From an uncultured archaeon (lineage in GTDB: Archaea; Micrarchaeota; Micrarchaeia; Micrarchaeales; CABMGC01), in contig CAVSOP010000006.1 in NCBI GenBank assembly GCA_963729635.1, positions 27,283-91,282 of the forward strand: a DNA stretch of 64,000 nt. The letters are read 5' to 3'. Numbering within the stretch: position 1 is the first letter of the stretch; every line of letters begins with the position of its first letter. This document shows, piece after piece, positions 1 through 64,000 of this stretch. The position numbers and the translations under genes were made by a program. The notes below the pieces were generated by a model. It saw only the letters and a program-made list of their open reading frames with translations, made no database searches and was not told the origin of the DNA.

Positions 1-16
1 CTGGTGTAGTGATGTC

Positions 17-1152
17 ATGAAAAAGGTCGCGCTCGCAATGCTCCTGCTCCTCGTCTCCAGCGCGAGCGCCTTCAGCATGCCCTCGACATTCTGCTCCGAC
101 CTCTTCACGGGCACCAACGCCAACAACCCGCTGCTCAGCGCGAGCTCGTACGCCTCCCTGCTCGGCATCTCCCTCGTCGTGGTGCTCATGGTGCTGACCG
201 TCCTCGGGATAACCTACGCCATCGGCATGGCCTTCAAGGTTGAGTCGCTGAAGAGCTTCACCAAGTCGGAGTTCCTCGAGAGCTTCTTCAACATCGTTCT
301 GATAGTGGTGATCTCCTCGGGCGTGGCGTTCTCCGGGAGCGCGATAGCGTTCGTGACGAACGTCGGGCTCGCGGGGATACAGTCGGTGTCATCGCAGTCC
401 GCGTCGTGCAGCGCGTCTTCGGCCGGCGGCCAGTGCGCCTCCTCTATAGCGCCCGCGCAGGCGGTGCAGGTCACAGACACGGAGAGCGTCTACCTGGGCA
501 TCTGCAACAATTACGTCCAGAACGGGATCGACACCAGCATCAACAACGCAGTACAGGGGCAGGGCTCCGTGCAGATACTCACCGCCATGCTGGGCATGAC
601 CTTCGACTGGAGGGTTAGCGGCAATGGGGTCGTGTTCATCCCGCTGTGGGGCATCTTCCCGGTCGTCTCTCTGGTCAACACCCAGGTCGGGATCTTCGAC
701 GCCATAATCGGCATGCTGCTGCTGATAACCTTCCTCCTGTACATAATCTACTCCGTCTTCCCCGTCTTCCTGTACGTCGGGATACTGCTGAGGTCCTTCC
801 CCTGGACGCGCGCGGCCGGGGGCACCTTCATCGCGATGTTCATAGCGTTCTACATAATATTCCCTGCGATACTGTATCCGTTCTCGCTCTACCTGCAGAA
901 CATCTACGCGGCGCTGAGCATCCTCCGGGCAGCCTCGACCGGTTTCTCTTCAGCGGCGTGCTGGCCGTGCTGCCTCTCATCTCGGGCACGAGCATGCTGA
1001 GCGAGATAAGCGGCTTCGCGCAGACCATCGCCTCGACGGGGCTGCAGCTGATGGGAGTACTGATCGGATTGATGATATCCCTGGACATCGTGGAGGCGAT
1101 AGGCAAGCTCCTTGGAGCGCCGTCGACGCACACCAGAAGCCTTCTTGGGTAA
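17..1152 (+). CDS. Polytopic membrane protein with signal-peptide-like N-terminus (paralog 1 of 3; VirB6/CedA-like candidate), one apparent frameshift
   Basis: ORF 17..1000 starts MKKVALAMLLLLVSSASAFS and has many hydrophobic spans. Reading continues in the frame of ORF 646..1152 after an apparent 1-nt indel near 930-960. The motif RAAGGTFIAMFIAFYIIFP recurs in the next two genes. Confidence 0.55.
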
Positions 1153-1158
1153 GTTACT

Positions 1159-2185
1159 ATGATGGGAATCCTGCTTCAGAGCATAGCGGGGTACATCACC
1201 TCGCCCCTACTGCTGTGGTTCCCCGTGGCGCTGGCGGGGCCGCCGCCATAATCGGGATAATAGCCATGATCTACATGCTGAGCACGTTCACGGGCAGGCA
1301 GGACCTGAAGGTGTGGGCGAGGGCCAAGATCTACGAGGTCCTGATGTCGATAGTCCTGATCCTGATCTTCTTCGCCGTGGTGGCGTCATTGCTCCCTGAA
1401 CTTCCAGCAGGTGTTCAATTCCGCGGGGCTGGTACTCTGCGGAGTGCCTGCCCCCGATGAACACGGCTACGGACTTCTTCACCCTCGCGGTCTGCAACAT
1501 GTACCAGTTCAACCAGGGCGTGGCCAACCTCGTGGGCGTGGTCTACGAGCTCGGCGCGGTCTCCGCGATGGTGCCCCAGGTAAAGCTGAACCTCGTGGTC
1601 ATCTCCACCAGCTTCAACCCGATCTCCCCAGGCCTCACTTCCTTCCTGGGCTACCTCGTCGACATAATCTTCGCCGCGTTCGTGCTGTCGCAGGTCCAGC
1701 TCCTGCTCCTCGCCGCGTCCCTCCTGCTCTTCTCGCTCTTCCTCGGCATGGGCCTCATCGCAAGGATATTCTCCGTAACCCGCAGCTTCGGCGGGGCGAT
1801 GATCGCCCTAGGCGTGGGTCTGGGCATAATCTATCCGATGCTGGTCTGCCTCACGTACGGATACATCAACGTCAGGCTGGACCAGACCAGCGCAGGGGTC
1901 ATGGGAACGGCGTTCGGAATCCCAGGCACGGGGATATTCACTCTGGCAGGGGGGATGATACCCAACGTGATCCTGTTCTTCATTGGCTCCCTGGTGAACT
2001 TCACGCCGTCCTCTGCTGTGCAGAGCTGGCTCATCGGCCTGCTCACGTACGGCGGGCTGGCGGGGGCTGGGTTGATATTCATTCCGTTCCTCAACTTCAT
2101 CATAGTCGACATCTTCATGATAGACTTCTCCCAGGCAATAGGGGAGAGGATGGACTTCCTGAAGCTCTTCACTTCCCTGGTATGA
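1159..2185 (+). CDS. Polytopic membrane protein (paralog 2 of 3), apparent frameshifts
   Basis: ATG at 1159 (MMGILLQSIAGY). The reading joins the frames of ORFs 1215..1460 and 1457..2185 and has many hydrophobic spans. The motif RSFGGAMIALGVGLGIIYP parallels gene 1. Confidence 0.5.
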
Positions 2186-2195
2186 GGCTGATCCG

Positions 2196-3264
2196 GTGCG
2201 CAAGAAAATCGCGATCTACGCCTTCGCGGCCCTCCTGGCGCTCCTGGCCGGGACTAGCTGGGCGCAGGGCACGACCCAGTGCGCCGCGGAGGGCACGGCC
2301 AACGTGCTCGCGCCGTGGTACTGCAGCCAGGTGAACCAGGCCGTCGCGGGGACGTGGGAGGCTTGGGCGCCCCTTGCTTTCGTCACGATCACCCTCGCGT
2401 TCCTTATCGCGGCGACGATATTCATGGCTGGGACGGCCATGAGGAACGACAAGGTGAGGAACTTCGGCGTCGGCGAGATGTACGAGGCGGCGGCCACGGC
2501 CCTGATAGCCATCTTCTTCCTCACACTGGCGGCGGTCCTGTTCGGGATCGTGCCCGCGTTCGTCACCGGCCCGATAAACCCCTACGACACTGCCCTCACC
2601 TACATAAGCAACACGGCGGGCGCCACGCAGCTAGTCGTCAGGAACCTCTACAACATACTGATCATATCGCTGTACTACACCACGGTGAACCTGAACGTCT
2701 CGTCGTTCGGCTTCGCCAGCTCGATATTCAACGCCCTGGCTCCGGCCATCGCCCTGCTCTTCGCGCTCCCCGCAGAGGCCGATGGGCAAGCTGCTCGTGG
2801 ACGGCCTCATGGCGCTCTCCATGGAGTTCTACCTGCTGATCTTCTTCATGTACCTGGCGATACCTGTGTTCCTCATGCCCGGCATAATACTGAGGGCCAT
2901 ATTCCCGCTCAGGGGCCTCGGGGGGATGCTGATAGCCGTCGCGATATCGTTCTACCTGGTGCTGCCCCTGCTCTTCTCGGTCGCATATTATTTCACTAAC
3001 ACGGGCGTCATCGGGCGCTGGACGCATCCGCCGCGGCGCTCTGACGTCCACGGCGCCGGGACGCTCGCCGAGACCAACGCCGCGTCGGCGACGGCGCCGC
3101 TCGTGACCGACGTGAAGGGGCTTGAGAGCGGCATGGGGGCGTACTTCCTCGCGGTGATCGTCTACCCGGGGCTCATACTCGCCCTGACGTACGTCGCAAT
3201 GACGCAGATAGCCGAGTTCATAGGCGGGGTCTCGAAGATGTCAGGCAAGATGAGGCTGCTGTAG
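2196..3264 (+). CDS. Polytopic membrane protein with signal-peptide-like N-terminus (paralog 3 of 3), one apparent frameshift
   Basis: GTG start, MRKKIAIYAFAALLALLAGTSWAQG. ORF 2196..2999 continues in the frame of ORF 2782..3264 (indel near 2775). Motif LRGLGGMLIAVAISFYLVLP. Confidence 0.55.
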
Positions 3265-3307
3265 ATACATTATATATCCCTAACTCACAACTATAAGTCG
3301 TGGTCCC

Positions 3308-4138
3308 TTGGCTCTATCTGAAAGACTGGTGTTCGCGCTTCTCATCATGGCGTCGATGGCGCTGGTGCTCTTCACCATCCTCTTCGCCCTGCCGGACGCG
3401 GTCAAGTTCGTCTTCGTAGTCGTCGCGCTCGCGCTCGACGTCCTGGCGTTCTCGACCAAGTACTACTTCCAGTTCTTCGTGCCCTTCTCCCAGATGAAGG
3501 GCAGGACGGTGCTCCTCAACGACGGCGAGGCGTTCACCATCGCGCCCTCGGGGAACGCTATCGTCGTCAGGAACGGGCAGGACACATACGCGAGCGCGAT
3601 CGTCAAGATACCGTCGTACAGGTCCGCCACGGAGATGACGGACGCGGAGAAGGTCGATTTCGCTAAGATGTTCGGCAGGGTCGTGAGCCTGGCGAGGAGC
3701 CCGGTGAAGTTCGCCGCCCAGCTCTACGTGATAAACAAGGACGCGTACATCTCCAACATAAAGGCCAAGCTCGACGAGGCGGAGGAGAGGTACCAGGGCA
3801 CGGTCCTCAGCAAGAGCCTCTCCAAGGCAGACTCCGAGAGGATAAGGGGGGAGGTGACGATGTGGCACAACCTCTTCGACAGCGTGAACAAGACCCGGTC
3901 CCAGTCGCTCGAGGCGTACGCGATGGTGACTTCACCGGGGAACACGGAGGAGGAGGCGGTGAACCTCGCGCTCCAGCAGGCGGACGAGATAGCGACCGGG
4001 GTGAGCGCGATCTTCGGGATATCGGCAAGCATCGCCGAGGGGACGGACCTGCTCAAGTTCCTTGAGCCGGACTACATGATACCCGCCGTCACGATAAGCG
4101 AGCAGATGCGCGAGAGGACGGTGGACAGGGAGGCATAG
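3308..4138 (+). CDS. Bitopic membrane protein: N-terminal TM hairpin plus about 200-aa soluble domain (paralog A)
   Basis: Intact ORF. Two hydrophobic segments (LVFALLIMASMALVLFTILFAL, FVFVVVALALDVLAF) are followed by a charged soluble domain. Length and layout match the next gene. Confidence 0.6.
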   Translation: MALSERLVFALLIMASMALVLFTILFALPDAVKFVFVVVALALDVLAFSTKYYFQFFVPFSQMKGRTVLLNDGEAFTIAPSGNAIVVRNGQDTYASAIVKIPSYRSATEMTDAEKVDFAKMFGRVVSLARSPVKFAAQLYVINKDAYISNIKAKLDEAEERYQGTVLSKSLSKADSERIRGEVTMWHNLFDSVNKTRSQSLEAYAMVTSPGNTEEEAVNLALQQADEIATGVSAIFGISASIAEGTDLLKFLEPDYMIPAVTISEQMRERTVDREA

Positions 4139-4146
4139 GTGGGAAG

Positions 4147-4971
4147 ATGGACGAAAAGACGATGATCTACCTTGCCTTCTCCTGCGGGGTGGCTTTCCTG
4201 GTGCTCTTCGGCAGCGCTTCCTACGGCCTCTTCGCGGTGCCTTCCGTGCTCCTGGCCCTGCTGGCGATCACAGCGATATTCGTGATAAACTACGCGGACT
4301 TCCTCGTCTTCCCTCTGATCACCAACCTTCTCGGGGTAAGGATGGTCCCGGCGAAGAACTACTACATACCGAAGGAGAACAGCTGCATAATAAAGACAGT
4401 GAACGGGCTGTACTACGCCACGGGATACCTGACGGCCAACATATACAACTACGTCTTCGAGGCGGAGGCCGTTCAGGAGGGCGAGGACGCTGTGCTCGGG
4501 GCCGCCCCGGACAAGTGGGAGAGGATAGTCATGAACGCTGGCTTCCCCTTCAAGTACAACATGATCGCCGTGGCGCAGGAGGTGCAGAAGTACAGGGACG
4601 AGCTCGAGGGCAAGCGAGGGGTGTTCGAGTTCCAGCTCTCGCACGAGATGAGCAGCGAGTCCCCGGACCAGATGACGATAGACGATCTGCAGAGGAAGAT
4701 GAACATACTAGGCGCGAGGATAGGCAGGCTCTCCGAGGGCGAGAGGCCCGTGGACTCCATAATGTACATAGAGAGCACGGCAGTGGGGGTGAGCGAGAAG
4801 GAGGCCGCCGACGCGCTGACCAACCAGCTCAACCACCTGCAGACCCTCTTCAGCTCCTTCGACCTCGGGATAAACAGGGTCGTGGGCAGGGAGATGTACC
4901 ACCTCTTCACGTTCAACTACGCGCTGCCGGAAGAGGACATGCTCACGCAGGTATTCAGCATGCAGAGGTAG
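4147..4971 (+). CDS. Bitopic membrane protein: N-terminal TM hairpin plus soluble domain (paralog B)
   Basis: Intact ORF of 274 aa starting 9 nt after the previous stop. Two N-terminal hydrophobic segments are followed by a soluble domain. Confidence 0.6.
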   Translation: MDEKTMIYLAFSCGVAFLVLFGSASYGLFAVPSVLLALLAITAIFVINYADFLVFPLITNLLGVRMVPAKNYYIPKENSCIIKTVNGLYYATGYLTANIYNYVFEAEAVQEGEDAVLGAAPDKWERIVMNAGFPFKYNMIAVAQEVQKYRDELEGKRGVFEFQLSHEMSSESPDQMTIDDLQRKMNILGARIGRLSEGERPVDSIMYIESTAVGVSEKEAADALTNQLNHLQTLFSSFDLGINRVVGREMYHLFTFNYALPEEDMLTQVFSMQR

Positions 4972-5013
4972 GCGTCGGTAAAGCGATATAAGCTTATAGA
5001 GGATTGTTGGACC

Positions 5014-6520
5014 ATGGCACTCGTGAAGATCCAGAACGTGATGAGCAACGAGCTGGCGAAGAGGGTCATCTTCAGCAGGCCTCCGGAGCCGCCTCAGGAG
5101 TTCCTCCTCAACGACCCCACCAACTCGATATTCATAGGCATAACGAAGCTCTTCGGCGTGCCCTTCACGTGGACTTTCGCCAACCTGACGAACCCGCACA
5201 TCTCCGTCGTCGGAATAACCGGCGCCGGAAAGAGCTTCTTCGTCAAGACGTTCCTGACCAGGGCCAGCTACGTCTGGAAGACCAACGCGATAATAATCGA
5301 CTGGGCGGGAGAGTACAAGGCGTGGGTGCAGCAGAGCGGAGGGATAACCGTCGCGCTGGGCAAGGGCGACTACCTCAACATAATGGACCTCTCGGGCATG
5401 AAGCCGCTGGACAGGTCCAAGCAGATACTCACGTCCCTGGAGATACTCACCGACATGAGCGACTACCCGGAGCAGAAGAGGCTCACGGAGGAGGCGATAG
5501 AGCAGGCCTACGTGAACGCCGGCTTCAACCTGGCAGAGATACCACCGGCGGGCAAGGACGCGCCGACGCTCAAGGAGGTCATAAACCTGCTGGAGGAGAA
5601 GCTGCAGGAGGGCACGTACGCGTATCCCGCGGAGCTCGAGAACGCGGTCTACAGGCTCAGGCAGTTCGCGCGGGAGGGCGAGGACTACTTCGCCAAGAAG
5701 AGCACGCTCGACCTCGGCAAGCTGATCACTTCGGGGCTGGTGGACATCGACCTCTCCAGCCTGCCGGACGAGAGGTTCAGGGCGCTCGCGGCGCTGTTCA
5801 TACTGCAGACGCTCAAGGAGAAGATGAGGATGGAAGGCTGGAACGCCTCCAAGGGCCTCAAGGCGCTGGTCGTCCTCGACGAGGCGTGGAAGATCGCCGG
5901 CGACGAGAGGAGCGACGCGGTGACGATAATAAGGGAGGGCAGGAAGTACCAGTTCGGGCTCATAGTCGCGTCGCAGAACCCGACCGACATAAACGAGGCC
6001 ATCTTCTCCAACGTCGGGCACGTCCATAATGCTGAGGGTGAAGTTCGAGAAGTTCCTCAACTACCTCCAGGGCTCGCTCAACTTCTCCAACTTCATGAGG
6101 AAGGAGATAAGCGGCCTCGGCGTCGGGCAGGCCGCGGTCGACATGTCCTTCCAGACCTCGGTCCAGTTCCCGGAGGTCTTCCTGCTCGACAAGATAGTCG
6201 GGGAGATACCTCTCGACGTCTACACCATAACGCTCGCGGACGTGCTCAGCCAGGCGGAGCTCGAGAACCCGGACGTGCAGAAGGAGTACTACCTGGAGAG
6301 GATAGACCTGAACTCGAGGTTCATGCAGGCTAACATAAACTCCGGGGCGATAGAGAACGTCTTCAAGGAGCTCGACTCCAGGGGGAGGACCCTGGACGTG
6401 AGGGGCCTGATGCAGGTCATGATTAACGAGAAGGTGAACAAGGACACAGTAGTCCAGCTCCTCAGGGGATTCGGGCTCTCGGACGCCACGATAACCAAGG
6501 CGTTCGGCTACCTGGCGTGA
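5014..6520 (+). CDS. VirB4/TrbE/CedB-like (HerA-FtsK superfamily, DUF87-type) P-loop ATPase, one apparent frameshift
   Basis: Walker A GITGAGKSFFVKT, Walker B ALVVLDEAWK, then GRKYQFGLIVASQNP. ORF 5014..6333 joins ORF 6029..6520 if one G is removed from the GGG at 6016-6018. Confidence 0.75.
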
Positions 6521-6531
6521 CCCCGGGCGCG

Positions 6532-7047
6532 TCACTTGCCGACCTGGCCGGCCAGGTATCCGACCTTCGCGAACTCCTTCGGCGAGAACCTTATGCCGCT
6601 GAACTCGTCCCCTCCAGCGCCGACGACGTGGTCCTTGCCCATGACGCCTGAGTCGACGATAGCGGGTATGCCGCTCATGTAGAACGCGAAGGGCGGGACT
6701 CCTCCGATCTCGAAGCCGAGCGCGGCCTTTATCTCGTCCGGCCTGGCCAGCCCGAACTTGCCGGAGCCGAACCTGCCGGAGGCACGGGCGCATTCCCGCA
6801 CCCTCCCGAAGTCTATCCTCTGGTCGCCGCCCACGATCACGCCAAGATACTCTGACTTGCCGTTCTTCAGCAGCATCGACTTGACTATGCTGCCGCGCCC
6901 CTCGCCTGTCGCGGCTGCCGCTGATTCGGAGGTCTTGCCGCTCTCCTTGTGCTCGATCAGCGCGTACTCGATGCGCAGTTCCCCCAGCAGCTCAAAGAGC
7001 GCGGCGCGCGCGTCAGTGTTCCTCAGTTCGCGCCAATCCAAAGGCAT
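6532..7047 (-). CDS. YbaK/ProX-type aminoacyl-tRNA deacylase (editing domain protein)
   Basis: Intact 171-aa ORF. The pattern IVKSMLLKNGKSEYLGVIVGGDQRIDF ... IGGVPPFAF is typical of YbaK/EbsC-family trans-editing domains. Confidence 0.75.
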   Translation of the reverse strand: MPLDWRELRNTDARAALFELLGELRIEYALIEHKESGKTSESAAAATGEGRGSIVKSMLLKNGKSEYLGVIVGGDQRIDFGRVRECARASGRFGSGKFGLARPDEIKAALGFEIGGVPPFAFYMSGIPAIVDSGVMGKDHVVGAGGDEFSGIRFSPKEFAKVGYLAGQVGK

Positions 7048-7154
7048 AATACCCTCAGAAGTATTCTGAACGTCTGCTTCTTAAAATGACAGTACTCCTT
7101 CCGCCAAATGGCGCCGCACAAACAATATAAACTCAAAAGAACCTATGCATATCG

Positions 7155-8573
7155 GTGATTTGCGTGGGAGCTGAAGAAGCGCTTAATCTGCTGAAGGAGA
7201 AGAACGTAAAGTGGGTCGACGTCCAGTTCACAGACCTGCTCGGGAGGCTGCAGCACATAACCGTACCCTCGAAGGACTTCGACGATAAGTGCTTCGCGGA
7301 GGGATTCGGGAAGCTCGACGGGAGCAGCATAAAGGGCTTCACCTCGATAAACGAGAGCGACATGCTCCTGGTCCCGGTGCCGGAGACCATGACGATGATC
7401 CCTTGGATGGAGAAGACCGCCAGGGTCCTCGCCAACGTCCAGTGGGGCGGGGGGCGGGGCAGGTTCGAGAAGGATCCCAGATTCATAGCCGAGTCCGCCG
7501 AGAAATACCAGAGGGAGCGCGGGTTCAGCAGCTTCTACGGGCCCGAGCTGGAGTTCTTCATATTCGACAAGGTCGAGCTCGACGTCTCGACTCCTCAGAG
7601 CGGCACGTCCTACAGGCTGAGCTCGAGGGAGGCCCCATGGCAGAAGACCGGGAACTTCATGGTCAGGTACAAGGAGGGCTACTATCCCGCGCCTCCAGTG
7701 GACCAGCTGATGGGCGTCAGGATGGAGGCGGTCAACGCGCTCACGGACTATTTCGGATTCAACATAGAGGCCACGCACCACGAGGTGGCTACGGCTGGCC
7801 AGGGCGAGATAAACTTCACTTTCTCGACGCTGACGGATTCCGCCGACAAGGTACAGACGCTCAAGTACGTTCTGAAGAACATTGCCGCGAGCCACGACAT
7901 GGTCGCGACATTTATGCCGAAGCCCATGTTCGGGGACAACGGCACGGGCATGCACACCAATCTCAGCCTCTGGTCGGTAGACGGGAAGAAGAACGAGATG
8001 TACGACCCGAGCGACTCCTACGCCGAGATCAGCCAGACGGGGAGATACGCGATAGGAGGCATACTCGCCCACGCGCGGTCGCTCTCCGCGATCTCGTCTC
8101 CCACCACGAACAGCTACAGGAGGCTGATACCGGGATACGAGGCACCGGTCTACACGGCGTGGAGCAAGGCCAACAGGAGCGCGATAATAAGGGTGCCCGC
8201 ATACTACAAGGGGATGGAGAAGGCCAAGAGGATAGAGTACAGGGCCCCGGACCCTTCGGCGAACCCGTACCTCGCGTTCGCTGCGCTGCTAATGGCCGCG
8301 ATGGATGGCATAAACAAGAAGATCGAGCCTGCGGGGCACGTCGACGAGAACATATACCACCTCAGCAAGGACAGGAGGAAGGAGCTGAAGATAGGGGAGC
8401 TCCCGAGGTCCCTGGACGACGCGCTCGACGCCCTGGAATCCGACAGCGCGTTCCTGAAGCCGGTCTTCAACGACTCACTTCTGGACTCATACATCGAACT
8501 CAAGAGGGACGAGACCATGACGATGGCTCAGTACCCCCACCCGATGGAGTTGTACTACTATCTTGACGTCTGA
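7155..8573 (+). CDS. glnA: Glutamine synthetase type I
   Basis: Intact 472-aa ORF with GS hallmarks ([71 protein letters not shown]). GTG start is uncertain by a few codons. Confidence 0.95.
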
Positions 8574-9099
8574 GGGAGGACAGGACGGGGTGCGACTCCT
8601 CCTTATCCTCTACGCGGTTGAGATACAGCGCCGCGGCGAAGAGGTACGAGGACAGCCGGTTGAGGTATGCCTTGACATTGCCGTCCACCTGGTGGCTCCC
8701 GGCGGCCTCCAGCACGCTCAACTCGGCTTCCCTGGTCATGGCCCTTAATACGTGCAGCCGCGCCGCACCTGCGCACCCTCCCGGGTTTACGAAGCGCCCG
8801 GGACAGGGCACCACTTTCTCGATGACGTCCATGCGCGCCTCGAGCCGCGCTATCGGGTCTGCTAGGGCCCTGGAATCGCCGAGACCCGACAGCACTGCGC
8901 CTACCTCGAAGAGATCGTTCTGCACGCTCGCGAGCCCCGATCTGACGCGGCCGTCGCTCACGTAGCAAAGGGCCAGGCCGAGGCCGCTATTCAGCAGGTC
9001 TATGTCCGCCAGCGCGCGTATGATGGGATCAGTTTTGGGAACGGACTTGCCTAGGGCGAACGTCGTTCCCCCGTCACCGGCTCTGGTGTAAAAAGGCAT
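8500..9099 (-). CDS. pduO: PduO-type ATP:cob(I)alamin adenosyltransferase
   Basis: N-terminus [13 protein letters not shown] ... [10 protein letters not shown] ... [10 protein letters not shown] ... [13 protein letters not shown] matches the PduO/MMAB family. The C-terminal tail overlaps glnA convergently by 73 nt, so the true stop may be earlier. Confidence 0.85.
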
Positions 9100-9135
9100 G
9101 AGTTAACCTCGTTTAGCAGATGACGAAGCCCGGAG

Positions 9136-11472
9136 TCAGGCGTATTTCACCGATGCGCGCAGCTTCCTTACGACCTCGCCCTCCTGCGCACCGATCTCCT
9201 TCTTCAGGCTCTTCCTTATTCCCGACAGCGAGCGCTCCACGCTCTCGTACGCCCGCGTCAGCTCGTCGAGCCGGCCGGCGTTCTCCCTCAGCCGCAGCAG
9301 CACCTCCGCGTCGGCGGTCTTGCTCATGAGCTTCCTGTTCGCGGCGCTGAGCTTCCTCACCGACCTGCCGTACTTGATGAACCCCTTGAATGTCGAGTTT
9401 GAGACCCTGTCGAACCTCCTGCTCCACGCGCAGACCTCGTCCATCACGGTGGCTAGTTGGTCGGCGGTCAGGGGCGCGGACGTCGCATTCCTGAACTTCT
9501 CGAAATCAGCTTCGCGGGCCTTCATGTACCTGCCCAGCAACTCGTCAGATATCCGCTTGGCGTCGTCGGCGCGCACGCCCTTCGCGCCGGATGTGAATGC
9601 CTTGTCGTACTCCTGCTTCTGCTCGCCGTTCAGGGTCGCGTACGCCTCGTTTATCTTCTGCATGATCTGGCCCGCGTCTATCTCCTTGCTCACGTCGGGG
9701 TGGTGCTTCTTGACCAGCTCCTTGTATGCGCGCCTTATCTCCTTCTGGTCGGTGGTGTACTTTATCCCGAGAACCGAGTAATAGTCTGCGGCGCCGGATA
9801 CGCGGAGGTCCATGCCGAACGCGCCGGCCTCCTTCTCGAGCATCTTCACGAAGCGATCGCTGTTCAGCAGCAGCCTCTCAGTGTACCTGTCCCTCATCGC
9901 CGTGTCGAAGGCTCTGAATGCGCCAGCGGCCCTTCCCAGAATGCCCAGAAGGGCGAGCATCAGCAGTTCAATCAGCGAGCCTCCGCGCTTCGCCGCGCCT
10001 TCGGTGGAATGCGCGGATGAGGCGGTCCCGCGAAGCCCGGTCTTCGGGCCAAGGCCGCCCGAGGCAGGGGATTTCTTGCGGATCCTGCCGCCGATACTCA
10101 GGTAGTGGGATTTCTTTTTCACTGCTTCGCCTCCATCGTCTGTCGTGTGCGACGCGGGCAGGCTAGCCTGGATTACCGCGTCCTTGGGAATCCCGTCGCT
10201 CGACCTTAGGACCTGCTTGTACGTCTCGTGCGGATGCTTCCCTTGCTTCCCCGTCAGGGCCTGCGGCGTTGCGCGGCGGTCAGCCATCGAAGGCCCGAGG
10301 GCGCCCTTCCCATCGCGAATCGCCCCTGGTCTGTAATCCGCAGTCCCCAGAACATATGAGCGGCCGGCAGTTGTCAGGTCGACTCTCGCTTGTCGCGAAT
10401 CATGAGGAGCATTCAGCGAGAGTTCGCTTACAACGGAAATTTCGCCAGTATTCCCAATCGCGTACACGAGCCTTTCCGCTCCGGTACGATTCACTACTGC
10501 GGAGTTCTCCCTGTGATATCCGACAGGAGGGATGAACTGATTCGCCGCGTAAGCAGGCAAAGCTGCGAACTGCTGCGCCATCGCGAATGCCGCGACGGCT
10601 TTCAGGGATTCGGATCCTTCAAGAAGTCCCGCCTTCGGCAGGGCTTCCGAGTAGCCCGAGAACACGGGAGCCCAGAGAGAGGCGGCAATCAGGGACGCCT
10701 TGAATCCCCGCGCGTCCCCTGCAGAGAAGCCTTCTTGCCTCGCTATCTGCATCACCCTTCCGAGAGCCGCGGTATGCTCTGAGTAGGTCGCGGCCCGGGA
10801 CGAGCCCCTTTGGGCGGAGACCTGCGCGATCGACGATACGGAGCCCTGAGTATTCTGCACTCCTGAAATCGCAGACGGTACCCTGACTTCGCCGAATGAC
10901 GCGATGATCCTGGCTCCCGATTCCGCGCCGGCAGTCGCCCCGCCATACGACATGCGGATCGTGGGACTGCCCGCAACCGGGCTCAGCGACGGCTGCATAT
11001 CGTGCAGCTTCGAAATCCTCAGGAAATCTACGACGTCCCCGCTCTGCGCCATGAACTTCACGCCGGAAGCACTTAGGGCAAGGGCGGCATTCGGAGTGAT
11101 CGCGCCGCCGCCGAGGAACCTTATATCGCCATGGCCGTTCGCCCGCAGGTAAGCCACGGTATCCGCAGCCATCCTCAGATGCGAATCGCTCGGCAGGCTG
11201 AACGCCACGGCTCTCGCGCCGTACTGCGCGACAGCGTCCGAGATTGCCGCGTAGTCTTGCGGGTCGCTCAGATATATCGCCCTGAAGCCGGCGCGGTTGA
11301 GGTCGTGGGCGACGGTCCTCGCGCCCATGGCGTGCGGGTCGTCCCCGAGTTTCACCACCAGAACCGCTTCGCCCGAGTTGCTCTCTCCATCTCGATCCAC
11401 GCGTCCGCCAATATCTTTGACGCGGCCGCGGTCCCCAAGCTCTTCAACTGCCCGCTGTTGGCGGCGAGCCAA
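9136..11472 (-). CDS. Multidomain protein: cobalamin-binding (DxHxxG) Rossmann-like domain, long linker, TM segment, DnaJ (J) domain, coiled-coil tail
   Basis: B12-binding motifs: VLVVKLGDDPHAMGARTVAHDL (DxHxxG), FSLPS (SxL) and FLGGGAI (GG). TM segment GSLIELLMLALLGILG. J domain DYYSVLGIKYTTDQKEIRRAYKELVKKHHPD. The start is uncertain: a GTG is possible near 11390, or the gene may fuse to the upstream ORF. Confidence 0.7.
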   Translation of the reverse strand: MARRQQRAVEELGDRGRVKDIGGRVDRDGESNSGEAVLVVKLGDDPHAMGARTVAHDLNRAGFRAIYLSDPQDYAAISDAVAQYGARAVAFSLPSDSHLRMAADTVAYLRANGHGDIRFLGGGAITPNAALALSASGVKFMAQSGDVVDFLRISKLHDMQPSLSPVAGSPTIRMSYGGATAGAESGARIIASFGEVRVPSAISGVQNTQGSVSSIAQVSAQRGSSRAATYSEHTAALGRVMQIARQEGFSAGDARGFKASLIAASLWAPVFSGYSEALPKAGLLEGSESLKAVAAFAMAQQFAALPAYAANQFIPPVGYHRENSAVVNRTGAERLVYAIGNTGEISVVSELSLNAPHDSRQARVDLTTAGRSYVLGTADYRPGAIRDGKGALGPSMADRRATPQALTGKQGKHPHETYKQVLRSSDGIPKDAVIQASLPASHTTDDGGEAVKKKSHYLSIGGRIRKKSPASGGLGPKTGLRGTASSAHSTEGAAKRGGSLIELLMLALLGILGRAAGAFRAFDTAMRDRYTERLLLNSDRFVKMLEKEAGAFGMDLRVSGAADYYSVLGIKYTTDQKEIRRAYKELVKKHHPDVSKEIDAGQIMQKINEAYATLNGEQKQEYDKAFTSGAKGVRADDAKRISDELLGRYMKAREADFEKFRNATSAPLTADQLATVMDEVCAWSRRFDRVSNSTFKGFIKYGRSVRKLSAANRKLMSKTADAEVLLRLRENAGRLDELTRAYESVERSLSGIRKSLKKEIGAQEGEVVRKLRASVKYA

Positions 11473-12161
11473 TCGGGGTTTACTTGCTTGTCCAGTGCAA
11501 ATTTGGAAGCATAACTCGCGAAGGTCGGGTCCTTGAGCATGTCGCGCAGATCCCGATTCTGCACCAGTTTCTTATCAGTCAGTGCGTCCGCATCGCCAAT
11601 CTTGTTGGCAGAGGCCAGCCAATTGCTGGTCCCGCCGGCACCCATGTGCTCGTATAGGTCCCACATCCTATCTGAGAAGAACCTCTGGTCTGCCAGTGCG
11701 TCGTACCCTTTCCATCCGATCACGAACAGGACGGAGGCCGCAACGTACAGGTCCCGACCTCGCATGGAATCGAAGAATTCCCCGGCGGTGAGCGCTTCGA
11801 AATGGCTCCCGTTGCTGTCTTCGTTGAGGGCGATCATGTGTTCGAGGCGGATGAGCGGGTCGAGCCGCATCATCTCGCCCCCTATCCTCTCCAGTTTCTC
11901 CGCCGAGATGCCAGGGGAGACATGGTTGATCAGCGCTTCGACGTTCGCGGGCGTCCCGATTCTTCCGGCATACTCGCGCATCTTCCGCTCCTCGTTGAGA
12001 GACCGCTCCTCCCCTTTCTCTTCCTTGCTCTTCTTCTCGCTGTCGCAGAAGAATTGGCCGATTACGGGCTTCGCTTCTCTGATGGATTCATTTACCGCGG
12101 AGTAATCCTGCGTCTTCGGAGTCGGCTTCCGGACGGTGGCTGAGATGGTCTGGACCGCCAT
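11352..12161 (-). CDS. Hypothetical protein, first gene downstream of the cobalamin riboswitch-like leader (possibly the N-terminal part of the B12-binding protein)
   Basis: Intact 269-aa ORF with GGAAGGGGTGA upstream of the ATG. No family recognised. Its 3' end overlaps the next ORF by 120 nt in another frame. Confidence 0.5.
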   Translation of the reverse strand: MAVQTISATVRKPTPKTQDYSAVNESIREAKPVIGQFFCDSEKKSKEEKGEERSLNEERKMREYAGRIGTPANVEALINHVSPGISAEKLERIGGEMMRLDPLIRLEHMIALNEDSNGSHFEALTAGEFFDSMRGRDLYVAASVLFVIGWKGYDALADQRFFSDRMWDLYEHMGAGGTSNWLASANKIGDADALTDKKLVQNRDLRDMLKDPTFASYASKFALDKQVNPDWLAANSGQLKSLGTAAASKILADAWIEMERATRAKRFWW

Positions 12162-12276
12162 TCAATCACCCCTTCCGCGCGGGGCCAGCCGCTGCGGGCT
12201 TATCTGACAAGGATGACGCTTTGCGTTCTCGGCTGGTAGAAATAGGCGCGTTTTATACATCTATACCCATGCTCGT

Positions 12277-12459
12277 GAGCTACATAGGACTCAGGCAGAC
12301 TGGCTTACCCGCGAGCGGGATTACAGTTGCGGCACAGCAGTGGAATCGCACCACTTTCCCCTGACTTTAGCTGGATCTGAACCCAGCTGTCCGGTGATAC
12401 CATTCGGAAGGATACGCTTATAATCCCTGCCAAGAAATTCTGGCACAGGACTATAGCTC
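12277..12459 (-). promoter_or_regulatory. Cobalamin (B12) riboswitch-like aptamer
   Basis: Minus strand reads AGGGGAAAGUGGUGCGAUUCCACUGCUGUGCCGCAACUGUAA, which matches the conserved core (compare E. coli btuB AGGGAAUCCAGUGCGAAUCUGGAGCUGACGCGCAGCGGUAA). This is followed by a CCCG-CUCG-CGGG hairpin and a B12-box-like AAGCCAGUCUGCCUG. A P1-like pairing GAGCUAUA (12452-12459) / UAUGUAGCUC (12277-12286) encloses it. Confidence 0.75.
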
Positions 12460-12541
12460 CAAGGCAACCTAACGTGCGCGTAAAGTCTTATAATCTTGCT
12501 CATCCTGTAGCTCTCGGACTGCTTTATCGCTGGATGAGAGA

Positions 12542-12739
12542 ATGGCCAAGGACAAATACAAAGGATGCATGCCTGGATGCGGATGCGGCAGCGCGGCCTA
12601 CGGGCTGGGGTTTATCGGTTCGCTGGTGTATTACGTGAGCACCGCGGCGACCTTCTGGCTCGCGGTCCTGGGATTCTTCAAGGCGCTGGTCTGGCCGGCC
12701 TTCCTGGTATACGGCCTGCTCAAGTTCCTGGGAATGTGA
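12542..12739 (+). CDS. Small Cys-rich membrane protein (65 aa)
   Basis: ORF MAKDKYKGCMPGCGCGSAAYGLGFIGSLVYYV... with two hydrophobic spans. No family recognised. Confidence 0.4.
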   Translation: MAKDKYKGCMPGCGCGSAAYGLGFIGSLVYYVSTAATFWLAVLGFFKALVWPAFLVYGLLKFLGM

Positions 12740-12837
12740 AAGGCCATCGCAGAGATAGGAGGGGCTCCAGCACAATTGAAACCGAATCCCAAGATTACTC
12801 CGAAATACTGCACGTTGGTGTCTTGCACTAGGCTAAC

Positions 12838-13908
12838 TTATTTTAATGTCACAGATTTTTCGATAAACCTGCCATAGCTGTCGGCGGCTTCCTTGATCCC
12901 TTCGTTTTGTTCCTTGTTTAACTTGGTGAAAGGAGACAGGGCGATCGTGACCCTGTTCTTCTCTTCCTTGCGCCTCCACGTGCCAATCACTCGACCTTCC
13001 GACACCAGAGCAGGCAGGAACGTCCCATTCGATCCATTGATGACCTTCGTCGCGTATTTCGGTTCGATTATTGATGCCCGATTCTTGTAAGCGACAAGAT
13101 ATTCGTCGAATGCTGGCAGCAAGTATGTGGTCCGCTTGGCTTGGTTGGCAGATGGATTCTTCTTCGGCATCCAATAGGTGTCCCCTGTCGATGTGTCTTC
13201 CTTCATGCGGGATGAGATTGCATCAAGGCCCGATTCAGCATCGCCCAGGCCGATGCCGGCCCACCACGCAAAATCCTTCAATGTTGCGGGACCATGACTC
13301 CCGAAATAGGTCCTGGCCAGCTTTGCAAGCACCGCGTCACGATTCGGCGGCTTTGGCACGGGGCTCTTAAACAGCGCGAACGCGGGACGGCCGCTGACGT
13401 GCTCGCTAAAGCAGATTATTCCCTTGCGGCCCGACCTTCGGATTATGTGCCTCTGAACATCGATTTTCCTGAACTCAGGTATGCCGGAATCTGAAAGCAC
13501 CCTGCCGAGATCTTTGTAGGTTAGCTGCCTTTCGTGCTTGAACGCATCTGAAACGAGCTCCATCCCCTTCTTGAGAAGTGGCCTGGTCAGTCCGTTCTTG
13601 CGCTGGCGACTTGGGATGCTGGCGTCTTCATGGTAAAGGCTCAGCATCCATTTCACCTCTTTTGGCGGAACCAGGTGCCATGTGCCGCGCATCGCCCAGG
13701 TCCTTATGATCTTTCTCTCCGCAATTGCATCCTCAACATCGGATTGCGTCGCCTTCTTGCAGCGGAGCCCCACGGCCCACAACGCATCCCGGTAAGCCTG
13801 CGCCTGAACTGCACCAAGATAGGATACGAGCCCTTCTGGTCTCATCGGCGATGGCTGGGAGATGCATTGATTGGCGAGCCTTAGCCTCGTTATCTCGTCG
13901 TTATCCAT
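12838..13908 (-). CDS. AlkZ/YcaQ-like winged-helix DNA glycosylase (DUF1006 family)
   Basis: Intact 356-aa ORF. N-terminal LGAVQAQAYRDALWAV contains a Q-x-Q motif like AlkZ. RTWAMRGTWHLVP, FAWWAGIGL and LLPAFDEYLVAYKNR match the family pattern. Visibly lower GC than the surroundings. Confidence 0.7.
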   Translation of the reverse strand: MDNDEITRLRLANQCISQPSPMRPEGLVSYLGAVQAQAYRDALWAVGLRCKKATQSDVEDAIAERKIIRTWAMRGTWHLVPPKEVKWMLSLYHEDASIPSRQRKNGLTRPLLKKGMELVSDAFKHERQLTYKDLGRVLSDSGIPEFRKIDVQRHIIRRSGRKGIICFSEHVSGRPAFALFKSPVPKPPNRDAVLAKLARTYFGSHGPATLKDFAWWAGIGLGDAESGLDAISSRMKEDTSTGDTYWMPKKNPSANQAKRTTYLLPAFDEYLVAYKNRASIIEPKYATKVINGSNGTFLPALVSEGRVIGTWRRKEEKNRVTIALSPFTKLNKEQNEGIKEAADSYGRFIEKSVTLK

Positions 13909-13912
13909 TGCC

Positions 13913-13929
13913 CCAGCCAGATTCGAACT
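13913..13929. repeat. 17-nt direct repeat of the 3' end of tRNA-Gln (CCAGCCAGATTCGAACT; second copy 13946-13962)
   Basis: Perfect 17-nt copy located 33 nt from the copy inside the tRNA. It looks like a truncated T-arm/acceptor remnant. Confidence 0.8.
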
Positions 13930-13940
13930 CGAACATGAGA

Positions 13941-14013
13941 TAGCTCCAGCCAGATTCGAACTGGCGTCAACGGGTTCAGAGCCCGCTATCCTTGGCCGCT
14001 AGACTATGGAGCT
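13941..14013 (-). tRNA. tRNA-Gln (anticodon CUG)
   Basis: Reverse complement AGCTCCATAGTCTAGCGGCCAAGGATAGCGGGCTCTGAACCCGTTGACGCCAGTTCGAATCTGGCTGGAGCTA folds as a cloverleaf. It has a 7-bp acceptor stem, a GTTCGAATC T-loop, anticodon loop CUCUGAA and discriminator A. Confidence 0.9.
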
Positions 14014-14030
14014 GCAAATTCAGTTTGCCA

Positions 14031-14805
14031 TTGCACATTAATAATATTTTCTCACTAATCCTAAGCTATGCTGAAGCGGAGGGCCTCGGCCTGTCGAAGG
14101 AGCTGGAGGACATAATCGTCGCGGACCTGGTGCTCTCGTTCGCGTTCACCATGGTGCTGAGCGGAGGCATCTTCGGCGGCGCGCCGAGCGTCGCGTCGCT
14201 GCTGCCCCTATTCGCGATATCGCTCGTGGCCGTGACGCTCTCCTTCGTACTGCACGAGATGATGCACAAGTTCGTGGCGCAGCACTTCGGCGCCGTGGCC
14301 GCGTTCAGGAGGTCGGACAACGGGCTGATGATCACGCTCATTCACGAGCCTCTTCGGCTTCCTCGTGGGCATTCCCGGGGCAACGGTCATCTACGCCCAC
14401 AATTTCACCAAGAAGGAGGAGGGTTACGTCTCGCTCGCGGGGCCTCTCACCAACCTCGCGGTCTTCGCCGTCTTCCTGGCCCTGGGGCTCTTCGCAGCGA
14501 GGTCGATCGGCTTCGCGAACGGGCTGTTCAGCGTAGGCTCGAGCGGCTTCGTGGGCGACCTGATAGGCACGACGATGCTCATCAGCCTGATACTCGCGTT
14601 CTTCAACATGCTGCCCATCTACCCGCTCGACGGGAGCAAGGTGCTGAGATGGAGCAGGCCGGTCTACTTCGTCGTCCTGGCGGCGGTTCTGGCGCTGCTG
14701 TTCCTGTTCTTCTCCACAAGCGACATAGTGTACAGCCTGGCCTTCATGCTGGTCTTCGCCTTCGCGATGAGCTTCTTCTTCAGGGGAGGGGGGCTGCGTC
14801 TTTAG
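14031..14805 (+). CDS. Site-2 protease family (M50) membrane metalloprotease, one apparent frameshift
   Basis: HEMMHKFVAQHFG (HExxH) in ORF 13992..14813, and FNMLPIYPLDGSKVL in ORF 14365..14805, with the frame switch near 14340-14365. The start is uncertain (TTG at 14025/14031 just after the tRNA). Confidence 0.7.
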
Positions 14806-14839
14806 AAAAGTAGGGTATGAGCAAGCCGCGCGTCTCGGA

Positions 14840-15177
14840 TTATCTGGTCACGCACCCGTAAACATGGCCTTTCTCCGTCGGTCCGCCCTCATCGAGTTTG
14901 ATGCCCAGCGCCTCCGCCTGCCTCCTGGCGTCCTCGTTTGCCTGGTGCGTCCACCCTTGCAGGTAGAGCCTGGAAGGCCCCTGCCTTTCCGGCCCTTCTC
15001 CCATGGGAGCCATGCGTGAAGTTGCTTTGAAACGGGTGGCGTCCATCCCGGCGCGGTCGCGCCTGCCTTCCCTGTAATCCGTGAGTTCCCTGCCCGCGGA
15101 TCGGGCATCATGCTCCAGTGCTCGGATCTGCGCATCAGGCTCGCCAGGAGCTCGTTGGCGCGGATCTCCTTTTCCAT
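14840..15177 (-). CDS. Hypothetical small protein, apparent frameshift
   Basis: ORFs 14848..15177 and 14840..15046 overlap in two frames and may be one gene. No family recognised. Confidence 0.25.
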
Positions 15178-15270
15178 GGATTTATTTCCGCAGGCAGGTT
15201 AAAATAACTCGCGGCGCGGCTCTCCAAGACCTTTATTAATTTTTACGACATAAATCCTAGTGGTATACTG

Positions 15271-17434
<2,164 letters not shown>

Positions 17435-17435
17435 T

Positions 17436-17858
17436 TTGCGATTAGAAGGTGTTTTTATAAAAATAGTATTCTCAGACAAGAAGACCGGGAAAACAGCGCA
17501 GCTTGAAGTGCCGAAGGACAGCGAGCCCATGCTCATAGGCAGGAAGATGGGCGAGACGGTGGAGGGCTCGGTAGTGGGCCTCGACGGATACACCCTGAAG
17601 ATAACGGGCCTCAGCGACAAGACGGGCGCCCCCTCCAGGAGGGAGGTCGAGTTCAGCCGGAAGTCGTTCGTGCTTCTCAGCGGCGGGCCGGGGATAAGGA
17701 ACTCGAAGAAGGGCAGGAGGATAAGGAGGCTCATAAGGGGCAACACCATAAGCGTCGACACGGAGCAGATAAACACCGTGATAGAGCAGTACGGCTCCAA
17801 GGGCGCGGACGAGATCTTCCCGAAGAAGGCGCCGAAGGAGGAGGAGAAGAGCGAGTGA
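17436..17858 (+). CDS. rps6e: 30S ribosomal protein S6e
   Basis: KIVFSDKKTGKTAQLEV ... GYTLKITGLSDKTGAPSRREV ... GIRNSKKGRRIRRLIRGNTIS is typical of S6e. The start codon is uncertain. Confidence 0.85.
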   Translation: MRLEGVFIKIVFSDKKTGKTAQLEVPKDSEPMLIGRKMGETVEGSVVGLDGYTLKITGLSDKTGAPSRREVEFSRKSFVLLSGGPGIRNSKKGRRIRRLIRGNTISVDTEQINTVIEQYGSKGADEIFPKKAPKEEEKSE

Positions 17859-17875
17859 TCGAGCCCGCTTGACTG

Positions 17876-19099
17876 ATGTTTATGGAAAAGATAAAGCAGA
17901 GCCAGATGAACATAGGCACCCTCGGCCACGTCGACCACGGGAAGACCACGCTGACCTTCGCCATAACCCACGCCTGGACCGACGTCCACAGCGAGAGCAT
18001 AAAGCGGAGCATGACCATCAAGCTCGGATACTCCGACGCGACGATATACCGCTGCGGCGAGAGCGGCTCGATGGAGTCCTACATCACCGAGGAGAAGTGC
18101 AAGGACGGCAAGGACGGCCGACGCCGGTCAGGAGGATATCGCTTCTCGACGCGCCCGGGCCACGAGACGCTCATGGCCACCGCCATAGCGGGGTCCAACA
18201 TAATAGACGCCGCGCTCTTCGTCATAGCCGCCACGGAGCCGTGCCCGATGCCGCAGACGAAGGAGCACCTGATGCTGATAAACGCGCTGGGGATAAGGAA
18301 CGTCATAGTCGTCCAGACCAAGGTCGACATAGTCGGCAAGGAGCAGGCGATGAAGCACCACGCTCAGATAAGGAACTTCATCAAGGGCAGCAGCATAGAG
18401 AACGCCGAGATAATACCGGTAATGCCGAACAAGAACATAAACGTCGACGCGGTGCTCGAGGCGATCGTGAAGATGGAGCTGCCCAAGCGCGACACCACGT
18501 CAGACCCCACGATGTACGTCGCGAGGTCCTTCGACGTGAACAGGCCGGGCACGAAGATGTCCGAGCTCCTGGGAGGGGTCGTCGGCGGATCGATAATAAA
18601 GGGGAAGCTCAAGGTCGGCGACGAGATAGAGATAAGGCCGGGCATCAACACTTCAAAGGGCGACAAGAAGAAGGTATCGTACTCGCCGATAATAACGACG
18701 GTCGAGAGCCTCCTCGCCGGGAAGGACCCGCTCGACGAGGCCATAGCTGGCGGGCTCATAGCGGTCGGCACGGACCTGGACCCGTCGTTCACCAAGGCCG
18801 ACGCCCTCGTCGGGCAGATGGTCGGGCGCGTCGGGAAGCTGCCCGGAGCCGGTCATGGAGATAGACGTCAAGTACACCTCGCTCGACAGGAACGACATCC
18901 CGAAGCAGGCCTTCAGGCCCAACGAGCCCCTCATGCTCGGCATAGGCACCGGCACGAACGTCGGCTACGTCAAGGTCGCCAAGAAGAACTCGCTGACCAT
19001 AGAGCTCAGGCACCCGGCGTGCATCGACAAGAACACGAAGGTCTCGGTGCTGAGGAACTTCTCGCAGAGGTGGCACCTCTCGGGCTACGGAGTGCTTAA
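17876..19099 (+). CDS. eif2g: Translation initiation factor aIF2 gamma subunit, apparent frameshift near 18845, 3' end approximate
   Basis: G domain NIGTLGHVDHGKTTL, DAPGHETLMATA-like RPGHETLM, and VQTKVDIV (NKxD-like). The C-terminal domain continues in ORF 18855..19298 (MEIDVKYTSL...RWHLSGYGVL). The conserved S6e-aIF2gamma neighbourhood is present. Confidence 0.9.
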   Translation: MFMEKIKQSQMNIGTLGHVDHGKTTLTFAITHAWTDVHSESIKRSMTIKLGYSDATIYRCGESGSMESYITEEKCKDGKDGRRRSGGYRFSTRPGHETLMATAIAGSNIIDAALFVIAATEPCPMPQTKEHLMLINALGIRNVIVVQTKVDIVGKEQAMKHHAQIRNFIKGSSIENAEIIPVMPNKNINVDAVLEAIVKMELPKRDTTSDPTMYVARSFDVNRPGTKMSELLGGVVGGSIIKGKLKVGDEIEIRPGINTSKGDKKKVSYSPIITTVESLLAGKDPLDEAIAGGLIAVGTDLDPSFTKADALVGQMVGRVGKLPGAGHGDRRQVHLARQERHPEAGLQAQRAPHARHRHRHERRLRQGRQEELADHRAQAPGVHRQEHEGLGAEELLAEVAPLGLRSA

Positions 19100-19184
19100 C
19101 GTGACTAGTCAGAGCAGGCCCAGCTTCTTCGACTTCGACACGATCGCTCCGAGAAGCCTCTTCCTTCCTGAAGCCTTGCCGATG

Positions 19185-20104
19185 TCATACTGCCCTCGGC
19201 ACCTCGAATCCCGCCGCGTGCGGATGGCCTCCGCCGCCGAACGCCATAGCCAGCGCGGTCATGTCGCTCTTGACGCTCCTGATGCTGGCAGTGCGTGAGC
19301 CGGTCTTGATCAGGATGCTTATGTCCGCACCAGTCCTGTCGAGCATCGCGCGGCAGGCGTCGCTCGAATCGACCTCCTTGGAGAATCCGACGGCCATCTT
19401 CCCCGAGACCACTTCCAGGCCGCCCAGCAGGGCCCTTATCCTCAGGTTATTGGTGCGCTCGTAGCTCTTCGCGGCGTCGCGCATGCTTCTTGTCGAAGAA
19501 CCTCCCCGAGCCGATGACATCGGCGATCCTCCTGAGCCGCTTCTGCCTTGCGTCGAACGAGCCCCCGCTGCCCAGGTGGTTTATGCTCATCGAGTACGTC
19601 CTTGCCGCGGAGCGGGACCATGAGGGGTTCGGCAGGGAATCGAAGCCCAGGAATAGGTCGATGCAGTGCACGAGGCCTGACGAACCTCTCCACGAAGTCG
19701 CCGGTGAGTCGGGTGTACTTCTTGGTTATGTCCGTGGCGCAGGCGCACCTGTTCTCCCCGACGATCGCGGTCTCGCACCTCCTTGGCTATCTCACTGAGT
19801 CGCCTGTCGCTCCAGTAGTGGTGGTCCAGCCAGACCACCGCGCCGCCCTTAGACCTGACAAGCCTGACGAAACGGGAGACAGTGGCGTGGCAGGTTCGGG
19901 TTCAGGGAGAGGTCCGTGAAGAACACGAGGGAGCCCTTCCCCAGGCGCGGCGCGATCCTGCGGATGGCGTCCTCGAAGTCCGCCAGCGAGTGGTTGACGA
20001 AGAAAAGGTCTGCCGGAGTCGAGGTGGTACCTCATCTTGAGCAGCGAGGCGCTGCCCACGCCGTCTATGTCGTCGGCATGGGAGACGACGAAAGTGCTTT
20101 CCAT
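19185..20104 (-). CDS. DHH/DHHA1-family phosphoesterase (NrnA/RecJ-like), several apparent frameshifts
   Basis: N-terminal MESTFVVSHADDIDGVGSASLL (DHH-type motifs) in ORF 19787..20158. C-terminal GGGGHPHAAGF (DHHA1 motif) in ORF 19185..19520. The middle lies in other frames. Confidence 0.7.
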
Positions 20105-20238
20105 GTTCTTATCTGCACGGCAAGAATAATAGAGCTTTTCGGGATCACGGGCGGGCACGCCTCCGGCTGGGGTCCATTACACTAATTGAAGGATTAGAAG
20201 GGCCTGGACTTGGGGGAAGTGCAGGCCCCTGGTCCCCC

Positions 20239-20798
20239 TTACGGGGGAGATACAATTAGTGTGTTGATCGCCTTGCCAGCATCATATTTGTAATAAACCT
20301 TGTGACCGAGCTGAAGCCTGTCGAGCAGGCCGAGCCTGTGAAGGTTGTTGAGCCTCGCGCAGGCGGCGTTATTGCCCTTGTAATTCATGAACGCCCTGAC
20401 CTCCTCGCGCGCACGCCATACCCTTCGTCTGCACGAAGTTTATCAGCTTGGCGTCGACGCCCGAGAGGGGCACCTCCCTGCTGTTCTGGGGGGCGTAGTC
20501 GTCCTGCTGCCCGCTCAGCTCCAGAGCGCTTATCTCGTCCTCCAGCTGCTTGAGCTTCAGGGTCACGTTTTCTAATATCCTATTAGTCTTCCCGCGCTCG
20601 TCCACCAGATACTTTATCAGCGTCGGACAGGCCGGCGTTCTCGGGGATCTCCTCTTGGTTCTTCTCGGAGACGACCTTGAGCTCCCTCCTGAGCTCCTCG
20701 ATCTCCTTTTCGACCTGTTTGTTGTCCATTCGACCATCCCCTGCGCGCATTCCAGATGCATCCCTGATACTTCCCTGATCCTTACCTGATGAGCTCAT
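20239..20798 (-). CDS. Coiled-coil plus winged-helix (MarR/TrmB-like) DNA-binding protein, apparent frameshifts
   Basis: MDNKQVEKEIEELRRELKVV... then LKLKQLEDEISALE and VDAKLINFVQTKGMACAEEVRAFMNYKGNNAACARLNNLHRLGLLDRL after frame correction. The stop lies inside the hairpin CCCCCTTACGGGGG. The start is uncertain (20729/20750/20798). Confidence 0.5.
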
Positions 20799-20873
20799 AA
20801 TTGATTCACGCCACAAGCATGAAACAATCATGAAACAATCATATGTAACGCTTGTCAAGATATTTAAACATTG

Positions 20874-20881
20874 CGTTTTTG
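20874..20881. repeat. 8-bp target-site duplication CGTTTTTG (left copy; right copy 25929-25936)
   Basis: An identical octamer directly abuts both terminal inverted repeats. 8 bp is the duplication length characteristic of the IS6 family. Confidence 0.85.
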
Positions 20882-20935
20882 GGTTCTGTCCATAAACTCG
20901 GCACCTAAATCATAGTGTCGCATTCGGCACCTGAG
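20882..20935. repeat. Left terminal inverted repeat of the IS6-family element
   Basis: GGTTCTGTCCATAAACTCGGCACCTAAATCATAGTGTCGCATTCGGCACCTGAG aligns with the reverse complement of 25876-25928. It contains two copies of the sub-repeat TCGGCACCT. Confidence 0.85.
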
Positions 20936-21593
20936 CGATATTGCTCTCTGAACTAAGTTTTATCAGGCTTAGCCACCTGTTTCTTTCGTTTCCTATGCTT
21001 ATTCCAGCGACCTCTGACGGCGTTAGCCCATTAAAGGTCTGGTGTGGTCTTACGAAATTGTAAAAGGTCTTCCAGTTCTCTATGTATCGCTTTGCGGTCT
21101 TTTCGCTCTTAAGACCACGAATGACCTTATCCCTTTCACGATAGGTCGCATGATACCTCTCTATGAGTTGGTTGTCCATCTTGCTTGTTGCGTGCAATAA
21201 ACTCTCGTCCTGCACGTTCAAGCCGTGTATCCTATGCCAACCTATCATAAACTCCCTTCTTATCGCCTTAGGGTAGAATTTGCCCTTGTCCGTCGCTATC
21301 TCTGTCGGTTTCTGCGATAGGTAAGGTTTAGCCTTCTGCATTATGCTTCTTGCGTCGTTTATGAACCTTGACTTTGTTATCTGGTTTGCGAGCAGGAAGC
21401 GTGTTTTGTTGTCAAGGACGTTCCAGCACCACTCATTCGCTTTGCCTATCTGCACCGATTGTTCGTCTATGTGTATCCTTTCGCTTGTCTGTGGCTTTAG
21501 GGTGTTGGTGTAATCGTTTATCCTTGACATGAAGCGGTTATAGCCTTCCACTAAAGTCTTCGGGGACAAAAATACATAAATCTGCGTTTCTGA
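20910..21593 (-). pseudogene. IS6-family DDE transposase, C-terminal (catalytic) fragment
   Basis: HIDEQSVQIGKANEWCWNVLD (D), IATDKGKFYPKAI (D) and NQLIERYHATYRERDK (E; compare IS26 NNVIECDHGKLKR). There is no ATG. The reading frame opens right at the IS630 boundary. Confidence 0.8.
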
Positions 21594-22651
21594 ATGTCAA
21601 CCGCGACCAGAAATGACCTTGGAAGAAGATTCTTCCACTTTGAATGAACTTGCAGAAAAGTCCAAGAGTGCGAAGGATTATGAGAGATTGAGGGTGCTAT
21701 ACGCAGTTAGCATCGGCAAATCTGTCAGAGAGATCGCGGAAATCTTTTGTATTGACGAGGACACTGTATATACATGGATAAAGAAGTGGAAAGAGAAAAG
21801 AAACGTGTTCGATGAACCGCGCAGTGGTAGGCCACCATCATTTACAGAAGAAGAGAAAAAGGAATTGAAGAAACTGATTGATGAGAACGACCCCGGTAAG
21901 CACGGCATGAATGCCAGTTATTGGGATACGAAGGAACTGACGAGATACTTCGTGAAGAAGGGAATAGATGTCTCTCAGGAGACGCTGCGAAGGACCCTCC
22001 ACGAGATGGGCGCGCACTACGTGAAGGCAGAGATACATTACAGCGAAGCAGATTTCGGAAGGCAGGCGGAATTTGCAAGGCAATTCCTATCTGATGTCGA
22101 GGAGAAACCCGCAAATGTCATAATTCTGTTTGGCGATGAGATGGGTGCCAACAGGTCACCAAAGAAGGGGTATGGATGGACCTTCAACAAGAGACTTGTC
22201 GTCAAGGCGCAGCAGTCCCAAAAGGAAAAGACGAATTGCTTCGGCGCGACAGATTCCATAAATGGCGATACGATACAAATGCAATCGAAGAGTGCAAAAA
22301 GCGATGCGTTTGTGAGGTTCCTACAGAAAATAAGCGCAAAATATCCCGATAACATTGTCTGGCTCTATTTGGACAACGGACAAGTGCACAAGTCGGTCAA
22401 AGTGAAGAAGTATCTTCAGAATAATCCGAATATAACCTTGAAGTTCCTTCCGCCCTACTCTCCAGACCTTAACCCGCAAGAACAGATGTGGAAACATGAA
22501 CGGCGGAAGTTCCTGAACAACAGGTGTTTTGATTCGTTACATCAGTTGTCTTTGTCATTGAACTGGTTCGTAAAGAGACTTGGAAAGGACGAAGTGCGTA
22601 GCGTCTGTTCACTCATTCCTATTGAACAGATGATTGTACCTCAGTACTGAT
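21579..22651 (+). mobile_element. IS630/Tc1-mariner-family insertion sequence nested in the IS6 transposase gene (boundaries approximate)
   Basis: It sits exactly between the two halves of the IS6 transposase. Candidate TA dinucleotides are at 21577-21578 and 22652-22653. I could not identify convincing TIRs. Confidence 0.6.
21613..22650 (+). CDS. IS630-family transposase
   Basis: Intact 345-aa ORF. N-terminal HTH (SVREIAEIFCIDEDTVYTWIKKW, RSGRPPS), then DDE-type core (ILFGDEMG, WLYLDNGQVHKS, LPPYSPDLNPQEQMW). Confidence 0.9.
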   Translation: MTLEEDSSTLNELAEKSKSAKDYERLRVLYAVSIGKSVREIAEIFCIDEDTVYTWIKKWKEKRNVFDEPRSGRPPSFTEEEKKELKKLIDENDPGKHGMNASYWDTKELTRYFVKKGIDVSQETLRRTLHEMGAHYVKAEIHYSEADFGRQAEFARQFLSDVEEKPANVIILFGDEMGANRSPKKGYGWTFNKRLVVKAQQSQKEKTNCFGATDSINGDTIQMQSKSAKSDAFVRFLQKISAKYPDNIVWLYLDNGQVHKSVKVKKYLQNNPNITLKFLPPYSPDLNPQEQMWKHERRKFLNNRCFDSLHQLSLSLNWFVKRLGKDEVRSVCSLIPIEQMIVPQY

Positions 22652-23237
22652 TACTTCTGTGGAATGCTATAATCCAGCGTCTTACTGTTTCATGGTGCAG
22701 TTTCAGACCAAAATTCTTATAGAGTGTGTCCTGAATATCCCTAAGCGAATTGCCCTTGTAATACATATCAAGGACAAGACAGACCATACGGGCGTTGCCC
22801 TTGATACCCTTAGTCGGGTCAAGGACAAAGAAGGTGTTGCAGGTCTGGCACTTGTATTTCTGTTTTGCACCCGATTTGTTCTTCCTCTTGCCTTTCTGTA
22901 TCAACTTGTCGCTCTTGCAGTTAGGGCATATTCTTTCGTCTGTTATACTTTCAACGTCAAAGTCTTCAAGTTCTACCTTGTTCTTTAGCTTGTTGAACAG
23001 GATTATCGACTGAATGTGCTTGCAGTATATTCCGTTTCCCCTGCATCTGCTTAGGTAATCGGGACAAGTGCAAGAATAGGCGTCTATGTGGCTTACTGTG
23101 TATTTCTTGGTGCCATCAGAGGAAGGCACCAGATAGACGCCTTCGCTTACTGTTTCTGGGACTGCCTTGTTTAGCAGAGCCGAAGCCCTTTCCTTCCTAT
23201 CGTCAGACAGCTTTTTCAGGTCTGTGTTTGCGTTCAT
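22641..23237 (-). pseudogene. IS6-family transposase, N-terminal fragment (SWIM zinc finger, zinc ribbon, HTH)
   Basis: CTCPDYLSRCRGNGIYCKH (SWIM-like CxCx(n)CxH), CPNCKS...CQTC ribbon, and SLRDIQDTLYKNFGLKLHHETVRRW (HTH). It terminates at the IS630 junction. Confidence 0.75.
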
Positions 23238-23264
23238 ATTTACACCTTCTTTGTTTCCTTCTGT

Positions 23265-23283
23265 TCTATATATAATATATAGA
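23265..23283. promoter_or_regulatory. 19-bp perfect palindrome TCTATATAT-A-ATATATAGA in the divergent transposase / RHH-methyltransferase promoter region
   Basis: 9+1+9 palindrome in the AT-rich 85-nt spacer between the transposase start (23237, minus) and the RHH start (23323, plus). Confidence 0.6.
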
Positions 23284-23322
23284 GCATATAGATATATATA
23301 CTTATTGGTTCATTACTTAATC

Positions 23323-23484
23323 ATGGGTAAAACAAAGAAACCTGAGGATAAGGCAATAACTAAGTCCATTACTATTTTACCTCGCCATGAGGAATATATA
23401 CAGTCTAATTTTATAAACTTGTCAAAGTTCGTGCAAGGCAAGATAGACGAGGAAATAAACAAAAAGAAAGGTGTTAAAAAATGA
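23323..23484 (+). CDS. Small ribbon-helix-helix-like DNA-binding protein (controller-like)
   Basis: 53 aa, MGKTKKPEDKAITKSITILPRHEEYIQSNFINLSKFVQGKIDEE. It follows a beta-strand then helix pattern like CopG/RHH proteins. Its stop overlaps the methyltransferase ATG (ATGA). Confidence 0.5.
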   Translation: MGKTKKPEDKAITKSITILPRHEEYIQSNFINLSKFVQGKIDEEINKKKGVKK

Positions 23485-25871
23485 CTGAGGACACCGAAAA
23501 GAAGTCTGAGATGGACGTTATTTTCAAGCAGATTGCACCAGTATTGGAGAAGTTGGGATATAGCGAAAAGGTCAAGGGAGAGATTGAGCATGAAAAGTCA
23601 ATTCAGATAGGTAAAGGCAAATACGTCTATCCAGACATAGTAATCAGCATTAAAGGCGTTCCTGTAATCGCCCTTGATGGAAAGAACCCAAACGAGAATT
23701 TAGACTTATACGAAAGGCAGATACTCGCTTATGGCTTGTTGCTAAAGACACCTTATTCAGTTCTATCAAATGGAAGCGTAATCAGGGTCTATGAGACACA
23801 AACAGAAAAAGTGATATGGGAAAAGGCGATAGACAAGACGCCGACCTTCCTCTCTAAAGAAAATCTAATCAAGAAGATAAGTAAGACAATAGAGACAGTC
23901 TCCGAGGAAAGACTGGAAGAAGCCAAGAAAACGCTGCTCGTCTTTGAGGGGATAAAAGAGTTCTCAAATATCCTATCAAAATGCGAAGACACAATAAGGG
24001 ATATTGATGGTCTAACTGGTGCTGACGCTTTTGATGAGATTAGCAAATTGCTTTTTACGAAGATGTATTTTGAGAAGAAGGCGATAGAGGGTGGTTCAAA
24101 CTTATTCTCGCTCACAAACATAAAGAGTAATGGCGGTGCGAAGTACGTGCGAGAGTATCTTTTCAAGGCAGCGAAGGACAACAACAAGGACATATTCTTA
24201 GGGAATGAGACGATAAAGCTGGAAGATGCGAGCATAGAAAAGATGGTCGGACTTTTGCAGGATTACACCCTCATACGAACAGATGTAGATGTTAAGGGCA
24301 AAGCGTTTGAGATATTCTTAGGGAAGACCTTTACTGGCGATTTGGGTCAGTTCTTTACACCAAGAACGATAGTTAGGTTTGCGGTGCTTTTTGCAGACCC
24401 AGAGATAAATTCGCCGATAGATGAGAAGGGCAAATCGCCCTATCTTGTCCTTGACCCTGCTTGTGGTTCTGGCGGTTTCCTCATAGAAATATTTAACGCC
24501 ATACTGGAAAAGATAAAACGCCAGCCAGCGAGCAAACAAGGCGAGCTATTTGAACAGCTTAGAATGAAGCAAATCTTCGGGATAGACATTAATGAACGCT
24601 TGGTCAGAGTAGCGAAAATGAACATGGTGCTACACGGGGACGGACACGGTGGCATATACAAAGCGAATGGACTGGAAGGAACAGATAACATCAAAGATGG
24701 CACGTTTGACCTCGTTATCACAAATCCGCCTTTCGGCAATAAGGACACCAAGCCCGACCTGCTAAAGAATTTTGAACTGGGAAAAAGAGAAGGCGCACCC
24801 ATGAAAGAGCAGCTAAGGGAGATACTTTTCGTTGAAAAATGCATTAATCTCTTGAAAGCGGGGGGGGGCGAGCTTGCAATTCTGTTGCCTGATGGGATAC
24901 TAAACAACGAAAGAGGAACGTATGTAAGAGACTTCATAAAGTCAAAGACCATAATCAAGGCAGTTGTCAGCTTGCCAGACAGGGCATTCAAAGCCACTGG
25001 TGCGAACAGCAAGACAAGCCTACTATTCCTCAAAAAGAAGTCTGATGAAAATGAGCCACAGCCACCGATATTCATGGCAGTTGCAGAGTATGTTGGTTAT
25101 GAGACACGGACAAAGGAAGCCAAGCAGATAGAGGCTAATGACCTTCCTAAGATACTGGACACTTACAAAGAATATAAGTCTGGCAAGTTCTTTGAGAACG
25201 TGAAAACAAAGACGGACACACTTGAGATTTTGCAGAATACACCTTCTTGTTTCCTGATAGGCACTGATTTTGTGAAGGACAGGATAGATGCAACTTACTA
25301 CTATGCGAAGTATATCTTTGAACTGGAAAAGGAAGGTTGCATAGTCAGTGATGTTGCGAGCAGGTCAGAGGTAATAGTCAATCCTCAGAAAGAACCCACA
25401 AAAGCGATAAGATACATTCAATACAGCAACATAGAGAAGAATTTGGGCGACGTGATAAATTACCTTGACTTATTGGGAGAGGAAGCACCATCAAGGGCAA
25501 AGCTGTTCGTGAATGCTGGTGATGTTATCGCTGCTAAGGTCAAAGACAGCGAGGAAAACATAGCGATAATCCCTAAGGAACTGGAAGGGTCAATAGTCTC
25601 ATCAGGGTTCGTAGTGGTCAAACCGATAAAACCCATGACCTCTGAAGCACTATTCGTATTGATGAGACTTAGAACCACCACCAATCAGGTCAGATGGAAG
25701 TCGTCAGGAACGATACTTCCCTCTATCTCCGATGAGGAATACATGACCATCAAGATACCCAAATTGACTGAAAAGGAGATAGAACGGATAACAAAAGAGG
25801 TCAAAGAAGTCAATATCCAAAGAGCAATAATAAAAGACACGCTCAACAAGCTCTCAGTAGAATTCAAGTGA
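23481..25871 (+). CDS. Single-chain R-M-S-like protein: HSDR_N/PD-(D/E)xK-like N-domain, gamma-class N6-adenine DNA methyltransferase, one HsdS-like target recognition domain
   Basis: Intact 796-aa ORF. N-domain YVYPDIVISIKGVPVIALDGK (PD...DxK). MTase motif I VLDPACGSGGFLIE and motif IV ITNPPFGNK. C-terminal TRD-like RAKLFVNAGDVIAAKV...SSGFVVVKP...ILPSISDEEYMTIKIP. Confidence 0.85.
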   Translation: MTEDTEKKSEMDVIFKQIAPVLEKLGYSEKVKGEIEHEKSIQIGKGKYVYPDIVISIKGVPVIALDGKNPNENLDLYERQILAYGLLLKTPYSVLSNGSVIRVYETQTEKVIWEKAIDKTPTFLSKENLIKKISKTIETVSEERLEEAKKTLLVFEGIKEFSNILSKCEDTIRDIDGLTGADAFDEISKLLFTKMYFEKKAIEGGSNLFSLTNIKSNGGAKYVREYLFKAAKDNNKDIFLGNETIKLEDASIEKMVGLLQDYTLIRTDVDVKGKAFEIFLGKTFTGDLGQFFTPRTIVRFAVLFADPEINSPIDEKGKSPYLVLDPACGSGGFLIEIFNAILEKIKRQPASKQGELFEQLRMKQIFGIDINERLVRVAKMNMVLHGDGHGGIYKANGLEGTDNIKDGTFDLVITNPPFGNKDTKPDLLKNFELGKREGAPMKEQLREILFVEKCINLLKAGGGELAILLPDGILNNERGTYVRDFIKSKTIIKAVVSLPDRAFKATGANSKTSLLFLKKKSDENEPQPPIFMAVAEYVGYETRTKEAKQIEANDLPKILDTYKEYKSGKFFENVKTKTDTLEILQNTPSCFLIGTDFVKDRIDATYYYAKYIFELEKEGCIVSDVASRSEVIVNPQKEPTKAIRYIQYSNIEKNLGDVINYLDLLGEEAPSRAKLFVNAGDVIAAKVKDSEENIAIIPKELEGSIVSSGFVVVKPIKPMTSEALFVLMRLRTTTNQVRWKSSGTILPSISDEEYMTIKIPKLTEKEIERITKEVKEVNIQRAIIKDTLNKLSVEFK

Positions 25872-25875
25872 TTTC

Positions 25876-25928
25876 CTCAGGTGCCGAATGCGACAAATTA
25901 GTTCAGGTGCCGATTATGCGACAGAACC
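25876..25928. repeat. Right terminal inverted repeat of the IS6-family element
   Basis: Reverse complement GGTTCTGTCGCATAATCGGCACCTGAACTAATTTGTCGCATTCGGCACCTGAG. It starts 5 nt after the methyltransferase stop codon. Confidence 0.85.
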
Positions 25929-26078
25929 CGTTTTTGGCCCGTACTTCCAATACTTCAAGCGCCAGGGGAGGGCCTTCCACGGGGATAATTGACAGAAAAG
26001 GCTATAAATGTTGAAAATGTAATGGGCAGGTGGCCTTCTGAAGGCGGAGGCGTTCCAGTTCCTGACGCAGTGATTACG

Positions 26079-26584
26079 ATGCAGCAATTCCTGATATCGG
26101 CGAAAAGGGCCAAGCTACTCGAGGACCCCACTCTCGTCAGCTCCATCTGCGAGCGCCTGGGGTGCGAGATCGCTCTGCGCGACGGGAAGGAGCTCGTCAT
26201 AACCGGGGACCCGTACGACGAGTACAACGCGAAGAACGTGATGCAGGCCTTCGCCCGGGGCTTCGACATCGAGACCTGCCTACAAGCTCCTCTCCGACGA
26301 CTACTACTTCAAGTCCATAGACCTGAAGGACATCTTCGACAAGAAGGAGAGGATCAGGAGGATAAAGGCCAGGATCATAGGCAGGGACGGCAGGGGCCAA
26401 GGAGTACATGCAGTCGATCAGCGGGGCGGAGCTCTGCGTCTACGGCAACACCGTGAGCGTGATAGGCACCGTCGACGAGCTGAGGATAATCAGCGCCGCG
26501 CTCGACATACTCATCGAGGGCGGGACGCACAAGAAGGCCTACGTCGTGATGGAGAAGACCAAGAGGAACGTCAGGGGAAGATGA
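26079..26584 (+). CDS. KH-domain RNA-binding/processing protein (Krr1/Pno1-like), apparent frameshifts
   Basis: MQQFLISAKRAKLLED...ITGDPYDEYNAKNVMQAFARGFD, continuing as IRRIKARIIGRDG and CVYGNTVSVIGTVDELRIISAALDILIEGGTHKKAY in other frames. A TATA-like CTATAAAT at about 26010 argues for the 26079 start. Confidence 0.65.
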
Positions 26585-28216
26585 GTATGGCGGACGAGGT
26601 AAAGACGTCGGAGGAGATATTCAAGGAGTTCAAGGAGCACTCCATAACCGAGTTCTTCAGGAAGAACAGCCAGATGCTCGGCTACTCCGGCAAGGTGAGG
26701 TCGCTCACAACCGTCGTTCACGAGTACGTCACCAACGGGCTCGACGCCTGCGAGGAGGCCAACATCCTGCCGAGCATAGAGGTCTCGGTCAAGGAGCTGG
26801 GCGAGAACAAGTACGGCATAGGCGTCCAGGACAACGGCCCGGGCATACCCAAGAAGATGGTCGGCAAGGCCCTCGCGTCGGTGCTCTCGGGCACGAAGTT
26901 CCACAGGTACATGCAGCAGAGGGGCCAGCAGGGCATAGGCGCAGCCGGGTGCACCCTCTTCGCGCTCATAACCACCGGCAAGGGCATACACGTCAAGGCG
27001 GGCACGGGCAAGGAGGCCTACGAGTGCGACCTCACGATAGACATCAAGTCCAACAAGCCGGTGGCGACCAACATCGTCGACCTGCCGGGCGACTTCCGCG
27101 GGCTCTACGTCTACGGCGAGTTCGGGGACATCAAGTACGAGAAGAGCGACCACGGGGTCTACGAGTACATAAGGAGGACTGCCCTCTCGAACCCCCACGT
27201 CAGCATCAAGCTCACCGAACCCGACGGCAACGAGGTCATCTTCCCGAGGTCAGTGGACACCATGCCGAGGAGGCCTAAGCAGATAAAGCCGCACCCGCTG
27301 GGGGTCAGCACCAGCGACCTGCTCGACTTCGCGAGGATGAGCGTCGAGCAGGAAGGTCTCGTCGTTCCTCGAGGAGGTCTTCTCCAGGATGACCCGCGAC
27401 AAGGTCAAGGAGCTGGCCGGACTGGCAAAGAAGGTGGACTTCGAGAAGGAGCCCAAGGACCTGACCTGGGCCGACGCCGAGGCGCTCGTCAGGGCCTTTA
27501 AGCAGGTCAAGTGGATAGCGCCGGAGATGGACTCGATGTCCACTATAGGCGAGGAGCAGATAGGCATCGCGATAAAGAACATAATCGACCCGACCTTCCA
27601 GAGCGTCGTCGAGAGGAAGCCGCGTGTCTTCAAGGGCGGCATACCCTTCGTAGTCGAGGTCGGGATAGCCTACGGGGGCAAGGCCGGGAAGTCCAACGGC
27701 CAGACTGTCTCTGGGAACGTGCTCAGGTTCGCGAACAAGGTCCCGCTCCTCTTCGACAACGGCAGCTGCGCGATAACCGAGGCCGTGGGGGGCGTCGACT
27801 GGAAGAGGTACTCGATAAAGAGGTTCGACGAGGAGCCAGTCAGCGTGCTCGTCAACGTCTCTTCCGTGTACATACCCTACTCAGGCGTCGGGAAGCAGGC
27901 GATAGCCCAGGAGGACGAGATAATCGAGGAGATAAAGCTCGCGGTAATGGACGCCGGGAGGAAGCTCGAGAGGTACCTCAGCGGCGAGCGCCACAGGAAC
28001 ATGCAGGCGACGGGCTACAACATGATAGTCAGGTACGTCGGGCAGCTCTCCGGGGACCTCAGCAGCATAACCGGCAAGAAGAAGGAGGAGATAGAGAAGG
28101 AGCTCAAGAGGCTGATAGACAAGAAGTACAAGAGCCTCTTCAAGGAGCAAAAGGAGGAGGCAAAGGAGAAGCAGGAAAAGCCGAGCGCGCCAGAAGAGCC
28201 AGAAGGAGAAGCGTGA
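26581..28216 (+). CDS. top6B: DNA topoisomerase VI subunit B, one apparent frameshift near 27351
   Basis: GHKL ATPase motifs (VHEYVTNGLDACEE, GVQDNGPGIP, RGQQGIGAAG), then transducer region in ORF 27389..28216. The ATG overlaps the KH gene stop. Confidence 0.9.
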
Positions 28217-28279
28217 ATCCACTCCGCCAGATCACTGACTATTGATTTGCAGGTCGAACTGAACGCACGGGCAATTCCT

Positions 28280-30640
28280 TCATAGCGTCATCTGGTCCAG
28301 GTGGTCGCAGTCTATCAGCTTCAGGTAGTTGTAGTCTATCCCCAGCTTCAGCGTCTCCGCGTCATTCCCGAAGGACGCGTAGAGACCGTTGACGAACTCC
28401 TGCTTCCTCGTCTCGTCGAGGAAGACCAGGAAGGACCTCGACTCGCCCGATATCGTGACCTTCTTGGGCTTCGACCCGGTCGAGTAGACGAAGACGCTGC
28501 CCTGCTTCCCCTCCTTGGTTATCGTCAGGTCCACGGCCTGCTCCATGTCTATGTCCGTGAAGAGTATCGAGTGCACTACGCAGTAGTCCCTCAGCTTCCT
28601 GAATATGAGCAGGTACTCGACGTCGTGCTTCGAGGCGTCCACCCACGCCTTCGGCGCGTAGTAGTTCAAGGCGCTCGACCAGGTCGCCCTTTGCGGCGAG
28701 CTGCGAGAGGATCGCGTCGGCGTTCTGGGTGGTGACCGAGACGGGCATGTTGTTTATCCTTATGTTGCTGTTTATCCCGAGCCTGACCTCCTCCACGCTG
28801 AGGGGCATGTACTTCCAGTGGTAATAGTAGTTGATCTTGTCGAAGACCCCCAGGACCGAACCCGACGGCACGCCCACCTTGTCCTTCTTGAGTGGGGGGA
28901 ACTCGGGCACATCTATGTAGTACTCGTCCCTCGTCGGCGGCTTGAGTATGAAGTTAAGTAGGACCACGACCACTATCGCCACCGCGAACTCAAGGTCTAT
29001 CGCGGGCACGTAGAATATGGTCTGCACGTACTGCTCGGGTATCAGGTAGCGTTGCCGAAGAGGGCGATGGTGAACTCGTGGCTTCCATAGTTTATCGCGC
29101 CCTCGCGGCACGCGGTACGCGATGGTGCCGTTGCTGACCGTGCCGTTGGCCTCGTAGGCACCGTCGAGGCTTATCGCGTACGACGCGTTCGAGACGGGGA
29201 GCCCGTTGCTGTAGACGCTGAAAGCGAACGTCCCGTTCTTGAAGTCCGCTGACGGTCAGGGTTATCGTCGCGTTCGCGAGGTAGAAGAAGGACTCCGCGT
29301 AGTAGCGGTTGGAGAAGTCCTTCAGCGCGAGTATGTAGTAGCCGCTGGGCAGCGAGAAGGTCGGGGTCACCTCCTACCAGGGAGCCGGACGGGACCGAGC
29401 CCGTGCCTATCCTTATCGACTTGACTATCTGGCTCATGTTCCTGTCGTAGACGTCGATGTGCAGCTGCACGCTCGTGCTGGTCTTGCTGACTCGCCGAGA
29501 CGGTTATGCTGGCCACCTGGCCCTCCCCTATGACCGCGGGCGCGTCTACGGTGCCGTTCCAGGCGTACCCGTTCCTGAAGGAGAGCTCGACGGTGTCGCT
29601 GTGGCGGGGGTTCCTGAAGACGACCGTAACCAGCGAGTAGCTGGCGTTCACCGCCGCGGCCTTGGCGTAGGAGGTGTTCGAGACGCGACCCGGTGACGTT
29701 CGCGAAGACGCCGAAGCCGCCGCTCGCCGGCGGCGCGGTGACTGAAGCCGCCCGAGCCATGCGCCGATCTCGGGTATCCAGAACCTCGAGTCTATCACCT
29801 TGGCGATGTCCCTGGCCATGTTGGACGCGTTGTTCCAGGCGGACGTCGGGTAGTTGGGGAACGCTATCATGGTGCCGTTCTCTGGAGTTCACGTAGGTCG
29901 CGTTGCCGTACTCTGACCCGTACGCGAACTGGAAGGCCGGGCCCCTGAAGCTGAGGTTCTCGGGCGTTGAAGGCCACCTTGGCGTCGGCTAGTGAAGGGG
30001 GCGGGTGAGAGGTTGTACTGGGTGAGCATCGCGCTCGTGGAGTGGCGAGGCGGAGAAGGTGACGCCGTCCTACCTTATCTCGCTCGACAGGTTCCTGCCT
30101 GTGTATATCACCGTGTCGCCCTGGTCGAGCATCCTGAAGAGCGTGGCGCCCGTGCTGTTCGCGAGGGGCAGGGGCAGCTCCCCGGACGGGATTACGACTA
30201 TCGATCCCGGCGGGATCAGGCTGGCGTTGAGCAGGCCGACGTACGTGAAGCCGCTCGCGTTGAGCAGGCCGTAGGCGCCCGAGGTCCGAGACCAAGTCGG
30301 CCCTGAGCGCGGCCTCGCTGAAGCACGACAGGCAGTAGGTGCTGACGTTAAGCAGGTATATCCTCTGGCATGGGGTTCTTCGTGTAGGCGTCGAGGGTGA
30401 CGGTCGCGTTGGTCGCGTTCACGAGGCGGTAGGAGATCAGGGAGTAGATGGCGATTCCGTGCGAATTGTTGTAGAACATCGCCCTGCTCGCGTTGATGCT
30501 CACGCTCGCGGAGATGGTGCCCAGGGCCGTCTGGTTCACCGGCGCCCTTATGTGGCCGACTGCCGCCCAGACGTAGATGAACAGAGCTAGGATAAGCACC
30601 GCAAAGACCGCGGCGGCAATTAGATATTTTTGTATCTCAT
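28280..30640 (-). CDS. Large membrane-anchored, sequon-rich (NxS/T) uncharacterised protein, many apparent frameshifts
   Basis: Pieces lie in ORFs 30348..30599, 29867..30295, 29367..29870, 29171..29470, 29092..29370, 28362..29111 and 28280..28669. N-terminal anchor LIAAAVFAVLILALFIYVW. A second TM AIDLEFAVAIVVVVLLNFIL precedes an about 230-aa C-terminal domain. The ATG at 30640 needs a 1-nt correction in an A-run. Confidence 0.4.
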
Positions 30641-30656
30641 TCGCATCCCGAACGCA

Positions 30657-30809
30657 CTAGCCTCCCGCCTTCGCCCTCTTCGCTATCCACTTGTCGACGA
30701 AGGAGGCGAGCGCCTTGGACAGGGGATTCACGTTCTCGTTTATCCTCTTCAGTACGCCGAAGACCTTGACGTAGTGGTACTTCTTGTTGACAGTGACGTC
30801 GTACTTCAT
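30657..30809 (-). CDS. Small basic protein (50 aa), translationally coupled
   Basis: MKYDVTVNKKYHYVKVFGVLKRINENVNPLSKALASFVDKWIAKRAKAGG (my own translation; below the ORF-track length cut-off). The ATG overlaps the upstream stop (TGATG). Confidence 0.4.
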   Translation of the reverse strand: MKYDVTVNKKYHYVKVFGVLKRINENVNPLSKALASFVDKWIAKRAKAGG

Positions 30810-31935
30810 CAGATCAACCCTTCAGCTCCAGGTAGCCCAGGGACACCATCTTGTCCAGGATCTGCTCGATCCTCGGCTCCGGCACCTTGTAGGTCTTGGA
30901 GAACTCGCCCGACGTCTATGGAGCTGGAGTGCACCTCTATCCAGTCCTGGACCATCGCCATGAGCGCCTCGTCGGAGTAGGTCTGCAGGGACCTGAGCTG
31001 CTCGACGAGCGACTTGTTCTCCTCGTTGAGCTGGCCGGTCTGGATCGTGAGGTTCCTGTTGGCGATGCCGAGCTCCTGGGAGAGCTTCTTGAGCTCGGTG
31101 TACTCGCCGAACATGGCGTCGTACTTGTTGAAGAGCGAGCTGTAGTCCTGGGACATGCCCCCGACGAGGTTGTCGACGACGGAGTCTATGTACTGGAAGA
31201 GCTTCACCTCGTCCACGTGGAAGCTGTCGGCCATTATCGAGAGCACGGAGGCGAAGTTCTTTATGATGACGGCCCTGCGGAGCCTGTCGCTGCTGCCGGG
31301 TATTATCGAGTAGGTGACCGAGACGCGTCGGGCTTCACGGTTATTATGTAGAAGAGGAAGGGCTTCTTGTGGAGGTTCACGTTCTCGACCCTCACTATGT
31401 CGAGCTTGCCCTCGCCCTCCTGGAACGAGTAGAACTGCAGCTGCGAAACCTTGCGCCTTTATGTCCTCGAAGGTCCCCGTGAGCTTCCCGGCGAACTCGA
31501 CCTGCTCGATCTTGGGCTCTACCTCGACCTCGTCCTCCACGCTCTCACGACGGCTATAACCATTAAACCTATTTATTGGTTGTGATGGCGCCCTCGAGGC
31601 GTCTATCTTGGGGATGTAGCTCATCAGCGAGAAGAGGTAGACCACGGCGAGCACGAGGAACGAGACCAGCACAGTGAGGGCACGGGGCGACAGCACCAGG
31701 CTGACGACGACGAAGATAATCGCCCAGCGCCAGGTAGAGCCTCTGCCTGGACTCGTAGGAGCCCCTCCTCTTCTTGTACTCGGGGTAGCAGTCCCTGCAG
31801 ACGACCAGGCGGTTCCCCTTCTCGTCCTTGGTGACGTTCCTCTTGAACCACCTGAGCGCGCCGAGGACGCTGGTCCTCCTTCACGGCTATGCCCTTCCTC
31901 TCCTTCCCGCACATCATGCAATAGCTATTGGCCAT
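30809..31935 (-). CDS. Zinc-ribbon / TM / coiled-coil / C-terminal wHTH-like protein, apparent frameshifts
   Basis: MANSYCMMCGKERKG...VVCRDCYPEY (two CxxC pairs), TM IIFVVVSLVLSP...LVLAVVYLF, coiled-coil ELKKLSQELGIANRNLTIQTGQLNEENKSLVEQLRSLQ, and tail VPEPRIEQILDKMVSLGYLELKG after frame correction. Confidence 0.45.
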
Positions 31936-31944
31936 CTGACCACG

Positions 31945-32277
31945 CTACTCCACGTATATCTCGACTATCCTGCCGTAGGCGCTCTTTATCCTCTCCTCGT
32001 CCAGCATGTTGAAGACGCTCGAGATGGTTATGTCGTCTATGCCTATCCTCCTGAGGACGTTCGCTATGCTCTCCGACTTGAGGCCGAGCCTCTGGAGCAT
32101 GCCCGCGAAGGCGACGGCGTTGACGTGCCTGTGCATCTTGTTCAGGTTGGCCAGGAGCTCGTCTATGCTCTTCTCGCTCAGCTGCAGCACGGTAAGCATG
32201 CGCTTCAGCGCGATCCTGTTCACGGTGAAAGTCGATCCCAGACGAAGACCCCTGTCCCTACATATGTTTGACCGCAA
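31945..32277 (-). CDS. Hypothetical small protein
   Basis: ORF of 110 aa. The likely start is the internal M (MLTVLQLSEKSIDELLANL). No family recognised. Confidence 0.35.
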   Translation of the reverse strand: MRSNICRDRGLRLGSTFTVNRIALKRMLTVLQLSEKSIDELLANLNKMHRHVNAVAFAGMLQRLGLKSESIANVLRRIGIDDITISSVFNMLDEERIKSAYGRIVEIYVE

Positions 32278-32356
32278 AGTTTGATATTCCTTACACTGGG
32301 CGGGCGCGGAACAAAAAATTATATAGCCTCGCAGTGCATACTGCTAAGGCAATTGC

Positions 32357-32781
32357 ATGGCCGCCAACGATATGAAGGATCACGTTATAGTCTGCGGTTA
32401 CGGGCTCGTCGGCGAGAACGTCGTCGACATACTGCTGCAGCACGGCATCAAGGTGCTCGTGATCGACCAGAACGAGAAGACGGTCAGGCTCCTGAACGAG
32501 AAGGGCGTGCCCGCGATGGAGGGCGACGCCACCTCGGCGAAGATCCTCAGGGCCGCTGGGATCGAGAGGGCGAGGGCCATAGCCATCGCGATGGACGACG
32601 ACGCGAAGAACCTCTTCGCGTCATCACGGCGAGGAGCCTCAACGGCAGGATAATCATAGCGACCAGGGCGAACGACGAGCTGCTCAAGGAGAAGCTCAAG
32701 GAGGCGGGCGCGGGATTCGTCGCTACGCCCAACAAGTCCGCCAGCGACGAGCTTTTCAAGGAGCTGGTGAAGGGAGTTTGA
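32357..32781 (+). CDS. TrkA-N/RCK NAD-binding domain protein, one apparent frameshift
   Basis: HVIVCGYGLVGENVVDILLQHGIKVLVIDQNEK (GxGxxG Rossmann). It continues in the frame of ORF 32281..32781. TATA-like AAAAATTATATAG lies about 30-40 nt upstream. Confidence 0.75.
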
Positions 32782-32794
32782 TGGCGGGTGCGCG

Positions 32795-33575
32795 ATGCAG
32801 AACGAGGACACCTTCAGCGTGATGGCGCTTACGCTACTCGTAGTGGCGGCGGTGCTGCTCGTCTCCGTCGTGATCCTCTGGATCTTCACCAACGACCCGT
32901 ACCTGGACGCCTACTACGTGCTCGAGACCTTCTTCGACGTCCAGAACACCTCCGCGGCCTCGAGCCTCGCGCTCATAGCATTCGCGCCGGGAGCGGCGAG
33001 CCTCTACTACGTGCTCGCGGTGGTGGTGGCCGACAACCTGAGCAGGCTGCTCATAGTGAGCTTCATACTCGCGGCGGTGATCGACCTGCTGGAGTTCGCC
33101 AACGTTGAGGAGTTCATAAACGAGTTCAAGGCCCGCGCGCTCAGGGACCACGTCATACTCTGCGGCTACAACGACATGTCCAGGTCCCTGATAAAGAAGC
33201 TGAGGGGCGCGAGGATGTCCTACATGGTCCTGACCTCGGACAGGAAGGAGAACCAGCAGCTCAACGAGGGCAAGACGCTGAACCTCTTCGGCGAGAGCGC
33301 GGATCTCGAGACGTGCTGAAGAAGGCGGGGATAGGGAACGCCCGCGCCGATAGTGTTCACCTCGGAGGACTCGATGCGAGAACGTCATGAGCGCGCTGAC
33401 CGCTAGGAGGAGCAGCGGCAGGGTGAAGATAATGAGCAGGCTCGGCGACGAGCACGTGAGGAGGAAGGTCTACGGCATAGGGGTGAACCTCGCGGTGATA
33501 CCCGAGCAGCTGGCGGGCCTGGAGATGGGCGAGTACATATCTGAAGGTATTGGGTGCTTGAGATGGTGCAGATAA
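32795..33575 (+). CDS. Membrane protein with C-terminal RCK/TrkA-N domain (K+ channel-like), apparent frameshifts
   Basis: N-terminal TM spans (LTLLVVAAVLLVSVVILWIF, LYYVLAVVVADNL), then HVILCGYNDMSRSLIKKL. The C-terminus lies in ORF 33387..33575. Confidence 0.6.
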
Positions 33576-34304
33576 GAGCGATACAGGTCATGGCCGCGGT
33601 GCGCGATAATCGTCACGCTCGTGGTGTCGACGGCGCTGGTGATGCTGGACAACTTCGGCTTCTTCCCGCGCGGTGCTCTTCAGCTTCCTCAACATCATAG
33701 GCGCGACCTTCCCGCCGAGCCTGGGCCTCGTCGACACGAAGAACCCCCTCGTCCTCACCGCCGTTGCGCTGGGAACCCTGGGCAACCTGGCCTTCACGAT
33801 CATGTTCACCACGATACTCTACCAGATCCTCAGCGGCATGGACCTGAAGTACTTCTTCTCCAGGCAGAGGATAAGGAGGGTCACGAAGCACGTGATCATG
33901 ACGCCCATCAACGGCATAGGGCTGGAGCTGGCAGGAGGCTCGCGAGCAGGAAGATAGGCACCGTCTTCATAGACCAGAACAGGCAGCTGGTGAGGAAGAC
34001 CATCAGGGAGGGGTTCATGGCGCTTCACGGCAACCCCGCCGTCCAGGAGGCGCTCGCTGCGGCGCGCGATCTCCAACGCGATAGCCGTCTTCGCCCTGGG
34101 CGAGCAGCGACGTGGAGAACACGTTCATAACGATGGCCGCCAGGAAGGCGAACGGCAAGGCGCTGGTCGATTCCCAGGATAGGCAGGCTCGAGGACCTGT
34201 CCAAGATGAAGCGCGCCGGGGCGAAGAGGGTGATCCAGCCCGAGGCCGCGGTCGGGGAGGAGATGGGCGACTTCCTGCTCTCCGGGGCGCAGGCCGCGGA
34301 GTGA
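33563..34304 (+). CDS. Membrane protein with C-terminal RCK/TrkA-N domain (K+ channel-like), apparent frameshifts
   Basis: TM spans in ORFs 33621/33673 (VLFSFLNIIGATFPPSLG, LTAVALGTLGNLAFTIMFTTILY), then HVIMTPINGIGLELA and a TrkA-like tail in other frames. Confidence 0.55.
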
Positions 34305-34409
34305 TGCCGCCCTTTCGTGAACTGGCTGCTGCCTTTCGGTGGCGCCGCGGCGGGCGCCGACTCCATGAAAGGTTTAAATCTTTTTAATAATGATGAAGAT
34401 GAGTGTATC

Positions 34410-35604
34410 ATGGCCGGCCAGAACATAACCACAAGCATCGACGCGCTCATGAAGTACCTGAGCGAGCACGGCGAGACCGAGTCCGGCGAACTGGCCAAGG
34501 CGCTGAACGTCAACGAGAGCATAATCGAGACGTGGGCGGACGTGCTCGAGAAGGCCAAGATAACGAAGATCACCTACAAGGTCGGGAAGATGTACGTCTC
34601 CCTCGCCACGTCGGGGAAGGGCGGCACGAGACCGCGAAGGCGACGGCGGAGTTCAAGAAGGGCATAGCCGAGACGGAGCTGCAGGCGCAGGTCGTCGCGA
34701 TAAACCAGGTCGAGCGCCAAGATAGACCAGTTCAAGCAGTACGTGACCGGCGCCGAGGCGACGTTCAAGAGCAAGGCGGGCGAGACGAAGAGCACCCTCG
34801 AGGAGATAGACAAGCTCGACGCGCAGATCGGCGGCGCGCTACAAGAAGCTCAAGGAGAAGAAGGACTACGTCGACGGGCATGGTCGGGAAGCTCGACGAG
34901 AGCATGCAGACCCTCGAGCAGAAGTCGGGCGAGCCTGGCTGCGGTGAGCTCTGGCGGGGACGCGAAGGCGCTGGTCGACGACATACGCGCCAAGCTCGAG
35001 AACGCCGACTCCATGATAGCGGGCCTCGAGCAAGGAGTTCGACAGGGCCGATGGGGGAGAGCAGGAAGAGCTTCACCGAGCTCGTGGACGGCATGAAGAA
35101 GCGAGAGCGGCGCGCTGAGGAGGCTGCTCTTCCAGCACGAGAAGGAGATGGGAGGAGTACGACGCCATGGCGAAGGCGTACGGCCGCGAGCTGGAGAAGA
35201 CCAGGAGGCAGGTCGCGGGCGAGAGGGAGAAGATGCTCGACGACATCGCCAAGACCTCCGTACGAGGTCGGCAAGGTCTACGCCGTCGCAGACGGGCAGA
35301 TAGACGCTCTGAGGAAGAGCCTGGCGGAGATGAAGAAGCGAGTTCGGCGGGCTTCGCGGAGCTGAGCGACAAGATCGCCAAGGTCAAGGCGGAGATAGCG
35401 GACGTCGAGAAGCAGAGGGACGCCATCGCGAAGGAGCTCGGCGACCTGACGATACAGCTGAGGGCGCTGTTCGACGCTCGAGGACATGACCGGCAAGAGC
35501 CGCGAGGCGGAGGAGATCGACAGGAAGGTCTCCGCATCGGGCAAGAAGATCGGCAGGCTGGACTCGAAGCATGGACGAGCATAAAGGAGGAATGGACGAC
35601 ATAG
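34410..35604 (+). CDS. wHTH plus long coiled-coil protein heading the pilus-assembly gene set, many apparent frameshifts
   Basis: MAGQNITTSIDALMKYLSEHGETESGELAKALNVNESIIETWADVLEKAKI (wHTH-like), then heptad-rich segments spread over ORFs 34403, 34743 and 35167. TATA-like TTTAAATC/TTTTTAATAA lies 20-40 nt upstream. Confidence 0.5.
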
Positions 35605-35608
35605 GCAG

Positions 35609-37139
35609 ATGATCGATTGGACGACGCGCAAGCAGCGTGACACGGGAAAGGAGTACGCTTCGTACGAGCTTGACGCGCACGGCCTGAAGGTCAAGGTCAG
35701 GATAATCGACAAGGGCGACTTCGCGCCGATATACGAGGTGACGACCCCGGGCCTCGGGGAGGCGACCAAGGTGCTGATGATCTCGCTCAGGCAGTCGCTC
35801 CTGTCCATGGTCCCGATAGACCCGTCCAGGATCGAGGACAAGGAGTACGTCGACGAGCTCATACACAGGTACGAGGACGCCTCCGAGATAGTCATAGAGA
35901 GGTACCTCCCGGGCTCGTCCGAGGAGACGAAGAAGGTGCTGATCGCCTACGTGATAAACGTCATGCTCGGGCCTCGGCGACCTCGAGGCCCCGCTCGCCG
36001 ACGAGAACCTCGAGGAGATAGCGGTCAACACGTCCAAGGAGCCGGTGTGGGTCTACCACAAGAAGTTCGGCTGGTGCAAGACGAACCTCACGATAGCCGA
36101 CGAGACGATAATATACGACAACGCCGAGCAGATAGGCAGGAGGGTGGGCAGGCAGATAACGAGCCTGACCCCGCTCATGGACGCCGAGCTGCCGGACGGG
36201 TCGAGGGTCAACGCGACGCTGTACCCGATATCGCAGAAGGGCAACACCATAACCATAAGGAAGTTCGGGAAGAACCCGTGGACCATGACCGCGATGATAG
36301 CCAACCAGCACGCTCTCCGCCAGAGATGGCGTCGCTGGTGTGGCTCTGCATCGAGAACGAGATAAGCCTGCTGATATCGGGGGGCACGGCGAGCGGGAAG
36401 ACGAGCTTCCTCAACGCGATGAGCATATTCATGCCTGCGAACCGCAGGATAATCTCGGTCGAGGAGACGAGGGAGCTCACGCTTCCCGAGCTTCCTGCAC
36501 TGGCTGCCGATGCTGACGAGGCAGCCGAACCCCGAGGGCAAGGGGGAGGTCACGCTCTACGACCTCATGATAAACTCGCTCAGGCAGAGGCCGGACATAA
36601 TGCTCGTGGGGGAGGTCAGGATAAAGAAGGACGCCGAGACGCTCTTCGAGGCGATACACACCGGGCACGCGGTCTACGGGACGGTCCACGCGGACAGCGC
36701 GCAGGACACGGTCATAAGGATGACGAACCCGCCCATAGAGGTGCCCAAGCTGATGATGAACGCCTTCGGCGGGGTCCTCACCTCTTCAGGCACAGGAGGC
36801 TCGGGATAAGGAGGGTGCTCGAGTTCGGGGAGATGAACCGGGAGGGCGACATAAACGTCGTGTACAGGTGGGACATGCGCAACGACACGTTCTCGCACAT
36901 ATCCGAGATAGCGAGGCTCAGCGAGATGATATCGCTCTACGGCGGATTCACCAGGGCGGAGCTGCTGAAGGACATAGACGAGAAGAGCAAGGTGCTCGAC
37001 TGGATGGTCAAGAACAACATGGTGGACGTCGACGACGCGGGATTCGTCATGGCCAACTACTACAAGAACAGGGAGAAGGTGATGGACATAGTGCGACAAG
37101 GACCTGCCCTACTCGCGCGAGCTGATGGAGAAGGTGTAG
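35609..37139 (+). CDS. Type II/IV secretion family ATPase (archaeal PilB/FlaI/GspE-VirB11 class), about 5 apparent frameshifts
   Basis: LEEIAVNTSKEPVWVYHKKFGW, RVNATLYPISQKGNTITIRKF, Walker A LISGGTASGKTSFLNA, RIISVEETRELTL, RQRPDIMLVGEVR (Walker B/Asp box), HTGHAVYGTVHA (His box). Confidence 0.88.
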
Positions 37140-37141
37140 GA

Positions 37142-37836
37142 GTGGCGGACGGGACCGACTACGAGAAGGCCGTCTCCCTTATAGGGACGCGGCGCGCCGC
37201 AGGCGGGGCCGGGCCAGGTCGCGATAGACCTGGACGACCGTGCTCTCCGACAAGATAGGCATAAGGCGCGTCGATTACTCCGAGGTCGAGCGGCCTCCTG
37301 GAGAGCCTCGAGGCCAAGAAGGCGGAGCGAGGCGGGCGAGACCACGTCCAAGCAGAGGGTTCAGAAGAACGTTGAGCTGGGGAAGGCGCATCATCGGCAA
37401 GGGCGTCTCCGGGGCGGAGACGGGGTTCGGCAGGGCGGCGTCGCTGCTCGGGAAGGAGTTCGGGGAATCGTCGAGGGGCAGTGCCATAGCCGCGAGGCGC
37501 CGCAAGGGGGCTGGGCCGCGCGGCGAGATCCGTGGAGAGGGAGTTCGCCGAGGCGGTGAAGCAGGGACCGCCGGAAGGTCGGGCGAACGGGCCTGGTGCT
37601 GCCGAGGCTCTCGCTGCAGGACCAGCTCTCCGAGCTGGAGAAGATCGAGGCTGGGCTCGACAGGGGCGCGTTCAGCGCGGACCAGAAGAGGACGATAATG
37701 AGCGAGATAGTCGGGCCTGGACGCGGCCGCCGCAAAGGAGGGCGCCGTCCGAGGCGCGGCGGAGGACCAGAAGGAGCTCGTCGCCCTCAGGGCCAGGAGG
37801 ATAAGGGATATAAAGGGCAAGCTGAACATCAAATAG
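37142..37836 (+). CDS. Hypothetical charged protein between pilus ATPase and platform genes, apparent frameshifts
   Basis: GTG start 3 nt after the pilB stop. The readable tail is LSLQDQLSELEKIEAGLDRGAFSADQKRTIMSEIVG...LVALRARRIRDIKGKLNIK. No family recognised. Confidence 0.3.
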
Positions 37837-37850
37837 TGATAGTTGGTCCG

Positions 37851-38910
37851 ATGAGTTTGTTTGGAGGGAAGAAATCTGGGAAAGGTACCGGGGCCGCAGC
37901 AGGCCGGCATCGCCGGCTTCACGAAGCCCAAGAAGTTCCTGTTCTTCAAGATCAAGCCCAGGCCCGTCTTCGCCGCGCGGCCAAGGCGGCCCGGAGGCGC
38001 CCGCTGCGGCGCCTTCTGACAAGGCCGGCGGGCCGGCCCGATGTCATAAACTACAAGAGACCCGACAAGCTCGCAGATGTACTTCATGAGCGTGGCCGCG
38101 AAGCAGAAGAACCTGGAGGACGCGCTAAGGGCCCGCGGGATAAAGGAGGCGCCGTACGAGTTCGTAAAGAAGATGTTCACCTACGCGCTGATCGTGGCCG
38201 CGGTGATGGTGGTGGCGTTCGCGGTGCTGCTCTCCACTTCGGCATGGGCACCGACGGGGTGATCCTCGCTCGCTGCGATGCTCGGGGTCGCGATCTTCCA
38301 GGCGCTCTTCAACAAGTTCGTGAGGTACCCGCTCGACAGGAGCAAGGCCGAGGGGACCGAACATAGAGAAGGACATACTCTTCGCCGCGAGGGACCTCGT
38401 CATAAGCATGAGGTCGGGCATGCCGCTCTTCAACGCCATGGCTACGGTGAGCAGCGGCTACGGCGCGGCGAGCAAGGAGTTCGGGAAGGTCGTCGAGCTC
38501 ATCCAGCTGGGCACCCCCGCGGAGCAGGCGATAGACGACGTGAGCGGCAAGAGCCAGTCGAAGACGTTCAAGAGGATCATGCTCCAGGCGAGCGTCAGCA
38601 TAAGGGTGGGCGCGGACGTCGCGGGGGCCCTGCAGGGGGTCGTCGACGAGGTCACGCAGGAGAGGATAATAGAGCTCAGGAGGTACGGGCAGAGGCTCAA
38701 CGTGCTCTCCATGTTCTACATGCTCTTCGGCGTCATATTCCCCAGCATGGGCGTGGCGGTCGCTGGTGATACTCACCACGTTCGTGAACGTCTTCACGGT
38801 GGACGATCACGACGCTCATATTCGTGCTAGTGGGCATCTTCTTCCTGCAGGTAATATTCCTGAACGATGATGCGAAGCTCGAGGCCGGTCTTCGCGATGT
38901 GATGCGATGA
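37851..38910 (+). CDS. PilC/FlaJ/TadC-type platform protein, first half (one T2SSF-like domain), apparent frameshifts
   Basis: KDILFAARDLVISMRSGMPLFNAMATVSSGYGAASKEFGKVVELIQLGTPAEQAIDD...IELRRYGQRLNVLSMFYMLFGVIFP is a typical T2SSF domain pattern. The stop overlaps the next ATG (ATGCGATGA). Confidence 0.65.
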
Positions 38911-39903
38911 AGATAGATTTCGAGAGACTGGTATCCAGGGGCGTGGCGAACTTCCTCGCCAGGGAGCTGAAGCTCTCCGGGTCGAAGATGAAGGTCGAGC
39001 GCTTCCTTGAGATCGCGATACTCGGCGGCTTCGCGCTCTTCATCGTGGTGCCCTTCCTGCTTCTACCTCGTCCGGCAGCTGAGCGCGGGGGTAGCGACCA
39101 TAGCCGCGTTCGGCGCGACGGCGATATACGAGGTGCTCCTCTACGCCATGCTCGAGTTCAAGATAGAGCAGAGGAAGTCCTTCGTGGAGAGCATACTCCC
39201 CGACTACCTGCAGCTCACCGCGGCGAACGTCAGGAGCGGCATAGCCCTGGACAAGGGCATGGTCCTCGCCGCCAGGCCGGAGTTCCTCTACTTCAGCGAC
39301 GACCTGAAGGAGATGACGAAGCAGCTCTACTCCGGGTAGCCCTCAGGAACGCGCTGCTCGAGCTCTCGGCGAGCTACAGGTCTCTGCAGCTGCAGCACAC
39401 GATAAGGATGATCATTGAGAGCATACAGTACGGCGGCGGGATGACCGACCTCCTGAACCAGATAGCCAAGGACATGAGGAACCAGAACATCGTCCAGAAG
39501 GAGATAGCCGGCCAGCTGTTCATGTATACGATCTTCATAGCCTTCGCCACGGTGGCGGGCGCGCCCGCGCTCTTCGCGCTGACCTCGCAGATGATCACCG
39601 TCACCGACACCATACTGGTCAGGCATACTCGCGCAGAACCCCGGCGGCCTGTCCAGCACGGGGATATCCTTCCTCAAGATCAGCGCGCCGCAGATAACGT
39701 CCGGCGAGTACTACGACTTCTCGCTCGTCGCCATCATAATGATGACCGCGCTCGGATCCTTCATCGTCAGCACGATATCCACGGGCTCCGCGTTCAAGGG
39801 CATTAAGTACCTGCCTTTCTTCATCATAGGCGGGCTGGCGGTGTTCTTCGTGGTCTCGATGCTCATAGGAGGGATCTTCACCTCGATAACCGGCGTGGGA
39901 TGA
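38907..39903 (+). CDS. PilC/FlaJ/TadC-type platform protein, second half (one T2SSF-like domain), apparent frameshifts
   Basis: ILPDYLQLTAANVRSGIALDKGMVLAARPEF...LQLQHTIRMIIESIQYGGGMTDLLNQIAKDMRNQNIVQKEIAGQLFMYTIFIAF, plus C-terminal TM spans. Confidence 0.65.
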
Positions 39904-39925
39904 GACGGGCAGAAGCAAGAGGAGG

Positions 39926-40105
39926 TTACGTGTTCGCGAGCGCCAGCGCCTGCCACTCGTTCGCGGTGCTTGTTATAGTGGACATTCCCGGGGTGCCGTA
40001 AGTTCCGGAGAAGTAGGGATAGGTCAGGCCGTAGGCGGTCCCGTTGAATCCGTCGCCCGAGTAGTCGTTTGCGTTGCCGTTGAGGGGCCACCAGTCGGAT
40101 AACAC
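39926..40105 (-). pseudogene. C-terminal remnant (about 58 codons) of a LamG pilin-like paralog
   Basis: Translates VLSDWWPLNGNANDYSGDGFNGTAYGLTYPYFSGTYGTPGMSTITSTANEWQALALANT, near-identical to the C-terminus of gene 41572..44203. It includes a 41-nt identical run GCCTGCCACTCGTTCGCGGTGCTTGTTATAGTGGACATTCC. It starts directly at the ATPase stop. Confidence 0.8.
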
Positions 40106-41455
40106 TTATTCCAATGCATCCGCATTGCCAAGCAGCCAGCTACGCAGGTCAACGTAATTAATTCTGAAGCCCTTTACCGTTTCCTTTCCCTTCTTGTCGT
40201 AGGTTATGATTGTGCCCTCCTTGAGACCGAGATCCTGCATGCACTCGATCAGCGCGTCGAGTTCCCTTCCCTCCGTCTCCTGACTGTCCATCTTGTACGC
40301 GGCCTGAATTGCGCGAAGCGTCTTGCCCGCCTTTACCAGAAAATCCACCTCCCTGCCGCTTGTTTTAGATTTCCAGTAGAAAATCTCGGTTGGTTTGCCT
40401 GAATGGCTTCTTCTAAGCAGTTCTATCGCGATGGCGTTCTCCATCAACCGTCCTTTTATCTCCATGAAACTGAATCCGAGTACTGTGGAAAACCCGTTGT
40501 CTATTGAGTATACCTTTCGCGGGCTGTTCTCCTGTTCCTTGACTGAGAACGAAAACCGTTTGACGAAGAAAAGCAGTAAGGAGCTGCCCAGGTATTCGGA
40601 GAAGCGCTGCACGGTCTTTACAGGCATCCCTTTTCCGCCGCCTGACCTTGTCGAGCGCGATATGCTGTTGTAAGTCACAGTTGATGATATGTTGGTGAGA
40701 TAGAATTTCGCAAGGAAGCGCAATTTTTCCTGGTCCCTTATCTTGTACCTGCCGGCGACGTCCTTTATCAGTATCGTATCGAAATAGCTGACCAGAAGGT
40801 CCTCCTTGTTCCTGGCCCGAACTACTGCGGGAAACCCCCCATATTGCAGGTAGTCCTCCAGCAGGGCGTCAACCTCGCCAGAGCTGGCCGCCAGGTCCAG
40901 CCTACTCCTTGCGTGCACGCCGTTGAATTCCAGGAATTCGGAGAAGCCCAAAGGGGAAACGTTGACGATTATGTGCCTGCCCGAGAGCAGCGTGGAGTAT
41001 TCGGAGCTTAGAAGGGCGGACGACGAGCCGGTCACCACGAATGATGCATCATCCCGCTCGCTGAGCCCCCTTACGAACCGTTCCCAGCCGGGCACCTCCT
41101 GGGCCTCGTCAAGCACTATGAGCGGCCTCCGTTTCGGACGCAGTTCCCTCTTGTACAGCTCGTACGCCGCCAACAGGAGGCCGTAGTTCTTCTCGACGAG
41201 CCTTTCGTCGTCGAGGTTTATTATAAGCACATCCTCTTTGCCGAGACCGTCCTCTATGAATCTTGCTGCCACCTGCTTGGCTATGAACGACTTGCCGCAC
41301 CTCCTTATTCCGACCTCCGCCACCACCTTGTTGCCGTCCTTGAGGAGGTCCGATATCCTATCGGTGTAGACATCCCTGCCCACTCCGACGTCAGGCGCCC
41401 TGGAGCCCCAGAAGTTCCAGTCGGACAGAATCCTCAGCAGCTTGCCTTCCTCCAT
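40106..41455 (-). CDS. AAA_14 / DUF4143-family ATPase (COG1373-like), copy 1
   Basis: Intact 449-aa ORF. Walker A GIRRCGKSFIAKQV, Walker B LIVLDEAQEVPGWERFV, VTGSSSALL, GRHIIVNVSPLGFSEFLEF, then a DUF4143-like C-terminal half. GC is lower than the surrounding pilin genes. Confidence 0.8.
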   Translation of the reverse strand: MEEGKLLRILSDWNFWGSRAPDVGVGRDVYTDRISDLLKDGNKVVAEVGIRRCGKSFIAKQVAARFIEDGLGKEDVLIINLDDERLVEKNYGLLLAAYELYKRELRPKRRPLIVLDEAQEVPGWERFVRGLSERDDASFVVTGSSSALLSSEYSTLLSGRHIIVNVSPLGFSEFLEFNGVHARSRLDLAASSGEVDALLEDYLQYGGFPAVVRARNKEDLLVSYFDTILIKDVAGRYKIRDQEKLRFLAKFYLTNISSTVTYNSISRSTRSGGGKGMPVKTVQRFSEYLGSSLLLFFVKRFSFSVKEQENSPRKVYSIDNGFSTVLGFSFMEIKGRLMENAIAIELLRRSHSGKPTEIFYWKSKTSGREVDFLVKAGKTLRAIQAAYKMDSQETEGRELDALIECMQDLGLKEGTIITYDKKGKETVKGFRINYVDLRSWLLGNADALE

Positions 41456-41467
41456 ATTTGTGACTTA

Positions 41468-41515
41468 TGTGACACAAAATATTAATATCTTGTGTTTCGT
41501 GTGACACAAAATATT
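41468..41515. promoter_or_regulatory. Two copies of TGTGACACAAAATATT (41468-41483, 41500-41515) upstream of ATPase copy 1
   Basis: Perfect 16-nt direct repeat with 32-nt periodicity in the 116-nt spacer. Each copy contains the near-palindrome TGTGACACA and an AT-rich TATA-like part. Confidence 0.5.
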
Positions 41516-41571
41516 GAAGCGGTCGCCTCGGACCGCCAGCTGACATGCACACGCCATGAGACGAAGCGCAT

Positions 41572-44203
41572 TCACGTGTTAGCCAGGCCGAGAGCCTGCC
41601 ACTCGTTCGCGGTGCTTGTTATAGTGGACATTCCGGGGGAGTTGTACGTTCCTGAGAAGTAGGGGTAGGTAACGCTCGTCGCAGTCCCGTTGTTGCCCTG
41701 GCCGCTGTAGTCGTTGGCATTGCCGTTGAGGGGCCACCAGCCTACCGGACCCGCGCCATTCAGAGGTAGGCCCGTAATGCCCCCTTGGTAAAGCAATTGC
41801 ACCTGATTCGCCGAAAGGGCGGTGTTGTAGACCTGGACGTCCGAGATTGAGCCTGCAGGGTAATAGTAGCCCAGGGAGCTGGCCAAGCCTATATCCGAGG
41901 CGCCAGACGTGGTGGCGAACGCGATTCCCCCTCCTGTTGTAGATTGGGACTGCCCGTCGACGTAAACCGTCGCCTGGGTGGCACCCGAAGCGTACGTGTA
42001 GCCTACGAAATGCCATACGTTGGGAGTTATGGCCAGCGTAGAAGAATAACCGACTCCTGGCGTGGAAACATACAAATTGCCGTTATAGATGAGCAGCCCG
42101 GTACCCGTCTGCCCGCTGACACCCCCGTACCAATAGATGGTATAAAGTCCGCTGGTTATGGCCGTCGGGGCATTCACCCACGCGAAGACGCTTCTCGGGC
42201 TGCTGCCGAGAGGCTGTCCCGTCGTGCCCGTGCTTATGTAGCTGCTCTGGCCGTTGAAGTTGCCGGTCTGCGCGTACCCGCTCTGCACCTCGAGGGGCAT
42301 GCTACTCAAGTAGATGTCGGGCAGGCCGCTGTTCGAGCACCTGCTGTTCGAGGTGCACGAGAGGATTCCCGGGACCGGCTGGGGCGGCGCCGGCGTTACG
42401 TATGAGAGCGCGCTGTCCCTGGCGTAGTTCGTGGGCAGCGCATAGATCACGTTATAGGTCACGCCGTTGTCCGCGTAGCCGCTGAGGTCGTTCGCGTTGC
42501 CGTTGAGGGACCACCAGCCCGAGAGGCTCGACCAGCCGCCCGCGAAGTTCAAGTTGAATACCGGCAGGCCGGAGACGCCCTCCTGGTAGAGCTGCTGGAT
42601 CTGGGTCGGCGAGAGGACCGAGTCATAGACCTGCGCGTTCGCTATCATGCCGTTGAAGTTGAAATATGGGCTGACGGAGGCTTCCCCGATAACCACAACA
42701 CCGGGCGCCAGGCTGCCGCTGATGGGGGCGTTGGCCACCAGCACGCCGTTCACGTACAGCCTGGCAGTGGAGCCGTCGTACGTGCCGACGTACTGCGTCC
42801 ACGCCCCGATGGCGGGGCACGAGCCGCCAGTCGCGAGGGCGCTATTACCGTGCGGGTAGTAGCCGGTGTAGACCCCGAAACCCGGGCCGGTCGAGGTGCA
42901 CGAGTCTAAGTAAGTCGCGCTCTGCGCCATCAGTATGCCCCTCGGGTCGCCGTTTCCGGGCCCGAGCTGGTCCGCCCAGACTGCCATCGTGACCTGGTTG
43001 CCCTGGGCGAGCGCGGTCGGGGAGATGCTCACGTAGCTGCTCTGGCCGTTGAAGACGCCTGCCTGCGCGTTGTAGTTCGAGAACGTGAATATGCCGTTGG
43101 GCGACTCGTTGAGCAAGTTGGCCGCCGGCCCTGTCCATGTAGGACGGAGCGAAGGGCGAGGCGAAGTAGTAGCCGTTCGATACCGCGTTCCTCAGGCCTT
43201 CCACGTTGAGCGTATCCATTCCGGGCCCGTAGAGCAGTACGCGCATCCCCGTCGGCAGGCTCGGCATTATGCCGGGCGCGGCGCCGCTGTAGACCAGATA
43301 TGGCATCGCAGGCATGGATGGCGGGAGATAAGTTATGAGGCCGGCGTAGCCGCTTATGCACCCGCTCAGGCTCACCGAGTTGTAGGTCGCTATTATGATG
43401 TTCCCGCTGTAGGGCGCGGAATTGAAGGGCGACCGGATTCCCGTGCAGTTCGCGCTGCTGGTGGAGCTGCTGGGAATGTTGTATATGGTGCCATACGCGA
43501 ATCCCACGTTGTTTCCGGAAGCCGCGTAGACCCCGCCTATCTGCGAGGTCAGGTTCCCAAGGCTCGCGAACTTGATCGTCTTCCATATGCCCTGCTGCGC
43601 GTAGAAGAGGTCGGGGGTGTTGTTCAGCGCTATTGACGCGTTGACGGGTATGCTGTACCTGTAGAGGATCCCCGATGCGTTCAGCGCGACGTTCTCCACG
43701 TACGAGACGCGGAGGTGATACGGATCGGTCTGGAAGAAGACCGGCGTCGTCTCGTTTATGATGACGTTCTGTCCGAGGCCGAGCTGGCCCGACACCAGGA
43801 CGTTGTAGCCGCTGAACGTAAGGCCGCCCATCGCCTTCTGGGTATATCCGGTCGCGTACGCGTCGTTGGGCAGGGTCCCGGTCATCATCAGTCCGGAAGC
43901 GTATGTGCTGAAGTTTGAGATGAGGTTGCCCCTGCTCGGCGCCGCGCTGTACTCGTAGTTCGCCAGGACAGTGAGCGCCCTCGAGGCGCTCTCCTTCGCG
44001 AAGAGGTTCGCGCTCTGCCTCAGGAGGGTGCCGTAGTTCATCGAGCTCAGCGAGACGGAGAGAGACTGCGACGCGGCGTTCGCGTTGATGTTGAGGAGGG
44101 AGAAGGCGAAGAGCGCCGAGACCATGAGCAGGAACATCACCAGCACAAGTATCGTCATCAGCTGGGCCTTGCTTGACCTTCCAAGGGGATTAGTCATTTC
44201 CAT
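41572..44203 (-). CDS. Pilin-like (class III signal peptide) giant surface protein with two LamG-type domains, one apparent frameshift near 43100
   Basis: N-terminus MEMTNPLGRSSKAQLMTILVLVMFLLMVSALFAF. The C-terminal half has FNGQSSY...W.HVA/YVG...LYVNG motifs and GWWPLNGNANDYSGQGNNG repeats, typical of concanavalin A-like LamG (Laminin_G_3) domains. Confidence 0.7.
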
Positions 44204-46369
44204 GTGTAGACACCTACTTTGATGACGTTATCCGCGCCAGTAGTATAGTTCAGCAACGGGACGAAGACGCTCGCCGAGCCTATCGAGTAAGCGTTGGCGA
44301 GGCTCAGCGCCGTGTAGTTCTGCGATACGAATGCGACTCCGCTGTTGTATCCCGTGTTGAATCCCGCGTAGTCGTTAGCGTCTCCCCCGAGAGGCCACCA
44401 GCCCGCCAGACCTGCGTTGCTCAGGGGAAGGCCGGATATGCCCCTCTGATAAAGGGTCTGGATCTGGCTTGGCGAGAGCGTGGTGCCGTACATCTGGAAA
44501 TCCGCCAGGCTCCCGCTGAAATAGGAACTTGCCCTTGCGCTGTCGCCGATGTAGAAATTATAAGTGCTCCAGGACAGGGGTCCTGTTAGCCCGGCTTGCT
44601 TGGCCACCTGGACCCCGTTCACGTACACCGAGATTGCGTTGGCGCTCTGAGTCCCGTTCCACTGGGCGACGACGAAGGTCCATGTGTTGATGGGGAAAGT
44701 GCTCAGCGGAATCTGCGACGACGTCGATGCCCTGTTCGCCGAATTGTATATGTCAAACTCGATGTTCGGCGGGCTCCCGGCCGGATACGCAGTTAATGCT
44801 ACGCCTCCCTGGGTGCCGGGGCTCCCTAGGCCTTCGCCTCCGAAGACCGCGGGGTAGGTCGAGGCGGACCAGCTCGAGGGATTGAGCCAGAGGGAGATTG
44901 CGAAGGCTCCGACAGGTTCGGCAGAGGCCGGAAGCTGGACGTAGCTGCTCGCCCCGTTGAAGCTCCCGACAAGGGTGTTGTGCGCCGAGGCGTTGCCGGC
45001 GACGACGGTATAGTTGGCCGCGGGGAACGCCGCGCTCGAGAGCGCCTCCGCGCAGCCCGGATCGGAGTTCAGGTAGAGGGTCGCGATGGCGGAGAGGGCC
45101 GACGAGTGCATGGGCGCGTTGCAGGCGCCGTACGCGATCACGCTGCTCCCTACGACGACGTAGAGCCTCCCGTACGCCAGTGCCATGTACGGCAGGGCTC
45201 CGGCGGAGCCCGGGATCGGCGTGAACCATGCGACCGTGCCGTTATTGACGTACTGTCCTGCCAGGCCGTTCGACCAGAGGGTGTAGACCATCTTACCCGA
45301 AATCGCAGGGGTTGCACCCGCGAGCGCGGTCCCGAAGGACGAGGGGACCGTCGCAGTCCAGAGCTGCACTCCAGAGGGGGAGAACGCCGCTTCGCCGGTC
45401 GCGACTTGGTATATCACGTAATTCTTGTAATCCGCCACGCCGGTGGCTGAGGCTGTTGTTATGGGGAATCCGGCCGCGGGCAGGCTGTTGACGACCAATG
45501 CGTTGGCCATCGAGCTCCCGCCGAAGTATATCTCAGATCCCTCGCCTGCAAGACCGGTCGTGATGGAAGGTGGCGTAACGCTCCAGAGCTGGCTGGCCGC
45601 ATTTCCCGTCTGCATCAGGAGAAGCACGTTGCCAGAGGCTCTCGCGGCCAGGTTTCCATCGGCCACGATTATGTTGAAGGGGGAAGTTCCTGCGCCGGAG
45701 ACAGTCCATGCGGACGTTCCGTTGCCCGCGAAGAACGAGTACACGCCGCCGTTCGTCGCGCCGAAGATCACCCTGTTGTCGTACGCCAGGATCGGCGAGG
45801 TTACCGCCGAAGGCAGGCTAACGCTCCAGACCGGAGCGCCCGTTCTGGCATTGAGCGCCACGAGGTTGGCAGAATTGGCAAAGACCAGGGTCCCCGCATA
45901 CAGGGCAGGTGTGGACGCCACGCTCGATGCCGTGGAGCTGCTCCAGACGACGTTGTTCGTCGTCGCGTTCACGGCGTAGACGAGTGCTGCCCGCGGCGAA
46001 GTAGATGTTGCCGTAATCCGCCACGACGCTAGTGGTTATGGTGTTGCCCGCGGCGAACACGGAAGAGAATATGGGCTCAATCGGCCCGAAATCGTTGCTG
46101 TTGTTCCTGAAGATTCCGCCCTCCGAATTGCTGCCAGGTCGCGTTGGCGCCGGCGAACTGGTTCGACATCGCCTTGGCGAGCGCGCTGCTGTTCTGCATG
46201 ACGTCGACGGAGGTCGAGAGGAGGTTCGAGAGCGCCGACTGCGCGTTCGAGTATTGGATCGGTGTAGGGGCGTCTGGTTCGAGTAGTTGAAATAGAGCAG
46301 TATCGATATGCTGGCGACGGCTATGGCCAGCGCGAAGATCGCATCCAGAGTGAATACCACGCCTTTCAT
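44194..46369 (-). CDS. Pilin-like protein with PQQ-like beta-propeller repeats and a C-terminal LamG domain, apparent frameshifts near 45975 and 46250
   Basis: N-terminus MKGVVFTLDAIFALAIAVASISILLY. Repeated strands of the type LVALNARTGAPVWSV / VYSFFAGNGTSAWTV / GVQLWTATVP. C-terminal FNGASSYVQLP...GLAGWWPLGGDANDYAG. Confidence 0.65.
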
Positions 46370-46914
46370 CAACTGACCCCGAATGTCTTGTTCGTCCAGA
46401 CGATTATCTGCACCCTGACGGGCGCGCCGTTAAGCGTCGCGGACTGCATCGCGACCTGCGACGCGGTGGCCTTGTTGCTGTAGGGCGGCACGCCCAGGGA
46501 CATCGTCATGTTATTTCCGTACATGACAATATAATACTCATACCCCACCCCGAGCAGGGGCTTGGTGTCCTGGTAATAGACCGAGTTGGAAGTAGTCGGA
46601 CATGGCCATGAAGGTCATGACCTTGCCCGGCGAGAGCGCGGTGCCCGCTGCCGGTGCCGAGGCCGATGCTTGATATTGGACCAGGTCATCGTGTTAGACA
46701 CGTTCAGCACCGAGTTCCAGTTTGACGGGGTGCCAGGGCCGAGTATCCTGTTCTGAAGGCTCTGCAGCTGCGCCTGGAGGTTGGCCGACCCCAGCCCGTA
46801 TGACAGGGAGTACTGGTTGCTTATGCTCGTCCACACGAAGGTGAGGAGCACGAGCGCCGTCCCGAAAATCACCACTGCGAAGATAACGTCGAATGACCAG
46901 AATTGCGCTCTCAT
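46369..46914 (-). CDS. Small pilin-like protein, apparent frameshifts
   Basis: MRAQFWSFDVIFAVVIFGTALVLLTFVW (class III signal peptide-like: basic residue, Q, hydrophobic helix). Its stop overlaps the next ATG and its ATG overlaps the stop of ATPase copy 2 (ATGA). Confidence 0.6.
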
Positions 46915-48185
46915 GGCGATGCACCAGTCATAATAGATTCCTTACCCAGAAGAACTTTAAGTATATTCATTATCTTTATCGTCTTTTCGTCCCTCTGCAC
47001 CTCTTTATCTACTTGCGAGGAAATCACATATCCTTCACGCTGCTTGAATTTATTTAGGAAGAAAAACACGTTTTCCAGTTCTATGCCTCCGTACTTCACC
47101 TCTATCGGAAAGCCACCTTCCGTGACGATATCCACTTCGTGCTTGTACGCGTCCCTCCAGAAGAATTTGGCGTCGAGTTGGCTCACTGCAAGCCATTCGA
47201 ACACCTTGGACCTGTAAAGGTCGTCCGTCTTGTAGGTAAGTTCCGGAGACAGCACAGTGGGATAATACTTTTTGAGCTTCTTCTCCTGCCTTCTGGACTT
47301 TTTCGAGTAGTTATAGAGCCTCCTTATCAGAAAGGCGTCCTCTAGGTAGGAGAGATAATCCGAAGCTGTCTGTCTTGAGATGCCCAGGTCACTTGCAAGC
47401 CTGATGTACTCTATGATCTGCCCCGGGTCCTGCATGAGCATGTTCAACATGGCCTTCAGCGCTCCGATGTTTTCGACCTCGAACGCCTCCGGAATGTCCT
47501 TGTACAGGATCCTCTCAGCTATCCCTTCCACTATGTACTTCCTTATGGCGACCGGATCATCGATGCCTATCAGCTCCGGGAACCCCTGGATTCGTATGAA
47601 CTCGTTGAGTAGCCTCCTGAGCTCGCCCTCGTGGAGCCTGATATTGTCGAAGTGCCTCCCTTTGAAATCTAAGAACTCCGCGAAAGACAGGGGATTGACC
47701 TTAAACTCGAAGATCCTCCCCGCGAGACTCTCTTTCGATTTCTTCCTTATGGAAAGAGACTCGGAACCGGAGAGCAGTATCTTGGTGGTGGCGGAGTGGA
47801 TGTCGTAGACCGTCTTCACCTGGTTCTCCCAGTCGGCGAGCTTCTGCACCTCGTCTAGCACGAGAAGGTGCCCGCCATCCTTCAGGCTCCTCTCGCAGAA
47901 GTTCTCATACTCCTTTATGACGTCCCTCAGTTCGACATCCCTGGCCTCGTCGAATGAGAAGAATAGGATGTCCTTTGGATCCATGCCCGAGGCTATGCTG
48001 TCTTCGATGATCTTGAGGAGCAACGTGGTCTTTCCCACCCGCCGCAGGCCGGTGAAGGACACTATCTGTTTCATTCCGAGATACTTCTTGACCTGCCTGT
48101 AGACCTCCCGCTCCTTGAAGGCCACCTTGAAGTCTCCGCTCCACCATGCGTTCCTTTCAATCATCAGGTCCAGAATCTTTGGCAT
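46911..48185 (-). CDS. AAA_14 / DUF4143-family ATPase (COG1373-like), copy 2
   Basis: Intact 424-aa ORF. Walker A GLRRVGKTTLLLKI, Walker B LLVLDEVQKLADWENQV, LSGSESLSI, GRIFEFKVNPLSFAEFLDF. Clearly AT-richer than its neighbours. Confidence 0.8.
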   Translation of the reverse strand: MPKILDLMIERNAWWSGDFKVAFKEREVYRQVKKYLGMKQIVSFTGLRRVGKTTLLLKIIEDSIASGMDPKDILFFSFDEARDVELRDVIKEYENFCERSLKDGGHLLVLDEVQKLADWENQVKTVYDIHSATTKILLSGSESLSIRKKSKESLAGRIFEFKVNPLSFAEFLDFKGRHFDNIRLHEGELRRLLNEFIRIQGFPELIGIDDPVAIRKYIVEGIAERILYKDIPEAFEVENIGALKAMLNMLMQDPGQIIEYIRLASDLGISRQTASDYLSYLEDAFLIRRLYNYSKKSRRQEKKLKKYYPTVLSPELTYKTDDLYRSKVFEWLAVSQLDAKFFWRDAYKHEVDIVTEGGFPIEVKYGGIELENVFFFLNKFKQREGYVISSQVDKEVQRDEKTIKIMNILKVLLGKESIMTGASP

Positions 48186-48384
48186 GTGTAACCATCATTA
48201 AATCGATTTAATGTTAATCATAACTAACATCAAATATAAAAACCTATTCCCATGATCTTTCGCCACTGGTGTCATCCAATTCGTCCCTAATTTATGATTA
48301 ATCTATGATACTTATATGTCTCATAGAATCGATTCTATGATACTTAGCATTAACATCAAATATGCGATCTGGTGCTCGGGAAAG

Positions 48385-48404
48385 CCAGAACTGCGCCCTC
48401 ATGG
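48385..48404. repeat. 20-nt duplicate of the small-pilin gene start (CCAGAACTGCGCCCTCATGG; other copy 46897-46916, 2 mismatches)
   Basis: Both copies read ATGAGRGCGCARTTCTGG (MRAQFW) on the minus strand, and each overlaps the stop of the preceding gene as ATGA. Only the 46897 copy continues into a pilin ORF. Confidence 0.8.
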
Positions 48405-51400
48405 AACCCATCCCAGAGGTACGCTCGCCGAGGCGCTGGGAGGCATCTGGCTCTGGTAGAGCTGCTGGACCTGGCTTGGACTCAAGGCGGTGCTGTAGAC
48501 CTGCGCGTCCGCCAGCAGGCCGTTGAAGTTGTAGAAACTGTATAGGCCCCAATCTCCCATCGAAGTAGGCCCGTATGCCCCTAGATTGCCGCTCTGGACG
48601 GCGTTGGCCACCAGCACGCCGTTCACGTACAGCCGGGCCATGGAGCCGTCGTAAGTTCCTACGTACTGCTTCCAGATGCCGTTGGCGGGGCAGGTTCCTC
48701 CGGTTGCAAAGCCCCAGCCGCTGGTGTATGTCGCAAACGTTGGCGCGCCGGAATTGCACGCGTCCAGATAAGTCGCGTACTGCGACATCATGACGCTCCT
48801 GGCCGAGTTTCCTGGGCCGAGCTGGTCCGCCCAGACTGCCATCGTGACCTGGTTGCCCTGGGCGAGCGCGGTCGGGGAGATGCTCACGTAGCTGCTCTGG
48901 CCATTAAATCCGGCACCGTACGAGTTGAGCGAAGAAATGAGGTATGGGCCTATCGCCCGCTGGGATATGTAATTCGCGGCTATCGCCGTCCCGTTGTTGC
49001 CGTTGCCACTGTAGTCTTGGGCGTTGCCGTCGAGCGGCCACCAGCCCGCGAGGCCCGAATTGCCTAAGGGCAGACCGGAGATGCCTTCCTGGTAAAGGGA
49101 TTGTACCTGGTTCGCCGAAAGGGCAGTGCCATAAGCCTGGACATCTGCGAGGGAACCTGACCAGAAATTGGAAACCGGGGCCGCGGCATCACCGCCTATT
49201 ACTGAAGGATTCTGCACATTGAGAGCTATGTTCTGCGCCGTCACCGTCTGGGAATACGCTAGATTATTCAGATAAAGGGTAAGGGTGTTGCCTGAATAGG
49301 CGTATCCCGCGAAATACCAGGTGTTGGGCAAGACCGAAAGGGGACTTGCATACGCTGACGCTCCATTCCAAAAACCGAGGGTTCCGGAACTGACGAAAAG
49401 ATTTGCCATCCTGCCAACTGCACCGTCACTTCCGTAGCTATACGCGTCAAGATTTGAGCTCGGGGATTTGTCATAGATCCATGCGAAAGCGGAACTTGGG
49501 GCGTTGCCAAGGGGCAGCCCGTTGGTTCCCGTAACCACATAACCGTTCTGGCCGTTGAAGTTTCCGGTAAGCATGCTCGTGGCATTGGCGTTCACGTTTG
49601 GAATCGATGACGTGCCGGCGAAGTTTAGGTTCCCGTAGATGACTCCGCTGTTGCCATTGCCGGAGTAGTCGTTGGCGTCGCCGTCGAGGGGCCACCAGCC
49701 GGAGAGCCCTGAGCTCGTGAGGGGCGGGCCGGAGATGCCTTCTCGATACAGAGTCTGAATCTGGTTCGCCGAAAGGGCGGAACTGTAGACCTGCGCGTCC
49801 GATATTTCACCGTTCAGGAACCAGTCGCCTGCGTAATAATGACTCATGAATAGGGACGTGACCGAGCCGTCGCAGAATCCGAGTGCTCCGGACGCCGAAC
49901 CGGTTGCCACGGCCACTCCGTTAATGTAAAGGGCATAGGTGGTACCGCTCCAGGTTTCTACGGCGTGCAGCCAAGTGTTTCCAGAAAAGGATGCCGATAT
50001 CGGCCCGACCCACCCTCCATTGACGCATACATATGCGGATATTGCGGAATTTCCATTGTCTTGCAGGGCGAACTGCCCATTTCTGATGAATACCTGATCA
50101 AATGATGGTGAGAAATCATTAAACCAGATGGACGCGGTTAAGCCCGAAGTGAGCGGAGGCGAGAGGGAGTTGCCCGTCGCTACATAACTGCTCGCCCCGT
50201 CGAATTTCGCGACGTAGTTCGGCTGACTCCAGCTCGCGTAGCTCATCGCTCCGCTGTTGCCGTTGCCGCTAAGGTCCGCGGCGGCGCCGCCCTGACCGAG
50301 GTTGAGCGGCCACCATCCGACGAGATTGCCCTGTAGCGCTAGCGTGGCGTTGCCGTTAAAGGCCACTGCCTTCACAAGCGCCTGGCCGTTGTTCCCCTGC
50401 TGGCTTAGGAACGCCGTCGCAATGCCGTTGGAGTTAGTGTAGCTCGCGGTGGCCTGGCCTTTCGTGAAATTCCCGGAGGTGGTCGCGAAGCCTACGAGCG
50501 CGTTCGGCAAGGTCTGGCCGAACTGGTTGGTCGCTTTCGCGAAGAGTTGCGCGACAGTGGTATATGTCAGCGGGCCTACGACGTTTCCGTTGTCGTTATT
50601 GCCGGAGTAGTCCTGGGCGTTGCCGTTGAGGGGCCACCAGCCGACGAGACCCGCGCCGCTCAACGGGGTGCCGGAGATGCCCCCCTGGTAGAGCTGCTGG
50701 ACCTGACCCTGTGAAAGGGCGGTGCCGTACACTTGGACGTTTGCGAGGGAACCATTTAGATATCCTGCGTAATTGCCCAAGGCGAGAGGGCTTACCGTGA
50801 CCATAGTGCCGCCACTAGTAGTGACGCTTCCTTGAACAGGGACACCATTCAAGTATCCGACCATTGTTGCTCCATTATAAATCAATACCGCCTGATACCA
50901 GGTGTTAGCGAGAGGTAAGGTCGCAGTAAAGGCTCCGCCCGACATTGTAGAAGTGTACAGCTCGTACCTTAGCTGACCGGTGCCAGGAAGCCAAAGGTCT
51001 ATGTAAGGCGCTCCATACTGAGCCATAATCCCTTGCGCACTGGTCAGGGAATTCGTTTTGAACCAGACGACATAAGTCACTTGGCCGTTGGAGTATTGCA
51101 GAGAGGATGAGTCAGGTATGTTCACATAGCTGCTCTGGCCGTTGAAGTTGCCGGCGTGCGTCACCTGCGCCGAGAGGCTCACGTTGGTTGCCTGGCCTCC
51201 GGCCGTGGGGCACTGGTAGTCGATGCAGATCGTGCCGAAGGAGTTCTGCACCTCCAGGGAGCCGTTCGCGGTGGGCATGGCGTAGTACGCCGAGTTGGCC
51301 GTCAAGTACGACGGGTTGGAGACCACGCCCTTGACGGAGCTGTACGCCACCGCCTGCACGACCTGCCCGCCTATGAGGGAGTTGACTATCACAGCCCCGT

Positions 51401-51665
51401 TCCGGGTTATGCTCAGGTTGTAGTTCACCGAGCCTATCGCCGTGGCGAGGGGCACGCTCGCCGCGTATCCGGGCCCGGCCTGCAGGGCCGCGTCGAGCTG
51501 CGCGGCTATGCCCTGCGCGATCGCCTGGCCCACGGAGTAGAGCTGCCTGTTCTGCTGCTGCACCCTCTGCGTCGAGACCTCGGCGAAGAGGACCGCGAAG
51601 ATGACTAGCACGATGGAGAAGACAAGCATGTACTCGAGGGCGATCTGCGACTTCTTTAGGGGCAT
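48399..51665 (-). CDS. Giant pilin-like (class III signal peptide) adhesin-like protein with about five LamG-type domains and an Ig-like segment
   Basis: Intact 1088-aa ORF. N-terminus MPLKKSQIALEYMLVFSIVLVIFAVLF. There are four repeats of G(L/W)xGWWPL(N/D)GNAxDYSGNGN(N/S)G, each preceding a FNG/FDG-x-SSYV...LYxNG LamG pattern. Confidence 0.8.
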   Translation of the reverse strand: MPLKKSQIALEYMLVFSIVLVIFAVLFAEVSTQRVQQQNRQLYSVGQAIAQGIAAQLDAALQAGPGYAASVPLATAIGSVNYNLSITRNGAVIVNSLIGGQVVQAVAYSSVKGVVSNPSYLTANSAYYAMPTANGSLEVQNSFGTICIDYQCPTAGGQATNVSLSAQVTHAGNFNGQSSYVNIPDSSSLQYSNGQVTYVVWFKTNSLTSAQGIMAQYGAPYIDLWLPGTGQLRYELYTSTMSGGAFTATLPLANTWYQAVLIYNGATMVGYLNGVPVQGSVTTSGGTMVTVSPLALGNYAGYLNGSLANVQVYGTALSQGQVQQLYQGGISGTPLSGAGLVGWWPLNGNAQDYSGNNDNGNVVGPLTYTTVAQLFAKATNQFGQTLPNALVGFATTSGNFTKGQATASYTNSNGIATAFLSQQGNNGQALVKAVAFNGNATLALQGNLVGWWPLNLGQGGAAADLSGNGNSGAMSYASWSQPNYVAKFDGASSYVATGNSLSPPLTSGLTASIWFNDFSPSFDQVFIRNGQFALQDNGNSAISAYVCVNGGWVGPISASFSGNTWLHAVETWSGTTYALYINGVAVATGSASGALGFCDGSVTSLFMSHYYAGDWFLNGEISDAQVYSSALSANQIQTLYREGISGPPLTSSGLSGWWPLDGDANDYSGNGNSGVIYGNLNFAGTSSIPNVNANATSMLTGNFNGQNGYVVTGTNGLPLGNAPSSAFAWIYDKSPSSNLDAYSYGSDGAVGRMANLFVSSGTLGFWNGASAYASPLSVLPNTWYFAGYAYSGNTLTLYLNNLAYSQTVTAQNIALNVQNPSVIGGDAAAPVSNFWSGSLADVQAYGTALSANQVQSLYQEGISGLPLGNSGLAGWWPLDGNAQDYSGNGNNGTAIAANYISQRAIGPYLISSLNSYGAGFNGQSSYVSISPTALAQGNQVTMAVWADQLGPGNSARSVMMSQYATYLDACNSGAPTFATYTSGWGFATGGTCPANGIWKQYVGTYDGSMARLYVNGVLVANAVQSGNLGAYGPTSMGDWGLYSFYNFNGLLADAQVYSTALSPSQVQQLYQSQMPPSASASVPLGWVP

Positions 51666-51666
51666 C

Positions 51667-52149
51667 CTACACCTTTGGAGACATGTAAACGCACGGTACC
51701 ACGCTCCCTGGGAGGCTGCTCGGGCAGGCGGAAGTGGATGTCACGTTGACGAAGTAGGTACCGGCCGAGCTTATGCCGCCGAGGGAGCCGCTCACCGAGG
51801 CGGGGGTGTAAGCCGTCACATAGCTGAGCCCCGACGGCGAGCTGACTCCGAATATTATCTCGTGCCCCACAGCGTTGTTTAGATTGCCGACGTAGATGTA
51901 CCTGACGTTCGGGGGTATCGATATCTGCACGACCTGCTTGGCCAGGGCGCCCTCGCTGCCCACGAGCGTGGCGGCGCTGGCGAGCTTGCTCGCCGCCTGC
52001 TGCGCCTCTATTGACGATAGCGAGGCGTTGGCGTTCGAGAGCTGCAGGAAGGCGATCACCACGAGGGGCATCAGGACGGCTAGCCCGAAGGATAGCGTTA
52101 TGAGAAGCTCGAAACTCGATTGGAGGCGCCCGCCCCTATTCCTCGCCAT
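51667..52149 (-). CDS. Pilin-like protein (class III signal peptide), first gene of the pilin operon
   Basis: MARNRGGRLQSSFELLITLSFGLAVLMPLVVIAFL resembles the archaeal type IV pilin N-terminus (basic-G, Q, S, x, E then hydrophobic helix). Its stop is 1 nt before the giant gene start. Confidence 0.65.
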   Translation of the reverse strand: MARNRGGRLQSSFELLITLSFGLAVLMPLVVIAFLQLSNANASLSSIEAQQAASKLASAATLVGSEGALAKQVVQISIPPNVRYIYVGNLNNAVGHEIIFGVSSPSGLSYVTAYTPASVSGSLGGISSAGTYFVNVTSTSACPSSLPGSVVPCVYMSPKV

Positions 52150-52945
52150 AGTATCGCTCGGCCCCCTTCCTGCCGCTGACAATTATTTCCTTCCTCTCGG
52201 TGACCTGCTTGAGCAGGTTGTCCAGGAGGGACGTGAGCGTGCTGTCCAGGCCGTAGCCGGTGGCGGTGGCGAAGATGACTCCCTTCTTCTCGAAGCCGAG
52301 CCTCGCCTTGAGCTCGTAGCCCTTGTTCTTGACCTTGTTTACGTGGATCGCGGCGTAGCTGACCTCGGTCCTGCCGAACTTGTCGATCCGCTCTATGAGC
52401 CTGTTGACCTCGTTCTCCATGTCCTGCTCGTAGTCTATCGTGCTCTCGTCTATGCCCGTTATCACGACCGCGCGCTTCACCTTCTCCATCTGGGCGGCGG
52501 CGAGCTCGAAGACGTCCCTTATCGAGAGCAGGCCCACGGGCTTCCCGCCCCTGGTGACCACCAGAGACGAGATGTTCTTGCCGAGTAGCTGCCTTATCGC
52601 GTCCTCCAGCGGGTCGTTGAAGTCCGCGGAGTACGGGTTCGCGTTGGCGACGTCCCTGACAAGGACGTTGTTCAGGGAGCGCGGCTCGGGCGTCATCTCC
52701 GGATGCCTCTCGTCGAGCCTTGCGAACTTTGAGTAGACGTCCCCCTGCGTCAGTATCCCGGCGAGCTTCCCGCCGTCGAGCACGACGAGCCTCCTTATCC
52801 TATTCTGGCCCATGACGCTGACGGCCTGGGAGAGGTTGGCGCTGGCGTCGATCGCCATAACCGGGGTCGACATCGCGTCGCTGACCTTGGCCTTGGATAG
52901 GAGGTGCAGAGACACTATCGACCTGAGGACTATGTCCCTCTTCAC
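52136..52945 (-). CDS. CBS-pair protein with C-terminal HPF/RaiA-like domain
   Basis: Two CBS motifs (VSDAMSTPVMAID...IRRLVVLDGGKLAGILTQGDV; VRDVANANPYSA...SSLVVTRGGKPVGLLSIRDV). The tail VVITGIDESTIDYEQDMENEVNRL...YELKARLGFEKKGVIFATATGYGLDSTLTSLLDNLLKQV resembles ribosome hibernation factor folds (low certainty). Confidence 0.6.
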   Translation of the reverse strand: MKRDIVLRSIVSLHLLSKAKVSDAMSTPVMAIDASANLSQAVSVMGQNRIRRLVVLDGGKLAGILTQGDVYSKFARLDERHPEMTPEPRSLNNVLVRDVANANPYSADFNDPLEDAIRQLLGKNISSLVVTRGGKPVGLLSIRDVFELAAAQMEKVKRAVVITGIDESTIDYEQDMENEVNRLIERIDKFGRTEVSYAAIHVNKVKNKGYELKARLGFEKKGVIFATATGYGLDSTLTSLLDNLLKQVTERKEIIVSGRKGAERYYGEE

Positions 52946-52951
52946 GACGCC

Positions 52952-53312
52952 CTAGACCTTGTCGCCCTCGCCGAACGGCAGGGCCTTCGTCGAGAACTCG
53001 TGGAAGTATCCTATCGACGTTTCCTATCGAAGTGTCCTTGGTCAGCAGGGGCAACTTCCTCGCGAACTTGCCTATGGAGAGCGCCTTCGAGAACTTGGTC
53101 GGCCTCTCCGAGCCCGTCCTCGACATCGTCCTGTTGTCGGCTATCCCGAAGTAAGCCTTGTCCTTCGTCACTATCACGGCTCCGAGACGGTTCATCTCGC
53201 CGATGACCTGCGTCAGTGGCGTCTTGTAGTCGAAGAATGCGGTCTGTGAAACAAATTCCTGGGGAAGCTGCTCGTATAGTGTCGACATATAATAACCTAC
53301 AAAATCCTTCAC
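52952..53312 (-). CDS. Small CBS-domain protein, one apparent frameshift
   Basis: TPLTQVIGEMNRLGAVIVTKDKAYFGIADNRTM is CBS-like. It ends at a TAG at 52952-52954 after frame correction. Confidence 0.45.
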
Positions 53313-53361
53313 TTTAAAATTCTTCGTTTATAAAGAATATATACGTATCTATTGCTACCGC

Positions 53362-53432
53362 GCCAGGGTGGCAGATCGGCTATGCGTCCGCCTGCAGAGC
53401 GGAAAAGTGGGGTTCAACTCCCTACCCTGGCT
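53362..53432 (+). tRNA. tRNA-Cys (anticodon GCA)
   Basis: GCCAGGGTGGCAGATCGGCTATGCGTCCGCCTGCAGAGCGGAAAAGTGGGGTTCAACTCCCTACCCTGGCT. 7-bp acceptor stem, anticodon loop CUGCAGA, discriminator U. TATA-like TTTATAAA lies about 30 nt upstream. Confidence 0.9.
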
Positions 53433-53451
53433 TCTCCTTCTGGAGGAAGGG

Positions 53452-53892
53452 TCACACGTCCATGACGACCTTTATGACGTACCTCTTGCCTGACTTCCTT
53501 ACTTCCATCCCGTAGGGCGTCACGGCCTTGACCTCCGCCAGGAAGCAGTCGTCGACATCGGACTTGTAGCGGAGCAGCCCGCTCGCCACGAACCCGCCCT
53601 TCCCCTCGTTCAGCAACGACACCCTGAATTCGAATGCCCCTCTCTCACGCTCGTCGACCTTGGTCAGGATGTCCTGCAGGACGTACCAGATCAGGTTCTC
53701 CACGGTGTCCGCCTTCTCCATTATCTTCAGGCTCCGCGGGGCTTTCGCCGCCTTTCGGATTTTCTTGGTATCGAGCATCACGTTGAGCATCGCGGAGGCG
53801 GCGTTCTCGAGCAGCTCGGCGTAGTCCCTGCCGTACGCGGCGAACATTATGTCGGCGGTGTGAGGCAGGTACTCGAACTTCTTCAATCGCAT
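53452..53892 (-). CDS. Archease (RtcB tRNA-ligase cofactor family)
   Basis: Intact 146-aa ORF. N-terminal FEYLPHTADIMFAAYG signature and C-terminal KAVTPYGMEV pattern. Confidence 0.85.
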   Translation of the reverse strand: MRLKKFEYLPHTADIMFAAYGRDYAELLENAASAMLNVMLDTKKIRKAAKAPRSLKIMEKADTVENLIWYVLQDILTKVDERERGAFEFRVSLLNEGKGGFVASGLLRYKSDVDDCFLAEVKAVTPYGMEVRKSGKRYVIKVVMDV

Positions 53893-53941
53893 GATTAGGA
53901 TTGCAAGAGCAGTTATTTAATCTTCCCGAACCAATACTATT

Positions 53942-53999
53942 GTCCTGTGACGAACAGAGTAACTACTGACTTGTGATGAAGTCTATATCGGCTGAGGAC
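53942..53999 (+). ncRNA. C/D box sRNA (2'-O-methylation guide)
   Basis: GUCC-U-[C: GUGACGA 53947-53953]-12 nt-[D': CUGA 53966-53969]-CUU-[C': GUGAUGA 53973-53979]-12 nt-[D: CUGA 53992-53995]-GGAC. This is the canonical archaeal layout with two 12-nt guides and a 4-bp terminal stem GUCC/GGAC. Confidence 0.75.
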
Positions 54000-54010
54000 A
54001 TCGTGATACT

Positions 54011-55548
54011 ATGAGGTATGACGGGAAGCTTGGGATACTGGTCTTCCTTATCGCCACAGTGGTGCTGCTGTCCACTTCCCTCTTCATAACTCCTCTCGCT
54101 GTCAGCGACGCCGACCCGTCGACATACGTCATCGTCCCTATGCTTATGCTTCCGCTCTTCGTGCTCTTCTCGCTGAAGGCAGGCGCGGATCCCGACGTCG
54201 GAAGGCGCGACGTGGCCATAGGTTCCGCGATGTTCGCCGCGTTCATCCTGCTCACTCTCTTTCTGAGGTTCTACTTCTCGTTCCTGTTCCTGAGCTTCAG
54301 GATGGACCTCCTGGTCCTGCCCCTCGCGCTCGCCGCGCTCGCGGTGCTCCTCTTCGGGACCAGGAACCTCGGCAAGTTCAGGGGAGTCATACTCTATGCG
54401 CTCTTCGCGTCCCCGCCCGTGCTCTTCCTCCTGCTCGAATCGTACAACGCGTTCACTTCCATAAACTCTGTCATAGTCTACGGCCTCCTCAGGCCTTTTG
54501 TCGCGGGCGTGAAGTACGTGGCGCCAATCACCATAAGCGCCAACGGATACAACATAGGCATAGGGCAGGCGTGCGTCAGCATAGGCATCTTCATCGCGCT
54601 GGCGCTCTTCCTCGTGCCCGTCGCGTACCTCTATGACGGGAAGGACTCTAAGAAAGCGGCGTGGGTGGCAAGCGGGGTCGCGCTCCTGTTCGCGTTCAAC
54701 ATATTCAGGATGCTATTCGTGTCCTATGAATGGCTGGCCTACGGTCCCAGCGAGCATAATCGCGCTGGTGCACGCCACCGCCGGGGTGTTCCTCTTCTAT
54801 GCCGCGATAATCGTCATGGTGCTCGCGGCGGGCGCTTACGGACTGTCCTTGGGAGCCAAGGCCGAAGCCGCGGAGAAAACGCAAGCAGAAGGGCGGCGCG
54901 GGCCCGTGGCCGACAGCGGTTGTGCTCGCGCTCGCGTTCGCTCTGGTCTACGCGTGCACAACGCTGGGCTACTGCCGGCGCGCTCGTGCGTCTCACCGCT
55001 GGCCTCTGGCGAACGGAGTCGCCTTCAACTTCAGCAACGCGGGGATCGCGCATTCGGTGTCGGGGATCGTGGGCGGCAGGGGCTTCAACTATTCGGTGGT
55101 GCCGGGCCAGGACGGAACCTACGTCTTCTTCGACCTGGCCAACAGGACGATAAACGCTTCGGAACCCGCCGTGCTCCTGGTGGCGAGGCCAGGCGCTGAA
55201 CATCACAGGTAGCATAGAGAGCAACAGCACGGTGGAGGGCAGGTTCGGGTTCCTGAACGCCAACGGCGCCAGCGAGGAGGTCGACGACGTAATCTCGAAC
55301 GGCACGGAGTTCTTCCTTTACCATACCGTCATGCCCCTGTCCCTGGGCGACATGTCGTACGTCGATCGCTGACGTCTACGTGATACTTCCGGGAAGCGCG
55401 GTGCGCGGCAGCGCCTGCGCCGCGGGCTACGACCCGATCTACGCCGTCGCGCTCAACGCCTTCAACGCCGAGAGCTACAACGGGACGGCACGCGATGGCG
55501 CGCTGAAGGCGCTCTGCATCTCCGACAGGCATAGTGTGGTCCCAATGA
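54011..55548 (+). CDS. Exosortase/archaeosortase-family membrane protein with long C-terminal extracytoplasmic extension, several apparent frameshifts
   Basis: Multi-TM N-half carrying candidate catalytic triad contexts IGQACVSIGIF (Cys), AFNIFRMLF (Arg) and IIALVHATAGVF (His). A C-terminal sequon-rich segment is spread over 3-4 frames. The proposed stop TGA at 55546-55548 overlaps the next ATG. Confidence 0.5.
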
Positions 55549-56500
55549 AGTTCGAGTACTCGGCCGGCGTGTTCGTGTACGCGAGGGAGCGCGGCAGGAC
55601 GAGGATCCTGTTCCTGATAAGGCCCAACGACTACGACCTTCCCAAGGGCCACATAGAGAAGGGCGAGAGCGCCGAGATCGCCGCACACAGGGAGCTGAAG
55701 GAGGAGACGGGATGGACGTGCGGCTCGTGCCACACTTCGTGGAAAAGAACAGGTACTTCTTCATGAAAGGGAAGGAGAAGGTGCTGAAGCAGGTCACGTT
55801 CTTCCTGGGCAAGGCGAAGACCAAGAGGGTCAGGGTATCAGACGAGCACATAGGGTACGAGTGGCTAGACCTCGGGGGAGTTATGGAGAAGGTGAAATAC
55901 AAGGACATAAAGCAGCTCATGCCAAGACTGTTCGACTACATAGATAGGTACGAGGCGATGGAGAAGCTCAATTCCGAGTACGCCCTGCTTCCGAAAAGGA
56001 CAGCCGGCTGGAACCTCAGCGGAAGGCTCGTGCCCGGGGACGGCCCGCTGGACGCTGGAGCGATGCTGCTCGGCGAGGCGCCGGGCGCGAAGGAGGACGA
56101 GCAGGGGAGGCCGTTCGTGGGGCGCAGCGGGGCGCTGCTCGGCAGGGCCCTGAGGGAGGCCGGCCTCAGGCGGAAGGACTTCTACGTCACAAGCGTCGTG
56201 CAGTTCAGGCCCCCTGAGAACAGGCTGCCGAAGAGGGAGGAGATAGAGGCGTGCGGGGGCTTCCTCGCGGGGCAGATGTCGATAATAAAGCCGAAGATCG
56301 TCGTTCTCCTGGGAAGGACTGCTAGCAAGACAATACTCGACCTAGACAGGATGGTGGAGATCCACGGAAAGACAGTGGAGAAGGACGGCATAACCTATTT
56401 CGTCACGTACCACCCCGCGGCGGCGCTCAGGTCGACGACTAACCTGAAAAGGATGACAGACGACTTCAGGAAGTTGAAAAGGTTGCTTACCGCAAAATAA
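55545..56500 (+). CDS. Nudix hydrolase fused to family 4/5-type uracil-DNA glycosylase, one apparent frameshift near 55710
   Basis: Nudix box LPKGHIEKGESAEIAAHRELKEETG. ORF 55712..56500 carries the rest of the Nudix fold and, without interruption, the UDG motifs GEAPGAKEDEQGRPFVGRSG and VTYHPAAALR. Confidence 0.75.
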
Positions 56501-56529
56501 TTATAACCTGAACGCCAAAGTAATAGTAC

Positions 56530-56604
56530 GGGCTCGTAGCTCAGCTTGGTTAGAGCGTTCGACTGATAATCGAAAGGTCTGGAGTTCAAATCTCCGCGGG
56601 CCCA
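56530..56604 (+). tRNA. tRNA-Ile (anticodon GAU)
   Basis: GGGCTCGTAGCTCAGCTTGGTTAGAGCGTTCGACTGATAATCGAAAGGTCTGGAGTTCAAATCTCCGCGGGCCCA. Anticodon loop CUGAUAA. TATA-like ATAATTATAA lies about 27 nt upstream. Confidence 0.9.
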
Positions 56605-56630
56605 CTACACTGAACACGCGAGGGGAAGCG

Positions 56631-57209
56631 ATGGGCGAAGAACTCATAGACATCACTGATGAGAAGGGCAATGCGCTGGGAGCGAGCAGGACAAGGGGCG
56701 AGATACACGCGAAAGGCCTGTGGCACAGGGAGGTGCACATCTGGATCTACGACTCCAGGGGGGATGTGCTGCTCCAGAAGCGTTCTATGCAGAAGGACAC
56801 CTGGCCTGGCAAATGGGACGTCGCCACGGCGGGACACGTCTCGGCCGGGGAGACGCCGGAGCAAGCGGCGCTGAAGGAGATGCGCGAGGAGATAGGGATC
56901 GGGGCCAGATTCGGAGACATACGGCAGGTCATGGTGTGCAAAGCCAGCACCAGCCCTAAACCGGACTACTACAACAACAAATTCGAATACGTCTACCTAT
57001 TCAAACTCAATAAGCTGCCCAAGAACCTACAGAAAGAAGAAGTTGATTCTGTGAAGTTCGTTCCCCTCCCCAAATTTGAGGAGGAGCTGAATAATCATCG
57101 GACCATGAAAAACTTCGTGCCCCACGGCTATCTCCCTGATCTGCTCAAGGTGCTGAGAAAGGAGATCGCCAGGGAGGAGAAAGCCAACCTCAAGGTACGA
57201 GGGCGCTAG
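56631..57209 (+). CDS. Nudix hydrolase (isopentenyl-diphosphate isomerase type 1-like subfamily)
   Basis: Intact ORF. GLWHREVHIWIYDSRGDVLLQKRSMQKDTWPGKWDVATAGHVSAGETPEQAALKEMREEIG matches the IDI-like Nudix pattern. Confidence 0.7.
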   Translation: MGEELIDITDEKGNALGASRTRGEIHAKGLWHREVHIWIYDSRGDVLLQKRSMQKDTWPGKWDVATAGHVSAGETPEQAALKEMREEIGIGARFGDIRQVMVCKASTSPKPDYYNNKFEYVYLFKLNKLPKNLQKEEVDSVKFVPLPKFEEELNNHRTMKNFVPHGYLPDLLKVLRKEIAREEKANLKVRGR

Positions 57210-57273
57210 GGAGCGGATCTTGCCCCGATTCCCGCTGGAAGTATTATATATTTTTAGCGACCCTCTTCATCTT

Positions 57274-57912
57274 ATGACGGCAGCAGGCAACCGTACGAAG
57301 GCATACTCCCTGGCTGAGGGCGAGCTGCTCGTCAGGGCGGCAAGGAACGCCGTGGAGCTATACCTCACCTCGTCCAACTTCAGGCGTGAGGCGGCGGAGA
57401 TGGGCCTCTCTGGATTCGAGCGCAGGCACGGGGTCTTCGTGACCATATACCACTATCCTACGAGGACGCTCAGGGGATGCATAGGGTTCACGGAGGGCGT
57501 GAAGCCGCTGGGAAAACTGATCGTTGACGCCGCAGTCTCCGCGGCCACTGATGATCCGAGATTCGTGCCGCTGTCGCCCCCCGAGTTCGGGCACATCGTG
57601 CTGGAGGTCAGCCTGCTCACCGAGCCGGAGAAGATCTCAGGAGACCCTTCGGAGATAAGAAAACAGGTCAGGATAGGAAAGGACGGGCTCATGATAGAAT
57701 ACGGCTACAACAGGGGGCTGCTGCTTCCGATAGTGGCCGTGGAGGAGGGCTGGGGCGCCGAGGAGTTCCTGGACAACGTGTGCATCAAGGCGGGCATGGC
57801 GAAGCAGACTTGGAGGCAGCGGGGCGTCTCCCTCTACAGGTTCTCGGCGCAGGTGTTCGCGGAGACGGAGCCCAGGGGAAGGGTCACGGAAGTAAGGCTT
57901 GAAGGACCATGA
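57274..57912 (+). CDS. AMMECR1-domain protein
   Basis: HGVFVTIYHYPTRTLRGCIGF, AATDDPRFVPL, DGLMIEYGYNRGLLLPIV. Confidence 0.85.
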   Translation: MTAAGNRTKAYSLAEGELLVRAARNAVELYLTSSNFRREAAEMGLSGFERRHGVFVTIYHYPTRTLRGCIGFTEGVKPLGKLIVDAAVSAATDDPRFVPLSPPEFGHIVLEVSLLTEPEKISGDPSEIRKQVRIGKDGLMIEYGYNRGLLLPIVAVEEGWGAEEFLDNVCIKAGMAKQTWRQRGVSLYRFSAQVFAETEPRGRVTEVRLEGP

Positions 57913-58979
57913 GACTGATAGTGCTCGTAGACATGGACTACTTCTTCGCCGCATGCGAGGAACTCCGGCGGCCCGACATAAAGTCCAAGTCCGTGATAGT
58001 CGGCGCCGACCCGAAGGGAGGGACAGGCAGGGGGGTCGTGAGCGCCTGCAACTACGTGGCGAGGAAGTACGGGATAAGGAGCGGGATGCCGATATCGATG
58101 GCCTACCGCCTAAAGAGGGACGCTGTGTTCCTGCCCGTCGACTACGACTACTACGAGGCCGAATCCAAGAAGGTCATGACGATAATAAAGGCCTACGCGG
58201 ACAGGTTCGAGCAGGTCAGCGTGGACGAGGCGTTCGCCGACGTGTCAGGCAGGGCGAAGGACTACGCGGATGCGGTGGCGATCGCGGGCAGGATAAAGGA
58301 AGAGATCAGCAAGGAGCTCGGGCTGCCCTGCTCGGTCGGCGTCAGCACGAACAAGCTGGTTGCCAAGATGGCGTGCGAGGGAGCGAAGCCCAACGGCGTG
58401 AAGCTCGTCAGGGAGGAAGAGGCCGCCGGCTTCCTCGCGGACAAGCCCGTGGGCGACCTCTACGGAGTCGGCAGGAGGATGAACGAGAGGCTCAAGGCCA
58501 TGGGCTACTCCAGGATAGGCGACCTCGCCAAGGCCAACGTCATGGACCTGGTGGAGGAGTTCGGATCCTATGGCGCGGACATATACCACTACGCGAACGG
58601 GAAGGACGACGCCGAGGTGCAGGAGAACTACGAGGTGAAGTCGATAGGGAGGGAGAAGACCTTCGAGACCGACACTGACGACGCAAGAGTCGTATCCGCC
58701 GCGGTCTGGGACATGGCGCGGGAGGTCGCCTCGGAGGTGAGGAAGGGCGGTTTCGCGTTCAAGGTGATCACGCTCAAGATAAGGTACCCCGACTTCGAGG
58801 AGCACATGCACAGCAGGAGCCTCACCCACAGGTCCAACGCGGTCGAGGACATAGCGAGGTCAGCCTTGGACCTGTTCGCCAAGAACCTGGAGAAGGGGGA
58901 GAAGGTGAGGAAGGTGGGGGTGAGGGTCTCCAACCTCGTCAAGTACACCGGGCAGAAGCGGATTGAGGAGTACTTTTGA
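57909..58979 (+). CDS. dinB: Y-family DNA polymerase IV (Dpo4/DinB)
   Basis: Intact 356-aa ORF. IVLVDMDYFFAACEELRRP, VVSACNYVARKYGIRSGMP, SVDEAFADV, SVGVSTNKLVAKMA. Confidence 0.9.
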   Translation: MRLIVLVDMDYFFAACEELRRPDIKSKSVIVGADPKGGTGRGVVSACNYVARKYGIRSGMPISMAYRLKRDAVFLPVDYDYYEAESKKVMTIIKAYADRFEQVSVDEAFADVSGRAKDYADAVAIAGRIKEEISKELGLPCSVGVSTNKLVAKMACEGAKPNGVKLVREEEAAGFLADKPVGDLYGVGRRMNERLKAMGYSRIGDLAKANVMDLVEEFGSYGADIYHYANGKDDAEVQENYEVKSIGREKTFETDTDDARVVSAAVWDMAREVASEVRKGGFAFKVITLKIRYPDFEEHMHSRSLTHRSNAVEDIARSALDLFAKNLEKGEKVRKVGVRVSNLVKYTGQKRIEEYF

Positions 58980-58986
58980 CTGCCGA

Positions 58987-59916
58987 CTAGGCCTTCTCTA
59001 TCAGATATCTCCGCGCCTGCAACGCGGCCTTCACGCCGTCGCCGCTCGCGACAGAGGCCTGTCGGTAGGTCCTGTCGGAGACGTCCCCGGCCACGAAGAC
59101 GCCCTCAACGCTCGTCCCGACCTCGCCGCTCTTGATTATGTAACCCAGCTCGTCGATCGCCAGCTGGCCCTCGAAGAGCTTTGAGCGGGGTGCGTATCCT
59201 ATCGCGACGAAGATTCCGTCAATGGGCATCTCGGTCACCGCGTTGGTGACCAGGTTCTTTATCCTCGCTGAGGTGACTGCCTTCGAATCGCCCTTTATCT
59301 CCTCGATCGCCGAGTTCCACAGGACCTTTATCTTCGGGCTGGAGAGCACCCTGTCCTGCATTATCTTGCTGGCCCTGAAGGCGTCGCGCCTGTGCACGAC
59401 GGTCACGCTGCGGACGAACCTCGTGAGGAAGAACGCGTCCTCCATGGCGGTGTCGCCGCCTCCGACGACTATGACGTCCTTGTTCTTGAAGAAATTCGCG
59501 TCGCAGGTCGCGCAGCTCGACACGCCCTTGCCCATGTACTCCGCCTCGGATTCGAGGCCGAGCATCCTGGCCCTCGCTCCGGTGGCTATGATAAGCGAAT
59601 CTGTCTCGTATGTCTTGCCGTCTACGGTGATTTTGAAGGGGCGCGATTTCAGGTCGACGCGCGACACGTCCTCATCGATGAACCTGGCGCCGAACTTCTT
59701 CGCCTGCTTCCTCATCAGGTCGATGATCTCGTAGCCCTGGATCCCGTCCGGGAATCCGGGCATGTTCTCGACCTCCGTGGTGAGAAGCAGCTGTCCGCCG
59801 GCGTCCGAGCCTCCTATGACGAGGGGATCGAAACCCTCCCTCGCGGTGTATATCGCGGCCGAGAGGCCCGCTGGGCCGGAACCGATTATCATTACCTTCT
59901 CGGACATGTGATGCAC
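58987..59916 (-). CDS. trxB: Thioredoxin-disulfide reductase
   Basis: VMIIGSGPAGLSAAIYTAR (FAD GxGxxG), redox-active CATCD, VIVVGGGDTAMEDA (NADPH site), GVFVAGDV. Confidence 0.9.
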   Translation of the reverse strand: MHHMSEKVMIIGSGPAGLSAAIYTAREGFDPLVIGGSDAGGQLLLTTEVENMPGFPDGIQGYEIIDLMRKQAKKFGARFIDEDVSRVDLKSRPFKITVDGKTYETDSLIIATGARARMLGLESEAEYMGKGVSSCATCDANFFKNKDVIVVGGGDTAMEDAFFLTRFVRSVTVVHRRDAFRASKIMQDRVLSSPKIKVLWNSAIEEIKGDSKAVTSARIKNLVTNAVTEMPIDGIFVAIGYAPRSKLFEGQLAIDELGYIIKSGEVGTSVEGVFVAGDVSDRTYRQASVASGDGVKAALQARRYLIEKA

Positions 59917-59976
59917 AAGTTATTTGTGCGCAACAAGATTTAATAAGTTTAGAATCGCTATCTACGAGGCGACCTG

Positions 59977-60946
59977 ATGGCACTAGTCCTTGGCGACTTT
60001 AGGGTGGCGCTCGACTCGAGCGACAAGAGCGCCAACGTGAACTTCGTCTCCCACGCGCACACCGACCACATGGCCGGCCTGAGGAAGAACAGGAAGGCGC
60101 TCGCCAGCGACATAACCAAGGACCTGATCGAGTGCAGGAGCGAGCTGAAGGTGGAGCTCGCCGAGGAGCCCGACTGCGTCGACCTGCTCGACGCGGGGCA
60201 CATACTGGGCTCGAAGCAGCTCTACGTGGAGAACGACCTCTACGGCTACTCGGTGGTCTACAGCGGCGACTACCAGATGTCCCAGCCGCTGATCGCCGAG
60301 AAGATACAGATAAGGCAGGCGGACGTGCTCATAATGGATTCCACCTACCCCGACCCGAAGGTGGTCTTCGAGGAGAGCGGCGAGGTGGTGACAGCGATAC
60401 AGCACTACGCGCAGGATGAAGCTCGAGAAGGGCATAGTCCTCTTCGGTGCGCACATCATAGGGAGGGCGCAGGAGCTGATACACATACTCAACGAGGTGG
60501 GGATAGATCCCCTTGTCGACGAGAGGATCTGCAGGGCCAACGAGGTGTACAGGCAAGCACGGGGTGCGCCTCTCCTACCAGCAGGCGGACCTCTCCGGGG
60601 GCGACCTCGAAGGGCAGGGGCAACTTCGTTGCCATAGCCGAGCAGCCCAAGCTCGACCCAGATCAGCGAGAGGCTGAAAGCGGAGTGCCCCCGGCGCGTC
60701 TTCACCGCGATCGCGACGGGCCTGGCGAAGTCGTTCCGCTTCGGCACCGACGTGCAGTTCGCGCTGAGCGACCACGCCGACTTCTCGCAGGCGGTCGACT
60801 ACATAAACGCGTGCGGTCCCAAGATAGTCCTGACTTTCGGACAGCGCGCCGACGTCTTCGCGAAGAACCTCTCGCTGAAGGGCTACAACGCAAGGCCGCT
60901 CAGGGACACGTCGGCGCTGCACGGCATAATGCTAAACCATATCTAA
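59977..60946 (+). CDS. MBL-fold / beta-CASP-like nuclease, about 3 apparent frameshifts
   Basis: VSHAHTDHMAG (HxHxDH), DAGHILGS, LIMDSTY, FGAHIIGRAQELIHIL, and C-terminal ALSDHADFSQAVDYI (beta-CASP motif C-like). Confidence 0.65.
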
Positions 60947-61047
60947 TGGGCTCGATGAAGGAGAGGATTTACCAAGCCCACCTTGGGGAGGGCGGGGAGT
61001 ACGGCGCCTTGATAGCTATTTAAAACAGAATTCGCCAAGTATTAGCG

Positions 61048-62109
61048 ATGGTGCAGAGGATGGCAACGGACAAGGAAGCTGAGGAGAGCGCGAACTACAA
61101 ATACCTCCTGATCCTCCTCGGGATGGCCAGCGTGGTGCTCGCCGCGGCGACGATCTACATGATGCAGGTGCTGTCGATCAGCTACGGCGCCGACTACGGC
61201 ATCGGCAGCCTGATAAGCTCCGGCACGCTCAACGGGGTGCTGAGCCAGGAGAACCTCACGGTGCTCGCCGCTCAGGCCAGCCTCAACATGAGCGGCCTGC
61301 ACGACGCGATGAGGGAGATCTACGTGGTATTCCTGCTGTCGCTCGGCATGCTGGGCTCCTCCTTCGTGCTCTACACGGCCAGGCGGGCGAGGCACAGCTC
61401 CCTGGTGAGGAAGTACACTCTGCTCCACTCCACGCTCACCCTGCTCTACGTGGTTCTCTTCTACATAGTGTTCTCGAGCGGCTTCAACATAGACCTTGGC
61501 AGGCCCTATTTCCTCCTGGTCTACTTCGCGATGGCCGCGGCGCTGTGCATAGACGCATACCTGGAGTTCGGGGTCCAGGGCTACGCCCAGAAGCTGCTGA
61601 GGAGGGAGATAAGCATAGAGCCCAACACGCCTTACACGAACCTGATAAGGCTCAGGGAGGGCGTCTTCTCCAACCTCGGCGGCGAGGTCAGGATCGTGGA
61701 CAAGCACTTCAACTCCCAGGCGATCTCCAACCTGCACCGGCTCCTCGAGGGAGGCCTCTCCAACGTCAAGAGGGTGGACGTGCTCACCACGAGGGAGATG
61801 TTCGACTCCAGGTTCCTCGACAACTACAACGACTTCAAGAAGGAGCTCTCCAACTCCGGGGTGGAGCTGAACTTCATGCTCATGGCCGACGCGGACAGCA
61901 CGAACCAGCACGAGAGGTTCGTCTTCGACGACAAGAGGGCGTACAAGATACCTCCCCTCAACATCATCAACAAGAAGAGCGAGCACGTCGTGAGCTTCAG
62001 CGTGAGGGACGCGAGGAACAGGTTCGACGCGCTCGCGAGGAACGCGATGAAGTACGAGAACTACCTAGTCAAGCAGGCGAGGGAGCCGAGACCCCAGGGC
62101 GTTGAATGA
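61048..62109 (+). CDS. Membrane protein (about 4 TM) with C-terminal soluble domain of PLD-like/MIT_C-like pattern
   Basis: Intact 353-aa ORF. TM spans lie in the first 180 aa. The C-domain reads VRIVDKHFNSQAISNLHRLL...VDVLTT...GVELNFML...HERFVFDDKRAYKIP. This family assignment is pattern memory only. Confidence 0.4.
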   Translation: MVQRMATDKEAEESANYKYLLILLGMASVVLAAATIYMMQVLSISYGADYGIGSLISSGTLNGVLSQENLTVLAAQASLNMSGLHDAMREIYVVFLLSLGMLGSSFVLYTARRARHSSLVRKYTLLHSTLTLLYVVLFYIVFSSGFNIDLGRPYFLLVYFAMAAALCIDAYLEFGVQGYAQKLLRREISIEPNTPYTNLIRLREGVFSNLGGEVRIVDKHFNSQAISNLHRLLEGGLSNVKRVDVLTTREMFDSRFLDNYNDFKKELSNSGVELNFMLMADADSTNQHERFVFDDKRAYKIPPLNIINKKSEHVVSFSVRDARNRFDALARNAMKYENYLVKQAREPRPQGVE

Positions 62110-62384
62110 GAGCGGCTAACATCTACAAAGCGGAGAAGGGCCTCATACGGGTGAGCGCGGAGATAGACGGAGGCACCATCAGGGAGATAAGGATAACCGG
62201 CGATTTCTTCATGCTCCCCGAGAGGGCGGTGCTGAGGCTGGAGGGCCTGCTGAAGGGGAAGGCCTTCGAGAGGCGGGCGATCTCCGACGCGCTCGACGCG
62301 TTCTACGCCAGCGGCGTGGAGACGCCATGCGTGACCAAGGAGGACTTCCTGGAGGCAATAAGCGGTGCGAAGGATGAAATTTAG
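62106..62384 (+). CDS. lplB: Lipoate-protein ligase accessory (C-terminal) domain protein, LplB-type
   Basis: 92 aa, KAEKGLIRVSAEIDGGTIREIRITGDFFMLPE is typical of the LplA C-terminal domain. It is encoded separately, directly upstream of the catalytic subunit, as in Thermoplasma. Confidence 0.7.
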   Translation: MRAANIYKAEKGLIRVSAEIDGGTIREIRITGDFFMLPERAVLRLEGLLKGKAFERRAISDALDAFYASGVETPCVTKEDFLEAISGAKDEI

Positions 62385-63160
62385 ACTCATAAGCAAGGAC
62401 TATCCGGGCGATCCCTACAAGAACCTCGCGCTGGACGAGGCGATATTCACCGAGGTCAGGGAGGGAAGGTCGCCGCCGACGTTCAGGTTCTACAGGAACG
62501 CTAACGCCGTGATACTCGGGTGCTTTCAGACCGCAGAGGAGGAGGTGGACCTCGAGTACGCGGAGGCCAACGGGATAAAGATAGCGAAGAGGATAACCGG
62601 CGGCGGGCGCGGTCTACCACGACATGGGAAACCTCAACTACGCGATAATGACCAAGGACGTCTTCGATATCGGGCTTGACGTGCGGAAGCTCTTCTCCAC
62701 GCTGATGGACGGCGCCGTCTGCGCCTTCGAGAACTTGGGCATCGACGCCGAGCTTGGCAGGCTCAACGACGTGAGCGTGGGAGGCAAGAAGATACTCGGA
62801 GCCGCTGCCACGATGGACTCCGGAGCGCTTCTCTTCCACGCCGCCGTGCTGGTCGACGTAGACCTGATCAGGCTGGCGAGCGTACTGAAGGTTCCCGGGA
62901 TAAAGCTGAAGGACAAGGGAATATCGACCATCTTGGAGAGGGTGACCAACATAAAGACCGTAAGCGGAAACACCGTGGACGACCTGAGGGAGGCGCTGCT
63001 CGAGGGATATGCGGACTCCCTGGAATTCGAGTACGCGGAAGGGAGGCTGACCGATTCCGAGACGAAACTGCTTGACAGGCTCTATGACAACAAGTTCTCC
63101 CTTCCGAAATGGAACCTGGGCAGGGAGATGATTGACATGGCCGGCCCGAGGCAGCAGTAA
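62374..63160 (+). CDS. lplA: Lipoate-protein ligase A catalytic subunit, one apparent frameshift near 62610
   Basis: PYKNLALDEAIF, FRFYRNANAVILGCFQ, ITGGG-(A)VYHDMGNLNYA and VGGKKILGAAAT (lipoyl-AMP lysine motif context). Confidence 0.8.
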
Positions 63161-63167
63161 GTGGAGG

Positions 63168-64000
63168 TCACTTCTTCGTCTTGCCGTAGAAGAAGTCCAT
63201 AGGCCTGCCGAGCGCCGCCTCCGCGGCTTCCTGCAGCGCCTCGCTGTAAGTGGGATGCGGGTGTATCGAGTCAGCTATGTCCTCGAGCGTGGCTCCCATC
63301 TCTATCGCCACCACCGCCTCGCCTATGATGTCGTTGGCGTCGTCGGAGACTATCTCCACGCCCTTGATCACGTTGCTCTCGTCGTACGCGATCTTCACGA
63401 AGCCGTTCGTGGTGTCCAGCGCTATCGCCCTGCCCGACGCGGTCAGCGGGAACTTCGTGACGCTCATCACCCTCGCCCTCGAGCGTGCCGGCAATCGCGA
63501 CCTCCGGATCGGAGAACACGACCGCGGGGACGACGAGTGTTGTCGTAGCCGGAGTTCAGCCCCGACGCCACCTCCGCCGCGACCACGCCCTGCCGCATCG
63601 CCTTGTGGGCCAGGAGCGGCTCTCCTATGACGTCGCCCACCGCGAGTATGTTCGGGTCCGTCGTCCGCAGCGAACCGTCGACCTTCACGAAACCCTTCTC
63701 GTCGAGCTGGACGCTCGTGTTCTCAAGGCCGAGGCCTTCGGTGTAAGGGGAGAGGCCCACCGCGACGACGATCAGCTCCGCGTCGAGGGTCTTGCCGTCG
63801 CTCGAGCGTCACTGAGTTGCCAGAGTGCGACACTGGATTCACGCCGGCGTGCACCTCGATGCCCAGACTCGGCCATCTTGGCCTTTATGAGCTCCACCGC
63901 ATCCCTGTCGAAGCGCGAGAGGACGTCGGATCTCGCGACTATGTGCACCTTCGTGCCGAGCTTCGCGAAGAGGGTGCCTATCTCCACCGAGACGTATCCC
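63168..64000 (-). CDS. lpdA: Dihydrolipoyl dehydrogenase (E3), C-terminal part, runs off the window; apparent frameshifts
   Basis: Fragments EIGTLFAKLGTKVHIV, TDPNILAVGDVIGEPLLAHKA and the interface domain ending HPHPTYSEALQEAAEAALGRP in ORFs 63772, 63467 and 63168. Confidence 0.8.

What the first reader, a model, noticed from the sequence alone, without database searches (positions are those of the whole stretch)
41572..52149. Operon of five pilin-like proteins, three of them giant LamG / PQQ-propeller fusions: candidate adhesive pilus tip or host-attachment apparatus
All five minus-strand genes start with a short basic stretch followed by Q/hydrophobic helix N-termini: RLQSSFELLITLSF, KKSQIALEYMLVFSIVLVIF, MRAQFWSFDVIFAVVIF, KGVVFTLDAIFALAIAV and SKAQLMTILVLVMFLL. 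This is the class III signal peptide/pilin pattern. Two are small (about 160-180 aa). The other three are about 725, 875 and 1088 aa. They append lectin-type LamG domains (up to about five, each introduced by GWWPLNGNAxDYSGNGNNG), an Ig-like segment, and in one case PQQ-type beta-propeller blades. Genes are translationally coupled (overlapping ATGA or 1-nt gaps). Pilins carrying such large carbohydrate-binding arrays suggest a pilus specialised for binding glycans. The target could be another cell's surface, as expected for episymbiotic archaea, or polysaccharide. I am not aware of a characterised system of this composition.
Basis: partly seen in the sequence, partly recalled or inferred. Interest (0 to 1): 0.75.

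Follow-up and report, generated by a model that had tools for sequence, protein, structure and literature searches.

The report
Lectin-carrying pilin operon of Micrarchaeota
A tiny symbiotic archaeon (Micrarchaeota) carries, next to its pilus-assembly genes, a conserved set of five pilin-like genes, three of which bear fast-evolving lectin-type (LamG) and propeller domains; they most likely build the sticky end of a type IV pilus, a design already known in outline from bacteria and predicted for other archaea.

Summary
Five minus-strand genes (A 160 aa, B 1088, C about 181, D 723, E 876) start with the quoted N-termini. B, D and E carry 4, 1 and 2 Laminin_G_3 domains, and D also has a PQQ propeller.

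Three corrections apply:
- C, D and E are broken by seven frameshifts in this window. An intact copy of the locus has the same gene lengths, so these are probably assembly errors.
- An unrelated AAA_14/DUF4143 gene sits between B and C. A second one follows E.
- B has four LamG domains, not five.

The pilin reading holds up. Across 37-80 species-level Micrarchaeota loci, each family has a variable basic leader. It is followed by [KR]-[GAL] and a nearly invariant hydrophobic N-terminus (Q+1; E/D at +5 or +6). The AlphaFold model of A is a helix-plus-beta-head "lollipop". In 32 of 62 informative loci, two T2SSF genes follow the pilin genes directly; where the flank reaches further, a T2SSE ATPase follows them.

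LamG modules are the fastest-evolving parts (25-28% mean identity, against 42-50% for the pilin modules).

Precedents exist:
- Streptococcus sanguinis PilC, a lectin-carrying modular pilin.
- The clade 1 archaeal type IV pilus model of Makarova et al. (2016).
- LamG genes linked to pilus loci in Mia14 (Golyshina et al. 2017).

Verdict: a new variant of a known kind. The adhesive function is untested.

The parts
51670..52149 (-). Gene A, 160 aa. Small pilin-like protein (leader MARNRGGRL | QSSFELLITL...). The most conserved member of the set and the candidate core or major subunit.
   Evidence: Q10, S11, S12, E14, L15 and L16 are invariant in 48 homologs, while the leader varies. The AF2 model has pLDDT 88, with a helix at 11-66 plus a six-strand beta head. 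102 species-level genomes encode a relative. A profile search found 436 clusters, and the distant members start with KG|QVSMEYL-type motifs.
48402..51665 (-). Gene B, 1088 aa, intact. Leader MPLKKS | QIALEYM, then a pilin-like head (to about residue 170). Then LamG1 (174-340), an Ig-like segment (about 365-445), LamG2 (488-655), LamG3 (703-873) and LamG4 (920-1088).
   Evidence: Laminin_G_3 with 4 stretches, E 9e-64; Big_1 is sub-threshold. The N-terminus matches PF04021 Class_IIIsignal at E 0.0074, below the cut-off. In 69 orthologs, Q+1 is 100%, A/S+3 99% and E/D+5 99%.
46911..48185 (-). AAA_14/DUF4143 ATPase gene, 424 aa, inserted between B and C. Not a pilin and not part of the core system.
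   Evidence: Pfam AAA_14 and DUF4143. PADLOC candidate defence family PDC-S01, E 1e-59. GC 0.505 against 0.59-0.62 for the pilin genes. Absent at this position in L002, L006 and L008.
46372..46914 (-). Gene C, about 181 aa. Small pilin-like protein (MRA | QFWSFDVIFA). Three +1 frameshifts in the window, at about 46672, 46643 and 46596.
   Evidence: Frame analysis. The intact ortholog is 179-181 aa. In 48 orthologs, Q+1, S+4, D+6 and F+9 are all 100%.
44197..46369 (-). Gene D, 723 aa after joining frames. Leader MKG | VVFTLDAIFA, an N-domain, a PQQ-type beta-propeller (about 131-450), one LamG (469-655) and a conserved tail. Frameshifts at about 46264, 46118 and 45984.
   Evidence: PQQ_2 60.9 bits and Laminin_G_3 80.6 bits. 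Reconstruction gives 723 aa, the same as the intact ENA copy. In 41 orthologs, K-2 is 97% and F+3, D+6 and F+9 are 100%. The N-terminal helices of C and D match at 92% hhalign probability.
41575..44203 (-). Gene E, 876 aa after joining frames. Leader ...SSKA | QLMTILVLV, with no acidic residue in the helix. Then an unassigned N-domain of about 330 aa, LamG1 (384-560), a Cys-containing linker, LamG2 (649-820) and a tail. One frameshift at about 43120.
   Evidence: Laminin_G_3 with 2 stretches. Reconstruction gives 876 aa, the same as the intact ENA copy. In 37 orthologs, K/R-2 is 91%, G/A-1 88% and M+3 89%. The N-domain model is poor (pLDDT 55) and has no fold match.
40106..41455 (-). Second AAA_14/DUF4143 gene, 449 aa, inserted downstream of E.
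   Evidence: Pfam. PADLOC PDC-S01, E 3e-106. 25% identical to the first copy; GC 0.541.
39928..40102 (-). Remnant second copy of the E C-terminal tail (58 codons, from SDWWPLNGNANDYSG to ANT, then a stop).
   Evidence: Direct repeat D6, 81% identical to 41574-41740. Translation. It matches the L002 E tail at 69%.
38907..39897 (+). T2SSF/TadC-like platform protein 2 (one frameshift), convergent with the pilin genes.
   Evidence: Pfam T2SSF. tblastn with L002 F2 covers residues 1-330 in two frames.
37867..38899 (+). T2SSF/TadC-like platform protein 1 (frameshifted).
   Evidence: Pfam T2SSF, E 7e-14. tblastn with L002 F1.
37154..37833 (+). Conserved gene of about 203-227 aa with unknown function, lying between the ATPase and the platform genes (frameshifted).
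   Evidence: tblastn with the L002 227-aa protein, in three frames. It holds the same position in L002 and L007 and in seven short-variant loci.
35609..37140 (+). T2SSE-family secretion ATPase (FlaI/TadA-like), with two frameshifts.
   Evidence: Pfam T2SSE, partial hit. tblastn with the L002 ATPase shows frames 2, 3, 2 at up to 95% identity. The L002 ortholog scores 252 bits against NCBIfam FlaI and 143 bits against BasE, both below their cut-offs.

Best explanation
The five genes encode the pilin set of an archaeal type IV pilus of the Epd-like kind: one ATPase, two TadC platform proteins, and Q-x-S/A-x-E class III signals.

**Proposed steps**
1. Each protein is made with a short basic leader.
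2. A PibD/FlaK/EppA-type prepilin peptidase, encoded elsewhere in the genome, removes the leader just before the conserved Q or hydrophobic +1 residue.
3. The hydrophobic N-terminal helix stays in the membrane.
4. The convergently encoded T2SSE ATPase and the two T2SSF proteins extract it into a helical filament.

**Proposed roles**
- A is small, the most conserved, and is present even where B-E are absent. It is the core or major subunit candidate.
- C is a small minor pilin.
- B, D and E are modular minor pilins. The pilin module is the carrier. The appended 4, 1 and 2 LamG jelly-rolls, the Ig-like segment and the PQQ propeller are the working, ligand-binding parts.
- Modules of 600-900 residues cannot be packed along a filament shaft. 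These three most likely sit in a tip (assembly-priming) complex.
- E lacks the acidic helix residue, like bacterial GspK, and may be the outermost subunit.
- The LamG modules diverge about twice as fast as their scaffolds and show exchange between genes. This fits recognition of a variable target, most plausibly surface glycans or glycoproteins of the host archaeon of these episymbionts.

**Shown:** gene content, domain families, motif conservation, linkage to the assembly genes, the lollipop model of A, and the differences in evolutionary rate.

**Inferred:** leader cleavage, filament formation, tip location, ligand class, and the role in host attachment.
For: Identity of the parts:
- Laminin_G_3 and PQQ_2 score above Pfam cut-offs.
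- T2SSE and two T2SSF genes are convergent with the pilin genes.

Class III pattern in species-level relatives:
- A (n=80): K/R at -2 in 87%; QSSFEL at +1 to +6 in 86-95%.
- B (n=69): K/R at -2 in 99%; Q+1 in 100%; E/D+5 in 99%.
- C (n=48) and D (n=41): leader M-K-[AGL]; D+6 and F+9 in 100%.
- E (n=37): K/R at -2 in 91%; G/A at -1 in 88%.
- Leaders vary in length from 2 to 27 residues, whereas the mature N-termini do not vary.

Other evidence for the pilin reading:
- The B N-terminus, and six of ten distant A homologs, have PF04021 Class_IIIsignal as their best or only Pfam hit, though below the cut-off.
- The AF2 model of A has pLDDT 88, with a 56-residue N-terminal helix plus a beta head and two invariant C-terminal cysteines.
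- Similarity among the five families is confined to the N-terminal helix, as among pilins generally (hhalign: C-D 92%, A-B 65%, B-C 61%).

Linkage, from 62 informative loci out of 80:
- 25 have A-B-C-D-E followed by convergent T2SSF.
- 7 have A-B-C followed by T2SSF-T2SSF-x227-ATPase (5 of them also x398).
- 16 more have A-B-C-D(-E) with the flank ending.

Module variability:
- Mean pairwise identity is 25-28% for LamG. It is 42-50% for the pilin helices and heads of B to E, 42% for Ig, and 39-45% for linkers and tails.
- Against the closest relative, LamG is 31-39% identical while the scaffolds are 66-75%.
- B-LamG4 and E-LamG1 are 65% identical to each other.

Surface-protein character: charged residues make up only 5-7% of each protein, and there are 2-13 N-x-S/T sequons per protein.

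Precedents:
- PilC of S. sanguinis (PMC9934059).
- The clade 1 model (PMC4858521).
- Mia14 has one FlaK-like peptidase, a Methanococci/Thermococci-type pilus locus with two TadC, and LamG genes linked to pilus loci (PMC5498576 and its Supplementary Table 2).
- A distant A-type module heads a 1766-aa protein next to T2SSE plus two T2SSF in another archaeon.
Against: - No prepilin peptidase gene was found in the window or in the fetched loci (motif scan), so processing rests on the literature for a related genome.
- No Pfam or NCBIfam pilin model is matched above its cut-off.
- Foldseek finds no solved pilin similar to the A model (best E 0.03). Sequence search of the PDB finds nothing either.
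- C and D carry the acidic residue at +6, not +5, and have leaders of only three residues.
- The -1 residue of A and B is mostly Leu rather than Gly/Ala.
- In one relative (L004) the B, C, D and E homologs lie more than 10 kb from any T2SSE/F gene. In ten loci A stands alone.
- LamG domains are not necessarily lectins.
- In this window C, D, E and the assembly genes are frameshifted. If the frameshifts are real, the locus is dead in this strain.
Confidence: 0.68

Rival explanations
1. A bindosome-like or pseudopilus arrangement. The same machinery and class III signals are used, but not to build a long pilus. They anchor and array the large LamG and propeller proteins at the cell surface or within the S-layer, on a short stub made of A and C. 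This is how Sulfolobus uses class III signals on its sugar-binding proteins.
For: - Three of the five subunits are huge, and no small (about 70 aa) major pilin of the Epd type is present in the window.
- The ATPase ortholog also matches the bindosome ATPase BasE, at 143 bits.
- Large proteins with class III signals are established for the bindosome (discussed in PMC4858521).
Against: - The BasE match is far below its cut-off of 1000 bits and is weaker than the FlaI match.
- None of B, D or E is a solute-binding protein.
- A has the size and predicted shape of a filament-forming pilin.
- Pili-like connections between ARMAN cells and their hosts have been reported (cited in PMC5498576).
Confidence: 0.15
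2. Ordinary N-terminally anchored surface adhesins. The hydrophobic N-termini are uncleaved signal anchors (or Sec signals), and the neighbourhood with pilus genes is only conserved synteny, with no shared mechanism.
For: - No pilin model is matched above its cut-off.
- The -1 residue is often Leu, and C and D have three-residue leaders.
- The B-E homologs are separated from the pilus genes in L004.
Against: - Conservation starts exactly at the predicted +1 residue, and the leader alone is variable. The helix carries an invariant polar Q+1 and an acidic residue. These are not features of signal anchors.
- The profile of A reaches hundreds of proteins of about 140 aa that start with the canonical KG|Q-x-S-x-E-Y-L motif.
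- Linkage to T2SSF/T2SSE is seen in at least 32 species-level loci.
Confidence: 0.07
3. In this particular genome the locus is a decaying pseudogene cluster. The frameshifts in C, D, E and the assembly genes are real, and no functional apparatus is made.
For: There are seven frameshifts in C-E and at least six in the ATPase, x227 and T2SSF genes. Several database homologs of E also end in out-of-frame sequence.
Against: - A second assembly (ENA ERZ1426829) carries an identical B protein, the same two AAA_14 insertions, and intact genes of 181, 723 and 876 aa.
- Frameshifts also hit unrelated neighbours: CBS, archaeosortase and NUDIX-UDG.
- Six of the seven in C-E are +1 insertions next to short homopolymers. 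That is the signature of uncorrected long-read errors.
Confidence: 0.08

Closest known systems
Streptococcus sanguinis minor pilins PilA-PilB-PilC (modular pilins; PMC9934059, PMC8179133)
   Same: - A class III signal plus a short pilin module acts as the carrier.
- Bulky modules are grafted on. [quoted passage not shown]
- Several modular pilins and a small pilin are encoded together, and they are modelled as a tip complex that mediates glycan or protein adhesion.
   Different: - That system is a bacterial (monoderm) type IVa-like machine with the G|F-x-x-x-E N-methylation motif; this one is archaeal.
- PilC has one lectin module, whereas here there are arrays of up to four.
- PilB carries vWA, whereas here D carries a PQQ propeller.
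- There is no sequence similarity outside the fold class.
- The bacterial survey of modular pilins used IPR012902 and did not cover archaea.
Clade 1 archaeal type IV pili (Epd pili of Methanococcus maripaludis and relatives), as modelled by Makarova, Koonin and Albers 2016 (PMC4858521)
   Same: - One secretion ATPase and two TadC-like proteins.
- At least five class III signal 'minor pilins'.
- Large proteins with a ConA-clan domain, predicted to be tip adhesins.
- Q-x-S-x-E type mature N-termini.
- Golyshina et al. assign one Mia14 pilus locus (ATPase, two TadC, a secreted component) to this group.
   Different: - The large proteins there carry DUF2341, not Laminin_G_3 arrays or a PQQ propeller.
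- The major pilins there are stand-alone genes of about 70 aa.
- EppA and a FleN/MinD ATPase are often in those loci, and neither was seen here.
- Clade membership of the ATPase was not tested by phylogeny.
Bacterial type IVa tip complex: four core minor pilins plus PilY1/PilC, and T2SS GspH-I-J-K
   Same: - A set of four to five minor pilins is encoded in one operon.
- One subunit lacks the acidic helix residue (GspK-like; here E).
- A beta-propeller adhesin sits at the tip (PilY1; here the propeller of D).
   Different: - PilY1 is not a pilin, whereas here the propeller is fused to a pilin module.
- No homology was detected.
- The analogy is by architecture only.
Sulfolobus bindosome (Bas system)
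   Same: Large surface proteins carry class III signal peptides and depend on a dedicated ATPase and membrane protein.
   Different: The substrates there are solute-binding proteins. The BasE match of the ATPase is weak (143 bits against a cut-off of 1000).
LamG-like proteins of 'Ca. Mancarchaeum acidiphilum' Mia14 (Golyshina et al. 2017, PMC5498576)
   Same: Same phylum. That paper reports an expansion of LamG jelly-roll proteins (arCOG07813, 18 copies) and states that some are linked to the type IV pilus loci. It proposes a role in host interaction.
   Different: That paper does not describe them as pilins, and reports neither the five-gene cassette, nor its conservation, nor the module-versus-scaffold rate difference. 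Direct orthology with MIA14_0174-0177 was not tested here.

Membership tests
Type IV pilin-like proteins (class III signal peptide) | A short, positively charged leader that ends in K/R followed by a small residue. The cleavage site lies on the N-terminal side of the hydrophobic stretch. | tested here: met
   K/R at -2 in 87-99% of 37-80 orthologs per family. G/A/L/S at -1. The leader varies from 2 to 27 residues.
Type IV pilin-like proteins (class III signal peptide) | A conserved hydrophobic helix of about 20 residues with a conserved +1 residue and an acidic residue near +5. | tested here: met
   A and B have Q+1 and E/D+5 in 93-100%. C and D have D at +6 in 100%. E has no acidic residue, as in GspK-type subunits.
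Type IV pilin-like proteins (class III signal peptide) | A match to a curated pilin or class III signal model above its cut-off. | tested here: not met
   The B N-terminus matches PF04021 at only 16.6 bits (cut-off 23.7). A, C, D and E have no hit in Pfam or NCBIfam. Distant A homologs score 14.8-19.6 bits.
Type IV pilin-like proteins (class III signal peptide) | The pilin fold: a long N-terminal helix packed on a beta-sheet head. | tested here: inconclusive
   The AF2 model of A (pLDDT 88) has a helix at 11-66 and a six-strand head. Foldseek finds no solved pilin (best E 0.03). The E N-domain model is unreliable.
Type IV pilin-like proteins (class III signal peptide) | Processing by a prepilin peptidase (PibD/FlaK/EppA). 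| not testable with these tools
   No peptidase motif was found in the window or loci. One FlaK-like peptidase is reported for Mia14 (PMC5498576).
Type IV pilin-like proteins (class III signal peptide) | Encoded with a T2SSE-family ATPase and a T2SSF/TadC platform. | tested here: met
   Shown in the window, in L002, L006, L007 and L008, and in 32 of 62 informative loci.
Laminin_G_3 / ConA-like lectin-glucanase superfamily | Pfam PF13385 above its gathering score. | tested here: met
   B 214.6 bits (4 stretches), D 80.6 bits, E 110.6 bits (2 stretches), against a cut-off of 27.6. Carbohydrate binding itself was not tested.
PQQ-type beta-propeller | Pfam PQQ_2 above its gathering score. | tested here: met
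   D scores 60.9 bits against a cut-off of 27.6. The same holds in the orthologs of L001, L006 and L008.
Clade 1 (Epd-like) archaeal type IV pilus, Makarova et al. 2016 | One ATPase, two TadC genes, and at least five class III signal proteins in the locus. | tested here: met
Clade 1 (Epd-like) archaeal type IV pilus, Makarova et al. 2016 | The ATPase falls in clade 1 of the secretion ATPase tree. | not tested
   Only NCBIfam scores were obtained (FlaI 252 bits, below cut-off). The assignment rests on the statement about Mia14 in PMC5498576.
Clade 1 (Epd-like) archaeal type IV pilus, Makarova et al. 2016 | Large DUF2341 adhesins, an EppA peptidase and a FleN/MinD ATPase in the locus. | tested here: not met
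   Pfam shows Laminin_G_3 rather than DUF2341. No peptidase or MinD-like gene appears among the called genes of L002, L006, L007 and L008.
Sulfolobus bindosome (Bas) | A BasE-type ATPase and solute-binding substrates. | tested here: not met
   BasE scores 142.9 bits against a cut-off of 1000. No solute-binding domain is present in A-E.

The most novel reading that the evidence does not exclude
The A-E cassette is the host-recognition organ of Micrarchaeota. It would be a pilus tip built from three lectin-array pilins whose LamG modules act as exchangeable cassettes. These cassettes are swapped between genes and strains by recombination (B-LamG4 and E-LamG1; the duplicated E tail). The module repertoire would then set which host archaeon, or which host surface glycan, a given strain can attach to. 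This would be an archaeal counterpart of phage tail-fibre or bacterial adhesin variation, and a parallel to the modular pilins of episymbiotic CPR bacteria.
Probability: 0.3. Interest if true: 0.75.

Novelty: new variant of a known kind. Interest (0 to 1): 0.55.

Why it matters
How DPANN archaea find and hold their hosts is an open question. Filaments between ARMAN cells and Thermoplasmatales have been seen, but their components are unknown.

This analysis turns a single-genome reading into a defined candidate that is conserved across the sampled Micrarchaeota:
- Five pilin families in a fixed order (A-B-C-D-E).
- Diagnostic N-terminal motifs for each family.
- A shorter A-B-C variant.
- Direct linkage to one ATPase and two platform genes.
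- A clear split between conserved carrier parts and fast-evolving LamG modules.

That gives experimenters specific targets in the few cultivated Micrarchaeota: antibodies against A and against the conserved tails, recombinant LamG modules for glycan arrays, and a peptidase cleavage assay.

It also extends the 'modular pilin' concept, so far catalogued only for bacteria, to archaea.

Tried and rejected
1. **Concatenated protein search.** One search with the non-LamG parts of all five proteins joined together returned only homologs of B. One of the three searches was therefore largely wasted.
2. **Fold searches.** Foldseek of the A model against the PDB gave no significant match. The top hits were OB-fold-like barrels at E 0.03-0.5. 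The E N-domain model had pLDDT 55, so its Foldseek hits are meaningless.
3. **Sequence searches of the PDB.** The A profile and full-length B both found nothing.
4. **Prepilin peptidase.** A motif scan (G-x-G-D-[VIALMF]-[KR]) of the window and the loci fetched by then (L001-L008) gave only out-of-frame noise.
5. **Archaeosortase substrates.** B, D and E were considered as substrates of the neighbouring archaeosortase. None has a C-terminal transmembrane or PGF-type tail (sequences), so this was rejected.
6. **Archaellum.** Rejected. There are no archaellin, FlaH or FlaF/G genes, and the FlaI score is below the equivalog cut-off.
7. **AAA_14/DUF4143 genes as system components.** Rejected as core parts. 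They are absent in L002, L006, L007 and L008, their positions vary among loci, they differ in GC, and they match the PADLOC candidate defence family PDC-S01.
8. **NCBIfam TafC match of B.** TafC is a Tat-fimbria subunit of Haloarcula. The match reflects only shared LamG-type sequence (75.7 bits against a cut-off of 410; PMC11821415).
9. **Regex delineation of LamG modules.** It failed in most orthologs. Region-wise identities from global alignments were used instead.

Full report
**1. What is in the window**

The window has about 60% GC. By its closest protein and DNA relatives it comes from a member of Candidatus Micrarchaeota (DPANN archaea). They begin with exactly the quoted N-termini.

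| Gene | Coordinates | Length |
|---|---|---|
| A | 52149-51670 | 160 aa |
| B | 51665-48402 | 1088 aa |
| C | 46914-46372 | about 181 aa |
| D | 46369-44197 | 723 aa |
| E | 44203-41575 | 876 aa |

- Pfam places four Laminin_G_3 domains in B, one in D and two in E. It places a PQQ_2 propeller in D. All are well above the curated cut-offs.
- The Ig-like segment of B is only a sub-threshold Big_1 hit.
- Anchoring on conserved strands gives these architectures:
  - B: pilin part, LamG1, Ig, LamG2, LamG3, LamG4.
  - D: pilin part, propeller, LamG, tail.
  - E: pilin part, a domain of about 330 aa with no family, LamG1, a cysteine-containing linker, LamG2, tail.

**2. Corrections to the observation**

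First, C, D and E are not open reading frames in this window.
- C changes frame three times, D three times and E once.
- Joining the frames gives 179, 723 and 876 aa.
- An independent assembly (ENA ERZ1426829, 75 kb contig) encodes the identical B protein. Its neighbours are intact genes of 160, 424, 181, 723, 876 and 449 aa.
- Frameshifts also hit the ATPase, the 227-aa gene and both T2SSF genes. They hit the CBS, archaeosortase and NUDIX-UDG genes as well.
- Six of the seven in C-E are single-base insertions beside short homopolymers.
- I therefore treat them as assembly errors, not biology. Only read mapping can prove this.

Second, the operon is interrupted.
- A 424-aa AAA_14/DUF4143 gene lies between B and C, and its stop overlaps the start of C.
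- A 449-aa paralog follows E.
- Neither is present at these positions in L002, L006 or L008.

**3. Are the N-termini class III signals?**

Sequences of each family were collected from one genome per species (80 loci) and aligned on the predicted cleavage site.

| Family | n | -2 | -1 | Conserved mature residues |
|---|---|---|---|---|
| A | 80 | K/R 87% | L/A/G/S | Q-S-S-F-E-L-L at 86-95% |
| B | 69 | K/R 99% | L/A/I/S | Q+1 100%, A/S+3 99%, E/D+5 99% |
| C | 48 | K/R 99% | A/L/G | Q+1, S+4, D+6, F+9 all 100% (leader M-K/R-A/L/G) |
| D | 41 | K 97% | G/A/L | F+3, D+6, F+9 all 100% (leader M-K-G/A/L) |
| E | 37 | K/R 91% | G/A 88% | M+3 89%, no acidic residue |

- Upstream of -2 the leaders differ in length (2 to 27 residues) and in sequence.
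- Conservation that begins exactly at +1, a polar Q and an acidic residue inside an otherwise hydrophobic helix, and a basic residue at -2 together mark prepilin-type signals. They do not mark Sec signals or signal anchors.
- Support from curated models is weak. PF04021 (Class_IIIsignal) matches only the B N-terminus, below its cut-off.
- A profile of family A finds 436 clusters in a library of 1.84 billion proteins. The distant members are proteins of about 140 aa that start with textbook KG|QVSMEYL, RA|QLSVEYL and similar motifs. Six of ten have PF04021 as their best Pfam hit, again sub-threshold.
- Profile-profile comparison shows that the five families resemble each other only in the N-terminal helix (C-D 92%, A-B 65%, B-C 61% probability). 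This is the usual situation among pilins.

**4. Structure**

- With 48 homologs, AlphaFold2 models A at mean pLDDT 88. The model has a 56-residue N-terminal helix followed by a six-stranded beta head.
- Two cysteines near the C-terminus are invariant.
- This is the general pilin shape, but Foldseek finds no solved relative. The fold test is therefore inconclusive.
- The N-domain of E could not be modelled reliably (pLDDT 55).

**5. Linkage to a pilus machine**

- Convergent with E lie two T2SSF/TadC genes, a conserved gene of about 220 aa and a T2SSE ATPase.
- The intact ATPase ortholog scores best against archaeal FlaI and TadA-type models, below the equivalog cut-offs. No archaellum genes are present.
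- Of the 80 species-level loci, 62 are long enough to be informative:

| Arrangement | Loci |
|---|---|
| A-B-C-D-E followed directly by convergent T2SSF | 25 |
| A-B-C-D-E with the fetched flank ending | 12 |
| A-B-C-D at a contig end | 4 |
| Short variant: A-B-C, then T2SSF-T2SSF-x227-ATPase (x398 also found in five of the seven), without D or E | 7 |
| A-B only | 4 |
| A alone | 10 |

- In every locus inspected by its gene calls or ORFs, including loci where A stands alone, A follows and overlaps a CBS-domain gene.
- One relative (L004) has the B, C, D and E homologs more than 10 kb from any assembly gene.

**6. Carrier versus cargo**

Mean pairwise identity per region, across 25-77 orthologs per family:

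| Region | Identity |
|---|---|
| A | 60-63% |
| Pilin helices and heads of B-E | 42-50% |
| Ig segment | 42% |
| E N-domain | 44% |
| Linkers and tails | 39-45% |
| Propeller | 34% |
| Every LamG module | 25-28% |

- Against the closest relative (L002) the scaffolds are 66-75% identical and the LamG modules 31-39%. That is no better than paralogous modules within the window (30-42%).
- The exception is B-LamG4 and E-LamG1, at 65% amino-acid identity. Stretches of 81-86% nucleotide identity point to recent exchange between genes.
- The number of modules also varies among homologs of B (731 to 1157 aa) and E.
- All five proteins have only 5-7% charged residues and carry N-glycosylation sequons. 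This fits exposed proteins.

**7. Most likely mechanism**

- Established knowledge of type IV filaments: subunits are held in the membrane by the N-terminal helix after leader removal. The ATPase and platform add them at the base, so the first subunits end up at the tip.
- Given that, and given that modules of 600-900 residues cannot be accommodated along a shaft, the best reading is as follows.
  - A forms the shaft or core.
  - C is a small minor pilin.
  - B, D and E form a tip complex that displays seven LamG modules and a propeller.
- E lacks the acidic helix residue, as GspK does in bacterial tip complexes. This suggests, by analogy only, that E is outermost.
- The target is most plausibly a variable surface glycan or glycoprotein of the host. 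Polysaccharide or abiotic surfaces are not excluded.
- Cleavage, filament formation, tip position and ligand are all inferred.

**8. Comparison with what is known**

- The design is that of modular pilins. S. sanguinis PilC has a pilin module, an Ig-like fold and a ConA-like lectin. With PilA and PilB it forms a modelled tip complex that binds glycans (PMC9934059).
- Such pilins are widespread in bacteria, including CPR episymbionts. The survey behind that statement used a bacterial motif and did not include archaea (PMC8179133).
- For archaea, Makarova et al. modelled clade 1 pili with one ATPase, two TadC, at least five minor pilins and two large ConA-clan (DUF2341) adhesins placed at the tip (PMC4858521).
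- For Micrarchaeota, Golyshina et al. reported the following in Mia14 (PMC5498576):
  - a Methanococci/Thermococci-type pilus locus with two TadC;
  - a single FlaK-like peptidase;
  - an expansion of LamG proteins, some linked to the pilus loci.
- What the present analysis adds:
  - the LamG and propeller proteins themselves carry the pilin-type N-terminus;
  - they belong to a five-family cassette with a fixed order that is conserved across the sampled species of the phylum;
  - there is a clear carrier/cargo rate difference.
- Related architectures exist outside the phylum. One is a 1766-aa protein headed by an A-type module beside T2SSE and two T2SSF (L090). Another is an operon with a 1195-aa vWA protein (L089).

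**9. Verdict**

The pilin nature and the pilus linkage are well supported. The adhesive function is untested, and precedents exist.
- It is a new variant of a known kind. Its interest is moderate, mainly as a concrete, testable candidate for DPANN host attachment.

Noticed in passing
window 46911-48185 (-) and 40106-41455 (-): The two AAA_14/DUF4143 ATPase genes match the PADLOC candidate defence family PDC-S01 over their full length (E 1e-59 and 3e-106). They are only 25% identical to each other. Their GC is lower (0.505 and 0.541) than that of the pilin genes. Each has its own AT-rich upstream gap with short direct repeats. Genes of this family sit inside or beside the same operon at other positions in 7 of 80 related loci. 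That rate is roughly what random insertion of a multi-copy gene would give (my estimate, not tested).
   Followed up: partly
window 39928-40102 (-) versus 41574-41740 (-): A 58-codon second copy of the C-terminal tail of E, ending in its own stop, lies directly after the stop of the second AAA_14 gene. It is 81% identical in DNA to the tail in use. The AAA_14 cassette therefore appears to have entered within the 3' end of E, with duplication or replacement of the tail.
   Followed up: partly
window 48402-48930 (B LamG4) versus 42570-43075 (E LamG1): These two modules are 65% identical in protein and contain stretches of 81-86% DNA identity. All other LamG pairs in the locus are 30-42% identical. 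This suggests recent gene conversion or module transfer between two pilin genes.
   Followed up: partly
window about 35600-56000: About 16 frameshifts relative to intact orthologs fall in the ATPase, x227, both T2SSF genes, E, D, C, CBS, archaeosortase and NUDIX-UDG. There are none in A, B, either AAA_14 gene, archease, or the genes at 56.5-59 kb. The distribution is uneven and remains unexplained. It looks like patchy polishing of a long-read assembly.
   Followed up: partly
window 20000-26000: A low-GC island (0.42-0.49 against about 0.60) holds two transposase genes (DDE_Tnp_IS240 at 20910-21569 and DDE_3 at 21613-22650). It also holds a SWIM-finger ORF and a 796-aa N6_Mtase/Eco57I-type restriction-modification protein (23481-25871).
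   Followed up: partly
window 12275-12405 (-): An Rfam cobalamin riboswitch match (36.8 bits, gathering score 31.5) lies upstream of ORFs 11352-12161 and 9136-11472. The latter has a B12-binding domain. To my knowledge cobalamin riboswitches are rarely reported in archaea, so this deserves its own check.
   Followed up: no
window 52136-53312 (-), and L002, L006-L008, L048, L060, L085: A CBS-domain gene of about 380 aa precedes A and overlaps its start by about 14 nt in every locus inspected by its gene calls or ORFs. This includes the three A-alone loci (L048, L060, L085) whose upstream region was visible. The pairing of a cytoplasmic CBS protein with a pilin gene is unexplained.
   Followed up: partly
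window 54011-55540 (+): An exosortase/archaeosortase-family gene (509 aa in intact copies, frameshifted here) is conserved in synteny two genes away from the pilin operon. None of A-E has a recognisable C-terminal sorting signal, so its substrate is elsewhere.
   Followed up: partly
L001 14212-16548: One relative carries an extra 778-aa gene between C and D. It has a canonical class III start (KKV|QSATEYILTYGW), Big_1 and Flg_new_2 matches, Ser/Thr-rich spacers and a long Gly-rich tail. The cassette therefore accepts additional modular pilins.
   Followed up: no
L090 8001-13301 and L089 6858-12525: Distant relatives of the A pilin module occur in other, unidentified archaea. One is the N-terminus of a 1766-aa protein beside a T2SSE gene and two T2SSF genes. 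Another is a 153-aa gene in an operon with proteins of 2272 aa and 1195 aa (the latter with VWA_2). Giant pilin-linked surface proteins seem to be common outside Micrarchaeota.
   Followed up: partly

What the first reader, a model, noticed from the sequence alone, without database searches (positions are those of the whole stretch)
46897..48404. AAA_14/DUF4143 ATPase cassette inserted six codons into a pilin gene, with a 20-nt duplication that regenerates the start codon and translational coupling
The giant LamG gene ends ...CCATGA, overlapping ATGAGGGCGCAGTTCTGG (MRAQFW) at 48385-48404. After six codons the reading runs into AT-rich sequence with no pilin helix. About 1.47 kb downstream, the same 20 nt recur with 2 mismatches (46897-46916). 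There they overlap the stop of the ATPase gene as ATGA and continue into the real pilin ORF (MRAQFWSFDVIFAVVIF). So an AT-richer block (ATPase gene plus a 200-nt regulatory region) sits precisely inside the operon, bounded by a direct duplication of the pilin start. This is the footprint of site-specific or microhomology-mediated cassette insertion. It is not a transposon with TIRs, and no recombinase is present. COG1373-type ATPases are abundant, patchily distributed and functionally uncharacterised in archaea. Their DUF4143 part has been proposed to be nuclease-like.
Basis: seen in the sequence. Interest (0 to 1): 0.65.

Follow-up and report, generated by a model that had tools for sequence, protein, structure and literature searches.

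The report
Defence-candidate ATPase cassette in pilus operon
A single gene for an ATPase-nuclease of a candidate antiviral family, with its own promoter, sits exactly at the junction of two overlapping pilus-operon genes of a tiny DPANN archaeon; about 28 bases of that junction are duplicated on either side, most relatives lack the insert, and some carry a different ATPase gene in the same slot.

Summary
A 1,468-nt block (199-nt promoter region plus a 424-aa AAA_14/DUF4143 ATPase gene) lies between two copies of CCATGAGxGCGCAxTTCTGG (18/20 identical). The repeat occurs nowhere else in the window.

Relatives settle the direction of the event. About 55 of roughly 61 related Micrarchaeota loci have the LamG gene directly next to the pilin-like gene, 18 of them with the same CCATGA overlap. 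Only six lineage groups carry an ATPase there.

The event is old rather than recent:
- Third-codon-position GC matches the host.
- The nearest homologue (67% identity) occupies the same slot in other genomes.
- The exact protein was found only at this locus.

The slot turns over. Two ATPase subtypes, 52% identical, are distributed incongruently with the flanking genes. The window keeps a relic of the other subtype's promoter. One relative has replaced the gene with an ATPase_2/DUF234 ATPase.

A second ATPase in the same operon is flanked by a 167-nt target duplication. Overall, 5 of 12 such genes examined have significant flanking direct repeats.

PADLOC assigns the proteins to the candidate defence families PDC-S01 and PDC-S27. 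The closest known analogue is "insertion with long target duplication" of bacterial restriction-modification genes. The insertion mechanism remains inferred.

The parts
48399..51665 (-). Upstream host gene. It encodes a 1088-aa protein with a pilin-like N-terminus and four Laminin_G_3 domains. Its stop codon is the TGA of the left ATGA.
   Evidence: ORF. Pfam Laminin_G_3 at 8.9e-64. Orthologues directly abut the pilin-like gene in most relatives.
48385..48404 (-). Left copy of the duplicated junction, CCATGAGGGCGCAGTTCTGG. It holds the LamG stop codon plus a relic of the first six pilin codons.
   Evidence: (family D4). Its ATGAGGGCGCAGTTCTGG part is identical to the pilin start in L009.
48298..48402 (-). 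Relic ORF of 34 codons (MRAQFWLSRAPDRIFDVNAKYHRIDSMRHISIID) that starts at the duplicated ATG. It has no hydrophobic helix and is probably non-functional.
   Evidence: Translation.
46917..48384 (-). The inserted block, 1,468 nt, lying between the two strict 20-nt copies. It has no terminal inverted repeats, and the ATPase ORF has no stop codon of its own inside the block.
   Evidence: It is absent from empty-site relatives. A contig in run X1 skips 1,488 nt here.
48263..48365 (-). M1: a relic of an earlier cassette of the L009/L015 subtype, consisting of its promoter/operator and decayed first codons. It includes the perfect palindrome CATAGAATCGATTCTATG (48322..48339).
   Evidence: Alignment with L004 and L009. 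In L009, M1 and M2 are tandem copies, 77% identical over 65 nt. The same type of palindrome lies upstream of homologues in unrelated loci.
48186..48244 (-). M2: the present promoter/operator of the ATPase gene. It has a T/A-rich box and the palindromes ATTTGATGTTA..TAACATTAAAT and TTAAATCGATTTAA (48198..48211).
   Evidence: Conserved in the window, L004, L010 and, more loosely, L009. Inverted repeats I1 and I2. Its role as promoter or operator is inferred.
46911..48185 (-). The ATPase gene, 424 aa, with three parts: an AAA_14 ATPase, a helical/HTH middle region, and a DUF4143 PD-(D/E)xK-type nuclease domain. It belongs to PADLOC family PDC-S01. Its last four codons and its stop codon lie in the right copy of the duplication.
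   Evidence: Pfam. PADLOC PDC-S01 at 9.6e-60 over the full length. Invariant across 46 homologues: Walker A (G46..K52, T53), Walker B (D111, E112), and E350-V-D352 with E362-x-K364. AlphaFold2 model with mean pLDDT 88 and a C-terminal alpha-beta-beta-beta-alpha-beta unit.
46897..46925 (-). Right copy of the duplicated junction. The strict 20 nt are 46897..46916. The 9 nt upstream align, with one indel, to the last LamG codons of empty sites. It carries an SD-like GGTG, the ATPase stop and the pilin ATG, arranged as an ATGA overlap.
   Evidence: The strict part is identical to the empty sites L002 and L013.
46369..46914 (-). Downstream host gene for a pilin-like protein, 181 aa after correction. 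In the window it is broken by three indels relative to Illumina contigs: +AG after 46590, and 1-nt deletions at 46649 and 46673.
   Evidence: There are 66 homologues, with Q4, F5, W6, S7, D9, F12 and A13 invariant. No Pfam hit, so 'pilin' rests on the N-terminus and on neighbouring T2SSF/T2SSE genes.
39928..41740 (-). A second, independent cassette in the same operon. It contains a 449-aa AAA_14/DUF4143 ATPase (40106..41455, 24% identical to the first) with its own tandem 26-nt operator-like repeats (41458..41515). It is flanked by 167-nt direct repeats of the 3' end of the last LamG gene (41574..41740 and 39928..40094, 81-83% identical).
   Evidence: Relatives L002, L006 and L010 have one copy of the repeat and no ATPase.

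Best explanation
What it is. This is a single-gene accessory cassette of about 1.47 kb in a Micrarchaeota (DPANN) archaeon. It has its own promoter/operator and an ORF for an AAA+ ATPase, an HTH region and a PD-(D/E)xK nuclease domain, belonging to the candidate defence family PDC-S01.

How it got there. The cassette entered the overlap between a LamG-adhesin gene and the next pilin-like gene by an insertion that duplicated about 28 nt of the target. The duplicated stretch holds the last four LamG codons with an SD-like GGTG, the ATGA stop/start overlap, and six pilin codons. Because the whole junction is present on both sides:
- LamG keeps its stop codon.
- The ATPase ORF reads into the second copy and borrows the stop codon there.
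- The pilin gene keeps its ribosome-binding site and start codon, now overlapping the ATPase stop codon.

When. The event is old. The gene has host-like codon composition and orthologues in the same slot.

What happened since. The slot behaves as a presence/absence and allele-swapping locus.
- Recombination between the flanking repeats can delete the cassette precisely.
- A released circle, or a DNA fragment with its flanks, can enter an empty site of another strain through the very conserved pilin-start sequence. This would be a Campbell-type or homologous exchange.
- Resident ATPase genes are overwritten by other subtypes, leaving 5' relics.

Shown versus inferred.
- Shown: the duplication, the empty sites, the incongruent phylogenies, the relics and the second slot.
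- Inferred: the recombination route, autoregulation through the palindromes, translational coupling, and a defence function for the protein.
For: Duplication and statistics.

Empty sites:
- L002, L006/L014, L013, L016-L025, L027, L042, L043, L045, L048 and L087.
- A soil-metagenome contig that skips 1,488 nt.

Same slot filled in other lineages:
- L010/L011 carry a 67% orthologue with their own flanking repeat, 31/35 identical.
- L026 carries an orthologue 67-69% identical to the window's ATPase (71% to L010's).
- L009 and L015 carry a subtype 52% identical to the window's.
- L003/L004 carry an ATPase_2/DUF234 ATPase (PDC-S27) preceded by relics of M1, M2 and 12 codons of the window-type gene.

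Incongruence between the ATPase and its flanks (percent identity):
- WIN-L010: ATPase 67, pilin 48, PQQ-LamG 36.
- WIN-L009: ATPase 52, pilin 80, PQQ-LamG 51.
- L009-L015: ATPase 79, pilin 59, PQQ-LamG 42.
Filled and empty loci also interleave on the pilin tree.

Evidence that the event is old and the gene is not multiplying:
- GC3 is 0.71 against 0.73 in the host gene, and L010's copy tracks its lower-GC host.
- The exact protein was found only at this locus, and its nearest relative is 67% identical.

Generality:
- The second window cassette has a 167-nt duplication.
- L004's third cassette, in the opposite orientation, lies between two copies of the same LamG 3' end.
- L081, in an unrelated locus, has a 55-nt flanking repeat.
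- 5 of 12 distinct genes have significant flanking repeats.

Promoter palindromes travel with the gene into unrelated loci.

Family and motifs. PMC12988326 describes PDC-S01 and PDC-S27 as untested ATPase plus PD-(D/E)xK candidates that are abundant in Archaea.
Against: - No circular or excised form, and no empty site in the same strain, was seen. Only assembled contigs were available, and the one empty-site contig in the same sample comes from a strain about 88% identical.
- The first insertion cannot be explained by Campbell integration, because a circle would not yet carry the target sequence.
- Homology of 20-35 nt is short for homologous recombination.
- Seven of the 12 ATPase genes showed no significant flanking repeat. 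In two of these, the L004 DUF234 slot and L015, only a decayed copy is visible.
- One insertion with a known empty site (L004, 1306/3013) has no visible duplication.
- The two mismatches between the copies could be either decay or donor/recipient polymorphism.
- A defence function has not been demonstrated for this family.
Confidence: 0.6

Rival explanations
1. The ATPase is an ancestral, functional member of the pilus operon, for example a regulator of pilin expression. Most lineages have lost it, and the repeat is a by-product of those rearrangements.
For: - Orthologues sit in the same slot, with the same ATGA overlap, in L010/L011, L026, L009 and L015.
- GC3 is host-like.
- The protein has an HTH-like region (Pfam HTH_11, weak).
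- Three different ATPases all end exactly at the pilin ATG.
Against: - About 55 of 61 related loci, including deep pilin clades, have LamG directly next to the pilin gene, 18 of them with the exact CCATGA overlap.
- A deletion could restore that overlap only if the duplicated junction already existed, and that duplication implies a prior insertion.
- The ATPase and flank phylogenies are incongruent.
- Close homologues sit in unrelated loci such as the exosome/proteasome superoperon.
- The slot can hold a different family, PDC-S27.
Confidence: 0.12
2. The ATPase-nuclease mobilises itself. Its PD-(D/E)xK domain makes staggered breaks in the target, and the gene is then joined in and the gaps filled, giving target duplications of variable length. 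This would make PDC-S01 and PDC-S27 genes single-gene selfish mobile elements, as proposed for restriction-modification genes.
For: - Target duplications of 20-35, 40, 55 and 167 nt flank five independent cassettes, and the inserts contain no other gene.
- The nuclease and ATPase motifs are invariant.
- The family is scattered across unrelated loci and phyla at about 52% identity.
- It also occurs on plasmids (253 records, distant homologues).
- The same pattern in RM systems has been attributed to their DNA breakage (PMC2853133).
Against: - No recent copies exist. The exact protein was found at only one locus, and the nearest relative, 67% identical, is in the same slot.
- There is no multi-copy family and there are no defined element ends.
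- Repeats are absent or undetectable at 7 of 12 genes.
- Nothing links this nuclease to joining activity.
Confidence: 0.12
3. The cassette is integrated and excised by a site-specific recombinase encoded elsewhere in the genome or on a helper element. The 20-30-nt repeat would be the att core.
For: - Direct repeats of att-like length bound the block.
- The same site is used in several lineages.
- Absence in relatives is precise.
Against: - No integrase lies in the block or within 10 kb on either side.
- Repeat lengths vary from 20 to 167 nt between cassettes, and the two slots have different sequences. This does not fit a single att core.
- The rest of the genome was not available for inspection.
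Confidence: 0.1
4. The repeat is a chance similarity or an assembly chimera.
For: The window assembly does contain many 1-nt indel errors.
Against: - Only 0.01 chance matches are expected.
- Three independent assemblies share both junctions.
- The same architecture, with lineage-specific repeats, is present in L010/L011.
Confidence: 0.01

Closest known systems
Insertion with long target duplication of restriction-modification gene complexes (Nobusato et al. 2000; Furuta, Abe and Kobayashi 2010, PMC2853133)
   Same: - A small block encoding a nuclease, with no transposase or integrase, is flanked by direct repeats of unique target sequence.
- The repeat lengths are variable and unusually long.
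- Related genomes have an empty site with a single copy of the repeat.
- Different systems substitute for one another at the same locus.
- The inserted ORF can fuse with the duplicated target.
   Different: - The cargo here is a single ATPase-nuclease gene (PDC-S01 or PDC-S27), not a restriction/methylase pair.
- The host is a DPANN archaeon. No archaeal case passed the screen in that study.
- The first slot's duplication is at or below their 30-bp cut-off (20 nt strict, about 28 nt with a gap).
- The insertion lies inside an overlapping stop/start junction and preserves it.
PADLOC candidate defence families PDC-S01 and PDC-S27 (described for Archaea in PMC12988326)
   Same: - The window's two ATPases and L009's ATPase hit PDC-S01 models over their full length (E 1e-59 to 3e-106).
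- The L004 replacement hits PDC-S27.
- All have the ATPase plus PD-(D/E)xK architecture.
- These families are enriched in Archaea, and PDC families generally in DPANN.
   Different: The published work concerns the families' distribution. The mode of insertion, the flanking duplications, the promoter/operator that travels with the gene and the slot turnover seen here are, as far as I could find in the library, not described. The defence activity itself is untested.
Campbell-type integration of elements whose att site overlaps a gene end (tRNA or protein-gene 3' ends)
   Same: Direct repeats bound the insert. The interrupted gene end is regenerated by the duplicated segment. Precise excision restores the original junction.
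   Different: There is no integrase in the insert, the cargo is a single gene, repeat length is not fixed, and the duplicated segment spans the stop codon of one gene and the start codon of the next.
Free-standing homing endonuclease genes and 'morons' of phage genomes
   Same: A nuclease-type gene with its own promoter is wedged between two intact, conserved genes, and its presence is patchy among close relatives.
   Different: Homing leaves no target duplication. The setting here is a cellular chromosome, and no recognition site or homing activity is known.
Integron gene cassettes
   Same: Single-gene units are exchanged at a fixed position in an operon-like array.
   Different: There is no attC or attI site and no IntI. 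The cassette carries its own promoter, and the flanking repeat is host coding sequence.

Membership tests
AAA_14/DUF4143 ATPases (COG1373; PADLOC PDC-S01) | Both Pfam domains score above their gathering thresholds, and the PDC-S01 profile matches over the full length. | tested here: met
   AAA_14 scores 109.8 bits (cut-off 27) and DUF4143 scores 70.1 bits (cut-off 28.1). PDLC04787 matches at 9.6e-60 over residues 23-415 of 424.
AAA_14/DUF4143 ATPases (COG1373; PADLOC PDC-S01) | Intact Walker A and B motifs and PD-(D/E)xK catalytic residues. | tested here: met
   G46-R-R-V-G-K52-T53, D111-E112, E350-V-D352 and E362-x-K364 are invariant across 46 homologues. The AlphaFold2 model has an alpha-beta-beta-beta-alpha-beta unit at residues 322-389.
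AAA_14/DUF4143 ATPases (COG1373; PADLOC PDC-S01) | Protection against viruses, which is the reason the family is listed as a defence candidate. | not testable with these tools
DNA transposon / insertion sequence | Terminal inverted repeats at the ends of the block. | tested here: not met
   The best alignment between the first 120 nt and the reverse complement of the last 120 nt scores 16, with p = 0.31 against shuffles. One search lists no inverted repeat joining the block's ends.
DNA transposon / insertion sequence | A transposase gene, multiple copies, and a target-site duplication of fixed short length. | tested here: not met
   The only ORF is the ATPase. The window holds only two AAA_14 genes, 24% identical to each other. 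The exact protein was found at one locus only. Duplications measure 20-35, 40, 55 and 167 nt.
Integrative element with site-specific recombinase | An integrase gene inside or next to the element. | tested here: not met
   No recombinase Pfam family appears among the genes within 10 kb on either side in the ENA contig. The rest of the genome was not examined.
Integrative element with site-specific recombinase | Direct att-like repeats, and an empty site with one copy. | tested here: met
Insertion with long target duplication (criteria of PMC2853133) | An insert shorter than 20 kb with no other mobility gene, and an empty site in a related genome where a single copy aligns with both repeats. | tested here: met
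   First slot. Second slot: L002 positions 13095-13264 align with both window copies.
Insertion with long target duplication (criteria of PMC2853133) | A duplication longer than 30 bp. | tested here: inconclusive
   In the first slot the duplication is 20 nt strict, or about 28 nt with one indel, in the window, and 35 nt in L010. In the second slot it is 167 nt, which meets the criterion.
Insertion with long target duplication (criteria of PMC2853133) | The insert contains restriction and modification genes. | tested here: not met
   The insert holds a single ATPase-nuclease gene and no methyltransferase. The resemblance is therefore one of mechanism, not of family membership.
Archaeal type IV pilin-like protein (the downstream gene) | A short basic leader, a cleavage-type motif, a hydrophobic helix, and a location in a locus with pilus assembly genes. 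| tested here: inconclusive
   The N-terminus M[KR]AQFWSFDVIFA followed by a hydrophobic stretch is nearly invariant in 47 homologues. T2SSF (two copies) and T2SSE genes are adjacent. There is no Pfam hit and no structural test was run.

The most novel reading that the evidence does not exclude
PDC-S01 and PDC-S27 genes (AAA+ ATPase, HTH and PD-(D/E)xK nuclease, with a private promoter/operator) may be autonomous single-gene mobile elements of archaea and bacteria. On this reading they insert by making staggered breaks with their own nuclease, which leaves long target duplications of variable length and lets them settle even inside overlapping gene junctions without damaging either neighbour.
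Probability: 0.12. Interest if true: 0.85.

Novelty: new variant of a known kind. Interest (0 to 1): 0.6.

Why it matters
PDC-S01 is reported to be among the commonest candidate defence genes in prokaryotes and is especially abundant in Archaea (PMC12988326). Neither its function nor how it spreads is known.

This locus offers a clean natural experiment. Filled, empty, replaced and relic states of the same slot are all available, together with a second slot in the same operon.

What the locus shows:
- These genes move as minimal promoter-plus-ORF units.
- They are often bounded by duplicated target sequence.
- This pattern has so far been documented for bacterial restriction-modification genes, not for archaea or for this family.

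It also shows how an insertion into an overlapping stop/start junction can leave both neighbouring genes intact. As a result, expression of a surface-structure gene becomes tied to a putative defence gene.

If the nuclease itself drives insertion, this would be a new, extremely simple class of mobile element.

Tried and rejected
- Composition as evidence of foreign origin: rejected. GC3 is host-like in the window, and in L010 it tracks that host's lower GC.
- Transposon reading: rejected. There are no terminal inverted repeats, no transposase and no extra copies.
- Structured RNA in the intergenic block: nothing in Rfam. The only match was a chance lncRNA hit at E = 0.71.
- Bacterial sigma-70 promoter and terminator scan: uninformative for an archaeon.
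- RNA-seq: no RNA runs hold the gene, so read-through and coupling could not be tested.
- Genome-contig scan with the ATPase: returned one unrelated Pacearchaeota locus.
- Viral-contig scan with the ATPase alignment: one distant locus.
- PDB sequence search: no relative.
- Foldseek against the PDB: only generic AAA+ matches (RFC, Cdc6/Orc1, Apaf-1, Avs4) at TM 0.3-0.4.
- NCBIfam: no hit.
- Search for an excised form in the same strain: contigs showed only an empty site in a strain about 88% identical.
- Extending the left repeat further into the pilin codons in the window: no convincing similarity beyond the 20 nt, although L010 shows 35 nt.
- Pilin loci with no LamG or ATPase upstream (L028, L029, L046, L055, L063, L064): these belong to a more distant operon type and were set aside.
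Full report
**Observation**

All coordinates are for the minus strand. The 1088-aa LamG-domain gene (48399..51665) ends in ...GGGTTCCATGA. The sequence CCATGAGGGCGCAGTTCTGG occupies 48404..48385. The same 20 nt, with two substitutions (CCATGAGAGCGCAATTCTGG), occupy 46916..46897. There the TGA closes a 424-aa ORF (46911..48185), and the ATG opens the pilin-like ORF that begins MRAQFWSFDVIFAVVIF.

With up to three mismatches allowed, the 20-mer has only these two matches in 64 kb, against 0.01 expected. The frame that opens at the left copy reads MRAQFWLSRAPDRIFDVNAKYHRIDSMRHISIID and then stops.

Between the copies lie 1,468 nt: a 199-nt region of 33% GC, then the ORF. The ORF carries Pfam AAA_14 (1.3e-31) and DUF4143 (2.3e-19).

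The arrangement is not an assembly artefact:
- A Logan contig from another run spans both junctions and is identical across the insert and both junctions (one mismatch, in the pilin gene).
- A 75-kb ENA contig has the same gene order.
- Contigs from four soil and peat metagenomes cover the junctions.

**Organism and locus**

Homologues of the pilin-like protein and of the ATPase are named Candidatus Micrarchaeaceae or Micrarchaeota by their sources. The window therefore comes from a DPANN archaeon found in soil, peat and lake metagenomes.

The operon encodes several proteins with pilin-like N-termini fused to LamG or PQQ-propeller domains. It lies next to T2SSF and T2SSE assembly genes.

**Direction of the event**

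I collected related loci in three ways: through pilin homologues, through the nearest ATPase homologue, and through one metagenome scan (66 loci).

- In about 55 of roughly 61 informative loci the LamG gene directly adjoins the pilin-like gene. Eighteen of these have the same CCATGA overlap.
- The empty-site sequence in L002 and L013 (GGTGGATGCCATGAGAGCGCAATTCTGGTC...) is identical to the window's right copy over the 20 nt.
- One contig in soil run X1 joins 46917 directly to 48406, skipping 1,488 nt. It belongs to a strain about 88% identical.

The empty junction is therefore the widespread state. The window's state is an insertion that duplicated the junction.

With one indel, the right copy also aligns with the last LamG codons of empty sites (TGGTGCATCGCCATGA against GGGTGGAT-GCCATGA). 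About 28 nt were therefore duplicated. That stretch contains:
- the last four LamG codons, with an SD-like GGTG;
- the stop/start overlap;
- six pilin codons.

The ATPase ORF has no stop codon of its own within the insert. It reads four codons into the right copy and uses the duplicated TGA.

**Age**

The block's lower GC is not a sign of foreign DNA. GC3 of the ATPase is 0.71, against 0.73 for LamG. In the lower-GC relative L010 the orthologue's GC3 (0.54) follows that host.

The exact protein was found only at this locus. Its nearest relative among 5.8 billion proteins is 67% identical. That relative lies in the same slot in two NCBI Micrarchaeaceae MAGs, again with an ATGA overlap and with its own flanking repeat, 31/35 identical.

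The insertion is therefore old and is not multiplying.

**Turnover of the slot**

Six lineage groups carry an ATPase in the slot.

| Lineage | Occupant |
|---|---|
| Window, L010/L011, L026 | One subtype, 67-71% identical to each other |
| L009, L015 | A second subtype, 79% identical to each other and about 52% to the first |
| L003/L004 | An ATPase_2/AAA_14/DUF234 protein |

Filled and empty loci interleave on a pilin tree. Identity rankings disagree between the ATPase and its flanks:

| Pair | ATPase % identity | Pilin % identity | PQQ-LamG % identity |
|---|---|---|---|
| WIN-L010 | 67 | 48 | 36 |
| WIN-L009 | 52 | 80 | 51 |
| L009-L015 | 79 | 59 | 42 |

The window's intergenic region has two modules.
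- M1 (48365..48263) matches the promoter and first codons of the L009 subtype. It is a relic.
- M2 (48244..48186) is the present promoter region.

L004 keeps M1, M2 and twelve codons of the window-type gene, including an in-frame stop. A new promoter and the DUF234-type gene follow, and that gene again ends at the pilin ATG.

The window's left repeat copy (ATGAGGGCGCAGTTCTGG) is identical to L009's pilin start and lies next to the L009-type relic. This fits an origin of that side from an L009-like donor, but it could also be decay.

**Generality**

The same operon holds a second AAA_14/DUF4143 gene (40106..41455, 24% identical to the first). It is flanked by 167-nt direct repeats of the 3' end of the last LamG gene (41574..41740 and 39928..40094). 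Relatives have one copy of that sequence and no ATPase.

In L004 a different ATPase, in the opposite orientation, lies between two copies of the same LamG end.

A 57%-identical homologue in an unrelated locus (L081) is flanked by a 55-nt repeat.

In a uniform test, 5 of 12 distinct genes had flanking repeats that beat all 200 shuffles. One insertion with a known empty site (L004, 1306/3013) has none.

Close homologues occur in quite different places, including inside the exosome/proteasome gene cluster. They carry a similar TATA-plus-palindrome module (CATAGAWT..AWTCTATG) just upstream of the start codon. The mobile unit is therefore promoter/operator plus ORF.

**The protein**

PADLOC assigns both window ATPases and L009's ATPase to PDC-S01 over their full length, and L004's replacement to PDC-S27. 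A 2026 survey describes both families as untested candidate defence genes with an ATPase fused to a PD-(D/E)xK domain. It reports them as abundant in Archaea, and DPANN genomes as enriched in multiple PDC families (PMC12988326). DUF4143 and DUF234 were placed in the PD-(D/E)xK superfamily in 2012 (PMC3424549).

In 46 homologues the Walker A and B motifs, and E350-V-D352 with E362-x-K364, are invariant. An AlphaFold2 model (mean pLDDT 88) shows an AAA+ core, a helical region and a C-terminal alpha-beta-beta-beta-alpha-beta unit. The nearest solved structures are only generic AAA+ proteins.

**Mechanism**

Shown:
- An insertion with duplication of the target.
- Precise absence of the insert in relatives.
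- Replacement of the resident gene, with 5' relics left behind.
- Two slots in one operon.

Inferred: after a first illegitimate insertion, the repeat-flanked cassette is lost by recombination between its repeats. It is regained or exchanged by recombination in the very conserved pilin start and the neighbouring sequence, either as a circle with one repeat copy or as a fragment with its flanks. Selection keeps only insertions that leave both neighbouring genes and the pilin's ribosome-binding site intact.

Also inferred: autoregulation through the palindromes, translational coupling of the pilin gene to the ATPase, and a defence role for the protein.

Rivals are an ancestral operon member lost many times, self-mobilisation by the nuclease, a recombinase acting in trans, and artefact. 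The fields above weigh each of them.

**Comparison and novelty**

The closest described phenomenon is insertion with long target duplication of bacterial restriction-modification genes, which also undergo allelic substitution (PMC2853133). Three things differ here:
- the cargo, a single ATPase-nuclease gene;
- the domain, Archaea, for which no case passed the screen in that study;
- the placement inside an overlapping stop/start junction.

I rate it a new variant of a known kind, of moderate to high interest.

Noticed in passing
window 45981, 46118, 46259, 46265, 46590, 46649, 46673 (and apparently 43000-43120, 54700-55150): The window assembly carries many 1-2-nt indels relative to contigs from three independent Illumina runs. 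These break the pilin-like gene, the next pilin/PQQ-LamG gene and other genes into overlapping ORFs. The ENA contig of the same strain has intact genes of 181, 723 and 876 aa. The cause is probably long-read assembly error rather than pseudogenes.
   Followed up: partly
window 39928-41740: A second AAA_14/DUF4143 (PDC-S01) gene lies at the end of the operon. It is flanked by a 167-nt duplication of the LamG 3' end, with weaker similarity continuing about 25 nt past the stop codon. Two tandem 26-nt repeats (TTGTG..TGTGACACAAAATATT, 41458-41515) sit just upstream of its start codon.
   Followed up: yes
L004 (ENA ERZ25039512 contig_52838) 1306-3013, 6310-8004, 13582-15465: This relative carries three ATPase cassettes in the same operon. 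One lies between the 157-aa gene and LamG and has no visible duplication. A PDC-S27 gene has replaced the window-type gene. An inverted PDC-S01 gene lies between two copies of the LamG end and has tandem 26-nt repeats at its promoter (15105-15163). The LamG genes there also look rearranged or split.
   Followed up: partly
L009 (Logan ERR12035941) 645-4401: Upstream of the ATPase-pilin pair, the LamG gene is replaced by an RHH/PIN toxin-antitoxin pair and a SWIM plus SNF2-helicase (DUF3670) pair. This looks like a defence-island-type segment.
   Followed up: no
L079 (ENA ERZ25039479 contig_11020) 4001-5263: A 57%-identical PDC-S01 gene sits between an ankyrin-repeat gene (itself just downstream of Rpp14) and the proteasome-alpha/SBDS/exosome gene cluster, which is normally a very conserved archaeal gene neighbourhood. 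No flanking repeat was detected.
   Followed up: partly
window 51665, 52182, 46372, 44203 (gene starts on the minus strand): All the large LamG and PQQ proteins of the operon begin with short basic leaders followed by Q-x-x-x-E/D-type motifs and a hydrophobic helix, for example KKSQIALEYMLVF and KGVVFTLDAIFALAIA. They therefore look like giant pilin-like subunits carrying adhesin domains.
   Followed up: no
L085 (ENA ERZ25039509 contig_187238) 1-6004: In this relative the LamG gene upstream of the pilin is only 193 aa. It is preceded by about 5 kb of small ORFs with no Pfam hits, which may be another replacement in the same region.
   Followed up: no
window 48298-48402 and L004 6303-6404: The relic ORF that opens at the duplicated ATG stays open for 33-34 codons in both the window and L004, and the two ORFs share a similar C-terminal part (IFDVN.KYHRID). 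This may simply reflect conservation of the M1 DNA.
   Followed up: no
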